Origin: Squalus acanthias
Lineage: Eukaryota
Reading direction: 5' to 3'
Assembly (NCBI GenBank): GCA_030390025.1
Contig: CM059432.1
Span: 77,378,001 to 77,442,000, forward strand
DNA length: 64,000 nucleotides
Both the position numbers and the translations under genes were made by a program. The notes under the pieces were generated by a model. That model made no database searches. It had not been told where the DNA came from and saw only the letters and a list, made by a program, of their open reading frames with translations. Positions 1 to 64,000 of this stretch are shown piece by piece (within the stretch, counting starts at the first letter, position 1; each line of letters opens with the position of its first letter).

Positions 1-741
1 TGCGTGGCCACCAGGTCCAGCAGGGAGCAGATCTTCTTCTAGGAGGCTGCTAATATCTGTCACAACCTCAGCCTCCAGAGGCGCTGCTATTCCGAGAGGT
101 TAAGGAAGCTGAGCTTCTGCCTGTACACCCTGTTGTGCAGGAAGTACCTCCTGCGTGTGTGTCCCCTCTGCTGCTCCCCTCTCTGCTCCACCACCTGCAG
201 GTCTCTCCATAGCAGACTGTTGCTGCTGCTGATGGTCAGCTTGCTCCTTGTCCAAGGTCCAATCTAAGGTAGCCAAGGCGCCACCCATCCTGATCTGAGT
301 CTCAATACCTCCAAAGTGCAGAAATTAACTTCTCACCACAAGTACTCTCAACAAACCTGTTCCCAATGATAGATAAGAAAGCAGCTGTGAATACTAAGTA
401 TTTATTGCTGTATTTGTCTGACTTTTAATGAGCCCATGAATTGGCGTTCTATTCTCACCTTGGTTTCAATGGCAAGTTTCAGGAAGCCCGGGAAACCCAT
501 GGATGAGTCATTAAATTTGAATGGAGGTTGAAATATCGCAACAATGGAACAATTAGCATATTTAAATTGCTAGCCAGCCTCTCCAGAGGGGGGTAACATG
601 CAACCTGCTGAACGCAACCAAGTTAAATCTGGAAGTCGGCGGGTTGGAGCGGGCTTCCGGATGTGAACACATTTTCAGCCATATTAACCCCCCCCCCCCT
701 CGCACCTAAACCCATGGCTGCTTCAAGTTAAAATTCCCCCC
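1..741 (-). mobile_element. PIF/Harbinger transposon end carrying the 5' part of a HARBI1-like transposase pseudogene (288 to <1); runs off the window
   Basis: Minus strand reads MGGALA... then, after frameshift, EVVTDISSLLEEDLLPAGPGGHA, matching the transposase N-terminal region of the other copies; terminus GGGGGGAATTTTAAC at 741. Confidence 0.7.
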
Positions 742-769
742 ATTGAGTCCAGTAAAAGGGGCGCTGATC

Positions 770-1055
770 AAGCGAAACTGCTCTGTCCTGGATCGTGTCG
801 AACTTCTTGAATGTTGCTGGAACTGCACCCATCCAGGCAAGTGGCTAATATTCCATCACACTCCTCACTTTTACCTTATAGGTGGTAGAGAGGCTTTGAG
901 GGGTCAGGAAGTAAGCCACTAATCATAGCTTCTGTCCTATTCTCGAAGCCAAGGTGTTTATATGGCTGGTCCAGTTCAGTTTCTGGTCAATGGCCATTCC
1001 CAAGATATCAATGATCAGGGATTCAGTGATGCTGGTGCCATTGAAGATCAGGTGA
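770..1055 (-). mobile_element. Degenerate LINE RT fragment, same family as 7568-10052
   Basis: Similar to ~8010-8290 (CATCCAGGCAAGTGG...TATTCCATCACACTCC). Confidence 0.75.
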
Positions 1056-1809
1056 GATGTTTTGTGACATGAAAAACATACTGGGGAATTATTGAAGATC
1101 TAGATATAACTATTGTGAAAATCATCAGAGGATTGGTTCTCTATCTGTTCCAAGAATCTTACAGTAATGAGAGAGTTGGCTACAAAGAAAGACTGAGGTG
1201 TAAAAAACTGGCAAAATACAAAGAGGCTGAAATTCCTTGACAGAACATCCTGGAAAGCAGCAGACACCTAGTTGTGCTAGCTCTCCGCCATTTTTTGGAG
1301 CTTACACATTGCCTTGTAACAGACAGAATTTCTGCCTAGCCCCTTACAAGGCAAATGTATTGGAGGTGGAGCAAGGGGCAGAGACTCCCTACACTAGGAG
1401 TCCCAACTCCATGGGCTCAATCGAGGCTTGGCATATCTCTGGAAGTTGGTACACTAAATGAGTTAAAGCATTCTAGCATCCAGATAGGCATAGGTTCACC
1501 CCACTGGCTGGGCCCATCTTGGGGAAGCGACATGGCCGTCTAAAGAAATGGCATTATTTGAAAAAAACAGATTGGCCTCTGTGTAAGGAAGACATGGCTA
1601 GGGTTGTGGGGGGCTTAAGCAACTCCTTCATGGTGGGCGAGCGCCAGAGTTTCCACCTGAGGCAGGTGGGTGCCAGAGATGCATCCGTAGAAGCGCTTCA
1701 GCTCACCTGCCCCATGCTAATTAGGTGCCCTCATAATAATCTCATGAGGCGGTCTTTCCAGAATCTCAATGAGAAATTACTTAAGAGATAGGGATATTAA
1801 TGAAACAAG

Positions 1810-2576
1810 GGCCCGGAATTCGCGGTCAACAACGAAGCAAAGGTGTTCGCAGCTGGCCCCAAAGTATGCTTCACACAAGGATCTCACGATCCCTGTGTCG
1901 AGGACTTCGGGTTTTCCGACCTTCAATTCAAATCAATGGAAGTTAATGTGAATTCCCTTGTGCAAACTGCTGTGATGTCAACAGGCTGTTTAAGCAGCCG
2001 ATCAAAGCATAGAATTCTCACAGACAGCGAACAAGGAAGTGAGTATGCTCTTAAAATTCTAACTATTTTTAAATGTTAGAGAGAGCAAAACAAAGACTGG
2101 GGCTCTCACATGGGGGAAAGGCAAACCTGAAATAAAGATGGACAAACTTAAAAGTTTCTTAAAAATTTTAATTTTTATTAAAATGGACAAATTTCATACT
2201 GCACAAAATGAAAGTCAGTGTTCCAGGCCCTTAACATTTGTTTAGCAGGAATAACACTGTCAAAACCGTGGTTACACCTAATCCCTTTGGGTCTAACTTT
2301 TAAAGGGGCATTTAACAACGTACTTACTGCGGAAGAGCCGAAGTTTTCGTCAGTTTCCCTGATGTGGCTGATTACACAGATTGTCGGCTCTGTGCGGGGG
2401 GGGGGCGGGGGGCGCACAGCGCAGCCTGTTTTGGGGCTGTCAATGATTGACCGCAACTTCAGGATTTCCGCATGCTCCTGTGCATGCACCAAACCCCGAA
2501 GTTGTGGTCAGTTTCAAGGGTGGAATGACGGTGAACGCTACCAGTTCGCCATCATCCCAACCGCAAATTCCGGGCC
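1810..2576. mobile_element. Harbinger-type MITE (~767 bp)
   Basis: TIRs GGCCCGGAATTCGCGGT (1810) and ACCGCAAATTCCGGGCC (ends 2576), 16/17 match; no clean TSD. Confidence 0.7.
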
Positions 2577-4647
2577 ATAGTATCTGTTACCTCCATTCTG
2601 CACCAGACCACTACTGGTTGCACAATGTAGCATATGCCCCCTGCAGTTGCTTCAAAGGACCCAGTAACAAGCTCAAGACTGTGGTCCCTTGACAGCTACT
2701 AGTAGAGCTCAACCCTATTGTGTAACTTATCTGAAGGAGATGGAATATTTCCATGACTGTTTCACTAGTGAAGAAGGGCAGGCAACGAAGGCAGATCCTC
2801 CCCAGACGTACCTAGGTAGGTGGTCTGTTGACATAGGTGGTTGGTGCAGTAAAAATGCTCTAAAATGTGCCTGAAACATGTCCAGCAGTGGGCCAGATTT
2901 GGTGGGGGGGTGGTGGGGGGGCGGCGGCAGCAGGGGTTCAGGAGGAGTATTCCTGATTCGCCTGGGCCCACTAAAATAAAAGCTGAAAATTTCTTTGGCT
3001 GTTTTTTGAGCGGCCTTCAGCGGTCCCTTTAAGAGTCCCTGGTTCGGCTGATCAATAACAGGTACAAATGGGCAGAGTGTGCACGGAGCAAGCTCTGCCA
3101 TTTGTACCTGAATTTCACATGCGGGGTCCTACAGCCAGCGTAGGAGTCCATATTTAAGGACTCTAATGCCTGTATCAGGCGGGCACCCTGAGGTACTAAA
3201 AGTTGATTGAGCCACTATGGCATCTGGTGCTATTCTAGTCTAGTTCGGGCGCAGAATGTTCACGGCGCAAAATTCAGAGGTTTTATGTCGATTTATGGCA
3301 GCCATGAATTGAATTGCTCCCCTTCGAATTCTTGCAAGTGTGACTCAGGGTGGGTAATGTTTACATTCAGCCAGTTTGTTTGAGAAGCAAAGGTCTAAAA
3401 GATAGTATTTTATAGCAGGGAAGCATGGAAACAGAGCACGTCGAGAGGTCAGAGGAAAAATGGATCAAAGGTTTTGAGTAAAAGAGAGAGGGAAAGAGAG
3501 AGAGGTTACAGAATTTACTGACTATAGAAGCTAAATACAGGCAGATGTTTAAGCATGTCACTTGGATGTACGAGAAGTTTCTCTGAGAATAAGGGAAGTG
3601 AGAGTTAACAAACCCTAGTCAAATATAGCTACGCATGTGTAAGGTGGGTCTACTCAGGAAACAGACAATCTAAGAGGGAACAGATACAACATCCAAGACA
3701 TCAGATGAGGAAGTGGACTACCCGCGCCAGTTGCTATAATTACAATCATTCGTGCATGCAGCCAGCGCTACCTGCACTATTCATTGGTTGCATGCCTATC
3801 GGCGGGGGTGGCGGGGGGTGGAGGGAAGAGAATTATTTCAGGAGCCCAGGATGCTACTTGAAGGCAACCAGCACCTTTTAAATGGGTGGTGCCCTCTGGC
3901 TGTAGAGACTGTAGAACAACTTGAGGAAGATATGGATGAAGGAAGCAGCAAGGTTCTCCAATGCTGCACTAGAGGCCTTGGTGCAGACAGTGGGGAGAAG
4001 GAGGGACATCCTTTTCTCCCCAGGGGGCAGATAACCCTTCAGGCATCTACTCAGGAGGCAGTGGGAAGAGATTGCTGAGTATGTCAAGGCTAGGAGAATT
4101 GGACCAACAGCACGGCTGTAATTCAGGAAGAAATTCAATGATTTAACTAGAGTTGTTCAGGTAAGAAGACTGCTGAAACATTAATCACAACTGCACCATG
4201 CCCAGCCTCATTACATACAACACTGACAGCATTGACAACACTGCCCTTCCCACTACCTGCACTGCCCTACAATCACTACACCACACTTCACTTAGTCTCC
4301 TTCTCTTCATACTCACAAACTCACCACTATTACAACCCTTCTTACCCACAATTCACATCTCAAACACAGGCTATCAGCTATTCTACCATGACAACCACAT
4401 TCTCCGAACACCTCACAAGACTCTCACTAACACACTACCCTCCTTCTTGCAAAAGAAGGTTGCACTCAATACAAGGCAACAGGCTGCCGTTGGAGGAAGA
4501 AGAACCCGTCTGCACACCCTCTCCCCACTTGAAGTGATCGTGCTGGCCATTATGGGAAGGGCCACAGCAGAGGCCATTGGCCACTGGCCATGCTGGAGGA
4601 GACGCCACGCAGGATTTCTTTATACATAATCCGCTTTGTCTCTTCTG

Positions 4648-5095
4648 TGTCAGCTGTGGCTCAGTTGGTAGCACCCTCGCCTCTGAGTCAGAAGGTCGTG
4701 GCTTCAAAGACCCGCTCCAGAGACTTGAGCACAAAAATCTAGACTGACACTCCAGTGCAGTGCTGCACTGTCGGAGGTGCTGTCTTTCAGATGAGATGTT
4801 AAACCAAGGCTCCGTCTGCTCTCTCAGGTGGACATAAAAGATCGAAGAAGAGCAGGAGAGTTATCCCCGGTGTCCTGACCAATATTTATCCCTCAATCAA
4901 CTTCATTAAAACAGATTATCTGGTCATTATCACATTGCTGTTTGTGGGAGCTTGCTGTGCGCAAATTGGCTGTCGTGTTTCCTACATTACAACAGTGACT
5001 ACACTTCAAAAAAAAGTATTGGCTGTAAAGCGCTTTGGGACATCCGGTGGTCGTAAAAGGCGCTAAATAAATGCAAGTCACTTTTTTTTCTTTCT
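4648..5095 (+). mobile_element. tRNA-derived Deu-domain SINE (SacSINE1-like) with L2-like tail
   Basis: A-box TGGCTCAGTTGG, degenerate B-box, Deu-like core GGAGGTGCTGTCTTTCAGATGAGATGTTAAACC, tail GCGCTAAATAAATGCAAGTC plus (CTTT)n. Confidence 0.85.
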
Positions 5096-5603
5096 TTCTT
5101 CTCCCTCACCCACGCACGCTGCATGACAAGCTGCAGATGCTTTCAACATCTACTTCTTTTTCTTTGCTGTCCCTCACACCACAAGTCAACCCTTGTCCCT
5201 CCCTCTCTTTCATTTCAGCTACTGAGAATGTTGCTACCCCTCAGCTAGTAGAGGAAGAGGAGCGCAGTAGTCCTGAAGATCCACTGCCACTTGATCTGAC
5301 TCACGCAGATCAAGATATTGACATCATGTGGATATTAGAGGCTAGGTTAGAGGAAGGATCTGCACGTGGTGACTCACCAGGCACAAGTGGACAGGAGCTA
5401 GGGCAGGGTGCCACAGATCTAGGATAGGATGCCACAGGTGCCAGCTCGCCAGAGAGCGTGGTAACATACTAGTTCTGATGAAGAGGACTCGGATGCTGAC
5501 TTTGAGGACCCAGGCTACCAATAAGGCTCATGAATATACACTGGGAAATGCTAGGTGTACTGGGCAGCCAGCCAGACAGCTTGCACACAATGTCTCGAGG
5601 CTT

Positions 5604-5740
5604 TTTAAAATTTGTTTATGGGATCAGGGCATCGCTGGCAATGCCAGCATTTATTGCCCATCCCTAATTGCCCTTGAGAAGGTGGTAGTGAGCCGCCTTC
5701 TTGAACCGCTGCAGTCCGTGTGGTGATGGTACTCCCACAG
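5604..5740 (-). mobile_element. 3' tail fragment of the LINE family at 7568-10052
   Basis: Closely matches ~7568-7706 (TGCCCATCCCTAATTGCCCTTGAGAAGG...GAACCGCTGCAGTCCGTGTGGTGA). Confidence 0.85.
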
Positions 5741-7567
5741 CGCAGAGCATGGAGACCACTCTGTCCAAGGTGGATTGAGTGGTCAGCTCCATCAACACCA
5801 CAGTGGAACCCACCATGATGGAGCGTCTTATGACAACTCTGACAACTTCCATGGAACCGCAAATTTCAGGAAGCTCAAATGGCTGCCACCTTGGTTTTGG
5901 GGCCCACCAGTGAAAGGAGCTTCCACTTATATCACTCCTGCACTCTGTTCTCCAGCAGAACCCAAGGAGAGCTGAGGTGCCGCCCCAGGAGAATGGCCTT
6001 GGCTCCACGGGAGAGGCCACTGCTGTCCTCTCTTAGGATGACAGCATTCCCGTTCCCCCGCCAGACACTCCACCAGTGTTCTTGCTGGTGCCACTCAGCC
6101 AGCCAGTCCAGACTGCCCCGGCCCATGCCGAGATTACTTCAATCTGCATCTGAGCCCTTTAGGCCCAGAATTGGTCCTCCAAGGCCATCTGAAATGTCCT
6201 CAATGGAAGCTCAGCAGCCTTCAACCTCCTAAGCTGTAGCCACAAGGGAAGTACCTCCTAGGAGCACCTGGGTAGGAAAACAAGTACTCAAGGTCTTGGA
6301 GTACGGTCCCCTCAGATACAGGCGACTTTTAATATATCCAGTAGTATTCCATGGCACAGTTTCTGGACCCAGGATTTTGTACATTTGTTTTAATTTTAAT
6401 GTGTGCAGCTTTTGAAGGAGGTTAGTCTAATCATCAGCCTTTATGCAGATTTGGATACTGGAGCAGTTTTGCAATTTAATTTGAATAGAAACGGCAGAAT
6501 CTTACTTTGGAAAGTGAGGCTTCAGTTCTGGCTATTGTTTCAGGTCACTGCAAATCAGGCAGAATAGGTAGATAAATATTTGAGAAAAACTTCACTCTAA
6601 GGTAGGGGATGTACCATTCTCAGGAGCTCATACAATCAGAAGTGCACAGCAGGTCAGTTTAGGTGAGGCAGAGATGAAGGATCTCGCCCAAAGTGTGAAC
6701 CTAACTTCCTTTTTAAATGCTGACTGACCCACTGTGCATTTTCTGCATTTTTAAACTCTTACAAGAGCTTCACTCTTAAAAACTTTTAAAAAGGCAAATC
6801 ATTTTACACGCAAACACATTTTTAACTACTTCGTCCAATTGCTTTGTCTAAATATGTTTTTTCTTCTTCCCTAAGTTCCAGTGTTAAAAGGAGCTTTGTA
6901 TAAAGGGCTCTTGTTAAATTAGGAGTCCAGTGAGGAAAAATATCTGAAAACAAGCAGCTGAAATGAAGTGTGAGCAGATGGTTCTCACCAGGTCTTAGCA
7001 CAAGTTGAATTGAGGCATCAAAAGGGGATAACAGTAATAATTGCTTATAAAGGTGATCCTTCAGTACAGATTAGGGATCAGACTTTCAAAACACTTCTGA
7101 TCGTACAAATGCATTTTCTAACATTTCTTCTTACAATTGTAGTGCCATGGAAATCACAAAATGCATCACTTTGTGGCAAAAATATGGGCACATTGTATTC
7201 CCCAATCTCCAGGGACAGCTCAATGAAGTCCTCGAACATCTCCATTGCCAACAGTTATTTTAAAAAGTGTGCTTCATGCAAATTATGCAATTCCTTTAGG
7301 TCTGTGCTGTAGCAACTTGGCCACCAGACTATGTGACCACTTTATTTTTCTGGCATTCCTTTCCGCTGCTAGTACTCTACTTCCCTCTATGCTTCTGTGG
7401 CCTTCATGCAAAGAAATGGGATGAAATAAAGGAGTTAAAAAGTGGGCTGATTTTCCTCCTTATTTGCGGATTAAGGTCATTGCCTTCTGTCCAATTTACC
7501 CTAGGCACAGGCCCACCCATTTGCAGGGCCTTGCGCCTGGAAGCCGGCAGAAATCCAACTGCTGCTT

Positions 7568-10052
7568 TTTAAAAAATTCATTTCTGGGATGTGGGCGTCG
7601 CTGGCAAGACCAGCATTCAATGCCCATCCCTAATTGCCCTTGAGAAGGCGGTGGTGAGCCGCCTTCTTGAACCGCTGCAGTCCGTGTGGTGAAGGTACTC
7701 CCACAGTGCTGTTAGGGAGGGAGTTCCAGGATTTTGACCCAGCGACGATGAAAGATCGGCGATATACTTCTAAGTCAGGATGATGCGTGACTTGGAGGGG
7801 AACTTGGAGGTGGTGGTGTTCCTATGCGCCTGCTGCCCTGGTCATTCTAGGTGGAAGAGGTCGCGGGTTTAGGAGGTGCTGCCGAAGAAGCCTTGGCGAG
7901 TTGCTGCAGTGCATCTTGTAGATGGTACACACTGCAGCCACAGCGCGCCGGTGGTGGAGTGAGTGAATGTTTAAGGTGGTAGATGGGGTGCCAATCAAGT
8001 GGGCTGCTTTATCCTGGATGGTGTCAAGCTTCTTGAGTGTTGATGGAGCTGCACTCATCCAGGCAAGTGGAGAATATTCCATCACACTCCTTACTTGTGC
8101 CTTGTAGATGGTAGAAAGGCTTTGGGGAGTCAGGAGGTGAGACACTCGCCGCAGAATACCTAGCCTCTGACCTGCTCTTGTTGCCACAGTATTTATGTGG
8201 CTGGTCCAGTAAAGTTTCTGATCTATGGTAACCCCAGGATGTTGATGGTGGGGGATTCGGCGATGGTAATGCCATTGAATGTCAAGGGGCAGTGGTTAGA
8301 CTCTCGCTTGTTGGAGATAGTCATTACCTGGTACTTCTGTGGCGCGAATGTTACCTGCCACTTATCAGCCCAAGCCTGAACGTCGTCCAGGTCTTGTTGC
8401 ATGTGGGCATGGACTGCTTCATTATCTGAGGAGTTGTGAATGGCACTGAACACTGTGCAGTCATCAGTGAACCTACCCATTTCTGACCTTATGTTGGAGT
8501 GAAGGTCATTGATGAAGCAGCTGAAGATGGTTGGGCCTGGGACACTGCCCTGAGGAACTCCTGCAGTGATGTCTTGGGGCTGTGATGATTGACCTTCAAT
8601 CACCACAACCATCTTCCTTTGTGCTAGGTATGACTCCAGCCAGTGGAGAGTTTCCCCCCCGATTCCCATTGACTTCAGTTTTACTCGGGCTCCTTCATGC
8701 CACACTCGGTCAAATGCTGCCTTGATGTCAAGGGCAGTCACTCTCACTTCTCCTCTGGAATTCAGCTCCTTTGTCCATGTTTGGACCAAGGCTGTAATGA
8801 GGTCGGCAGCCGAGTTGTCTTGGCGAAACCCAAACTGGGCATTAGTAAGCAGGTTATTGGTGAGTAAGTGCTGCTTGATAGCACTGTCGATGACACCTTC
8901 CATCACTTTGCTGATGATTGAGAGTAGACCAATGGGGCGGTAATTGGCCGGGTTGGATTTGTCCTGCTTTTTGTGGACAGGACATACCTGGGCAGTTTTC
9001 CACATTGTCGGGTAGATGCCAGTGTTGTAGCTGTACTGGAACAGCTTGGCTAGAGGCGCGGCTAGTTCTGGAGCACAAGTCTTCAGCACGATAGCCGGGA
9101 TGTTGTCAGGGCCCATAGCCTTTGCTGTATCCAGTGCGCTCAGCCATTTTTGATATCATGTGGAGTGAATTGAATTGGCTGAAGACTGGCTTCTGTGATG
9201 GTGGGGACCTCGGGAGGAGGCCGATTTGGATCATCCACTCGGCACTTCTGGCTGAAGATGGCTGCAAACGCTTCAGCCTTGTCTTTTGCACTCACTTGCT
9301 GGGCTCCACCATCATTGAGGATGGGGATATTCATGGAGCCTCCTCCTCCCGTTAGTTGTTTAATGGTCCACCACCATTCACGACTGGATGTGGCAGGACT
9401 GCAGAGCTTTGATCTGATCCGTTGATTGTGGGATTGCTTAGCCCTGTCTATAGCATGCTGCTTCCGCTTTTTAGCATGCATGTAGTCCTGTGTTGCAGCT
9501 TCCCCAGGTTGGCACCTCATTTTTAGGTACACCTGATGCTGCTCCTGGTATGCTCTTCTACACTCCTTATTGAACCAGGGTTGGTCCCCTGGCTTGATGG
9601 TAATGGTAGAGTGAGGGATATGCCGGGCCATGAGGTTACAGATTGTGGTGGAATACAATTCTGCTGCTGCTGATGGCCCACAGTGCCTCATGGATGCCCA
9701 GTTTTGAGCTGCTAGATCTGTTCTGAATCTATCCCATTTAGCATGGTGGTAGTGCCACACAACACGATGGAGGGTGTTCAGTGTGAAGACGGGACTTCGT
9801 CTCCACAATGACTGTGCGGTGGTCACTGCTACCAATACTGTCATGGACAGATGCATCTGCGACAGGTAGATTGGTGAGGACGAGGTCAAGTAGGTTTTTC
9901 CCTCGTGTTGGTTCTCTCACCACCTGTCGCAGGCCCAGATGGGCAGCTATGTCCTTCAGGACTCGGCCAGCTCTGTCAGTAGCGGTGCTACCGAGCCACT
10001 CTTGGTGATGGACATTGAAGTCCCCCACCCAGAGTACATTCTGCGCCCTTCT
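7568..10052 (-). mobile_element. 5'-truncated non-LTR retrotransposon (CR1-group, clade unresolved): APE C-terminus plus RT, frameshifted
   Basis: VGDFNVHH and GSSDH (APE); GPDNIP, NYRPI, QFGFR, ALDIKAAFDRV, GVPQGSV, FTDD (RT) in ORFs 9738-10169, 9140-9889, 8223-9116, 7822-8187. Confidence 0.92.
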
Positions 10053-10060
10053 GCTGCTGC

Positions 10061-10616
10061 AGGGCTGAGAGGCTTTGGTGATTCCACACCTGGAGTACTG
10101 TGCACAGTTTTGGTCTCCTTCTCTAACGGATGATATACTTCCCTTGGAGGTGGTACAACGAAGGTTCACTGGATTGATTCCTGGGATGAAAGGGTTGTCC
10201 TATGATGAGAGATTGAGTAGAATGGGCCAATACTCTTTTGAGTTTAGAAGAATGAGAGGTGATAAGATAAGATTTTGATGGGGCTTGACAAGGTAGATGC
10301 TGAAAGGTTGTTTCACCTGGCTGGCGAGTCCAGAACTAGGGAGCATAGTCTCAGGATAAGGGGTAGGCCATTTAAGACTTCAGAGGGTTGTGAATCTTTG
10401 TAATTCCCTACCCCAGACGGCTGTGAATGCTGAGTCTTTGAGTATATTCAAGGCTAAGATTGATAGATTTTTGGACTCTAGGGGAATCAAGGGATATAGA
10501 GATCGGGCGGGAAAGTGGAGTTGAGGTCGAAGATCAGCCATGATCTTATTGAATGGTGGAGCAGGCTCGAGGGGCCGGATGGCCTACTCCTGCTCCTATT
10601 TCTTATGTTCTTATGT
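10061..10616 (+). mobile_element. CR1 LINE 3' fragment
   Basis: PHLEYCAQFWSP...RRMRGD; 3' UTR GATCAGCCATGATC...CCTACTCCTGCTCCT; tail (TTCTTATG)2. Confidence 0.92.
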
Positions 10617-11238
10617 TTGTATAATGGCCATTGACTGCGGGGCGTCTGATTGCTGTCCACAAACAGCAGCCAGAAGGTCACCGGCCCTGTACTTCTAATG
10701 AGGAGCTGGAAATAAAGGGCAATTACCTCTTCGGATCCTGCATGGTCTTGCTGCCAGTCCCTCTCAGTTCCTCTGATTTGAGGACTGCCTATGCGCAAGA
10801 CCTAAGGCACACTTCTTCTGGGTACCCTTCCTAATGGGTACCTGCCCTGTATTGAGTCAGTAAAAAAAGGTGGGAAGTGATGTTACATCCCTCCTGCATC
10901 ATTTGCTTAGTATTTCCCTTCTATAGGCACAAGCATTTCATTCTCCACCCCCCACCCGCCCCCCGTGGGGGAATCTAGGAAATCCCAGGGCAATTCAAAG
11001 GGCATTGAGCCCGACATTCATGGGTTTCCATCAGCTTTTCTTTTGCTTTGTTTCCAGGAAGCAATAGTTCCATTGGTGCAAATCAGAAAAATATTGGCCC
11101 CAAACTAGTTCTTTCAATTCATAACACTGTTGGAAGTGTAAATAAATAATGGAGCTTCACAGACTTAAAACATTCCCAGGTTGTGAACGCCACGCAATAT
11201 TAGTGAGCTTTTTTAATTAAAAAATGGGAAAATTCTTC

Positions 11239-11361
11239 GGGGGAAAATTGGGGTTGATTTGCGCCTCTCGTTAGTGCCCCCGGCGAAGGGGCGCTAACTT
11301 TCTCATTTTAGCGCCCCGGCGAAGTTAGCGCCCCAAAAAGGGCGCCACCCAATATTTCCCC
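11239..11361. mobile_element. 123-bp mini-MITE of Harbinger type
   Basis: GGGGGAAAATTGGGG ... CCCAATATTTCCCC ends; four TTAG(C/T)GCCCC motifs inside. Confidence 0.65.
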
Positions 11362-11858
11362 TTAGTGTCCTCTGTAATTAATGATCCACTAATGAAATCA
11401 CATTGCCAGCAATAGCAGGCTTGAAAGCCACAAGTTTGAATGAATTTGTTAGCAAGTCATTAATTGCAGAGAAAAACAAGCATTGTCTAATGTCTTGTTA
11501 AAAGGGGAAAAATTCGGTATCAACCATTTTGGGGTGCTAATATCGGCCGGACACAAGATTTAGCGCCCGGTGCAAATGATCACCGGCAACCGGGAAATTC
11601 GTCTCCAGTGCCCCTGGAGGTGATTGGAGCGTTAAATCAAGCGCTACACACTTCTCTTAGGGCGCTAAGGTCGGGGAACAGGACGCTACCTCAGAGCGCT
11701 ACTCAAGCTCAGGTGCTGTCAATTACCTTGTACTCAGACAGACTGGCGCCTTCCAGTTCTTAAAAGGGAGGTTCAATCATGCTGCACAGCCTCACCCTGA
11801 TCATTGCTGCGTTTGACCTGGGACTGCACGGAGGTGCAAATCTTCAACAACGATTATC

Positions 11859-13717
11859 ATGGCTGATCATAGGCCCAGGGAGAGAGCTCACTGGTTTAGC
11901 GACCAGGTATTGGAGGCCTGGTTGTGGCTGTGGAACGCCGACGGGCAGTGCTGTTTCCAGACACTGACAGGAGGCCATTGCCCCGGGAGTTCACAAGGGT
12001 GTGGAGGGAGGTTGCCCATTATGTATCATCCAAATGACTCACACGCAATGCTGCAAGAAGTTCAACGACCTTACTGGGGTGGTCAGGGTGAGTAGATGCT
12101 TGAAATACCTCTGCATCCCACCATCTCAACCTTACTCTGTGCACAGACGGTATAAAGTTCCAAATCCCCAACACTCACCCAACAACTATGCCCATCTACT
12201 GAAAGTCACATCCACATCCCACACCTTGCAGACATTACCGGCTATTCAACTATGGTAGGCACATCTGCCAAACACATGGCTACACACTCACTCACACGCT
12301 GTCCTTTTTCTTGCAGGCCAAGCTTTCACATAACAGGAGGGAGCAACAACGCACGGAAGGACAGGCGGAGCTGCACCCCCTCACACAGCTGGAGGAGCGA
12401 GTTCACAGACTAATCATGAGCCATGTCGTGGGCATTGTGGCAGTTGGAGAGGTCGACCTCCTTGGGGACAGCAACAGTATGTTCATCATCTCTCTCTCCT
12501 CTCTAATACCACTTCCCCCTCACAACACCAGCCTTTCCCACTTTCCATCTAACTATACTGTCTCCATTCCTTGCTCCCTTCCTGCCCCCCTGCCCTCACG
12601 TTAAAGCCACTCTTGTACCTTACTGCTTTCAGATAGTGAGCCACCATCTGACCAGCCTGTTCCTCAGCCTCCCAGTGGCAGCGACACAGGAGAGGAGGAA
12701 GAACACGAAGCCGGAGCCTCACTGCTTGCATCTACCGAGGGTGAGACATCCGATACTGGGGCCACGCGGTCACTGGAGGGGAGCAGAGGAAATGGCTCTG
12801 ATGTGGGTGAAGCTCCGGGATCCAGTGGACTGCAGCAACGCCACGGGGGAAGGGAAGCTCAGGGGCCATCTCCCCGGAGGGTGAGTGTGCGCACGAGTTC
12901 TGCTGCACGGAAGTCGGATGATGACCCCAACATCGCGGCCATGAATACTCAGGCGATGAGCATGCATACTGAGCTCATGGGTGCAATGGCAAGGGTGCCC
13001 GAGAGCATGGGTGCACTGGCTAGGAGTGTGGAGGAGTTCGCCACCAGCACAGCTGTCATCTGTGCACAAACCCTCGAACCCATCCTTGCTTCGTTGCAGA
13101 GGATGGTTGACTTGCAGAGAGACCGTGGGGACCCAGACCACATCCGCCGTGTAATGGGTGAGGTGGCAGCATCTATTGCAGCACAGGCCGAGGCAATGTA
13201 ACGGCTTAGTGCTGGAATCAAGTCATTGGTTGGTGCCATCCAATTTCAGACTGCTCTGATGCAGTTTCAGGTTAATGCCACACAAGCACTGACTGCTGCC
13301 ATCCTCGCTGGGTCGCCCACTGTCCACCGGGGATCTCACGATGCCGCAGCAGGCCAGCAATCTGTGCTCAAGCAGATTGCTCCGGATGCTGAGGTTCTGC
13401 CCCGGGGGAGTGGCATTGTGTCGGTCGAACACGAAGGTGCTGTCCTCTCTCAGGATGACAGCATTCCTGCTGTCACCACTGCCACTCCGACATTGCACTT
13501 GCCACAGCCTGTAACCCAGCTATCCCAGACTGCTGCCGCCCATGCAGAGTTGGTGCAGTCTGCAGCCGGGCCCTCCAGGCCCAGAGCTGGTCGAGGGCGT
13601 CCTTCAAGGCCATCTGCAGTCTCTGGATCCCAGACTCAGCAGCCTTCCACCAGCCTTGCTGCAGCCACTGGGGCCACATTACGGAGGAGCAGTAGGGTTG
13701 GAAGGGAGGAAGTGTGA
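11859..13717 (+). pseudogene. Harbinger Myb/SANT-like gene; exons 11859-12087, 12317-12476, 12633-13717
   Basis: MADHRPRERAHWFSDQVLEA...QCCKKFNDLT; GT-AG introns (AGG|GTGAGT, TTGCAG|, ACA|GTATGT, TTTCAG|); frameshifts and stops. Confidence 0.85.
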
Positions 13718-14026
13718 AGGGGAGGGGGATTAACTAAAATTTTTCTAACATATCGGGGGAATGTTCGATGCGTATGTAAATATATTGTTCAGTCTGTTAA
13801 GACTTATTTTGATGTGGTAAGAACCAGTTTTGCTTGTTAATGAATTGTTGTGTTTGTTTGTTATTGGTTGTGCTTAATAAGACACAGTTGTTCAGAAAAA
13901 TAAAATATTTTATTGAAACGTTACAAATTTCCTCATGTTACTCATTGGAACTTTGCCTGGTAAGAGGGGCTGCGGGATGGCTGTAATGATGAGCTTGTTG
14001 ATCCCAAATCCCATCTTCTCTGTCAT

Positions 14027-15018
14027 TCATCGGAAGCACTGTGTTATGAGGCGTTCACGAACGGCCCTTGCAGAAGCAACATTGAGCGCCTCCCTCCCAG
14101 GTTGTTGTTGCTCATCTTCCTCTTCATCCTCTTCCTCCGCCTCTTCCTCCTCCTCCTCTCCCTCTTCCTCCTCCTGAGGTGGTCCACCAATCCCTGGTGG
14201 CAATGGCTGAGTCCTCAGAATTGCGAGGTTGTGAAGCATGCAGCACACAACAATGAAAACCGATACGCGATCGGGGGAGTACTGCAGGGCTCCTCCAGAG
14301 TGGTCAAGACACCGGAACCGTTGCTTCAGCACGCCGATCGTCTGTTCAATGAGGTTCCTAGTGGTGCTATGGCTCTCATTGTATGCAAGCTCAGCAGGAT
14401 TGTTGGGGTTACAGAGCAGTGTCATCAGCCAGGTGCAGAGTGGATAACCCTTGTCTCTGAGGCCCCAGCCACCAGGTTAATGCGGTGGTTGGAACAGGTC
14501 TGGTACACCAGTCTGGCACAGGATGAATGCATCGTGGCTGCTGCCAGGATAGCGGGCATTGACGGCGAGGATGTGATGTCTGTGGTCGCAAACCAACTGG
14601 ACGTTCAGAGAGTGGAAGCCTTTGTGGTTGTGGAAAACCTCTGCATTTTCATGAGGTGCCCGCAATGCCATGAGCGAAAAAGTCAATGGCACCCTGAACC
14701 ATGGGGAAGCCCGCTATCCTAGCGAAGCCACATGCGCATTCACGTTATTTGTCTCGCTTCATGGGGAATGAGATGTACTCCCTTCCCCTTTTGTAGAGAG
14801 CATTTGTGACCTCCCAAATGCAACAATGGACAGCGAACTGGGAGATGTTCACCATATCCCCTGTTGAAGCCCTGAAGGAGCATCTGGTGTAGAAATTGAG
14901 AGCCACTGTCACCTTCACTGTCACTGACAGAGATGTCCTGGTCCTGAGCTGAGGCTGGAGCTCTGGCTGCAGGAGGTGGCAGAGCTCTGTGATCACCTCC
15001 TTGCTGAAGCGGAGCCCT
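14027..15018 (-). pseudogene. HARBI1-like DDE transposase, 5'-truncated and frameshifted
   Basis: [57 protein letters not shown], poly-Glu tail. Confidence 0.92.
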
Positions 15019-15021
15019 TCA

Positions 15022-15160
15022 AATAGTCGACTTCAGATTGCATCATGAGGATGCTTCCCTGAAATTACTGCTGGGTATAGTCAGGAGCAGGAGGGACATA
15101 CTTTTCCCCAGCAATGGTTTTGGAAGCAGTGCAGGAAGCAGTTTAATGATCTAACCAGGG
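15022..15160 (+). pseudogene. Short Myb exon-1 fragment from a different Harbinger family
   Basis: DASLKLLLGIVRSRRDILFPSNG...QCRKQFNDLTR. Confidence 0.6.
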
Positions 15161-17742
15161 ACAGAAAACATTGGTGGGAGTAGTTTATAGGCCCCCTAAC
15201 AGTAGCTGTACTGTTGGACAGAGTATTAAACAAGAAATAATAGGAGCTTGTAACAAAGGTAATGCAATAATCATGGGGACTTTAATCTTTATACAGACTG
15301 GGCAAATCAAATTGGCAAAAATAGTCTGGAGGATGAGTTCATGGAATGCATTCAAGACAGTTTCCTAGAACAATACGTTGTGGAACCAACCAGGGAACAG
15401 GCTATTTTAAATCTTGTTTTGTGTAATGAGACAGGGTTAATAAGTAATCTCATAGTAAAGGATCCTCTGGGAAGAGTGATCATAATATGATAGAATTTCA
15501 CATTGAGATTGAGAGTGAAATACTTAAGTCCGAAACTATAGTCTTAAACTTAAATAAAGCTAATTGCATAGGTATGAGGGGCAAGTTGGCTAAGGTTGAT
15601 TGGGAAATTAGATTAAAAGGTATGACGGTAGATAAGCAGTGGCAAACATTTAAAGAAATATTCCAAAATTCTCAACCAATATACATTCCATTGAGTAATA
15701 AAAACTCCACAGGAAAAATAATCCATCTGTGACTAACTAAAGAAGTTAAGCATAATATTAGATTAAAAGAAGAGGCTTATAATGTTGTGAAGAATTGTAG
15801 TAAGCCTAAGGATTGGGAGCCCTTTAGAAACCAGCAAAGGATGACCAAAAAATTGATAAAAAGGGAGAAAATAGAATGAGTGTAAACTAGCAAACAGATT
15901 GTAAGAGCTTCTACAAGTATGTAAAAAGAAAGCGAGCGTTGCATTAAAGAGAAGCAAAAGTAAGCGTTGGTCCCTTAGAGGCTGAGACAGGAGAAATTAT
16001 GATGGGGAATAAAGAAATGGCAGAGACTTCAAACAAAAATTTTGTATCTGTCTTCACAGTAGAAGACACAAAAAGCATACCAAAAATAGTGGGGAACCAA
16101 GGGGCTAATGTGAGTGAGGAACTTAAAGTAATTAAGATCAGTAGAGAAAAAGAAATTGAGAAACTAATGAGACTAAAAGCCGACAAATCCCCTGGACCTG
16201 ATGGCCTACATCCTAGGGTTCTAAAAGAGGTTGCTGCAGAGATAGTGGATGCATTGGTTGTGATCTTCCAAAATTCCCTAGATTCTAGAATGGTGCCAGC
16301 AGATTGGAAGGTAGCAAATATAACTCTGCTATCCAAGAAAGGAGGGAAGAGAGAAAACAATAAACTACAGACCTATTAGCCTGACATCAGTCGTCGGGAA
16401 AATGCTGGAATCCATTATTAAGGAAGTGGTAACAGGGCACTTAGAAAATCATACTATGATTAGGCAGAGTCAACATGGTTTTATGAACGGGAAGTCGTGT
16501 TTGACAAATTTATTCGAGTTTTTTGGGAATGTGACTAGCAGGGTAGATAGAAGGGAACCAGTGGATGTAGTATATTTTGATTTCCAAAAGGCATTCGATA
16601 AGATGCAACATAAAAGAAAGTTTGCTACGTAAGATAAGGGCTCATGGGGTTGGAGATAATAAATTAGCATGGCTGGAGGATTGGCTAATGGACAGAAAAG
16701 AGAGAGTAGGAACAAACGGATCATTTTCAGGTTGACAGGCTGTAACTAGTGGGGTGCCGCAAGGATCAGTGCTTGGGCCTCAGGTATTTACAATCGATAT
16801 TAATGACTTAGATGAGGGGACCGAGTGTAATGTATCCGAGTTTGCTGATGATACAAAGCTAGGTGGGAAAGTAAGCTGTGAGTAGGACACAAAGAGCCTG
16901 CAAAGGGATATAGACAGGTTAAGTGAGTGGGCAATAAGGTGGCAGATGGAGTATAATGTGGGGAAATGTGATGTTATTCACTTAGGTAGGAAAAATAGAA
17001 AAACAGAAATGTTTTTAAATCATGAGAAGCTATTACATGTTGGTGTTCAGAGAGATTTAGGTGTCCTCGGAAAGGAAACACAGAGAGTTAGTACGCAGGT
17101 AGAGCAAGCAATAAGGAAGGCAAATGGCATGTTCGCCTTTATTGCAAGTGTGTTGGAGTACAAGAGTAAGGAAGTCTTGCTACAATTGTACAGGGCCTTG
17201 GTGAGACCACACCTGGAGTATTGTGCACAGCTTTGGTCTCCTTATCTGAGGAAGGATATACTTGCCTTGGAGGCGGTGCAACGAAGGTTCAGTAGATTGA
17301 TTCCTGGGATGAGAGGGTTGTCCTATGAGGAGAGATTGTGTAGAATGGGCCTATACTCTCTGGAGCTTAGAAGAATGAGAGGTGATCTCATTGAAACATA
17401 CAAGATTCTGAAGGGGATTGACGGGGTAGATGCTGAGAGGTTGTTTCCCCTGGCTGGAGAGTCTAGAACTGGGGGGCGTAGTCTCAGAATAAGGAGTTGG
17501 CCATTTAAGACTGAGATGGGTTGTGAATCTTTGAAATTCTCTAACCCAAAAGACTGTGGATGCTGAATCATTGAGTGTATTCAAGGGTGAGATAGATAGA
17601 TTTTTGGACTCTAGAGGAATCAAGGGATATGGAGATCAGGCGGGAAAGTGGAGCTGAGGTTGAAGATCAGCCATGATCTTATTGAATGGTGGAGCAGGCT
17701 CGAGGGGCCGTATGGCCTACTCCTGCTCCTAATTCTTATGTT
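15160..17742 (+). mobile_element. CR1 LINE, 5'-truncated ORF2 (APE part plus RT), degenerate
   Basis: [72 protein letters not shown] tail. Confidence 0.95.
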
Positions 17743-17794
17743 TCTATCTATATAAATTATATAGATCTATATAAATTTATATAAATAATTATCT

Positions 17795-18534
17795 AAATAT
17801 CGGGATGACCGAAGCCAGTGTGTTCGGTCCCCACCACAAACTCCATTCCCTAGGCAACGACTCCATCCTTCTCCCTAGCATCTGTCTGAGGCTGAACCAG
17901 ACAGTTGGCAACCTTGGTGTCATATTTGACCCTGAAATGAACTTCCAACCACATAGCCACACTATAACTAAGACCACCTATTTCTACCTCCGTAACATCT
18001 GTTGAAACTCTCACCCATGCCTTTGTTACCTCTAGACTTGACTATTCCAATGCACTCCTGGCAGGCCTCCCACAATCTACCCTATGTAAACTTGAGGTCA
18101 TTCAAAATTCGGCTGCCTGTGTCCTAACTCACAACAAGTCCCGTTCACCCATCACCCATGTGCTCGCTGACCTACATTGGCTCCCCGTTAAGCAATGCCT
18201 CGATTTAAAAATTCTCATCCTTGTTTTCAAATCCCTCCATGGCCTCGCCCCTCCCTATCTTTGTAATCTCCTCCAGCCCCGCAAACCCTGCCCCCACCCC
18301 CCCCACCGCCCCCCCCCCACCCCGAGACATCTGCGCTTCTCTAATTCTGGCCTCTTGAGCATCCCTGATTTTAATCGCTCAACTATTGGTGGCCGTGCCT
18401 TCAGCTGCCATGGCCCGAAGAACTCCCTCCCTAAACCTCTCCACCTCTCTATCTCTCTTTCCTCCTTTGAGACACTCCTTAAAACCTACCTCTTGTCTGC
18501 CCTAATTTCTCCTTATGTGGCTCAGTGTCAAATT
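17795..18534 (+). mobile_element. L2-type LINE 3' fragment
   Basis: NLGVIFD, SRLDYSNALL, LHWLPV, FKSLHGLAPPYL, GGRAFS. Confidence 0.88.
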
Positions 18535-19909
18535 GGCCAGAAATTTCCGGGGTGGTAGCAGGCGCGTTCGGTGGTGGGTCAGGTGGGAAAGTTGTTATTT
18601 TTGACAGCAGGTCAGGAACCTGCTGTCTTCTCACCCTCCGCGCCTTTCCCCCAGGCGCGTCTGTCATCGTGGAACCGAGCCGACCGGCAGCGACGGGGGA
18701 CCCGATTGAGATGATTATCAGGTAGTTTACAGGCACTTGAGAGCCTTTTTTCACTTACTTTTTTAATTTCCCTGCATGGCCACGGGATTCACGCAGCTCG
18801 GGAACCATGTCTGTCAACCTGAGGCGGGAGTTCCATGCTCATTGCTCCAGCTGATTACTTGACAGCATGAAATGTTCAGTGACAGCTCCCACCCGACAGA
18901 TGATCACTTTCCTCAGGCAGAAGCTGTTGCTCAGTCCATTTCCAGCACAGATTCTACAGGCTGCAAGTCTTTCCAGCAAAGTCTCCAACCAGTGTCACTT
19001 CATTGGAAGAACTCTCTCACCATTGACAGAATGCTTCTGTCATCTGTACTTCACCTGCCATCTATTCCATCAACATGGGTGCCGTTTATACTGCCTCACC
19101 TTGGTCTTCAGAATCGGACCACGATGAACCCCAACACCAGCAGCACCAACAACAACACCAACCTTCTCCGCAATCACCTAATGCTGCACAGGATACAGGG
19201 CATCAGCACCCAAGCACATTGCTGCCAGAGATGTCCTCATCATGACCAGATTTAGTTAATTTTATGCTGTACACCTATAAGGCTGCCACATGATGCACCA
19301 GGTTGGCACCACCCCACACCAACACCATAAAGCATCCCTACAATGACCAAGCAATTCCTTTCACACTCATCACCATTGCGGGGGGTACCGTTATGTCTCA
19401 CCATTCACTGCAACTCACTAAACCACTTCCAAAGGTGCACACAAATCTGTCCAAGACCAGATGATGTTGAAAATAAAGATTTTTATGTTTGACACCACAT
19501 TAACAGAAACTTTACATAAACATTGGATGAGACACCCACGTGGCCACCCTTGTGTGTTGTTAGTTGGTATGATTGCACTAGGATGAGGGTGAGTGTGAGG
19601 GGTGGCTAGTGAGATGGGGATGTGATAATGTAGATAGAGAGGGAGGGATGGGTGGAGGTGCAAGGTAAGTTGGTGTGAGTAAGGATGTGCAGGAGTAGGG
19701 TAGGAAAGGCAGCGTGATGGGGATGTGATGAGAGGCACAGCAGGATGAAGTTGAGTGTGGCTTTGTACTAATGTTTCCTGATCTAATGAGATCATTGAAA
19801 CATTTGCGGCACTGCACCCAGGTCCTCCTGACCACATCCCTGCTTGTGACCTCCTCTGCAATCTGCAACCAGGCTGTCTTGGTCTCTTGGGGAGGTCTCT
19901 TCCACCCTC
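18535..19909. mobile_element. Non-autonomous Harbinger (family B) copy 1, truncated; inverted relative to 40417-42284
   Basis: Terminus GGCCAGAAATTTCC; collinear with the reverse complement of ~40795-42284; Myb exon-1 stub on minus (WVQCRKCFNDLIR). Confidence 0.85.
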
Positions 19910-20995
19910 CAGGATCTACAGTGGAGGGAGCGGAGGCAGCGAGAAAGATTGGAACATGTGGCCAGAGGGAGGAGAAGGGCCATGAGGGCTCTCAACAGGA
20001 GGCCTTACCCTCTGAGGGTATTCCAAGAGCACTTCTCCTACCTCCAATTAAGCGAGGAGCAGTATATTAGAAGGCTCCCCTTCAGCAAGGAGGTGGTCAC
20101 AAAACTCTGCTACCTCCTGCAACCAGACTTCAAGCCTCAGATCAGGGCAACCATGGGTCTCTCAGTGGCAGTCAAGGTCACTGTCAGCCTCAATTTCTTC
20201 GCCAGTGGATCCTTCCAGTCTGCAACAGGAGATATAGCTAACATCTCGCAGTTTGCCGCCCATCGTTGCATCCAGGAGATCACAGAGGCCCTCTACAGTA
20301 GGAGAAGGGACTACATTTCCTTCCCCATCACCAGAGAGAAGCAGGACGAACGTGCATGTGGCTTTGCCAGGATAGCGGGCTCCCCCATGGTGCAGGACGC
20401 CATTGACTGCACCCACGTGGCTTTGCGGGCACCGCATAACAATCCTGAGATCTTCCGTAACCGCAAAGGCTAACACTCACTTAATGTGCAGTTGGTGTGC
20501 GACCACACACAGCGAATCCTCACCATCAGTACCTGCTATCCTGGCAGCAGCCACGATGTCTTCATCCTGCGCCAGACCGGTGTGCCAGCACTCTTCCAGC
20601 CACCACATCAAGCTCACGGCTGGCTGCTCGGAGACAAGGACTATCCACTCTCCACCTGGCTCATGAATCCCCTCCGCAACCCCAACACTCCTGCCCAGCA
20701 CTCATATAATGAGAGCCATGCTGCCACCAGGAACATCATCGAGCAGACCATCGGAGTGTTCAAGCAACGGTTCCGCTGCCTTGACCGCTCGGGAGGAGCC
20801 CTCCAATACTCGCTGGAGTGGGTGTCCCAATTCATGGTGGTCTGCTGCATGCTGCACAACTTGGCCATCATGAGGGCCCAGCCCTTGCCACCAGGGATTG
20901 CGGAACCACCTCAGGAGGAGGAAGAGGGAGAGGAGGAAGAGGATGAGGACGAGGAGGAAGAGGAAGACGAGAAGGAGGAGGAGGAACAGGAGTGA
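19910..20995 (+). pseudogene. HARBI1-like transposase, one frame with a single nonsense codon (TAA 20471-20473), start lost
   Basis: ORFs 19949-20473 and 20486-20995 share a frame; DDE motifs AIDCTHV, LLGDKDY, RNIIEQT. Confidence 0.93.
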
Positions 20996-21218
20996 GCCAC
21001 TCAATCGGCCTTCCAGAAGGGCGGTCTGTCGCTCATCAGACTGCGGTTCGAATAAATTAAACCCCAGATCCCCGTTGCTCACCACATCGCCATCGTTCCA
21101 TCCCTATCGCACACCATATCACAGCGCTAAGGTGAAATGAGAGACCACAAAATAATCCAAACTGAATTAATAAATTTATCAATAATCAGTGAACACATAT
21201 TTACATCAAAAATATTAC

Positions 21219-23108
21219 CTATTCACCCTTGTGCAATCCCTTGGTGCCTGTCGTTAATGTGCCTTTGCCTACTCTAATGCTCCTACGAAGTGTTGGCCCA
21301 GTGGCTGCAGCAGAGCTGGAGGAAGGCTGCTGAGTGTCCATGTGGGAGACTTCAGATGGCCTTGCAGGACGCCCTCGACCAGCTCTGTGCCTGGAAGGCC
21401 CGGCTGTAGACTGCACCACCTCAGCATGGGCGGCAGCAGTCTGGGCTGGCTGGATGACAGGACAAGGACAATGGCTGAGTGCCAGTGGTGGAAGCAGGAA
21501 TGCTGTCATCCTGAGAGAGGACAGCAGCTTCCTGCTCCACTGACACTCCCCAGGGGCAGCACCTCAGCATCCCTAGCAATCTGTTGAAGCACAGATTGCT
21601 GGCCTGCTGCGACACTGTGAAAGCCCTGGTCGACGGTGGTAGACCCAGCCACGATGGCAGCAGTCAGAGCTTGTGTGGTATCAAGCTGAGATTGCATGAG
21701 AGCAGTCTGAGATTGGATGCCACTAAGCATAGACTGCATTACAGCACTAAGACGTTGTGTCGCTTCCGCCTGTGCTGCAATGGAAGCTGCCAGATTGCCC
21801 ATCACACGCAGCATCAGGTCTGGGTCACCACGGTCTCTCTGGGAGTCTACCATCCTTTGCAGACTGAAAATGATGGGCTCCATGATGTGCACAGATCCTT
21901 GTGCAATGTTGGAGGCAGACTCCTCCACGCTTTTTATTATTGCCGACAGGCTCTTGGGCACCCTCGTCATTGCACCTATCATTTCCGTGTGCATGCCCAT
22001 CACCCTTCTTCTAAACACCTCCCCATCGAGGTCCTCATTTGAGTCCGGTGCAGCAGAACTTGCGCACGAACTCGCCCTACGGGGAGCTGGCCCCCGAGCT
22101 ACCCTTTACCCCTGGCCTTGCTGCAGCCGACTCGTCCCTGGTGCATCACTCTGTGCAGATCCCACTACTATACTAGCCTCTAAAGAATGCGTAGTGCCAG
22201 TATCTGAGCTGGTGCCTGCGGGTGAGACAAGCAGTGACGCGATGTCTTCTTCCTCCTCCTCTTCTCCCGCCTCGCTCTCAACGGTGCCCTCAGGGACAGG
22301 CTCCTCAGGTGCTTGCTGATTATCTGAAAGCCTAAAGGCACAAGATTCGGTTTAAGGTGAGGGGAAGGGGGCAGGAAGGGAGAAATGCATGCATACAGCA
22401 TGATTAGCTGGAAAGCATGAAACGCTTGTGGGGTGAGGAGAAGTGGGATGTGAGAAGAAGGAGTAGGGATGAACATACCGTTGTTGTCCCCACGGGGGTC
22501 AACGTCGCCGGTGGCCATGTCGCCCACCACCTGGTGCCCTATAATCTGCAATAATCGAGACTCCAGCTCAGACAGTGGTTGGGTGTCGGCTTGTCCCCTG
22601 CCTGTATGCTCCTGCTCCCTCCTGTTGTGCGCCACCTTGGCCTGCAAGAGAAAGGAAAGTGTGTGAGTGAATGTGAAGCAATGTGTTTGGGTGATGCACC
22701 TGCCATAGTTGAATAGCTGTCATTGTGTGCAAGGTGTAAGATGTGGGTGTGAGTGTTGGTAGGTAGAGATTGTTGGTGGGTGAGTGCTGGGGTTGTGGTG
22801 CTTTGGGCACTGTGTGAAAATTGTGGTACAGATAGTGGTATGTAGCATTTGTTGAAAGATTGACTCACCCTGACCACCCGAGTAAGGTCATTAAATTTCT
22901 TCCTGCACTGTGTGGGTCCTGGGACCACAGTGCTGCCCAAGACATGCTGTGCTACCTCCTTCTACATGGTGTAGAAGACTTGCAGCGAGGGCCTCCTGTC
23001 ACTTGCTGGGTACAGCACCGCCCTCCGTCTCTCCACAGTGAAGACCAATGCCTCCAATGCCTCATCGCTGAATCTGCAGGCTCTCTCCCTGGTGCGTGGA
23101 TGTGCCAT
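21219..23108 (-). pseudogene. Harbinger Myb/SANT-like gene; exons 23108-22869, 22641-22479, 22323-21219
   Basis: MAHPRTRERACRFSDEALEALV...QCRKKFNDLTRVVR|GTGAGT; GT-AG introns at the same positions as copy A. Confidence 0.88.
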
Positions 23109-25519
23109 CAGTGCAGCTTCTTGAGTCGTCCAGCTCCTTCTACTTGGCCTGCTTGTGCTTGCGGAGGCAGCTGCACAGCCAGCAATGCTGAGAATGTGGT
23201 TCTGCAGCATCAATAAACCACCCCTTTAAGAACTGGAAAGAGCCTGTGGCAATGATGACTTGTGATTAGACTGTACCTGATATTGGTCAGCACTTTGAGT
23301 TTAATGCCACTGAGCTAGGCCGTTAGCGCTTGATTTAGCGCTCCCATCCTTTCTTTGTGCAAAGAGACTTAATTTTGCATGAAGCCTGAATCATTAGCAC
23401 CCAGCGTTCTCAAACTTTTCTAAAGTTAGCGCCCATTCCTGGGCTATAATGAATTTCTCCCCCATAATTTTAGAAAAATAAAGCCTTTGATCTAGCTTGG
23501 ACGGAATTTAAATTTACGTACAGTACCAGAGGCCAGTAAATATTTCCCCTTTTTTTTCCAATTGTAGAGATTCTACAGTACATACAAGTAACACTTCAAC
23601 ACCCAGTCATGTGAATTATCAATCTGAACAGAGTTTAGAATCAGATCTTCATAGTTCCACAAAAATAGAGCTCTCGTATTCAAAACTACTTCACAGGAAG
23701 ATTACTGCTGCCAAAAGTTATTGGCTATGGTAGTTTTAATAACAGCAATGTCAATTTAGAAGTATTCGTTGCATTGTAGACACGTTTCTTAAATCATAGA
23801 TTGCTTAGAAATCATGCAATACTTCAGGCATGGCCTGAATATTATTTGGAATGATTTGCAATAAGAAAAAGAATCACAAGTCAGGATTGTCTGTAATCAC
23901 TTTGACAATTACGTTCAGAAGTGCCGCAACACTTACAACAGTCAGCATTCAAATTATACTAGCCCTGGTCCTGGTACCGCTGGGTCCTGGTCGGTGGGTC
24001 TCGTGCAGCCAGTGACCACCCCAATGTAAGTTTGTCAGATTTCCTAAGTATGGGGAGTGAGAAGACCCAACAAAAATGGGTCTTCACGGTGGCCATATTT
24101 AGGAAATCCATCAAATTTACATTGGGTTACTGCCAGCTGTGTTGGGAACCAGCTGCACTAACACCACTCTAAAGCCAGTAAAAAAAGGAAATAATAACTG
24201 GGGAACTTTCAAGAGTTCTACCTCTTATTTACTAGTTTACATACGTCTTAAATGATTTGGCAAAATATCACAGAGTAATAGGCCTCACAACAAAATACAA
24301 ACAGGTAATAAATAATCTGTTTTACTGGTCAGATTCCAGTTGTACCACATGCATTAATACTGTCTCAACACTACCACACATGGACACATTCAGGCCTTAG
24401 CTTTTAAAATGCTTGAAGAGCAGAAATTGGATAATGCAAATCAGAGTAAGCAGGTCATGGATTCTCTACAGGCTGATATGTATTATTTATTCCACAAGTT
24501 GGCCAGATTCTGGAAAATGGCTGTTTGTCCCAGTGGATGAGTCACAAGGGTTCAGAATGAGTGAAATAAGTTGTTGGCAGGTCTGAGCATATGCCCACAG
24601 CACTGAACTATCTCCAGTGAATTTAAACTAATAAAGCAAACTGAGCGCCATTTCTTGCTTTCAAGTATGTAGCATGCACTAAATTTTCCTGAAACCATAA
24701 TTAAAATGGGATTCACTGTATAAACATAAATGTTAAACTTTTTTTTTATAAAGTCATAATTTCCTTCATAAAATATTGAAACTCCTGGGAGAGTGGTTGC
24801 TATAAACCTGGCAGTGAAGTGAATGGATTAGTTGGCTGCTGTTATTTAGTTTGCAGGGACATCTGAAGCCTCATAACGGCTAAATTCCGTTCCCTCCATC
24901 CACAGTGACGGTTCTAAAATGTGCTCCCAAAGCATGAACTAAGTGGTCTATTGGCATATGGTGAAGCCTCCATTTGAGAGCCAAAAGCTGGATGCCTGTT
25001 TTAAAACAGCTGCTGTGGAATTCTGCACCGTACAGCTGATTCCCTGTAACAGCTGGGAGTCCTCTGTAATCCATACAGAAAACACAAAGCCTGCTGGGAA
25101 CAAATATTCATGAAGGCAAAAATATTGGCAAGATTGAAAAATAAGCTAATCAATAATTTAAACTATTAATAACCATTTTGTCATTGAGGACCTGAGTGTC
25201 AATTCTTATTTAAATCAAATTGAGCAAAAATGCATAAATTTGGCTTCTTTTTAAAGAGATATAAAGTGAATTATGGGGATTAAGGATTTTAATTTATTTT
25301 CATTATTTCCACTCTTTCCCACTTATTTACACTACCATCCTGCAACTAGTTTGGTGAGTTGGGGAGTGAGCCAAACTCCTCCACAACATCCAGTACCAAT
25401 ATTGTTTGACTGGCTTGCCAGTATAATACGTGTTCCAATGAATATGACTTACAGGGCATGATTATTATATTCTAGATCATGTTACTAGTTCTAACGTTGC
25501 ACTGTATTTTAGCCTGTAT

Positions 25520-27560
25520 TACATAGAATTGCAGAGAATGTAAAGCACAGAAACAGGCCATTCAGCCCAACTGGTCCATGCTCCACACGAGCCTCCTCCC
25601 ACCCCTCTTCGTCTATCAGCATAACCTGCTATTCTTTCTCCCTCATGTGTTTATCTAGCATCCCCTTCAATGTATCTATGCTAGTCACCTCAATTACTCC
25701 TTGTGGTAGTGAGTTCCACATTCTAACCACTCTCTGGGTAAAGATGTTTCTTCTGAATTCCCTATTGGATTTATTAGTGACTAAGTGGAAATATCTTCTT
25801 TATGTCTACACTATAAAATATTTCAGAATCTTAAAGACCTCTATCAGGTCACCTCTCAGCCTTTCTCTTTTCTAGAGGAAAGATCCCCAGCCTATTCAAT
25901 CTTTCCTGAAAGGTATAACCTCTCAGTTTTAGTACCTATCCTTAACCCCTACTCTTGATTTTCTGTTTTGTAATCCATTCTGCTACTTGTCCCCTGACTC
26001 CACATGCTCTGATCTTAGTCATGAGTCTACTATGTAGTACCTTATCAAAGGCCTTTTGAAAATCCAAATATATTACACCTACTACATTACCTGTGTCTAC
26101 TCTCTCTGTTACCTCTTTAAAGAATTCAATGAGGTTGGTCAAGCATGACCTTCCTTTTTGAAATCCATGCTGACTACTCTTCATTATATTTTTGGTTGCT
26201 AGAGAGGCTAAATTGGGACGTGTAGCACTCGTTTTTTAGGCACTACACGGCCACATAAGGATCGAAAAAGGGGTTTGAGATGCACGCACATACTTCTGAC
26301 GGGAAATGCTCAGGACACCATCTTGCTAAAGAGGACCAATGCATGAGACATCTTCGCTTCACAAAAGAGATCGTGACTGAAATCTGCCAATTGCTGCAGC
26401 CACAACTGCAACCTCAAAGTAGAGCAAGGACAGCATTGCCTGTGGGTGTCAAGGTGACCGTGGCTCTTAACTTTTATATGTCTGGCTCCTTCCAGGCTGC
26501 TGCTGGATATATAAGCAACATCTCGCAGTTTGCAGTGCGCTGCTGCATAAGGGCGGTCACTGAGGCTCTCTATACACAGAGAAACACTTTCATCTCATTC
26601 CCTCTTGCCAGAGACAAGCAGGTGGAGCAAGCACAAGGTTTTGCATGGATTGCAGGCTTCCCCATGGTGTAAGATTGTCTGTATGCCCATTGCCTTGCAA
26701 GCGCCTCATATGCACTTGGCCATTTTCATGAACCGAAATGGAATTCACTCCCTCAATATGCAGCTGGTGTGCGACCACAGGCAATGCATCATGCTGGTGA
26801 ATGCCCATTATCCTGGCAGCAGTCACGATTCCTTCATTCTGCGGAAGTCCTCCGTGCCACCTGTGCCATCTAGGGGGTTATCCAATTTAGCCCCCTAAAT
26901 GTTTTTCTATTACATCTTTGAGTAAAGATTTGGTTATCTTTCCTACTACCAACTTTAAGGAATAAAATATAGGAATCACATTAGCTGTCCCCCAGTCCTC
27001 AGGCACTAATGATTTTTTATACATAGATAATAGTGCCTCTGCTATCTCTTCTCTAACTTCTTTTAAAATGTGTGGATGCAATCCATCTGGACCAGGGGCT
27101 TTATCCTCTCTAAGTTTGATTAGTTTATCAATTATCTCTCCCTTTCTTTCTTAAATGACTTTATATCTTTTTTGATCACATTGTCTAATGTCATGTCCAA
27201 CTTGTTAGTCTCCTTGGTAAATATTGAGGCAAAATGATTTCAATATTTCTGCAATTTCACTGTCATTCCCTGTGAGTTTATCTTGTGCATCCCTTAATGG
27301 CCCTATCCCTATCCTGATTTTCCTTTTGTTATTTATGTGTCTGTAGAATAGTTTCCTTTTCCTTTTATATTCCTTGATAATTTAATTTCGTAGTTCCTCT
27401 TTGTTTCCCTAATTGTTTTTGTGACTTCTTTCCTAACCTCTCCATATTCCCTTTTGTCATCCTCTCCTTGATTATCTATGTATTTAGTGTATACCTTGTT
27501 CTATAGTTTCAATTTTACCCTCATTTCTTTATTCATCCATAGTGTTTCATTATTGGTTAG
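25520..27560 (-). mobile_element. CR1 LINE remnant with internal deletions, interrupted by a mini-Harbinger
   Basis: QHGFQKGRSCLTNLIEFF, DFQKAFDKV, MHPHILKEVREEIAE; 3' UTR near 25520. Confidence 0.88.
26203..26895 (+). mobile_element. 693-bp internally deleted Harbinger (TIR, transposase middle, TIR)
   Basis: AGAGGCTAAATTGG / CCAATTTAGCCCCC ends; flanks TAG/TAA; ORF 26280-26672 VKVTVALNFYMSGSFQ. Confidence 0.85.
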
Positions 27561-27856
27561 GTATTTTGTATTTTGTGTGCACTAATCTACACGTGCTATA
27601 TCAACATTCTGCAGTTGGTCATTTTGCGAGGTGACATTATGAATTTTTTAAATGGAGAAAATTAGGTAAAGAGCTAAAGGCTCAGGCAGGTCAGCACCAA
27701 GATTAGGACAGAAAGTAAGGTAAATCAAGAAGTGGTTAGCTGATGCCAGGCTTAGGTTTTGAAAGCTTGTAGAGAAAGGCTTTCTAACACCAGTAGTATT
27801 TCATATACTAGGAGGAAAGTAAGCACTTTTTTAGTTTTGTAGTGCTGAGAGAGAAT

Positions 27857-28145
27857 GGGCTGGGGGGTGTGGGGGGAGGGGGGAAGCTGGATCGAGGTCG
27901 GGAAACCTGGAAGAATGGGTTTGAATGGGTCGCGCAGCCCGTTAAAATTAGGGGGAACATTGCCGGCCGGCCAGAGTTAAACTTGAAATCGCAGCCTCAT
28001 TATAATATTTAAATTGCCAACCCGCCTCATGGGAGCGGGTTGGTTGCCTACCCCCTGTCCCGCTTCCATTAAAACCAGAAGTTGGTGGGTTAAATGCGGG
28101 TTAGGGTCGGGGTTCAATTTGTTTGAGTTTTATTGACCTTACCCA
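27857..28145. mobile_element. GC-rich Harbinger/MITE relic resembling 480-741 and 51663-51900
   Basis: Shared motifs TTTAAATTGC..CCCGCCTC..GAGCGGG and GGAAACC; termini unclear. Confidence 0.45.
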
Positions 28146-28261
28146 GTTTGTGATTATAGTAGAGCACTAACACAGTCAAGTCCAAGGATAAATATGATCT
28201 GTGTAGATAATAATATCAAGGTTTAAACTTAATTTAAATAATAGGATGAAAGAATAAACAA

Positions 28262-28450
28262 AGAACTTACATTTATATAGCACCTCTCGTCCTCAGGCAA
28301 TCCCAAAGTGCTTCACAGTCAATTAATTGCCTTTGAAGTTTAGTTAGTATTATAATGTATGGCAGCTAATTTGCACTCAGCAAGGTCCCAACAACAAATG
28401 AGATAGATGGTCTGTTTTAGCGATGTTGGTTGAATAATAAATATTAGTCA
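28262..28450 (-). mobile_element. Degenerate SINE 3' half (same family as 4648-5095)
   Basis: ACTTACATTTATATAGCACC...CCCAAAGTGCTTCACAG similar to 29360-29560. Confidence 0.7.
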
Positions 28451-31175
28451 GGATAGCAAAGAATTCTAGGCAGTAGTATAATACGGTTTAAGATAATAAT
28501 TGAGAAGGACGTAAGCATGACAAAGACCAGGGTAATAAATTGGAGAAAAGTTGATTTTGAGGGGCTGAGAATAGAACTTGGGAAAATAAAATGGACAACA
28601 ATGTTGACAAACAATGATGTAGAACAGCAATGGGAAACATTTAAAACGGTGTTCAACAGAGTCCAGGAAAAATACATTCCACTAAAGAACAAGAACAAAC
28701 TAAACACTAATGAGACACCATGGATGAATAAAGACATAAGGGAAAAATTGAGGGTAAGGAAAGAGGCGTACATTAAGTACATGACAGCATGGGAGAGCAT
28801 GACAAGGGAGAATATGATGAGATTAGGAGAGAAGTCAAAAAAACAATTAGGAAAGTAAAGAGGAGCGATAGAATTAAATTATCAAGGAACATAAAACAAA
28901 ATAGTAAAAAAAGGAAAGTCAGAATGAAAAGGGTCACTAAGGGATGGACAGGATAAAATCACAAGCAGCGATAGCGAAATGGCAGAAATATTAAATAATT
29001 ACTTTGCTTCAATATTTACCAGGGAGATGAATTAGGTGGACATGCCATCAGAAGATGGGACAAGATATGAGATAACCGCATTTAAAATAAAAAAAGGAGA
29101 AATATTAAATAAACTAATCAAATTCAAAGAGGATAAACCCCTGGTCCGGACGGATTGCATTCACGCATTCTTAAAGAATCTAGGGAAGAGATAGCAGAGG
29201 CACTATTACACATATTTAATAATTCATTAGAAAAAGGTGTAATTCCAGAGGACTGGCGGATAGCTAATTATATAACATTATGCGTATATTTAAGAAGGGA
29301 GATAGAATATGTCCAGGGAACTATAGACCAGTCAGCTTAACATCGGTGGTAGAAAGAAAGACTTACATTTATATAACGCCTTTCACGACCACCAGACATC
29401 TCAAAGCACTTTACAGCCAATTAAGTACTTTTATAGTGTAGTCACTGTTGTAATGTGGGAAACGCGGCAGCCAATTTACGCACAGCAAGCTCCCACAAAC
29501 AGCAATGTGATAATGACCAGATAAACTGTTTTTGTTATGTTGATTGAGGGATAAATATTGGCCAGGACACCGGGGATAACTCCCCTGCTCTTCTTCGAAA
29601 TAGTGCCATGGGATTTTTTATGTCCACCTGAGAGAGCAGATGGGGCCTGAAAGATGGCACCTCCGACAGTGCAGCACTCCCTCAGCACTGCACTGGAGTG
29701 TCAGCCTAGATTTATGTGCTCAAGTCCCTGGAGTGGGACTTGAACCCACAACCTTCTGACTCAGGGGTGAGTGTGCTACTCACTGAGCCACAGCTGACAT
29801 TAGCCACAGTAGGAAAGATAATGGAATCCCTACTAAAGGAGAAAATAGAACAACATCTAGAAACCAAAAATATAAGAATGAATATTCAGCATGGTTTTCA
29901 AAAGGGAAAGTCTTGCTTTACAACCTCACTGAATTCTTTGAAGAGGTAACAGAGAGAGTAGACAAGGGTAATGCGGTAGATGTAATATATCTAGATTTCC
30001 AAAAGGCCTTCAATAAGGTACCACATAATAGACTAATGAATAAGGTCAGAGCATGCGGAGTCAGCGGACAAGTAGCAGAATGGATAGCTAGCTGGCTGCA
30101 AGACAGAAAGCAGAGAATGGGGTAAAGGGTAGCTATTCAGAGTGGCAGAAGGTAGGAAGCGGGGTCCCACAAGGATCAGTGTTGGAACCACTGTTGTTCA
30201 CAATTTGTATTAACAATTTTGACCTTGGAATCAAAAACTCAATTTCTAAATTTGCAGAACAACACCAAATTGGGGGGTGGGGGGGGGGGGGGGGGGTGGA
30301 GTGAATACTGAGGACGACTGCAACAAATTACAAGAAGACATTAATAAACTTGCAGAATGGGCATATAATTGGCAAATGAATTTCAACATAGATAAGTGTG
30401 AGGTATTACATTTTGGTAAGAAAAATAAGGAGGTCACATATTACTTGGAAAAAAAGAAGACCAAAGGGATCTCAGAGTACAAATACACAAATCACTAAAA
30501 GTAGCAACGCAGGTTAATAAGGCCATAAAAAAAAAGCAAACCAAGCACTAGGATTTATTTCTAGAGAGATAGAATTGAAAAGTAGAGAAGTTACACTGAA
30601 CATGTATCGAACCTTAGTTAGACCACATTTGGACTACTGTGTACAGTTCTGGTCGCCATATTATAAAAAGGATATAGAGGTACTGGGGAGGGTACAAAAA
30701 TGATTTACAAGGATGATACCAGAATTGTGAGGTTATACCTATCAGGAAAAGATGAATAGGCTGGATCTCTTTTCTTTTGAAAAGAGGAGGCTGAGGGGTG
30801 ACCTAATAGAGGTCTTTAAAATTATGAAAGGTTTTGATAAAGTAGACACAGAGAGAGTGTTTTCACTTCTGGGGAAGAGCAAAACTAGAGACTATCAATA
30901 TAAGATAATCACCAAGAAATCAAATAGGGAATTCAGAAGAAACTTCTCTACCCAGAGAGTGTTGAGAATGTATAATTCGCTACCACAGGGAGTAGTTGAG
31001 GCGAATAGTATAGATGCATTTAAGGGGAAGCTAGATAAGCATATGAGGGAGAAGGGAATAGAGGCTGATAGAGTTAGATGAGGAAGGATGGGAGGAGCCT
31101 CGAGTGGAGCATAAACGCGAGCATGGATTGCTTGTTTCTGTGCTGCATACACTATATAATTTAATGTAATTCTGT
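28450..31175 (+). mobile_element. CR1 LINE ORF2 remnant with a SINE inserted
   Basis: PWMNKDI, PEDWRIAN, DFQKAFNKVPH, RRLRGDLIEVFK; degenerate 8-nt tail. Confidence 0.92.
29352..29799 (-). mobile_element. tRNA/Deu-domain SINE (SacSINE1-like), near full length
   Basis: Reverse complement of the 4648-5095 family; B-box GGTTCAAGTCC. Confidence 0.88.
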
Positions 31176-31199
31176 GTAATTCATGGGATCTTAAATACA

Positions 31200-31332
31200 C
31201 CTGGGTGGGCTACGTCTGGGTTTAATGTTTCATCGGAAAGACAGCACCTCTGACTGTGCAACACTCTTTTCATACTGCACTGAAGTATAAGTATCTACTC
31301 AAATCAGTGGAGTGGGGATTGAACCCACAAAC
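31200..31332 (-). mobile_element. Degenerate SINE 5' fragment
   Basis: GAAAGACAGCACCTCTGACTGTGCA...GGATTGAACCCACAA. Confidence 0.6.
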
Positions 31333-31337
31333 ATTTG

Positions 31338-31627
31338 AAACATAGGACCATAGGAACAGAAGTAGGCCATTAAGCCCCTCACGCCTGCCCCACCATTTAA
31401 TTAGATCATGGCCATCAGCTGTATATCAGTTCCATTTACCCACCTTAGCTCCCTATCCCTTGATAACCTTACCTAACAAAATTCTATCGATCTCAGTCTT
31501 GAAAGCTCCAATTGTCCTAGCATCCACAGCCTTTTGGGGGAGAGAATTCCAGATTCTAACTGCCCTTTGTGTGAAAACTGCTTGCTAATTTCCATCCTAA
31601 ATGGCCTGGCTCTAATTTTAAGATTCA
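31338..31627 (-). mobile_element. CR1 3' end; continues at ~42830-42960 beyond Harbinger F
   Basis: CR1 3' UTR motifs; RRLRDDLIEVYKML continuation in ORF 42849-43064. Confidence 0.75.
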
Positions 31628-33032
31628 GGCCTAGAAATTCGAGTGCGACACAAAAGTTACCAATGTCGCAGCAGGTTAACCGCCGCAGAAAATGGTGGTG
31701 TCGGTAGGAGTGAAAAATTCGCGCTGGGGACTAAAGATTATTAGCCCAGCACTAAACTGACCATGTAACGCCCTCCTGGTGGCATTAGTACTGGCATCAG
31801 TCCTGAATGCGACTTCCAGAAGCGGCATCGCATCTTCCAACAGCCTCTGGAAGCAAGGCTATGATTTTGCTAGGCATTGTGGGATATTAAAAGGGCAATG
31901 CATTGTCATTTGCTTAAAAGGGCAATGCCTTCTGAACTGATAAAAAAAATGCAGTTTTCAGCCTTACGCTCAACTGCCTTTTAAAAAAAATTAACATTTG
32001 AAATTTTTTTGCAAATGGGAGTCTTTAGCTCTTAAAGCTGAATTGTCTTCCACACCTCAAAAAATGGGAAAAGTGCTTCAGCACTAACACAGATGGCTTA
32101 ACAAGCCAGGCAAGGGGCACCCAGGATCTCACACGCAGAACTCCAGTTTTGTGCAGGGGGTCAACACTGCAAGAGGGGTCCTCTACCCACAGGGGCCAGG
32201 AGGCCCTCCAGAAAGAACAATGTGGGACCAGATCACCGCAGCCGTCACTGCCAGCAGTGTCACCCCCACCACATGGCTCCAGTACCCAAAGAAGCTTCTT
32301 GACCTCAGACCAGTGGTCAAGGTCAGTCAATGCATCTTCAAAAGCCATCTCCTACCAACTGCATCACTAACCTCATACACTTTTCAATGCACAACCCCCA
32401 CCCCCAATCACTCACCTACCAACAATCTGTACCAAACATGAGGCACACCTCCCATTCCTAGCTTCACCTCATCCCCTTGGAGGAGACAGTGCTGACCATT
32501 CTTGGCAGGGGCATGGCTGAAAGTATACAAGAAATGCAGCCTGCCCAGCCAGTGGTTAACCAAGAAGAGGGATAGGAGAGAGAAGAAGAAGAAGAAGAAG
32601 AAGAAGAAATAAATAACAACACCGTCACTCGATGTCACACTCCCAGTCACCAGCTCTTCAAGGTCAACCACAAGGCCATTTGCAGTGTCCCCACTGAAAG
32701 TCAGTAACCTTCCACTAGCCATGCTGCAGCCACTGGGGTAGCACTGCATGACATCAGTATGATAGGCAAAGGCACACACAAGACAGTCACTGATGGAATG
32801 CATAAGGGTGATGAGTTGATTTCTTGATGTCATATTGGATGTATAAAGTTGGATTGGAAAGTTTGCTTTGTGGTGGCTTTTATTTCAGCACTGTGGCCAA
32901 GAGGACAGTAACAGAGAGAAGGTAAGGAGTGGGACTAATGTTGAAAGGGAAATTGGGGTTGTGGTCACTGGTACCGCAGGCGGATGATTCCATCCTGGAT
33001 ATCCCAGCCAGAAAGGGGCTGACTGGGTTCCC

Positions 33033-33792
33033 TGTAGCTTTCAAAAGCTCTGAATTAATTTGTCCATGACTACACAAACCACTCTGGGTACAGGTATATT
33101 GTGTATAAGTAAAACAGGTTTATTAAGCATTAAACATCCAGTACAAAAAAGTAATACTTAACAAGGAGATAGTCACAGTCTGCTCATCGAACCCCGGCGT
33201 TCCTTCCGATTGACTGTGGCACGGTCTCTTTAACTCTTGCTGTGTTCTGTTGACTGAAGCTTCTCATCCTCTGGTTTTGCGCTGCTTTCAGTATTCAATA
33301 GCTGTTCCTTTATACCTTTTTTTCCCTTTCAAAATACATTGCAACTTGCAGCTGCTTGGGCTATCTCACCATTCTGACCTTCACAAGTACGGTCCATGAT
33401 TCCCTCCCCTTTTCTGCTGTGAGCTTTGAGTATGGGAACTTTTACATCTTTTGCCTTTCCCATAGCCCATTATCTAGACTGGTCTGAAACTTCAGCGATA
33501 AGGGATGTTAGGTATTGAAAACCCTCTATCTTACTTTGAGGCTTACTTAATGTTTTTTCCACTGGTTTCTTGTTTTTAATATAACAGAAAATCTACACTA
33601 CCTCAGCACTATTCTTGCAGTTAACATAATGTTGGCTTAATTTTACCATCATGCTTTGGTCTCAGCTATTCACCATTTTATACAGGCTTTTTAGGTTTTT
33701 AACATACAATTTCACATATTATAGTTATTTAAAAATGGTTATAGAATCTTAATAATGTTTACTAAATCCTACAGGATACATTCTATCCTACA
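33033..33792 (-). repeat. 3' LTR (760 bp)
   Basis: Direct repeat of 39490-40248 with about 25 differences by eye; AATAAA on minus at 33119-33124. Confidence 0.96.
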
Positions 33793-33794
33793 GA

Positions 33795-33804
33795 TCCCTA
33801 CTTT
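33795..33804 (-). other. Polypurine tract candidate
   Basis: AAAGTAGGGA-TC-TGTAGG immediately upstream of the 3' LTR. Confidence 0.6.
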
Positions 33805-34143
33805 GAGGGCGAGGCATTTTGACGACCCCTCAAAACTAAAATCTTACATATGGGTTTGTTCTCCCACGTTTATGTAACTCTAAGATATTCTGGGTTGTGA
33901 TCATATTTAAACGCGATCGGGTTTTGTACATTAGGTCTTTCAGGTGGCAGGTGTAAACTAGTAAGCATATCAGTACTATGAGTTGGGTGATGACCAGTAC
34001 ATGGGAAATTATCCTAATCTAAGGAGGAATTTCCATGTTTGTCCCTATGTTGTATTATTAGTCCTAACAATTTTTGACTCCCTACCTTGTGGCATTTGTG
34101 TTTAACTGGGTAGATCTTAATCAAACTTCTGATCTTACATAGT

Positions 34144-34525
34144 TCAAAGTCTTACTACATGGGTTACATATATCAAATACACTATCATTACCAGTTGGAG
34201 AACTACCTGAGTGTGTGAAATAATACAAACCTATGGGCGTGCTGATGTATTAAGCCCAATATCCCACCAGTGTGAGTTGTCCCTTATGCTATCAATTTCA
34301 ATATCTATTCTCAAGTTGTCTTGTTCCAAAACATAAAAATGCTTTAGGGAGGAGTTCAATCACATCACGAGCTCACTGAAACCCTCAAACAACAGGGGAA
34401 TGTCGTATCCAAATTGTGCCACATAATTGTGTAGCTCATACTTAAAAATGTGTTGGTTGATGGGACAGGTCCTGTTAGACCCGTAAAGCATGGTAGTTGC
34501 AGTAGTAGTGACACAGGAGGCGAGG
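34144..34525 (-). pseudogene. env-like glycoprotein C-terminal remnant
   Basis: Manual translation in one frame: SCVTTTATTMLYGSNRTCPI...LNSSLKHFYVLEQDNLRIDIEIDSIRDNSHWWDIGLNTS...VVLQLVMIVYLIYV; 2 internal stops; Cys pair, N-X-S/T sequons, heptad-like stretch, WW, hydrophobic segment. Confidence 0.55.
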
Positions 34526-37023
34526 CACCACCAAAATCACCTCATACTGGATTTGTACTGGTTTTTCCCACGCTCTGTTATCTACAAAACACAATTATTA
34601 CAGTTACAAGTTATCATTCAGTCTTACAATCATTTCACGTGACATTACAGTTTAACATCTAATCAACAAATCATGGGCTTAAAAGATTTACCAGATCTCT
34701 TTCACTGTATCCATCTTGTGGATAATTCTTGCATGATTTCTCCTTAGCCCTCAATTGTCCCAATCCAAATTCTTCAACTTCAATTTCAATCCCTCTAACA
34801 GGTACCAGTATGTTTAACTCTATTCTGATTGTTTCATTAATTAGATAGTTTCTCGATGGAGTATGTGTCAATGCTTTAAAAGTTGTTTCTCTCTCCTGAG
34901 CCACATTAACCATTTCATGTCTTGCTGTTGTCAAGTAACTGAGCATGTCTGAGACCCGTTCTTCAGCGCAAATTCACCATGCATTTCCATAAGATAATTG
35001 CTTCATTTGTAACAAATCACATTTGCACACTCATACCGGTATCTCAATATCATGCCACATGTGCCATCCAATACAAGCCATTTTCGGGCTTTCAGGTATC
35101 TTATCAAAAGATTGTAGTCATCTGGAAACCTTTGTTCACCTTCCTCTGCAGGGTCCCGATGTCTTGGGTAGTGGCCGGACTATCAAATTCAGTTTTCTTA
35201 AAAGGTTCATTATAGGCAGGGACACAAATGTCTCCAAGAGAAAGCTATCAATTTACTATTCGTAACTACACTTTCCTGACTTTCACTAGAAAGTTTTGAA
35301 AATTCCCATTCAGTAGTGTTTCAATCTTACACCCTCAATCACTTCCTCTCTCCATTTTGCACATCCCATTAATTACCATTCATATCTCTGTCATGAGCCC
35401 TGGAGAAACTTTACTGTCCAGTACAATATTTAAGATTGAAAACATAGATCAAATGTTCTCACTTAGTCCAAGTTATTATCACTTTTTATATATTATTATT
35501 TTAGAGGATCTTTTATTTTCCCAAAAGTAACCAAATATATAGTGCCTGAGTCCATTTTGTCATTTCAAAATTATCCCAAAATCCAAACAGCAGTACTGTT
35601 GAACTGATAGGTTTTGTCAATGTTCAATTTCATTTCTATCCAATTTATCTTATCAATTCCAATTTCAGAAACAAGTGATTCCAGGCTAGGTGGCTTACAC
35701 AGTGTTTTAACATTAAAGACAGAAATGCTGCATTTAGTTTACAAGGTAACTTCCATATAACAAAAGAAAGACTCCATTGTGACTCTGCTTAAGAGCCCAA
35801 GGGGTTAATTTATCAAATCATAATTTTCCTTCTGTCACTGTGGGGAAATATTAACTTAAAATTAAGAAACTTAAATTTAATAATGTCCAATATCTTTAAA
35901 TTTCATTCAGCAATACTAAAGTTGTTGCTTGGTGAACTTAAACAGCTGTCAGTGGAAAGGGTTAACTCGTTTGCAGGTTTTAAGAAGGCGGAGCGAAACA
36001 TTGTCAGGCACACGCAATTGCGTCACTTCACGTAAATTTAAAAAAACTTTCCCGATCGAAAAAGACAGTTGTGTAACTAAACATGAATAGAACAGATAAA
36101 ACAAAACAAAATAGCACATGCTTGCAGAAAACAGTAAATTACGTCATATTTCTTATTGTCCTTTCTTCAGATGCCTTTCCAAATGACTGTAAAAACATTG
36201 AATACAACTGGAGAAAAATTAGTTTTTCACATTTAAACAAATCAAATCAAACTGCCTTGGAAATTTCACCATAGCAACCGCCACTCCAAGGTTAAATTTT
36301 AGACTGAAACTTAATCTTTTGTTAAACAAACTTTTTGTTGTTCTCCTCAGTTTTTACACACCAGCTAAACTTAAATTGTAGTTCAAAGTTTTTTTTTCAA
36401 TTCTGGGTGCACAATCTTATTCGCACATTCTTAAACTTCCAAAATCCAAGACAAGACAAAAGTTTTTAAAAGCTTTTTTTTTACACAGAGAAGTGGGTGG
36501 AGCTAAAACACACACAACAGACATTCTTTTAAAGACAGACTTTTCAGACAAAAGGAATACCGTAACTTCTTAAACATTTATAATCAGGAAAACTTTCACA
36601 CTTTAACACACACTTTCACACAAACTGAAATTCCAGATTTTTTTTTAGGTTCCTTAACTCAGCAATCTTGTGTTTTATTTGTCTCGGCACAGACATTAAT
36701 AACTTCCATGTCGGTAAAACTTTCGGTTTCTCTCTCTTTTTTTTCTTTTTTTAAATCGGCGTCTCAGCAACTTAGGGGTTACTTGAGTTCTAGTTAGGAC
36801 ACTAACTGGTTTCTCAATATATGCGGAACCGTCCAGCGGGGGTTTTTCCATGTCACTGCTGACAAAGGCTACGGGGGCTGCCGTAGGAGGAGGTGGTAAG
36901 GGAGGATATAATTCTCCCTCAGACAGAGGTAGGGATTATGTCGGCAGTGCTATCTGCTCAGGCTTCTTTATAGCAAACACCGAGTGGGCGTCTGAAATTT
37001 GCACTATATCTCCCGGTTTAGAC

Positions 37024-37410
37024 TCAACCCACAAACAGTTCTGATTGCAATCTATAATGGCTGTCATTCCCCGTAGGGTGGGTGTCATTGCCAAGTATTC
37101 CCATTTCGTTGATCATACACATATATAACGGATCAGTGATTTTTATGGGGAATGTACCTAGGAAAATACTAACTTCCTTTCCCGGGTATGCTGGTACCTG
37201 TGCGCCAGTGACTCCTGTTATTATGAAGCTACTTTTGCCTATTTCAAGCTGGCATTCAGGGTCTGGGGAATGCAGGATTGTAACAGATGAACCGGTGTCT
37301 ATTAGCACAGTCTGCTGTCGGCCCCCAGGCAGCAAAGCTGAGACCACCGGTCGACCATGGCCATCTCGTCTGAACCCCACTTCAGACCAGGCCGGTGGGG
37401 CCGGATCCCA
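37024..37410 (-). pseudogene. pro: Retroviral-type aspartic protease, in frame after the gag TGA
   Basis: VLIDTGSSVT active site, ITGVTG flap, GILGND. Confidence 0.9.
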
Positions 37411-39297
37411 TCATTGTGGGCCGTTGGGTTGTTGGGGCAATGGTGGGGACGGGAATGACGAGCTCATAGTTGGAGCCACGGGGCACCCCGACATCTTTGT
37501 CAATGCAAGAGTTTGCATAATACATGATACTCTCTCCATACATGAGCCTAGGGCGTCTATTTTACTTTCCATTGGATCGGGTGTACAGGACGGACCATAT
37601 CGCGAGTAATTATTATTATTCCTCCCACCTCCAGAGCCTGTCTGTCTAGGACCTCGGCAATCCTTTGCAAAGTGTCCCACCTTTCCGCAGTTATAACATA
37701 TCAAGGGTTGCTTACAGGGTGGTGATGCTGGGTGGGCCTGGGGTCCCTCAACTACATGCACTGACGTCTCTGCTGTTGGTACCTGAACCTGAGTTTTAGC
37801 GTAGGCCCATGCAGCGTTAGCATCTCTTAAAAGGTCTGTCCATTGCGAGTTGTGGCTGACAGTGTGCCCTAAGTCTGCTCGCAGTGAGGCCTGAATATTC
37901 TTTAAGTACATTTTCTCAAATGCTGCCTCATTCTTCCCGTTTAAGACATTACCATTGGGGCGTGCCTGCATCATCTCATAAACAGTGTACAACCGATCCC
38001 CGAATGTAGCAGGGGTCTCATGAGACCCTTGTTGAGACTGGTTTACTTTCTGAACCAGATCAATAGAGTCCAAGCCCAGAGCTGTTTGTATAGTTGTGAT
38101 TAAGTTATTCAGGGGGTTCCCCACATTGAAGGCCATGAAGGGCAGACTAGTTCGTAGGTCCGGGGTCAAGGCAGACAGTATAACATTTTTCATGTCACTG
38201 TCCTCAAAATTAGGATGGTAATTCCGGAACCCCATTATACGTTGCCTTAGCTCTATGGGGCATGTTCGTGGGTTAACTGGTCCAAATTGCTGGACACATG
38301 CCTGTAGTTCTGCATAGTTCAGGGGTTGGGATCATTCATAAGTACCCGCCCATAACATTCCCGGGTGAGCTGCCACTGCTTGTGCTCCTGCTTGTACCTG
38401 GTCACCGTCAACAGCTGGTGACGTGTTAGGAATCACCTGGATACAAGTCAGAACATTAACTGGGGCTTTAAAGGGTGCAGGCTCGTCCACTGAGGTTTTT
38501 ATGATATTGTTATCAGCATAGGCTGGGGGCCTCTTAGCCAGGTCGATGGTGGTATACGAAACGGGGGCCTTTTGGGAAGGGTGTAGTAAGGGAGGATATA
38601 GTTCTCCGCTGATCTCCTCGCATTGTTTATCATAACTCACAGGGGGGTCTACTCCCGTGACTGCCGCTATTACAGCCTGTGGTTTACCCAGCTGGTTTTC
38701 CAACTGTTGTATAGTAATATGACACTGCCTGTGGTCCAACTCCCTTTGGGGGTGCTGAAGAGACTCTCTTAGGGCTCCTCGTGAATTATTTAATTGTCTG
38801 GTAAGATGGTCATTGTCTTTTGTTAAGGAGGCTACCTGACACTGAGCCTCCTCAAGGTTCTGCATTGCAGCGCCAGCGTGAACTGCATTAATACTCTGCT
38901 GCTGTATTATTGCTGTCGAAGCACCGACCTGGCCCTGAAGAACTTCAATCTTACTTTTTAACTCTACAGCCTCTTTTTCCAAGTTTGTCTTCTCGCCCGT
39001 TAACGTTTTTGTTATCTCCGTTAACAACAGATTCTCTTCTATCAGCCGTAGCTTGTCTTTTTCTAATTTATCTAACTTGGTTTTATTATTTTCCATCTCT
39101 AGGAGGGTCTCTTTATCTTGCTCTACACAATACACTGCCGCATAGGCCATTAGCTGCACTGCCCTATCTGACTTCCATTTCTTCTCCTTAACTTGTTTCT
39201 CAATGAACGCAACAACGTCCTCAAAGGATACTCTCTTATCCTTTGTTAGACATTCTGCTACTAACGTCTGTAACTGTGCAACCTCGCACTTCCTCAT
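37411..39297 (-). pseudogene. gag: Gag (~628 codons, single internal TGA at 38332-38334)
   Basis: ORFs 38332-39297 and 37411-38235 share a frame with an open 32-codon linker; coiled-coil N-terminus, LYPPL and PPAY, CYNCGKVGHFAKDC. Confidence 0.9.
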
Positions 39298-39467
39298 TAA
39301 CTTCGTTTAAAGTCTACAAAAAAATCTTACTCGACATTCTGCTGTACATTAAAGAGACGCTATCTGTTAAATAACCTAACTTTCCACAAGGACTTTCATA
39401 GAAAAACATAGAAAAATCCAAGCGCCTGCCTTATGCACAATAGACCTGATTTCAGTTAATAGTCACA

Positions 39468-39486
39468 GCCCCATTTTCGGGCGCCA
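39468..39486 (-). other. Primer-binding site, tRNA-Lys type
   Basis: TGGCGCCCGAAAATGGGGC, 3 nt downstream of the LTR terminal CA. Confidence 0.85.
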
Positions 39487-39489
39487 ATC

Positions 39490-40248
39490 TGTAGCTTTCA
39501 AAAGCTCTGAATTAATTTGTCCGTGACTACACAAACCACTCTGGGTACAGGTATATTGTGTATAAGTAAAACAGGTTTATTAAGCATTAAACATCCAGTA
39601 CAAAGAAGTAATACTTAACAAGAAGATAATCGCAGTCTGTTCATCGAACCCCGGCGTTCCTTCCGATTGACTGTGGCACGGTCTCTTTAACTCTTGCTGT
39701 GTTCTGTTGACTGAAGCATCTCATCCTCTGGTTTCGTGCTGCTTTCAGTGTTCAATAGCTGTTCCTTTATACCTTTTTTTCCCTTTCAAAATACATAACA
39801 ACTTGCAGCTGCTTGGGCTATTTCACCATTCTGACCTTCACAAGTACGGTCCATGATTCCCTCCCCTTTTCTGCTGTGAGCTTTGAGTATGAGAACTTTT
39901 ACATCTTTTGCCTTTCCCATAGCCCATTATCTAGACTGGTCTGAAACTTCAGCGATAAGGGATGTTAGGTATTGAAAACCCTCTATCTTACTTTGAGACT
40001 TAATTAATGTTTTGTCCTCTGGTTTCTTGTTTTTAATATAACAGAAAATCTACACTACCTCAGCACTATTCTTGCAGTTATCATAATGTTGGCTTAATTT
40101 TACCATCATGCTTTGGTCTCAGCCATTCGCCATTTTATACAGGCTTTTTAGGTTTTTAACATAGAATTTCACATATTATAGTTATTTAAAAATGGTTATA
40201 GAATCTTAATAATGTTTACTAAATCCTACAGGTGCACTCTATCCTACA
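39490..40248 (-). repeat. 5' LTR (759 bp)
   Basis: TGTAGG...GCTACA; TATAAA at 39766-39771 and AATAAA at 39576-39581 on minus. Confidence 0.96.
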
Positions 40249-41239
40249 GATCCCTCCTTCCTTCTGCTTCCTTCTCTTCGGCTTCTTCCTCTTCTGTTTG
40301 TTCCTCTTCTGCGTCTTCCTCTTCTGCATCTTCCTCTTCCCTCTGTGAGCGGATGCTGTAAATCTGAAATAAAATTAGAAAATGCTGGTCAGGCAGCATC
40401 CACAACCTGAGTCATGGGCCAGGATTTCATTTACCTCGCCAGGTCAGGGGTGAGCGTTGTCGGTGGCGGGTCACGGCCCCGCTGCTGGCACCATCCCACT
40501 GCCTAAATTGAACTTACCTTAATGGGGCTTGTTAAGCCCGCCCAGCGCATTTCCCGGCCCAATTAGTGGAGGCAGGTCTGGTGACATCATTCATGACTTG
40601 TCATCAGCCGATTTCCTTAAAGGGACCATGGCCAACTTTCTTTTGACATTTGTGCTGTCAGTGTTCTACAGCATTGAGGTGCTGCAGACACTGACAATCA
40701 CTGCACAGAGGCAGAGGGCTGCACTCAGGTTCTCCCGTGACTCCCTCCATATGCTGGAGGGAGTCAGAGCATGCAGGGAGATCCTCTTACCTTCTGATGG
40801 GCGGAAGACATCACCACAAGAAACCAAAACAGTCTGGTTGCAGATTGCAGAGGAGGACACAAGCAGGGATGTCATCAGGAGGACCAGGCTGCAGTGGCAC
40901 AAACCTTTCAATGATCTCATTAGATCACGAAGCATTAGTACAAAGCCACAGTCAACCTCACCCTGCTGTGCCTCTCATCACATCCCCATCACGCTGCCTT
41001 CCCTACCCTACTCCTGCACATCCTTACTCACACCAACTTACCTTGTACCTCCACCCATCCCTCTCTATCTACATTATCACTTCCCCATCTCACTCGCCAC
41101 CCCTCACACTCACCCTCATCCTAGTGCAATCATACCAACTAACAACACACAAAGGTAGGCACTTGTGTGTTTTGTCCAATGTTTATGTAAAGTTTCTGTT
41201 ACTGTGCTGTCAAGCATTGAAACCTTTATTTTCAACACT

Positions 41240-41332
41240 AAAAACAGAAAATGCTGGAAATACTCAGCAGGTCAGGCAGCATCTGTGGAGAGAGAAACAG
41301 AGTTAACGTTTCAGGTCGCTGACCCTTCATCA
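41240..41332 (-). mobile_element. 93-bp Penelope-like fragment with a 21-bp flanking duplication
   Basis: GAAACCTTTATTTTCAACACT at 41219-41239 and 41333-41353; insert absent from the homologous site in copy 1 (~19462-19482). Confidence 0.7.
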
Positions 41333-41336
41333 GAAA
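41300..41336 (-). ncRNA. Minimal hammerhead ribozyme core (stem I truncated)
   Basis: CUGAUGA-AGGGUC-AGC-GACCU-GAAA-CGUU-AACUC. Confidence 0.55.
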
Positions 41337-43951
41337 CCTTTATTTTCAACACTTTGCGTTCTTGGACAGATTTTTGTGCACCTTTGGAAGTGGTTTAGTG
41401 AGTTGCAGTGAATGGTGGGACATAACAGTATCTCCAGCAATGGTGATGAGTATGAAAGGAATTGCTTGGTCATTGTAGGGATGTTTTATGGTGTTGGTGT
41501 GGGGTGGTGCCAACCTGGCACATCATGTGGCAGCCAGGGTGTACAGCGTAAAGTTAAGTAAATCTGGCATGATGAGGCCATCCCTGGCCTCCAGGGCAGC
41601 AATGTGCTAATGCCCTCTGTCCTGTGCAGCATCAGGTGATTGTGGAGAAGGTTGGTGTTGTTGTTGGTGCTGCTGGTGTGCCTGCTGCTGGTGTTGGGGC
41701 TCATCACGGTCAGATTCTGAGGACCAAGGTGAGACAGTATAAATGGCACCCATGCTGATGGAATAGATGGCAGGTGAAGTACAGATGACAGAAGCGAACT
41801 GTCAATGGTGAGAGAGGTAATGAGGTGAGACTGGATGGAGACTTGTGGAAAGACTTGCAGCCTAATGATTCTGTTGTGGAAATGCAGTGAGGAACAGCTT
41901 GTGGCTGAGGAAAGTGATCTCTGTCAGGTGGGAGCTTTTACTGTACATTTGAAACTGTCAAGTAATCAGCTGGAGCAATGGCCACGGAGCTCCCGCCTCA
42001 GGTTGACAGACGTGGTCACCGAACAGCGTGGTTCCCGTGGCCATGAAATTAAAGTTAAAAAGTAAGGTAAAAAAGCCTGTTAAGGGTCTGGTAAGTACAT
42101 TATAATTAGTTTAATTGGGTCGCCCACCGCTGCCTGTCAGGTCTGCTCAGCGCTGACAGACCCAACATTGGGGAAGGCGCATTGCGGCGGGTTGACAACG
42201 GATTCCCGACCTGCAGTCAAAAAAAAACTTTCCCACCCGACCCGCCACCGATCCCATCTGCTGACACCCTGGAAAATTCCGGCCGTTAAATCTCCCATGG
42301 ATGTTGCCTGACCTGCTGAGTATTTGCAGCATTTTCTGTCTTCTCAGAGGCCTTACTTTACCATCCGAGGTCTTGCAAGCATCCAGCAGCACTCCCTACT
42401 CACTTAAAAATACTTTTAACATGTATTGCAGCAAGCCACTACTTCAATAAAATCAAAAAAATCCAGTCCAGTAGCTTAAATGCAAACTTACATGAAAGAT
42501 GTGAGTGTCCCTTTAAGAGGAGCTGACAGCGCCTCTGTGAGTCTGCTGAACGTTGGGTTTTCATGGCGAGCTTAGGACCCAGTGCTGAACTTAGCGCTAA
42601 GGTCCTAGTTCGCCGAGGTGACGTTAAGTAGGCATTGCACGCTGACTGACGTCACCCTCTCCCTAATTTAAATTTCCACAGCCACTGCTTTTACCAGCAG
42701 CGCTGCCGGCCCTCGGAAAATGGCGGATGTCGCGGGACCTGCCACCAGCTGGCCAAAGAGCAGCGGCCGCTGTGTTATTGCTAAATTTTGCCAGTTACAG
42801 ATGGGGCAAAACACCCGAATTTTTAGCCCAGAATCCCTTCGTTTTTGATTACCCCACCAGAGGAAATAGTTTCTCTGTATCTACCCTATCGCATCCTTTT
42901 AACATTTTATACACTTCGATCAGATCATCCCTCAATCTTCTATAATCAAGAGAAAGCAAGCCAAGACCATGGCAGGGAAATAAGCCTTTATCTACCAGGA
43001 GAATCCTAAAGAGTGTTTTTCTGGATCTGGGGGTTTGTGAAACTACATTTAAATGTGGTGGCACCTAGACATTAAACATGAGTTAAGCATACAGGGTCAA
43101 AATGTCACCCAAACAAGACTGATTTGATAGTCTTATTTTGTGGGAAAAAAACAGGTTGTTCATAAACCAGTTGCAGAACCCATTTATATCTTTAATTTCT
43201 GTATATTACGTTTGTCAACAACCCAGTACTTTCCAAGCTCTATTAATGGCTATTGTCACACTAGCTCCAGATGGTGCCTACAAAAGGATGGAGATATTAG
43301 AGGAGCGAGGCGAGACTCGTATGACAAAAATACCTGTGTAACTGACAGAACCGAAGTAATAAAAAATGGATGAAACCTGATTTTTCCAAAGGATAGTGAA
43401 GGGAATGGATCTTAGTATATAAGAGGGAAGATGGAATTAAACCGATCTGCGAACAGAACATTTTGCATAATTCAAGCTCTAATCCCCAGAACTTCATGTT
43501 GTCCTCGTACCCTGTGGCAATTGGCCTTTTGGGGTGGAAGGAAGGGTCTTTTGTGGCTCAAGAAGACACCCTGGATACAGAATATCTCTTCCAATTGACT
43601 AATTGACTGCTTGTCAATTGGGGAATATGGCCTAGAAATTGGATATGGCCACAAAACGGGCAGTTATAAGACCGAATGAAGTTAAGCAGCGCCACCTCAA
43701 AATTATCTAGGTAGCACGCAAAATTCATGCTCAGTCCTCATTAACATGATTGTAGTCTTGATTTCAGCGCTAAAACTGCTGCTCATTGGCTTAACGCTCA
43801 ACAGGTGGGCCAATATCGGGTCCAGTCTCATTCCCAGTCATGTTTGCCACAGGCTTTATTTAGTACTTAAAGGGGAGATGCATTGATGCTACAGCACCTC
43901 ATTGTCAGGCCACTCAGAACTATAGCTGCAAGAAGAAGCTAGTGCAAACCC

Positions 43952-45934
43952 ATGGCGGAGCATCAGCAAAGGGAGAGAGCCCGCAGATTTTCCAACGAGA
44001 CTCTTGAGGCATTGGTTGTGGCCATGGAGTAGAGGCGGGCTGTCCTCTTCCCACAGACTGGCAGGAAGCCCTCACCACACACCTTGCGAAGGCTATGGCA
44101 GGAGATAGCCGCTCATGTCACGGCCAGCACTGTGGTGCCAAGGTTGTTCATTCAGTGCCGAAAGAAGTTTAATGACCTCACATGGCAGGTCAAGGTGAGT
44201 GAAGGTTTCAGCAAATGTCATATCCCACCATCTGCGCCACAAGCCTCACACACTGCTCAATGCACCATACCCCCAGCACTCACCTACCAACAATCTCTAC
44301 CTATCACCACTCATACCTCACAATCATAGCTTCATTTCACCCACACAACCTTACCACTGCTGCAACACTCACACCCACATCTCACACCTTGCACACACTG
44401 ACAGCTATTCAACTATGGCAGGCACATCGCCAAAACACATTGCACCGCACTCACTCACAGACTTCTCTTTCTCTTGCAGGCCAAGGTTGTGCATAATCGG
44501 AGGGAGCAGCAGCAGCAGACAGACAGGGAGCAGGCTAACACCCACAGCCTCAGCCAGCTGGAGGAGAGAGTGCTGGACATCATTGGGCAGCAGATCACAG
44601 AGGCCATGGCAACGGGCGAGGTTGAATGCCTTGTGGACAACAACGGTACGCTCATTCCTAATCCTTCTTCTCACATCCCACTTCCCCCTCATCCCACAAT
44701 CTCTTCTCACTTTCAAGCTGCAGATGCTGTATAAATGCATATCTTGCTTCCCGCCGCCCCTCACTATAAACTGACTCTTGTGCCTTTCTGCTTTCAGATA
44801 ATCAACAACAAGCACCTGACTAGCCTGTCCCTGAGGCGATGCACGAGAGCGAGGGAGGAGAAGAAGAAGAAAAAGAAGAAGAAGACACAGAGTCACTGCA
44901 TCTGTCACTCGCAGACACAAGCTCAGAAACTGGCACTGCCTGTACTTTAGAGGCTGGTGCAGAAGCAGGATTTGCACAGGGTGAGGCACCGGGCACGAGT
45001 GACTGCAGCAAGGCCAAAGGGAAAGGGTATCTCGGGGGCCAGCTCCCCGGAGAGCGAGTTCACGCACAAGTTCTGCTGCACAGGACTCAGATGAGGACAT
45101 CGATGGGGTGGCCTTCAGAAGAAGGGTGATGGCCATGCACACCGAATTGCTAGGTGCAATGGCAAGCCTGCCAGAGAGCCTTTTGGCAATGTCAAGGAGT
45201 ATGGAGGAGTCCGCCTCCAACTTTCCATGGGGCTCTACGCAGAGCTTGGATCCCAGGATTTCCAGGCTGGAAATGATGGAAGATTCCTAAAGAGACTGTG
45301 CCGAACCAGACGTGATGGTGCGTGTGATGGGCAATGTCACCGCTGCCATTGCAGCACAGGCGGAAGCGACCCACCATGTTAATGCTGCAGCGGAAGTGCA
45401 GACCGCTGTCATGCAATCTCAGCTTGATGCCACCCATGCTCAGACCGCTGTCATGCAATCTCAGCTTCCTGCCACTCAGACTGCTGCCATCGTGGCTGGG
45501 TTTACCACTGTCGACCGGGGCTTACAGAGTGTCACAGCAGCTCAGCAATCTGTGCTTCAACTGATTGCTCGGAATGCTGAGGTGCCACTCCAGGGGAGTG
45601 GCAGTGGGTCAGTGGAGCAGGACCCTGCTGTCCTCTCTCAGGATGACAGTATTCCTGTTCCTACCCCTGCCATTCCACCATTGCCCTTGCTGCTGCCTGT
45701 CAGCCAGCCCAGGCTGCTGCCGCCCATGCCAAGGTGGTGCAGTCTGCAGGGGGTCTTCTAGGGCCAGAGCTGCTTGAGGTCATCCTGCAAGGTCATCTGA
45801 AGTCTCCCCCACGGAAACTCAGCAGCCTTCCACCAGCCATGCTGCAGCCACTGGGGAGCACTTCGTAGGAGCACTAGGACAGGTAAGCGCACCCGAACGA
45901 TAGGCACTAAGGGATTGCACAAGGGTGATCATTA
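43952..45934 (+). pseudogene. Harbinger Myb/SANT-like gene; exons 43952-44194, 44480-44645, 44798-~45934
   Basis: MAEHQQRERARRFSNETLEALV...LWQEIA...QCRKKFNDLT; GT-AG introns; internal stops. Confidence 0.9.
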
Positions 45935-46217
45935 GTGTAAATATGTGTGAATTGATTTTTGATAAATTCATTAATTTTGTTTGGAATCTGTTATGGTGGC
46001 TCCCATTTCAGCTTTGTGCTCAGGAGGACACTGTGATACAAGGATGGTATGATGAGGATATGGTGAGCAACGGGGATCTGGTGTTTCATTCACTGGAATT
46101 GGAGTCTCAAGAGGCCATCTGGAAGGGGGATTGGCTGCCTGCCTCCTCCCTCCCTCCTCGTCCTCTTCCTCTTGCACCTGTTCCTCTTCCTTCTCCACCT
46201 CCTCCTCCTCTCCTTCA

Positions 46218-46332
46218 TCCTACATTACAACAGTGACTACTTTTCTAAAAGTACTTCATTGGCTGTAAAGCGCTTGGGACGTCTGATGGTCGTGAACGGC
46301 GCTATATAAATGCAAGTCTTTCTTTACTTTCT
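46218..46332 (+). mobile_element. SINE 3' tail inserted in the poly-Glu region of the transposase
   Basis: Matches ~4980-5095 (CCTACATTACAACAGTGACTAC...AAATGCAAGTC). Confidence 0.85.
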
Positions 46333-47370
46333 TTCTCGTCCTCCTCCTGACATGGTCTCGCAATCCCTGGTGGCAAGGGCTGTGCCCTCATGATTTCCAA
46401 GTTGTGAAACATGCAGCAGACCACCACGAAATGGGACACCCTGCTCCGACGAGTACTGATGGGCTCCCCTGAGCAGTTAAGGCAGCGGAACCGTTGCTTC
46501 AGTAGCCCGGTGGTCTGCTCGATGATGTTCCTGGTGGCAGCATGGCTCTCATTATATGAGTGCTGGGCAGGAGTGGTGTGGTTGCGGAGGGGAGTCATGA
46601 GCCAGGTGCAGAGCAGATAGCCCTTGTCTCCGAGCAACCACCCTCGAGTTTGCTGTGGTGGCTGGAAGATTGCTGGCACACCGAATTGACGCAGGATGTA
46701 GGCATCATGGCTGCTGCCAGAATAGACATTGACCATCAGGAAGTGCTGGGCGTGGTCGCACACCAACTGCACATTAGGTGAGTGGTAGCCTTTGCAGTTA
46801 TGGAAGATCTCAGGATTGTTATACGGCGCCCGCAATGCCACGTGAGTGCAGTCGACGGCGCCCTGCACCATGGGGAAGCCCACTATCCTGGCAAAGCCAC
46901 ATGCACGCTTGTCCTTTTTCTCTCTACTCAGAGAGAAGTCAACGTAGTCCTTCCTCCTGGTGTAGAAAGCCTCAGTGACCACCCGGATGCAGTGATGGAC
47001 GGTAAATTGTGAGATGTTAACTATGTCTCCTGCTGCAGACTGGAAGGATCCGCTGGCGAAGAAATTGAGGGCCACGGTGACCTTGAGGGCCACTGGGAGA
47101 GCCGTGGTCACCCTGCTCTCAGGTTGCAGGTCTGGTTGCAGGAGGTGGCAGAGTTCTGTGATCACTTCCTTAGTGAAGTAAAGCCTCCTAATACACTGCT
47201 CCTCGCTTAAGTGGATATAAGAGAAGTGCTCTCAGAAGATCCTACGTGGTTAAGGCCACCTTTTGAGAGACCCCCTGGCCCTCCTCCTCCTCCTCCCTCT
47301 GAGCGCATCTTCTCCTCTTCTTCGCTGCCTCCGCTTTGAGCGCGAGGGGAACTGCCAGTAGATCCCCCAT
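46332..47370 (-). pseudogene. HARBI1-like transposase; core open (ORF 46302-47165), stops in the N-terminal part
   Basis: GAVDCTHV, GSSHD, LLGDKGY, RNIIEQT; upstream WP*PRRIF*EHFSY. Confidence 0.92.
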
Positions 47371-49964
47371 GAATGTGAGCCAGTGTTGTGAGCAGAAGCC
47401 TTTAAATAATAATGAAGGCATTCTCCACTTGCAACAACACTCCCTGTTACCTTAGAACCTAAAGCTGCTGGAGTTGCAGAAAGTTGCACAGAGCCAGTCA
47501 AGCTGAACAAACATGTCAGGTGTAAGTTGTTTCTGATGATCCCTTTAAATACCGCTGGAGGAGCCTCCTTCCTGCTTTTCAGCGCTTGCTCAGCTCGTCA
47601 CACTTAAGGCAGTTCGGGCGTCAAGTGAGCATTGCACATTCACTGATGTCACGATCTGCATCATCGCCATGATTTTAGTGATCGCTGATATCGGAAGTGC
47701 TACCGGCCATTCAAAATGGCGGCTGCTGCGGGATCCGCCATTTTTTCACCTGAATCTGGCGGTAACGGGTGGCAATAAACCCCTAACTTCTAGGCCATAG
47801 TCTCTTGTGTTGAAGTCTCTGGGATAACCAACCTTATGGGAATCATCAGAAAATTCATCAGAAGTTAAAGCATGTATTATGAATTGATCCAATTCAGTGG
47901 GGAAAAGAGCAGCTGTGTTTGATTATTTAAAACCAGGCATGAATCTAAGGTCCTTCAAAATCAGCTATGACGATGGGAGAATACTGAAGTGATACCCTCA
48001 GCTCCAAAAAATTAAAGGGAAAATATACTCTTCCCAATCAAATTGCAAGTTTGTCTTTCTGAACCTGGTCAACAGGATGAAAACATCCATGCTGATGGTG
48101 GCATTTGGTGATGTCACCAACCTGCCTTGATGTTCACATCAAGGCACACAAGACATTAGCTAATTTTTTGAATAGTAATTTGATGGAGGCTCCATTAGAA
48201 AAAAAATCTCACAACAGCACATATGATTCTATGGTAAATGCAGAGAACTGTAGTATTTTTAGCATGTTGTAAGATTTTGAACAAATAAATCAATTAATTG
48301 TGTTTTTAAACAGTGTTACACGGCTAGCCTGAAAGTAAAAATAAATAGCCCATTACTGATATTTTTATTACCCAATTAAGCTGAAAGGTGCTAAATGTAA
48401 TTTAATTCTAACATCTGTCCTAGTTCATTAGGACTTGCGAAAGATCTCAATTTTCAAATCCCTTTCTCATTTCAGCACTGCATACAAACTGTGTACTAGT
48501 TGCCATTTCTGCTGCATCACCTCAGGGTACTGGCGTAGAGGAGCATCACTTAAAAAGTAATTTGGTAAATAAATATACCCCTGTGGAGAATGTGTTAGGG
48601 AAAGGTGTATAAGCATCTAATGCAGGTGGTGAATACTTTGGGGAAAAAGAGTCACTCCCTTCAAACCAACAACTTTTTTTGTGTTATTGGTCTTGAGGCA
48701 ATGGCTGTCAGTATTGTTTAAAGAGAATCCCTTATGATCTACTCATTAATTAATTGCAGTGTTTGTTGATTCTGTACTGATTCAGAGAGTTCCCTGGTGA
48801 GTGTTTTGGGTATTCAGTAATGTTTTGATGCAGAATTTTATTTGCAGCCCTTCAATTCCCAAGATGACATTTTACTGTCACAAATATGGAAAGAAAAAAA
48901 GAGACTTTGAAAGAAAATGATAATCTGATTATTTTAAATTCAGATGAAATTTTTGAAGATTTTCCCTACAGAATTGTTTAAAAATAAAGTACCTGGAATA
49001 GTGATTGATTGACAGTTAGCATTTAATGGACCGGGAAAAGAACCACACTTCATGCAAAATAATTTGAATTGTTTTCAGCTAATGGCTTAAGAAAGTGTTT
49101 TGCTTGTATTGTTTACAGGTCACATAGAAACAGAATGCAATGTTGCTTTCTCCAGAGTGAAATGATGTGTTACCAATGACTATGTAATATAATCCCTTCT
49201 CTAAGGTTCTCATTAAATAAAGGCAGATGATTAATTTGCATGCTTATTTTGGTGACATGGTTAAACTCTTTCATTAATGCGTTTCTTATTTCTCATCTGA
49301 ACTAATGTGAATTTTTCGGCAACCTCCTACTTCTCATCTATTCATTTCCTTGTTAAACTGATTGAAAATCTTGTAATGCTCTCAAGAACTATTGAAATCT
49401 TTATCTTAGATTTTTTTATACCATAACTCACTTATTCCTCAATCAATACCAATCAAATAATAAAAAGGAAAACTCTGCACATTTTGGCTAAACAATACAA
49501 AATCCCTTTAGAAAATTACAGAATTGTTATGTAAATAACGTGTGCATTATTTTTCCTATCCATTTCTGATAAGGGATTCGACCTTATCTCCTATTTGATC
49601 ATTAACTGTGAGCCATCCCCTTCTAGTAGCAGGGTACTTTATTTTAGCAAGCAATACTGTCCAGTAAATGTATTGATGTACAGCTATCATCTTTTTGTAA
49701 ACTTAGAAGAGGGAGGGTGAAAAGACAGTTTGGATATAACTCCTTTCTTCAAAGGATGATGTGTGTATGGAATAGGCTGCTCACAGAAGCAGTGGGTGGA
49801 TGATCATATCAGCAAATTCAAAAGAGAATGGAATAAATACATGTCAAAAAAGTTGATAGAGGGGTATCGGAGATTTAATAGGGTATGATATTTCCTGGGC
49901 ACTGGGACCAGCCAGACAGAGCACAATGGTCCTTTTCTGGTACTGTACCATTCCTATATTCCTA

Positions 49965-50635
49965 TGTCTTCCGACCACAAATCTGCTCCATCACCAAAAC
50001 TACCTACTCCCACCTCCATAACATCGCCCTACTCTTCCCCTGCCTCAGCTTATCTGCTGCTGAAACCCTCATCCACACCTTTGTTACCTCTAGACTTGAC
50101 TATTCCAATGCTCTCCTGGTCAGCCTCCCATTTTCCACCCTCCATAAACTTGAGCTCATCCAAAACTCTGCTACCTGTGTCCTAACTCGCACCAAGTTCT
50201 GTTCACCCATCACCCCTGTGCTCGCTGACCTACATTGGCTCCTGATCTGGCAACGCCTCGATTTTAAAATTCTCATTCTTGTTTTCAAATCCTTCCATGA
50301 CCACACCCCTCCTTATCTCTGTAATCTCCTCCAGCCCTGCAACCCCCCGAGATCTCAGTGCTCTTCCAATTCTGGTCTTTTGCGTATCGCCAATTTTAAT
50401 CGCTCCACCATTGGTGGCCGTGCCTTCAGCTGCCTAGGCCCTGAGCTCTGGAATTCCCTCGCTACACTTCTCTCACTCTCTCTCCTGCTTTAAGACACTC
50501 CTTAAAGTCTACCTCTTTATCTCTTCATGTGGCTCGGTGTCAAATTTTGTTTGATAAGACTCCTGTGAAGTGCCTTGGGACATTTCACTACGTTAAAGGC
50601 ACTGTATAAATACAAGTTACTGTTGCTGTTGTTGT
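49965..50635 (+). mobile_element. L2-type LINE 3' fragment
   Basis: AETLIHTFVTSRLDYSNALL, LHWLL, GGRAFSCLGPELWNSL; tail ATAAATACAAG(TTG)n. Confidence 0.9.
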
Positions 50636-51662
50636 TGGAATGTTAGCAATTAAAGTTTGTTTATTTAATTCCTTGCAGCATTGCTTTGCTTTTTCTTTAA
50701 TGTTCATGCAACAAGGTGGAAGGTATCTTGCGAGGGGAAGTCCCGTTAAGTTTCTGGGACCTAACGAACAATCAAATTAATGAACACAGTATCAATAAAT
50801 ATTAGAACAAACCTATATTATGAGCTGAGGAAGATTTTGCCAGAAGTCACGGTTTGTCAGTCAAGCTAAAGGTCACACCAATATTGACTTAATTTGCCTC
50901 ATCTTCATTTCAAATGTCAAATTGCTCAGCCTCATTTTACACTCTTTGATGCAGGAGCTCTTGCTCCCTCAGGGACAGATTTTGGAAGACATGTCCCTAA
51001 AGCTGGTTCTGGTAGTTAGCAACTACAGAAGTGAAGACACGAGTTCACAACTGTACAATTTACACTTTATTCTGTTAACAACAATGGCTACAAATTTATG
51101 GACTTAAGAAAAAACACGATTCACTTCCCATGAAGGACTACTGTGTTCAATGCAATTACCACGGACTTTAATATTCCATTTCAGCACAATAGCAAGGTTT
51201 GTGACAAACCTTCCATATCGCAAACACAATTAGAGAAACATTCTGAAAGTTCTTAATGTTTTGAAAGTGCCTTATTGTCCTTTCCGTCAGTTACTTTCAT
51301 CAAACAAATATAAAGGAACCATTTACCCTCATATTAATTTATTAATCTCTCCTTGGATTATTTTATCCCCCAGTAACTGCAAGAAATTTACTCTTAGCTG
51401 TGGTCTGATATTGTACAAGCTATTACACAATCCAGGAGCTTGAAAATAACTCAACAGGCTGGATTTTGCCTTCAATGGGCAGTAACAGGTTTACTACCTA
51501 TGACACAGGGCAGAAAATGATTACCCAGTCATTTCATTTTCTAGTTAATGGCCACGAAGTGTAAAGTTTAACATGTTAATAATGTTCACCTAGGGGATGT
51601 TTTCCACTGCGGTATCCACACATAATGGATAGCACCAGTGGCAGTGGGCAGTCTGACATAAT

Positions 51663-52732
51663 GGGGAGAATTTTAACACCAAAAAATGGGTGGGTTGGGG
51701 TCAGGTTAAAGAGTTTTAAATCTGAATCCCGACCCCAACCCGTCTCCAACCCGTCCACTTCTGGTTTTAATGGAAACAGGACGGGAGGCGGGCGGCCAAC
51801 CAGCTCGCAAGAGGCGGTTGGTACTTTAAATATTATAATGAGGCTGCGTACATCATGGTGATTCACCATTTTAAATTTATCTGTGTGCGGATGGGTTTCC
51901 CAGGCCTCGGGGAACCCGTCGGATAAAGGGAGGCGAGAACTGCTGGATCCAGGAGGTAAGTGCCTTTCCACTTACCTGCTGGATCCAGCGTTCCTGCCTT
52001 GTAAACCCCCCCCGCAATCGGACCTCCCCGACCTTTCTGATCTCCCCCCGACCTAACCCCCCCTAAGGTCTCCGACCCCCGCCACCCCCCATGAGGCCTC
52101 AGATCTCTGATTCCCCCATCTGGCATTCCGACCTCTGGCCTCCAATCCCTCCTCCTGCCTCCCCACCCCCGGCACCCAGTCCCACTCCGGTTTTCCAACC
52201 TCCCCACTCCAGCATTCCGACCCTCCTCCAACCTCTGATTTCCCCCTCTGGCCTTCCGGCCTCCCCACTCCAGCCTTTCCGACCACCCTCCGGCCTCCGA
52301 CCCCCACTCTGGATTTCCGACCTCTGCCTTCCAGCCTGCCAAACCCCCTCCGGCCTTCCGACCCCCATCCAGCCTCTAATCCCCCCTCCGACCTTCTGAC
52401 CTTGGCCCTCCAGCCTACCGACCTCCACCCTCTGGCCTTGTGAACCCCCTCTGGCCTTCCACCCTCCCTCCTCCGGCCTTCTGATGCCCCTCTGGCCTCT
52501 GATCACCCCCCGATCCCTCATTCCCTCCTCTCTGTGGCCTGGTGCCACAGGCCTACATGCCCGACAGCCAGCCAGGCTCTCCATCTGGCTGGCTGCAGGC
52601 GGGAAACAGTTATTTTAAGTGTTAATTAGACCCTGCAGTTAAATTTGGCAGGGCCTGAGGGAAACCCGTTCTCTTGCTTTGCAGCAACCCCCGCCGCCGC
52701 TCCCTATCCACCTCCAAATTAAAATTCCAGCC
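51663..52732. mobile_element. Harbinger-type MITE (1070 bp) with internal C-rich degenerate repeat
   Basis: GGGGAGAATTTTAA / TTAAAATTCCAGCC ends, AAT on both flanks. Confidence 0.78.
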
Positions 52733-53425
52733 AATCAGCCTATGTGGCTTTTAATGTATTTTTTATTTGTTTACACACAGCTGAAATTATAACTGGAGTA
52801 CTGACCTGATGAGAAATATCTGTCCCAGCTATATTTAATAACCTTTTTTAAAGAAACACATTTGTCAAGTATTTCAAACTTGGTAGCTGTAAATTCCTAA
52901 ACAGTTGTTAGTACGCACCAGCAAATAAAGTCCTAGGCCTAGTTGCATAACGGGTGCCGAATTGGGACCAAAATGGTGTCCAGCAGCGTGCGCACACTTC
53001 TGGTGCGGGTCGCACCGGACGCCATCTTGGTGAGGGCGGTAGGTTGGGTGTTAGGAGCGTCCTCTAGAGGTATGATAAGTAGGCAGATCGTGACGCCAAT
53101 CAGGGTGCAAAGCTGATTTGACACCAGAGCTGCCATTTTCATCATCATTGCTGGAACTAATGCCCTGTGTTAACCTCGCAAAGCTGAACATGCGTTCAAC
53201 AGCAGGAAGGACCCCCCAGCTTTATATAAAGGGATCATCAATAACTTTCAGGTAACTTGATTTTTGATTTCTAATGGCTCTGTGTAAGTTTGTGGAACTG
53301 TTTGGAGCTTTCTAGAGTTATTTAAAGTTATTTAAAGTTGGCGAGGTGACAGGAAGTAATGCTGCAAGTGGAGAAGGCCTTGCTTCTGACTTCAAAGGTT
53401 CTGCTCAGACCACTTGCTCCCAGTC

Positions 53426-54595
53426 ATGGGTGCTCTAGTTGTCATCCCCTTTGGCCTGCAGCATGACAGAGAGATGGAGCAGAGGCAACAAAGCAGAGGA
53501 CAAGCTGCTCGCAGAGGGAGGAGGAGGTGGAGAAGGGCTCTCAGCAGTAGGCCTTACCCACCTGGGGTCTTCCGAGAGCAATTCCCTTACCTCAGCCTGA
53601 GCCAGGAGCAGTGTGTGAGGGGTCTGCGCTTTATGAAGGATGTGCTCACGGAACTCTGCCACCTCTTGCAACCAGACCTGCAGCTTCACACCAGGGCAAG
53701 GACAGCGCTGCCAGTGGCTGTGAAGGTGACTGTGATCTGAATTTCTTCGTGTCGGGATTCTTCCAGGCTGGAACCGAAGACATCTGTAACATCTCCCAGT
53801 TCACTGTCTGCTGCTGCATAAGAGAGGTGACAGATGCTCTTAATGTCAGGAGATGGGACTTCATTGTCTTCTCTATGACCAGAGAAAAGCAGATTGAGTG
53901 TGCACGTGGCTTTGCCAGGATAGCGGACTTCCCCATGGTGCAGGGCGCCATCGACTGTCCGCAAGTGGCTTTGCGGGCACGATATATAAATGCTGAGCTG
54001 TACCGCAACCACAAAGGTTACCACTCGCTGAATGTGCAGTGTACGACCATGCTCAGCACATCATGATGGTGAATGCCCAGTATCCTGGCAGCATTCATGA
54101 TGCTTTTATTCTGCACCAGTCCGCTGTTTCCTCAGTCTTTTAGCCACCACCACAAACCAGAGGGTGGCTACTGGGCAACTAGGGCTATCCCTTGAGAACC
54201 TGGCTCATGACTCCACTCCACAACCCAAGCACACGTGGCCAGCATGTGTACAACGAGAGCCATGCTGCCACATGAAACATCATAGAGCAGACCATTGGGG
54301 TGCTGAAGCAATGGTTCCACTGCCTGGACTGCTCTGGAGTAGTCACCGGAGCATGTATCCAGATTCGTGCTGGTCTGCTGTATCCTCCACAACCCGGCCA
54401 TCCTGAGGGCACAGCCCTTGCCACCAAGAATACGGCCACCAGCTCAAGAGCAGGAGGAGGAGGAGGAGGAGCAGGAGGAGGAGGAGGAGGAAGTAGAAGA
54501 GGAGAAGGGGGTAGCGAAAGAAAGGAGTCAACTCAGACAGCCCCTTTCTGGCTGGGATATCCAGGATTGAATCATCCGCCTGCGGCACCAGCTAG
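53426..54595 (+). pseudogene. HARBI1-like transposase, frameshifted
   Basis: MGALVVIPFG...[36 protein letters not shown], poly-Glu. Confidence 0.92.
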
Positions 54596-55305
54596 CGCAA
54601 CCCCAATGTCCCATTCAACATTAGTCCCACACCTTCCCTTCCCTCTGTTACTGACCATCACAGCGTCCTTTTTCCAACAATGCTAAACTAAAAACCATCA
54701 CAAAGTAAATATTCCAATCAAACTTTATCAAACTAACCATCCAATATTACATCAAAAAATCAACTAATCACGCTTGTGCATTCCCTTAGTGACTGTCTTG
54801 CGTGTGCCTTTGCCTAACCGAGTGTTACCCCAATGGCTGCAACATGGTTGGTGGAAGGCTGCTGACTTTCAGTGAGGGAGACTGCAAATGGCCTTGCAGG
54901 ACGACCTTGTGGTGCTCTGGACCTAGTAGGCCCGGCTTCGGACTGCAGCACATTGGCATGGGCGGCAGCAGTCTGGGCTGGCTGGTTGACAGGCAGCAGC
55001 AAGGGCACTGGTGGAGTGGCAGTGGTGGGAGGATGAATGCTGTCATCCTGAGAGATGACACCAGGTTCTACCTCCACGGATCCATTTCCACTCCCCAGGG
55101 ACAGCACCTCAGCAATCCTAGCAATCTGTTAGAGTACAGACTGCTGGACTGCTGTGACACCCTGCAAGCCCCTTTCAACACTGGTAAACTCAGCCACGAT
55201 GGCAGCAGTCTGTGCTTGCGTGGCAGCAAGCTGAGCTTGCACGACTTCAGTCTGAGCTTCCATTGCAGCACTCAGACATTGGATGACTTTTGTTTGTGCT
55301 GCAAT

Positions 55306-56500
55306 CATAGACTCATAGAATCGTTGCAGCACAGAAGGAGGCTATTCAGCCCGTCGAGCTTGTGCCGGCTCTCTGCGAGAGCACTTCAGCTAGTCCCACA
55401 CCCCCGCCCTTTCCCTGTAGCCCTGCCAATTTTTTTCCTTCAGGTCCTTATCCAATTCCCTTTTGAAAGCCACGATTGAGTCTGCCTCCACCATCCTTTC
55501 AGGCAGTGCATTCCAGATCCTAACCACTCACTGTGTAAAAAAGTTTTCCCTCATGTCGCATTTGGTTCTTTTGCTTAACACCTTAAATCTGTGTCCTCTG
55601 GTTCTCGACCCTTCCGCCAATGGGAACAGTTTCTCTCTATCTACTCTGTCGAGACCCATTATGGTTTTAAACACCTCTATCAAATCTCCTCTCAACCTTC
55701 TCTGCTCTAAGGAGAACAACCACGTAACTGAAGTCCCTCATCCCTGGAACCATTCTCGTAAATCTTTTCTGCACCCTCTCTAAGACCTTTACATCCTTCC
55801 TAAAGTGCGGTGCCCAGAATTGGACACAATACTCCAGTTGAGGCCGAACCAGTGTTTTATAAAGACTCATCATAACTTCCTTGCTTTTGTACTCCATGCC
55901 TCTATTTATGAAGTCCAGGATCCCGTATGCTTTTTTAACCGCTTTCTCAACCTGCCCTGCCACCTTCAACGATTTGTACACATATACTCCCAGGTCTCTC
56001 TGTTCATGCACCCCCTTTAGAATTGTACCCTTTAGGTTTTTTTTGTCTGTTAATACTCCTGAGAAGCACCTTGTGACGCTTTACTATGTTAAAGGTGCTA
56101 TATAAATACTAGTTGTTGTTGTTGTTATATTGCCTCTCCTTGTTCTTCCCACCAAAATGTATCACTTTGCACTTTTCTGTCATGTGTCCGCCCATGTCAC
56201 CAGCCTGCCTATGTCTTCTTGAAGTCTATCACTCTCCTCCTCACTGTTCACTATACTTCCAAGTTTTGTGTCATCTGCAAATTTTGAAATTGTACCCTGT
56301 ACACACAAGTCCAAGTCATTAATATATTAATATATATCAAGAAAAGCAGTGGTCCTAGTGCCGACCCCTGGGGAACACCACTGTATACCTTCCTCCAGTC
56401 CGAAAAACAACCGTTCACCACTACTCTCTGTTTCCTATCACTTAGCCAATTTCGTATCCGTGCTGTCGCTGTCCCTTTTATTCCATGGGCTTCAACTTTG
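55306..56500 (-). mobile_element. CR1 RT second half plus 3' UTR and tail
   Basis: [42 protein letters not shown]. Confidence 0.92.
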
Positions 56501-57500
56501 TTGGTCTGTCTGCTTCTATGCCAATTTGCACGTGGCTCGGGCAATAATCCAGAGCTTATTACCCTCGAGGTCCTGCTTTTTAATTTAGATCCTGATACTC
56601 TTTCAGCAGGACCTCCTCCCTGTTCCTACCTATGTCGTTTGTTCCATCATGGACCATGACAACTGGATTTACCCCCTCCCTTTCCAAGTTCCTCTCCAGC
56701 CGTCATGAGATATCCCTTACCCTGGCACCGGGTAGGCAACACACCCTTCAGGATTCTCGTTCTTGGCTGCAGAGGACACTATCTATCCCCCTAATTATAG
56801 AATCCCCTATCACTACCACATTTCTATTCTGCTCTTCCCCCCCTTGGACAGCCTTCTGAGTCACAGTCTGCATTGTGGCTGTCCTCCCTGCAGTCTTTCT
56901 CCTTGTCCTCACAGGTAGCGAGTACATCGTACCTGTTCGACAGGACCAGTGTCTGCGAGACCTCCTTCTCAACCTCTCCTAAATCCCCCCTACCCGTCTC
57001 CCTCACAGTCACACCCTCCCTTTCCTGAACCTGTGCTTTCCTCTGGGGTGTGACTGTATTGTGTATAAAACTGTCCAGAAAATCCTACTCCTCCCTTATG
57101 TGTCAGAATGTCTCCAACTCGGACTCCAGCTCAATGACTCTGAGCCGGAGAGATTCAAGATGGAGACATCTCCTGCAGACATGTTTGCTCAGAACAGTCT
57201 CGCTGTCCACAAACTCCCACATACTGCAGTCCAGACACACAACCTGCTCTGTCATATCTTAGTCTAGCCTTATTTTATTTATTTAATTAGTTAAAGTCTT
57301 TATTCAATGATTATTTATAGTTATATTAATTAGTTTAACTACTTAAGCTATAAATTTAATACAGTATGTTATAGATTCCCACTCCTAGTTTAAACTACTG
57401 TCTTAGTTTAGAGAGAAAAAAACCATAATACTCACCAACCAATCACCTACCTGCTGTCCTGTGATGTCACACATTGTTTTTTTTGGAAATCGTGGAAGGC
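56501..57500 (-). mobile_element. CR1 5' UTR and ORF1 (Cys-rich/leucine-zipper N-terminus, GDS esterase-like domain)
   Basis: MTEQVVCLDCSMWE...VCRRC...[39 protein letters not shown]. Confidence 0.85.
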
Positions 57501-57501
57501 C

Positions 57502-58478
57502 CCGTCACCGCTGCCTCCGATTAGATCGTGCTGTTCCTCCGCTCTCTCCTTTATGTCCCACCGACACTGTCTCCGATTGAGTCGTGCTGTTCCTCCGCTC
57601 TCTCCTTTATGTCCCGTCACCGCTGCCTCCGATTAGATCGTGCTGTTCCTCCGCTCTCTCCTTTATGTCCCGTCACCGCTGCCTCCGATTAGATCGTGCT
57701 GTTCCTCCGCTCTCTCCTTTATGTCCCACCGACACTGCCTCCGATTAGATCGTGCTGTTCCTCCGCTCTCTCCTTTATGTCCCACCGACACTGTCTCCGA
57801 TTAGATCGTGTTGTTCCTCCATTCTCTCCTTTATGTCCCACCGACACTGTCTCCGATTAGATCGGCACTGTTCCTCCGCTCTCTCCTTTATGTCCCGTCA
57901 CCGCTGCCTCCGATTAGATCGTGCTGTTCCTCCGCTCTCTCCTTTATGTCCCGCCGACACTGCCTCCGATTAGGTCGTGCTGTTCCTCCGCTCTCTCCTT
58001 TATGTCCCACCGACACTGCCTCCGATTAGATCGTGTTGTTCCTCCGCTCTCTCCTTTATGTCCCACCGACACTGCCTCCGATTAGATCGTGCTGTTCCTC
58101 CGCTCTCTCCTTTATGTCCCACCGACACTGCCTCCGATTAGATCGTGCTGTTCCTCCGCTCTCTCCTTTATGTCCCACCGACACTGCCTCCGATTAGATC
58201 GTGCTGTTCCTCCGCTCTCTCTTTATGTCCCACCGACACTGTCTCCGATTGAGTCGTGCTGTTCCTCCGCTCTCTCCTTTATGTCCCACCGACACTGCCT
58301 CCGATTAGATCGTGCTGTTCCTCCGCTCTCTCCTTTATGTCCCGCCGACACTGTCTCCGATTAGATCGTGTTGTTCCTCCGCTCTCTCCTTTATGTCCCG
58401 TCACCGCTGCCTCCGATTAGATCGTGCTGTTCCTCCGCTCTCTCCTTTATGTCCCGCTGCCACCGCTGTTGCCTCCGG
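57502..58478. repeat. Tandem array, 56-bp unit, ~17.5 copies
   Basis: CCGATTAGATCGTGCTGTTCCTCCGCTCTCTCCTTTATGTCCCACCGACACTGCCT, with variant ending CCCGTCACCGCTGCCT. Confidence 0.97.
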
Positions 58479-58484
58479 TTAGTT

Positions 58485-60250
58485 AGTTAAACACGATTTG
58501 CCTTTAACAAATCCGTGCTGGCTTTCCTTAATTAATCTACATTTGTCCAAGTGACTGTTAATTTTGTCCCTGATTATCATTTCTAAAAGCTTCCCCACTA
58601 CCAAGGTTAAACTGACTGGCTGTAGTTGCTGGGCTCATCCTTACACCCATTTTTGAACAAGGGTGTAACATTTGCAATTCTCCAGTCCTCTGGCACCACG
58701 CCTGTATCTAAGGAAGATTGGAAGATTATGGCCAATACCTCCGCAATTTCCACCTTAACTTCCCTCAGCATCCTAGGAAGCATCCCATCCGGTCCTGGTG
58801 ACTTATCTACTTTAAGTACAGCCAGCCTTTCTAGTACCTTCTCTTTATCAATTTTTATCCCATCCAGTATCTCCACTACCTCCTCTTTCACTATGACTTT
58901 GGCCGCATCTTCTTCCTTGGTGAAGACAGATGCAAAGTACTCATTTAGTACCTCAGCCATGCCCTCTGCCTCCACGTGTAGGTCTTCTTTTAGCTCTCTA
59001 ATCGGTCCCACCCCTCCTCTTACTACCTGTTTATTATTTATATGCCTATAGAAGACTTTTGAATTCCCTTTTATGTTAGCTGCCAATGTATTCTCATACT
59101 CTCTCTTTGCCCCTCTTATATTCTTTTTCATTTTCCCATTGAACTTCCAATATTCAGCCTGATTCTCACTTGTATTCTCAACCTGACATTTGTCATACGC
59201 ACTCTTTTTCTGCTTCATCTTACTCTCTATCTCTTTCGTCATCCAGGGAGCTCTGACTTTGGTTGCCCTACCTTTCCCCCTCGTGGGAATGTACCTCGAC
59301 TGTACCCGAACCATCTCTTCTTTAAAGGCAGCCCATTGTTCGATTACAGTTTTGCCTGCCAATCTTCGATTCCAATTTACCCGGGCCAGATCCGTTCTCA
59401 ACCCACTGAAATTGGCCTTCCTCCAATTAAGTATTTCTACTCCAGATTGCTCCCTGTCCTTTTGCAAAGCTAATCTAAACCTTATGATACTATGATCACT
59501 ATTCCCTAAATGTTCTCCTACTGACATTTGCTCCCACCTCAGTTCCCAGAACCAGATCCAGCAATGCCTCCTTCCTCGCTGGGCCGGAAATGTACTGATC
59601 AAGAAAGTTCTCCTGAACACACTTCAGTAATTCTTCCCCCTCTCTGCCCTTTACACTATTACTATCCCAGTCTATATTAGGATCGTTGAAGTCCCACATT
59701 ATCACTACTCTATAGTTCTTGCACCTGTCTGTAATTTCCCTGCAAATTTGCTCCTCTATATGCTTCCCACTAGTTGGTAACCTATAGAATATACCTAGTA
59801 GTGTAATGGCACCTCTATTATTTTTTAACTCTAACCAAATAGATTCTGTCCTTGACCCCTCCAGGACATCCCCTCTCTCCAGCACTGTAACATTCACCTT
59901 AACCAATACAGCCACCCCACCTCCTTTCTTTCCTTCCCTATCTTTCCTGAACACCTTATATCCAGGAATATTTAATACCCAATCCTGTCCTTTTTTGAGC
60001 AAGGTCTTCATTATTGTACAACATCATATTCCCATGTGGCTATTAGCACCTGCAGCTCACCAACCTTATTTACCACACTTGGAGCATTTACACACATACA
60101 CTGTAAACTTTTTCTTAGATCTTCTTGTATTCTCTCTGAGTCTGACTCCACCTAATACCTTACTGTTTCTTATTCTAGTGCTATCTGTCTCTCCCCATCC
60201 TTTGTGTACCTCCTTTCCCCTTTTAATGCTACATCCTGGTGCCCATCCCT
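58485..60250 (-). mobile_element. CR1 inter-ORF region, APE endonuclease and RT first half
   Basis: KKGGGVAVLVK, DFNDPNIDW, LGNSDH, PWMTKEI, KSPGPDG, ends at QHGFVKGKSCLTN. Confidence 0.93.
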
Positions 60251-61904
60251 AGGATGTTGAGACATGGAAGCTGAGACTTCAGCCATCAGGTGTTGCATGA
60301 TGGTTGGGTCCACAAGTGTGCTAATGGATCTGCCCACTCCTTCCACGCCGGAAAGGATGGGCTCCAAGCTCTGCCCAAAGCCCTGAACAAGGCTGGAACT
60401 GGACTCCTACTTACTCCTTAACTTTGTATTCAGGCTTTCTGGCAGGCCTGCCAATGCACCAAGCATTTCATTGTGCATACAAATCAGCATTCTTCTGTAG
60501 CCCGCCCCATCGAAGTTTTCCTCTCCGGGGAGCTGGCACCTGAGCTACCTTTTCCCTCAGCCCTGGCTGCAGGCCCCTCGTGCCCGGTATCTCACCATGG
60601 GCAGATCCCGTGTCTAACCTATCCTCTAAAGTGCGCGGAGTGTCAGTATCTGAGTTGGTGGCTGGGAGTGTGAAATCAAGTGACAGTGTTTCTTCTTCTT
60701 CTACTTCACTCTCCTCTCCCTCTTCATGTTGACAGCCTGGCACAAGGGTAGTGTTGTGGTGAGGGGAGGGGGTAAAGCAAAAGGAGCATTTATACCATGT
60801 GCAGATTGTAAATCATAAGAGATTGTGGGATGAGGGGGAAGTGGGATGTGAGAAGGAGGATAACATATGAGGATACCAGTATCTTGTATCCTTTCAGCCC
60901 CACCGCTGGCCAAGGGCTCAGCCACGCCTCTGCCAAGAATGGCCAGCACCGTCTCCTCCAAGGGGGTGAGGTCATGCTGGCGCACCTGTTCCCCCATCGG
61001 TTAAGGTCTGCTGCCACCGGTTATGCACCATCTTTTTCTGGATGAATAGCTGCCAGTGTGTTCAAGCTGTGCAATGTGGGTGTGAGGCTTGCAGCAGTGG
61101 TAAGTATGCACGGGTGAGGTGAATCTATGAATGTGAGGTGTGTGTCGTGTTTGGTAGAGATTGTTGGTAGGTGAATGAGGGGGGTGTGGTGCATTGAGCA
61201 GTGTGTGAGGCTGGTGGTGCAGATGGTGGGATATGGCATTTGAAGATTAATTGACTGACCTTGATCACTCGTGTGAGGTCATTAAATTTTTCCTGCACTG
61301 AGTCCAGGTCCTTGGGGCTATTGGTGGCAATTACCACATTGGCTATCTGCTTTCACTGCAGTCTTGTCTGTTGCTTGGAGGCCACCTGGCCCCCTGTGGA
61401 AAGAGGACCTCTCTCCTGGAGTTGACCTCCTGGACCATGGCCTCCAGTGCTGCATCCGAGAACCTTGGAGCCCTTTCTCTGGCCTGTTGAGCCATTACTC
61501 AGTCTTATTCTTTATAACACTTGCCTCCATAACCAGTTCCAGAACTTGTTGCAGGCAGAAGGTACCTCCCCTTTAAGAGGTGCAGACTGCCTTTAAGAAG
61601 TGGAGGCTAGCTTTAATTAGAGCTAGCCTCGCATGAACTTGGGCCCCCTGCTGAACGTTCAGCTACTCAGCAGCACATTCAGTGCTTGGCTGAATGCTAC
61701 AATCATGTAGAGTATCTGGTAGCATGAATTTTATGTGCTGCCTGCAGTCCTCTGAATGGATGCGGGTTGCTATCGCATCACGATCCCCGTGACCATTTTC
61801 AGGGGATTCCGAATTTCTAGGCCCTAGACTGTCTGTACAAATTTTTAACTTAAAAACATTTTGAAATAGTTTCCAAGCTGCAATTTTTATGAAAAAGTTT
61901 TTAA

Positions 61905-62790
61905 GAACATAAGAACATAAGAAATAGGAGCAGGAGTAGGACATTTGACCCTCGAGCCTGCTCCACCATTCAATAAGATCATGGCTAATCTGGTCTTGGC
62001 CTCAACTCCACTTTCCTGCCCGCTCCCCAAAACCCTTGACTCCCTTATTGTTCAAAAATCTGTCTATCTCCATCTTAAATATAGTCAATGACCCAGCCTG
62101 CACAGCTCTCTGGGGTAGAGAATTCCAAAGATTCATGACCCTCTGAGAGAAGAAATTCCTCCTCATCTCCGTTTTAAGTGGGCGACCCCTTATTCTGAAA
62201 CTATGCCCCCGAGTTCTAGATTCCCCCACGAGGGGAAACATCCTCTCTGCATCTACCCTGTCAAGCCCCCTCAGAATCTTATACGTTTCAATAAGATCAC
62301 CTCTCATTCTTCTAAACTCCAATGAGTATAGGCCCAACCTGCTCAACCTTTCTTCATAAGACAACCCCTTCATCTCAGGAATTAACCTAGTAAACCTTCT
62401 CTGAACTGCCTCCAATGCAAGTATATCACTCCTTAAATAAGGAGACCAAAACTGTACGCAGTACTCCAGGTGTGGTCTCACCAACGCCCTGTACAGTTGT
62501 AGCAAGACTTCCTTACTTTTATACTCCATCCCCCTTGCAATAAAGGCCAACATTCCATTTGCCTTCCTAATTACTTGCTGTACCTGCATGTTAACTTTTT
62601 GTGTTTCATGTACGAGGACCCCCAGATCCCTCTGTACCGCAGCATTTTGTAATCTCCCTCCATTTAAATAATAATTTGCTTTTTTATTTTTCCTACCAAA
62701 GTGGATAACCTCACATTTTCCCACATTATACTCCATCTGCCAAATTTTGCCCACTCACTTAACCTATCTATATCCCTTTGCAGATTCTTT
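61905..62790 (-). mobile_element. CR1 3' part with an intact reading frame (ORF 62002-62754)
   Basis: WQMEYNVGKC...RPHLEYCVQFWSP...; tail (TTCTTATG)2. Confidence 0.95.
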
Positions 62791-64000
62791 GGGCTCGATT
62801 TTGCCAGGCCTGAGGAGGCGGGATTGGAGGCGTGTGAGGTGGTAAAATCGCAAAAAATGGTGGGTGGGCCCAATCCCGCCTCCATCCCGCCTCCGAGCAA
62901 TTTTCCCAAATGTGTGTTTTTGACCCCGTTTCCATCATGTCTCCAAGAGGCGGGATAGGCCCTTAAGGCCCTTAACAACCAGTTAAGTACCTCTATAATC
63001 CCAGTTTGAGAGGCCTTTCTGATTTTCCCACTTTTCCCACATCCTGCACGTCTCCTCTGGAACACGCCAGTGAATCCTGGCGGCCTCACAAGTGGATTGC
63101 TTACTAACAGCTGCAGCTCCACCATTAAAAAGGAGTTTTCACCAATCATCATTTGCAGGTGGCAGAACTTTGTTGTCTCAGGTCTGGAGGAATTTTTAGC
63201 AGGCATACCCATTGTTGTGGAAGTTTGGAGCCTGAGACCTATCTCCAGTCTGACCTCCTGGGAAACCACTCTCGCCACCTTGACTGAGCGCTTTCTGAAC
63301 TGAGGCATATCCCAGAAGCATGGGAACCATTTATTTCCTTTCCTCCTGGACATCAGATTCGGACGAAGACCAGCCATGGCAGCAGCAGAACCATGAACAA
63401 CAGCACCACCAACAGCAGCAGCAACAACAGGAGCGCCAAGCTGCTGCTCACCCACCTAAAGCTGCACAGGCCAGAAGGCACCAGCGCGCGACCACATTGC
63501 TGCCCGGGATGCAAGGGACGCACTCATCTTGGCCAGATTTGCTTAACCTGCACAATCAAACACTTTTGCCTCATACCTTCTTATCAGACCATTGACAATG
63601 GCCAAGAACCTACGGATTCCTATCACTCTGACCACCATACTGACAATTGCAAGTCGCCCTAAGCCCTCAATGTAGAAGTCCCATTAGCGAAATGACACAC
63701 GTCAGAACTGCAACAATTTGCCATCAGAATTTTTAATGACAATAAGCAACTGATGGCTTTTCAAAATTAAACACAACATTACACCCAAGTGACTACTCTT
63801 GTGACTACTTGTGCATTATCTTCTTCTTACGCATGCTCCTACGTGGTGCTTCCCCTGTGGCTTCAGCAGATGTGGAGGCCCCTTGCTCACTTTCTTGCTG
63901 CTCCTGTCTCGACACCTTTGGTGGGCGTCCTCTGGGGTTGCGAACCTGTGAGGGCTCAGCAACAGTCTGCTGCTCCTGCGGCTGTGCAGGGGTTGAGACG
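62791..64000 (+). mobile_element. Harbinger derivative inserted in CR1; runs off the window
   Basis: Terminus GGGCTCGATTTTGCC; Q/H-rich stub 63320-63540 like family B; Myb-3'-like sequence on minus after ~63790. Confidence 0.6.

Follow-up and report, generated by a model that had tools for sequence, protein, structure and literature searches.

A pol-less endogenous retrovirus of Squalus acanthias is a recKoRV-like recombinant that was likely mobilized in trans

Introduction

How does a provirus that carries gag and protease, and lacks reverse transcriptase (RT), come to be inserted repeatedly in one genome? This question is raised by a locus in a 64,000-nucleotide stretch of Squalus acanthias DNA (the window, to which all coordinates refer). 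A first-pass annotation had proposed a non-autonomous, possibly lokiretrovirus-like element with an unusual Gag, an env relic and a gag-pro region kept under selection while Pol came from a helper. Here we analyzed the architecture of the provirus, its copies and its relatives.

Results

The provirus lies on the minus strand at positions 33033-40248. Comparison of its 5' LTR (39490..40248), which is of the family A type as judged by LTR types across copies, with its 3' LTR (33033..33792) revealed 746 identical positions in 771 aligned columns (96.8%; K2P 0.033), in line with the ~97% first counted; both LTRs have TG...CA termini. The primer-binding site (PBS; 39469..39486) starts 3 nt past the 5' LTR and is of the type previously named, which we take to be Lys. 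A polypurine tract (PPT) is located at 33793..33804. The family norm is a target-site duplication (TSD) of 4 bp, and the left candidate lies at 33029..33032; a matching 4-mer occurs at 40251-40254, two bases outside the 5' LTR end, and the TSD of this copy is ambiguous.

The gag gene (37411..39297, minus strand) comprises 628 codons (39297-37414) with a single internal stop at 38334-38332, and an in-frame TGA separates it from pro. Its product is ordered as an N-terminal coiled-coil-like part, a Pro-rich linker, a capsid and one CCHC zinc knuckle (37654..37698; Pfam zf-CCHC, E 7.3e-8); length, stop and knuckle were recovered as annotated. The coiled-coil part was called from the sequence pattern and an alignment to the Gag of snakehead retrovirus (SnRV). 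The view that this layout is unusual did not hold, as SnRV Gag is built alike, with homology at E 2e-8 in a search within the SnRV genome only. None of 7994 candidates (365-1164 aa) from a 5.8-billion set matched a Gag query at E 1e-3, an Atlas search gave generic retrotransposon-Gag matches only, and the predicted capsid-NC structure was of low confidence (pLDDT 42). The annotated protease was recognized by its DTG motif and weak Pfam matches (E 0.007-0.08). This family A segment (36925..37410) has a reading frame broken near 37080 and extends ~50 codons beyond the protease core and takes in the first part of the RT region, an extension previously overlooked, before it is truncated by a recombination junction at 36925/36924.

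We then examined the ~3.2 kb that separate pro from the 3' LTR. A six-frame Pfam search with stops read as X detected no RT, RNase H or integrase there, and a Pol profile built from 13 relatives gave nothing at E<1, in agreement with the original description. The pol slot is replaced, not simply lost: it is occupied by 150 bp of gag from A2, a sister subfamily of family A, and 2.6 kb of another ERV family, D, which makes up the bulk of the region and had been missed. The Pro-rich A2 piece (36773..36924) is 77-91% identical in DNA to 16 loci in which gag continues into capsid, and has 41% amino acid identity to family A gag. The D segment (34145..36773) is largely non-coding and ~86-89% identical to D elements. 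Near its end lies a decayed C-terminal D env relic (34162..34515; profile match E 2e-19) that comprises the ectodomain end and transmembrane helix and is 38% identical in amino acids to family A Env. Comparison with family A copies identified the next 96 bp (34050..34145) as an internal piece of family A env; after it come a ~670 bp deletion and the family A env 3' tail (33833..34054), with transmembrane helix and cytoplasmic tail (88% amino acid identity). The single "env relic" of the first-pass annotation is thus two different envs. Pol, Env-N and Env-middle profiles gave no match in the 3.3 kb after pro or in D interiors, and none of them recognized a coding origin for 36770-34520. Family D itself is a very abundant, dead ERV family with its own LTR and a Leu-type PBS: all 20 D-leader loci fetched had a D LTR and joined the shared segment at one point, and none of the 20 had a family A LTR. 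No autonomous D parent was found.

Copies elsewhere in the genome were assigned to classes: A, the pol- and env-bearing parent; B, gag-pro to the RT start, as in the window; C, with gag retained as far as the zinc knuckle; and E, consisting of LTR, gag front, D, env tail and LTR. The pro-to-insert junction of the window copy was spanned by 8 of 40 scored matches, and the 3' junction from D to family A env by 38 of 40, at no fewer than 38 loci. Three of the eight class B loci (L035/L049/L085) have common flanks, leaving six independent sites with unrelated flanks; L054/L055 and L060/L062/L064/L065 are also duplicated copies. TSDs of 4 bp were identified at L032 and L035/L085 (class B), L046 (class C), L053 and L067 (class A) and three D loci. 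Intermediate forms (class E and class C loci) and A2 loci that could supply the gag piece are present in the same genome. The gag sequences of classes B and C nest in one subclade with nine pol-bearing copies (support 100), and class B was not one resolved clade in gag, LTR or D-segment trees. Several LTR types occur within class B, two of them closest to pol-bearing L058 and L040, as would follow if recombinants and helpers had repeatedly exchanged sequence. Within most A, B, C and D copies the two LTRs were 95-98% identical, which indicates that these copies overlapped in time; those of the L035/L049/L085 insertion have diverged further, to 87-93%, which may mean that class B arose over an extended period.

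A search of the genome for the proposed helper identified a relative that carries pol and shares the LTR family and PBS. RT was present in 18 of 39 gag-bearing loci, and the parent Pol contains Pfam RT, two RNase H domains (PF17917/PF17919 and PF00075) and integrase. In 25 of 27 copies gag and pro are in the same frame; the UGA between them is likely read through. Its context is type II (UGA-CGG); an RNA fold of the 161 nt past the gag stop in one copy was as stable as shuffles (z -0.3). The parent Env is predicted to be F-type: a RxRR/RxKR site was seen, and ESM features included Baculo_F (0.95) and Fusion_gly (0.90) with a low recognition score. Pfam found nothing on this Env, PF00523 included, a PDB search gave no match, and its predicted structure was of low confidence (pLDDT 32). 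We saw no 3' accessory ORF in family A.

To ask whether gag has been under selection, as proposed, dN/dS was calculated across copies. Class B gag gave 0.69 (0.54-0.89; six independent copies), compared with 1.02 and 1.06 in the off-frames. This modest value lends some weight to the proposal; the DNA identity of sister copies to the window copy does not, being 90-95% in gag and 92-94% in the dead captured segment. Gag stands out as better preserved chiefly because env was already dead when captured. One explanation is that the Gag(-Pro) of the pol-less elements is itself selected, through cis-preferential packaging or host benefit, and not just inherited. The off-frame contrast is consistent with this, as are a lower nonsynonymous share in shared changes (15:13 nonsynonymous to synonymous) than in singletons (168:75) and the near-exact match of the class C locus L042 to contigs of three sequencing runs whose RNA status is guessed. 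However, the shared-singleton contrast is not significant (Fisher P = 0.13), class C gave 0.84 (0.63-1.10), the L042 gag is broken, and hardly any Gag, if any, accompanied the spread of classes E and D. In pol-bearing copies of the B/C subclade the value was 0.56, and diversity already present in the ancestors can therefore account for the signal. We therefore consider selection on the elements' own Gag possible but rather doubtful; selection on gag is modest, the signal may be inherited from the helper pool, and such inheritance would suffice. In the sequencing-run search no matching run was recorded as RNA, and among the matches listed there were no long contig pieces close to the window copy.

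The window copy is very probably a broken, recombinant, pol-less ERV assembled from A, A2 and D by template switching, its spread likely due to family A enzymes. Switching between RNAs that were presumably packaged together likely made the mosaic. In a first step, the 5' part of A/A2 gag would have joined a D interior, with D rejoining A env near the 3' end to give class E; later switches from family A genomes into this chimera would have given classes C and B. All chimeras would have retained the family A LTR, PBS and PPT, so that A enzymes could reverse-transcribe and integrate them, and the parent RT and integrase likely copied the pol-less RNAs to new sites. The order of steps is what we infer; the mosaic, common junctions, separate sites with 4-bp TSDs, pol-bearing parents of similar LTR age and intermediates were observed. 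Alternatively, integrated copies could have recombined or undergone gene conversion as DNA and then been duplicated with the genome, with no helper. Some copies are indeed duplicates, and the accessible part of the recKoRV report also permits an origin by meiotic recombination (PMC6112702). In contrast, the six class B sites have unrelated flanks, paired LTRs and 4-bp TSDs, which require that a pol-less RNA was reverse-transcribed and integrated and make this alternative improbable. The non-autonomous character first proposed is borne out: pol is absent, yet class B inserted several times independently.

Phylogenetic placement was examined with an RT tree of 51 rows, among them no foamy or named ERV-L row, in which loki rows were identified by motifs in a published alignment and not by published loki sequences. 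Family A RT and SnRV both fell within the Retroviridae clade (100/98), SnRV in an open fork, and the shark RT grouped with SnRV at no support level. The nearest RT was that of a Xenopus tropicalis element (P0001; 57-60%). The parent belongs to Retroviridae, has an SnRV-like Gag and likely falls in the SnRV-related (Huo) group. Foamy viruses were also considered. Their Gag lacks CCHC and their Pol is made separately from Gag, whereas family A has a CCHC and pro-pol in frame with gag (25 of 27 copies for pro). The best PDB matches of the parent were "Pr125Pol" (E 5e-62) and, for integrase, "PFV integrase", but MLV RT scored nearly equally (E 5e-58); the 4-bp TSD and Lys1,2-type PBS of foamy viruses also resemble family A.

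The lokiretrovirus-like assignment was not upheld by this tree. Rows with loki RT motifs formed a separate clade (100/99) outside that of the shark RT, a loki placement of the shark RT was rejected (AU P = 0.0004), and its motifs LPQGFHNSP and LQYVDD are as in SnRV, unlike the loki motifs of the Wang & Han alignment. A non-autonomous lokiretrovirus, the shark counterpart of zebrafish BHIKHARI, is thus highly improbable. It would account for the coiled-coil N-terminal Gag, as in Bik-1, and for pol-less derivatives spread in trans (bioRxiv 10.1101/2024.03.25.586437, accessible text), and for the two RNase H domains and predicted F-like Env with RxxR site, which lokiretroviruses share according to the accessible part of their description (PMC7947760); best Pol matches also bear automatic "NYNRIN-like" names. 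However, the tether and second RNase H are common to all retroviruses and so not loki-specific, and the Bik-1 C-terminus is Gly-rich whereas the shark Gag has CCHC. Bik elements are gag-only and, in the accessible text, not presented as inter-family mosaics. Five peptides of frog and coelacanth matches were absent from the accessible loki supplement text, where line breaks may hide them. Two further readings, loss of pol from one provirus once it had inserted and a typical Gypsy element, can be dismissed, the first by junctions common to many loci (eight loci and six independent sites for that of the window copy) and the second by a parent with env, two RNase H domains where Metaviridae (Ty3/Gypsy) would have one, and RT inside Retroviridae; nothing was found in favor of either.

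Discussion

Taken together, the replaced pol slot, the junctions common to many loci and the intermediates identify the element as a recKoRV-like recombinant that was likely mobilized in trans. The absence of pol, several insertions and a pol-bearing relative sharing LTR, PBS and PPT were found together, as were the ends of one retrovirus around the degraded middle of an unrelated ERV, recurrent breakpoints and TSDs. As far as the accessible text describes recKoRV1/KoRV-PhER of the koala (PMC6112702), these elements likewise combine a retrovirus with an ERV that is older and degraded; identical breakpoints are found at many loci, some breakpoints with short microhomologies, the LTR types vary from one recombinant locus to another and are those of the parent, and TSDs and disrupted frames are present. 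In contrast, the shark elements derive from a SnRV-like rather than a gammaretroviral parent, are millions rather than thousands of years old, with LTR divergence giving 7.6 or 76 My depending on the rate, and combine three donors in a nested series (E, C, B) in which class B has whole gag and pro.

Family A was also compared with the SnRV/"Huo" clade (PMC6001957) and CmiERV lineage I of the elephant shark (PMC4422223), from the accessible portions of those reports. Like that of family A, the SnRV Gag is ~625 aa long and consists of a coiled-coil N-terminal part, a capsid and a single CCHC knuckle; in SnRV, too, a stop separates gag from pro-pol without a change of frame. The Gags are homologous (E 1e-9 to 3e-8), the Pols are 31% identical over 790 aa, and RT motifs are shared. 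SnRV differs in its stop (UAG, compared with UGA in family A) and PBS; the Envs have no sequence similarity, family A has no visible 3' accessory ORF, and the RT tree does not join the two. In the literature searched, which did not include subscription papers or Repbase, there was no report of family A or of shark ERV recombinants.

We also consider the idea, speculative and on balance unlikely, that the 2.6 kb of D carries an RNA signal for packaging, dimerization or export that lies behind both the abundance of D and an edge of the chimeras over the helper. If so, the genome would preserve a recombinant swarm of three families: stepwise, through E, C and B in that order, a dead ERV would have acquired the LTR and Gag of an unrelated virus. 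Gag would have been retained for cis packaging, and at least one member would still be transcribed.

These data caution against reading such elements as single lineages, since the "env relic" derives from a different family, and a coiled-coil Gag with an F-like Env is insufficient to make a lokiretrovirus. One review ascribes the type II UGA-CGG context to alpha- and coltiviruses and does not have it among its retroviral cases; family A adds a retroviral gag-pro junction of this kind. From recKoRV it has been proposed, in the accessible part of that report, that recombination with old, dead ERVs generally disables germ-line invaders and remobilizes old elements (PMC6112702). In the shark, a member of a distant vertebrate class, a single genome still contains the helper, the donors, the intermediates and the products, and the retroviral lineage is not a gamma one; the order and frequency of the switches can thus be measured.

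Structure of the window provirus

The pol-less mosaic provirus occupies 33033-40248 on the minus strand. Its two LTRs (33033-33792 and 39490-40248, minus strand) are alike at 746 of 771 columns (K2P 0.033), giving an age of 7.6 My at 2.2e-9, or 76 My at 2.2e-10, per site per year. The primer binding site (PBS), which we take to be Lys-type, lies 3 nt past the 5' LTR on the same strand. Gag comprises 628 codons with a single internal stop and one CCHC; the protease is preceded by an in-frame TGA and has one frame break near 37080. The first-pass annotation had described the LTRs, the PBS, the gag with its stop and CCHC and the protease, and had reported no RT, RNase H or integrase after pro; both descriptions were confirmed, the latter by a six-frame Pfam search and a Pol profile.

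The target site duplication (TSD) is ambiguous: it can be read either as a 4-mer shifted by two bases or as a 6-mer carrying a single mismatch. The 4-bp form (33029-33032; 40249-40254) is perfect only if the U3 end keeps two extra bases; these are identical to the two bases preceding the 3' LTR, which would fit retention of a cDNA end that had escaped processing. The provirus lies within a dispersed repeat (32000-33032 and 40249-41200), presumably Harbinger-like, with weak Myb/SANT-like matches (E 0.05-0.3). Several copies of the host repeat occur in the window (near 12000-15000, 20000-22500, 44000-47300 and 53500-55300), as does a tandem array of a 56-bp unit (57389-58584).

A pol-bearing parent family in the same genome

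A gag-pro search of the 3.7-Gb genome returned 253 candidates, of which 40 were scored; 39 loci were fetched. The copies that the first-pass annotation had proposed to seek were recovered, together with candidates for its pol-containing helper: 18 of the 39 gag-bearing loci carried RT. These RT-bearing copies (family A) have pro, RT, two RNase H domains, integrase and env, and share an LTR family and PBS with the window-type copies; all 39 loci are broken at some point. Plain internal-deletion forms also occur in family A (L039, L040, L054, L055, L059), and L059 keeps env while missing pro, RT and most of integrase. Parent Env gave ESM features for Baculo_F (0.95) and Fusion_gly (0.90), its recognition score being low, and nothing from Pfam, PDB search or structure prediction.

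An in-frame TGA closes gag in 25 of 27 copies read, and stands as TGACGG in 19 of the 27 (37413-37408 in the window). A review (PMC13517186) assigns UGACGG to alpha- and coltiviruses as their type II readthrough signal; the hexamers it lists for UGA retroviruses are different ones. We infer that the gag-pro UGA of family A is read through; no strong fold was found downstream in the one copy tested.

Donors and junctions of the mosaic

The stretch from 36924 to 34145 had no match to family-A pol or env DNA. Used as a genome query it returned 4267 candidates, and the loci fetched included elements, here called family D, whose LTR pair is a different one and whose PBS is of Leu type. The family D leader returned 2382 candidates; in all 20 loci fetched, the D LTR came first, the shared segment was joined at window 36773, and neither a family-A LTR nor a pol-bearing D parent was seen. 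Family D is a very abundant, 5-kb, non-coding ERV (e.g. L075, L090-L109) with 778-bp LTRs, a Leu-type PBS, a 3.4-kb interior and 4-bp TSDs. Its interior is mostly non-coding and ends in a decayed env 38% identical to family-A Env; this decayed end is the env relic of the first-pass annotation. Past this relic stand 96 bp of family-A env and then the family-A env tail, two pieces that in the parent are separated by about 670 bp; there is a 2-nt overlap at the D-to-A switch point.

The 150 bp at 36924-36773 matched 16 loci of a sister subfamily, A2, at 77-91% within their Pro-rich gag region; gag of these loci continues into capsid, and many of them sit on a few contigs and may be duplicates. 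The A2 loci L122-L139, mostly on contigs C2450, C3632 and C3253, include many near-identical decayed copies with a common insertion, and were probably amplified by duplication.

Three classes of chimera

Three classes carry this chimera. Class E has the family-A LTR and gag front followed by the 150-bp A2 piece and D (L086 and 11 more among 30 loci, two partial). Class C has gag up to the zinc knuckle (13 of 39 loci, plus L084), and class B, which includes the window copy, has gag-pro. The class B junction was spanned in 8 of 40 scored matches and the 3' junction in 38 of 40; flanks common to L035, L049 and L085 reduce class B to six sites. Families A and D and classes B and C each include copies with perfect 4-bp TSDs; in several other copies the TSD was imperfect or unreadable. 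Gag of B and C nests with nine pol-bearing copies in a star-like subclade. Judged by the nesting of the chimeras, class E would have arisen before C and B. Class B LTRs are of several types, two nearest to pol-bearing copies, and LTR pairs are 95-98% identical in most copies of all classes (87-93% in the L035 group). Five class C copies (L060, L062, L064, L065, L066) carry a LINE (endonuclease and RT) inside the D segment; four are ~99% alike and likely duplicates.

The class C junction was bridged by one contig in each of two runs guessed to be RNA. Difference counts point to a class C locus, L042 (contig C3102), and contigs of three of four runs (two studies), whose RNA status is a guess, matched it with 3-5 differences over 0.9-1.6 kb. 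Depth of the outermost flank bin was 0-1.7. L042 is a sister of the window copy, and its gag is broken.

Selection on gag

We measured dN/dS along a natural open gag frame, excluding duplicates and the most decayed C copies. Values were 0.36-0.56 for pol-bearing copies, 0.69 (0.54-0.89) for six independent class B copies and 0.84 (0.63-1.10) for seven class C copies (0.96 with ten); off-frame class B controls gave 1.02 and 1.06. Shared and singleton class B changes did not differ significantly (P = 0.13). The first-pass annotation had taken the better preservation of gag-pro over env as a sign of selection. Among B copies, however, the dead D segment is as close to the window copy (92-94%) as gag is (90-95%), so the contrast is mostly inherited; some selection on class B gag is possible.

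Lineage and standing of the element

Family-A Pol came closest to proteins of Xenopus tropicalis (57%), of further frogs and of coelacanth. In an RT tree of 51 rows chosen from 311 proteins, with no foamy row, the shark sequences grouped with P0001 and P0173 (99/94) within the Retroviridae clade (100/98). Gypsy was rejected for family A. The suggested lokiretrovirus affinity also failed: loki rows, labelled by motifs, formed a separate clade, and forcing them together with shark RT was rejected (AU P = 0.0004). Wang & Han, who screened three chondrichthyan genomes, reported no lokiretrovirus in them.

Snakehead retrovirus (SnRV; row P0020, recognised by five motifs; nucleotide record L140, 10,688 nt) sits at an open fork in the tree. 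Its 625-aa Gag has a coiled-coil front and one CCHC, with pro-pol in frame beyond a UAG, and matches window Gag at E 2e-8; the Gag layout previously thought unusual is thus already known. The window element is non-autonomous and comes from an SnRV-like family of ERVs, which probably belongs to the Huo group, the ERV clade of SnRV. Our literature searches returned no account of this family or of shark ERV recombinants. The element behaves like the koala KoRV recombinant recKoRV1 (PMC6112702) and has its features.
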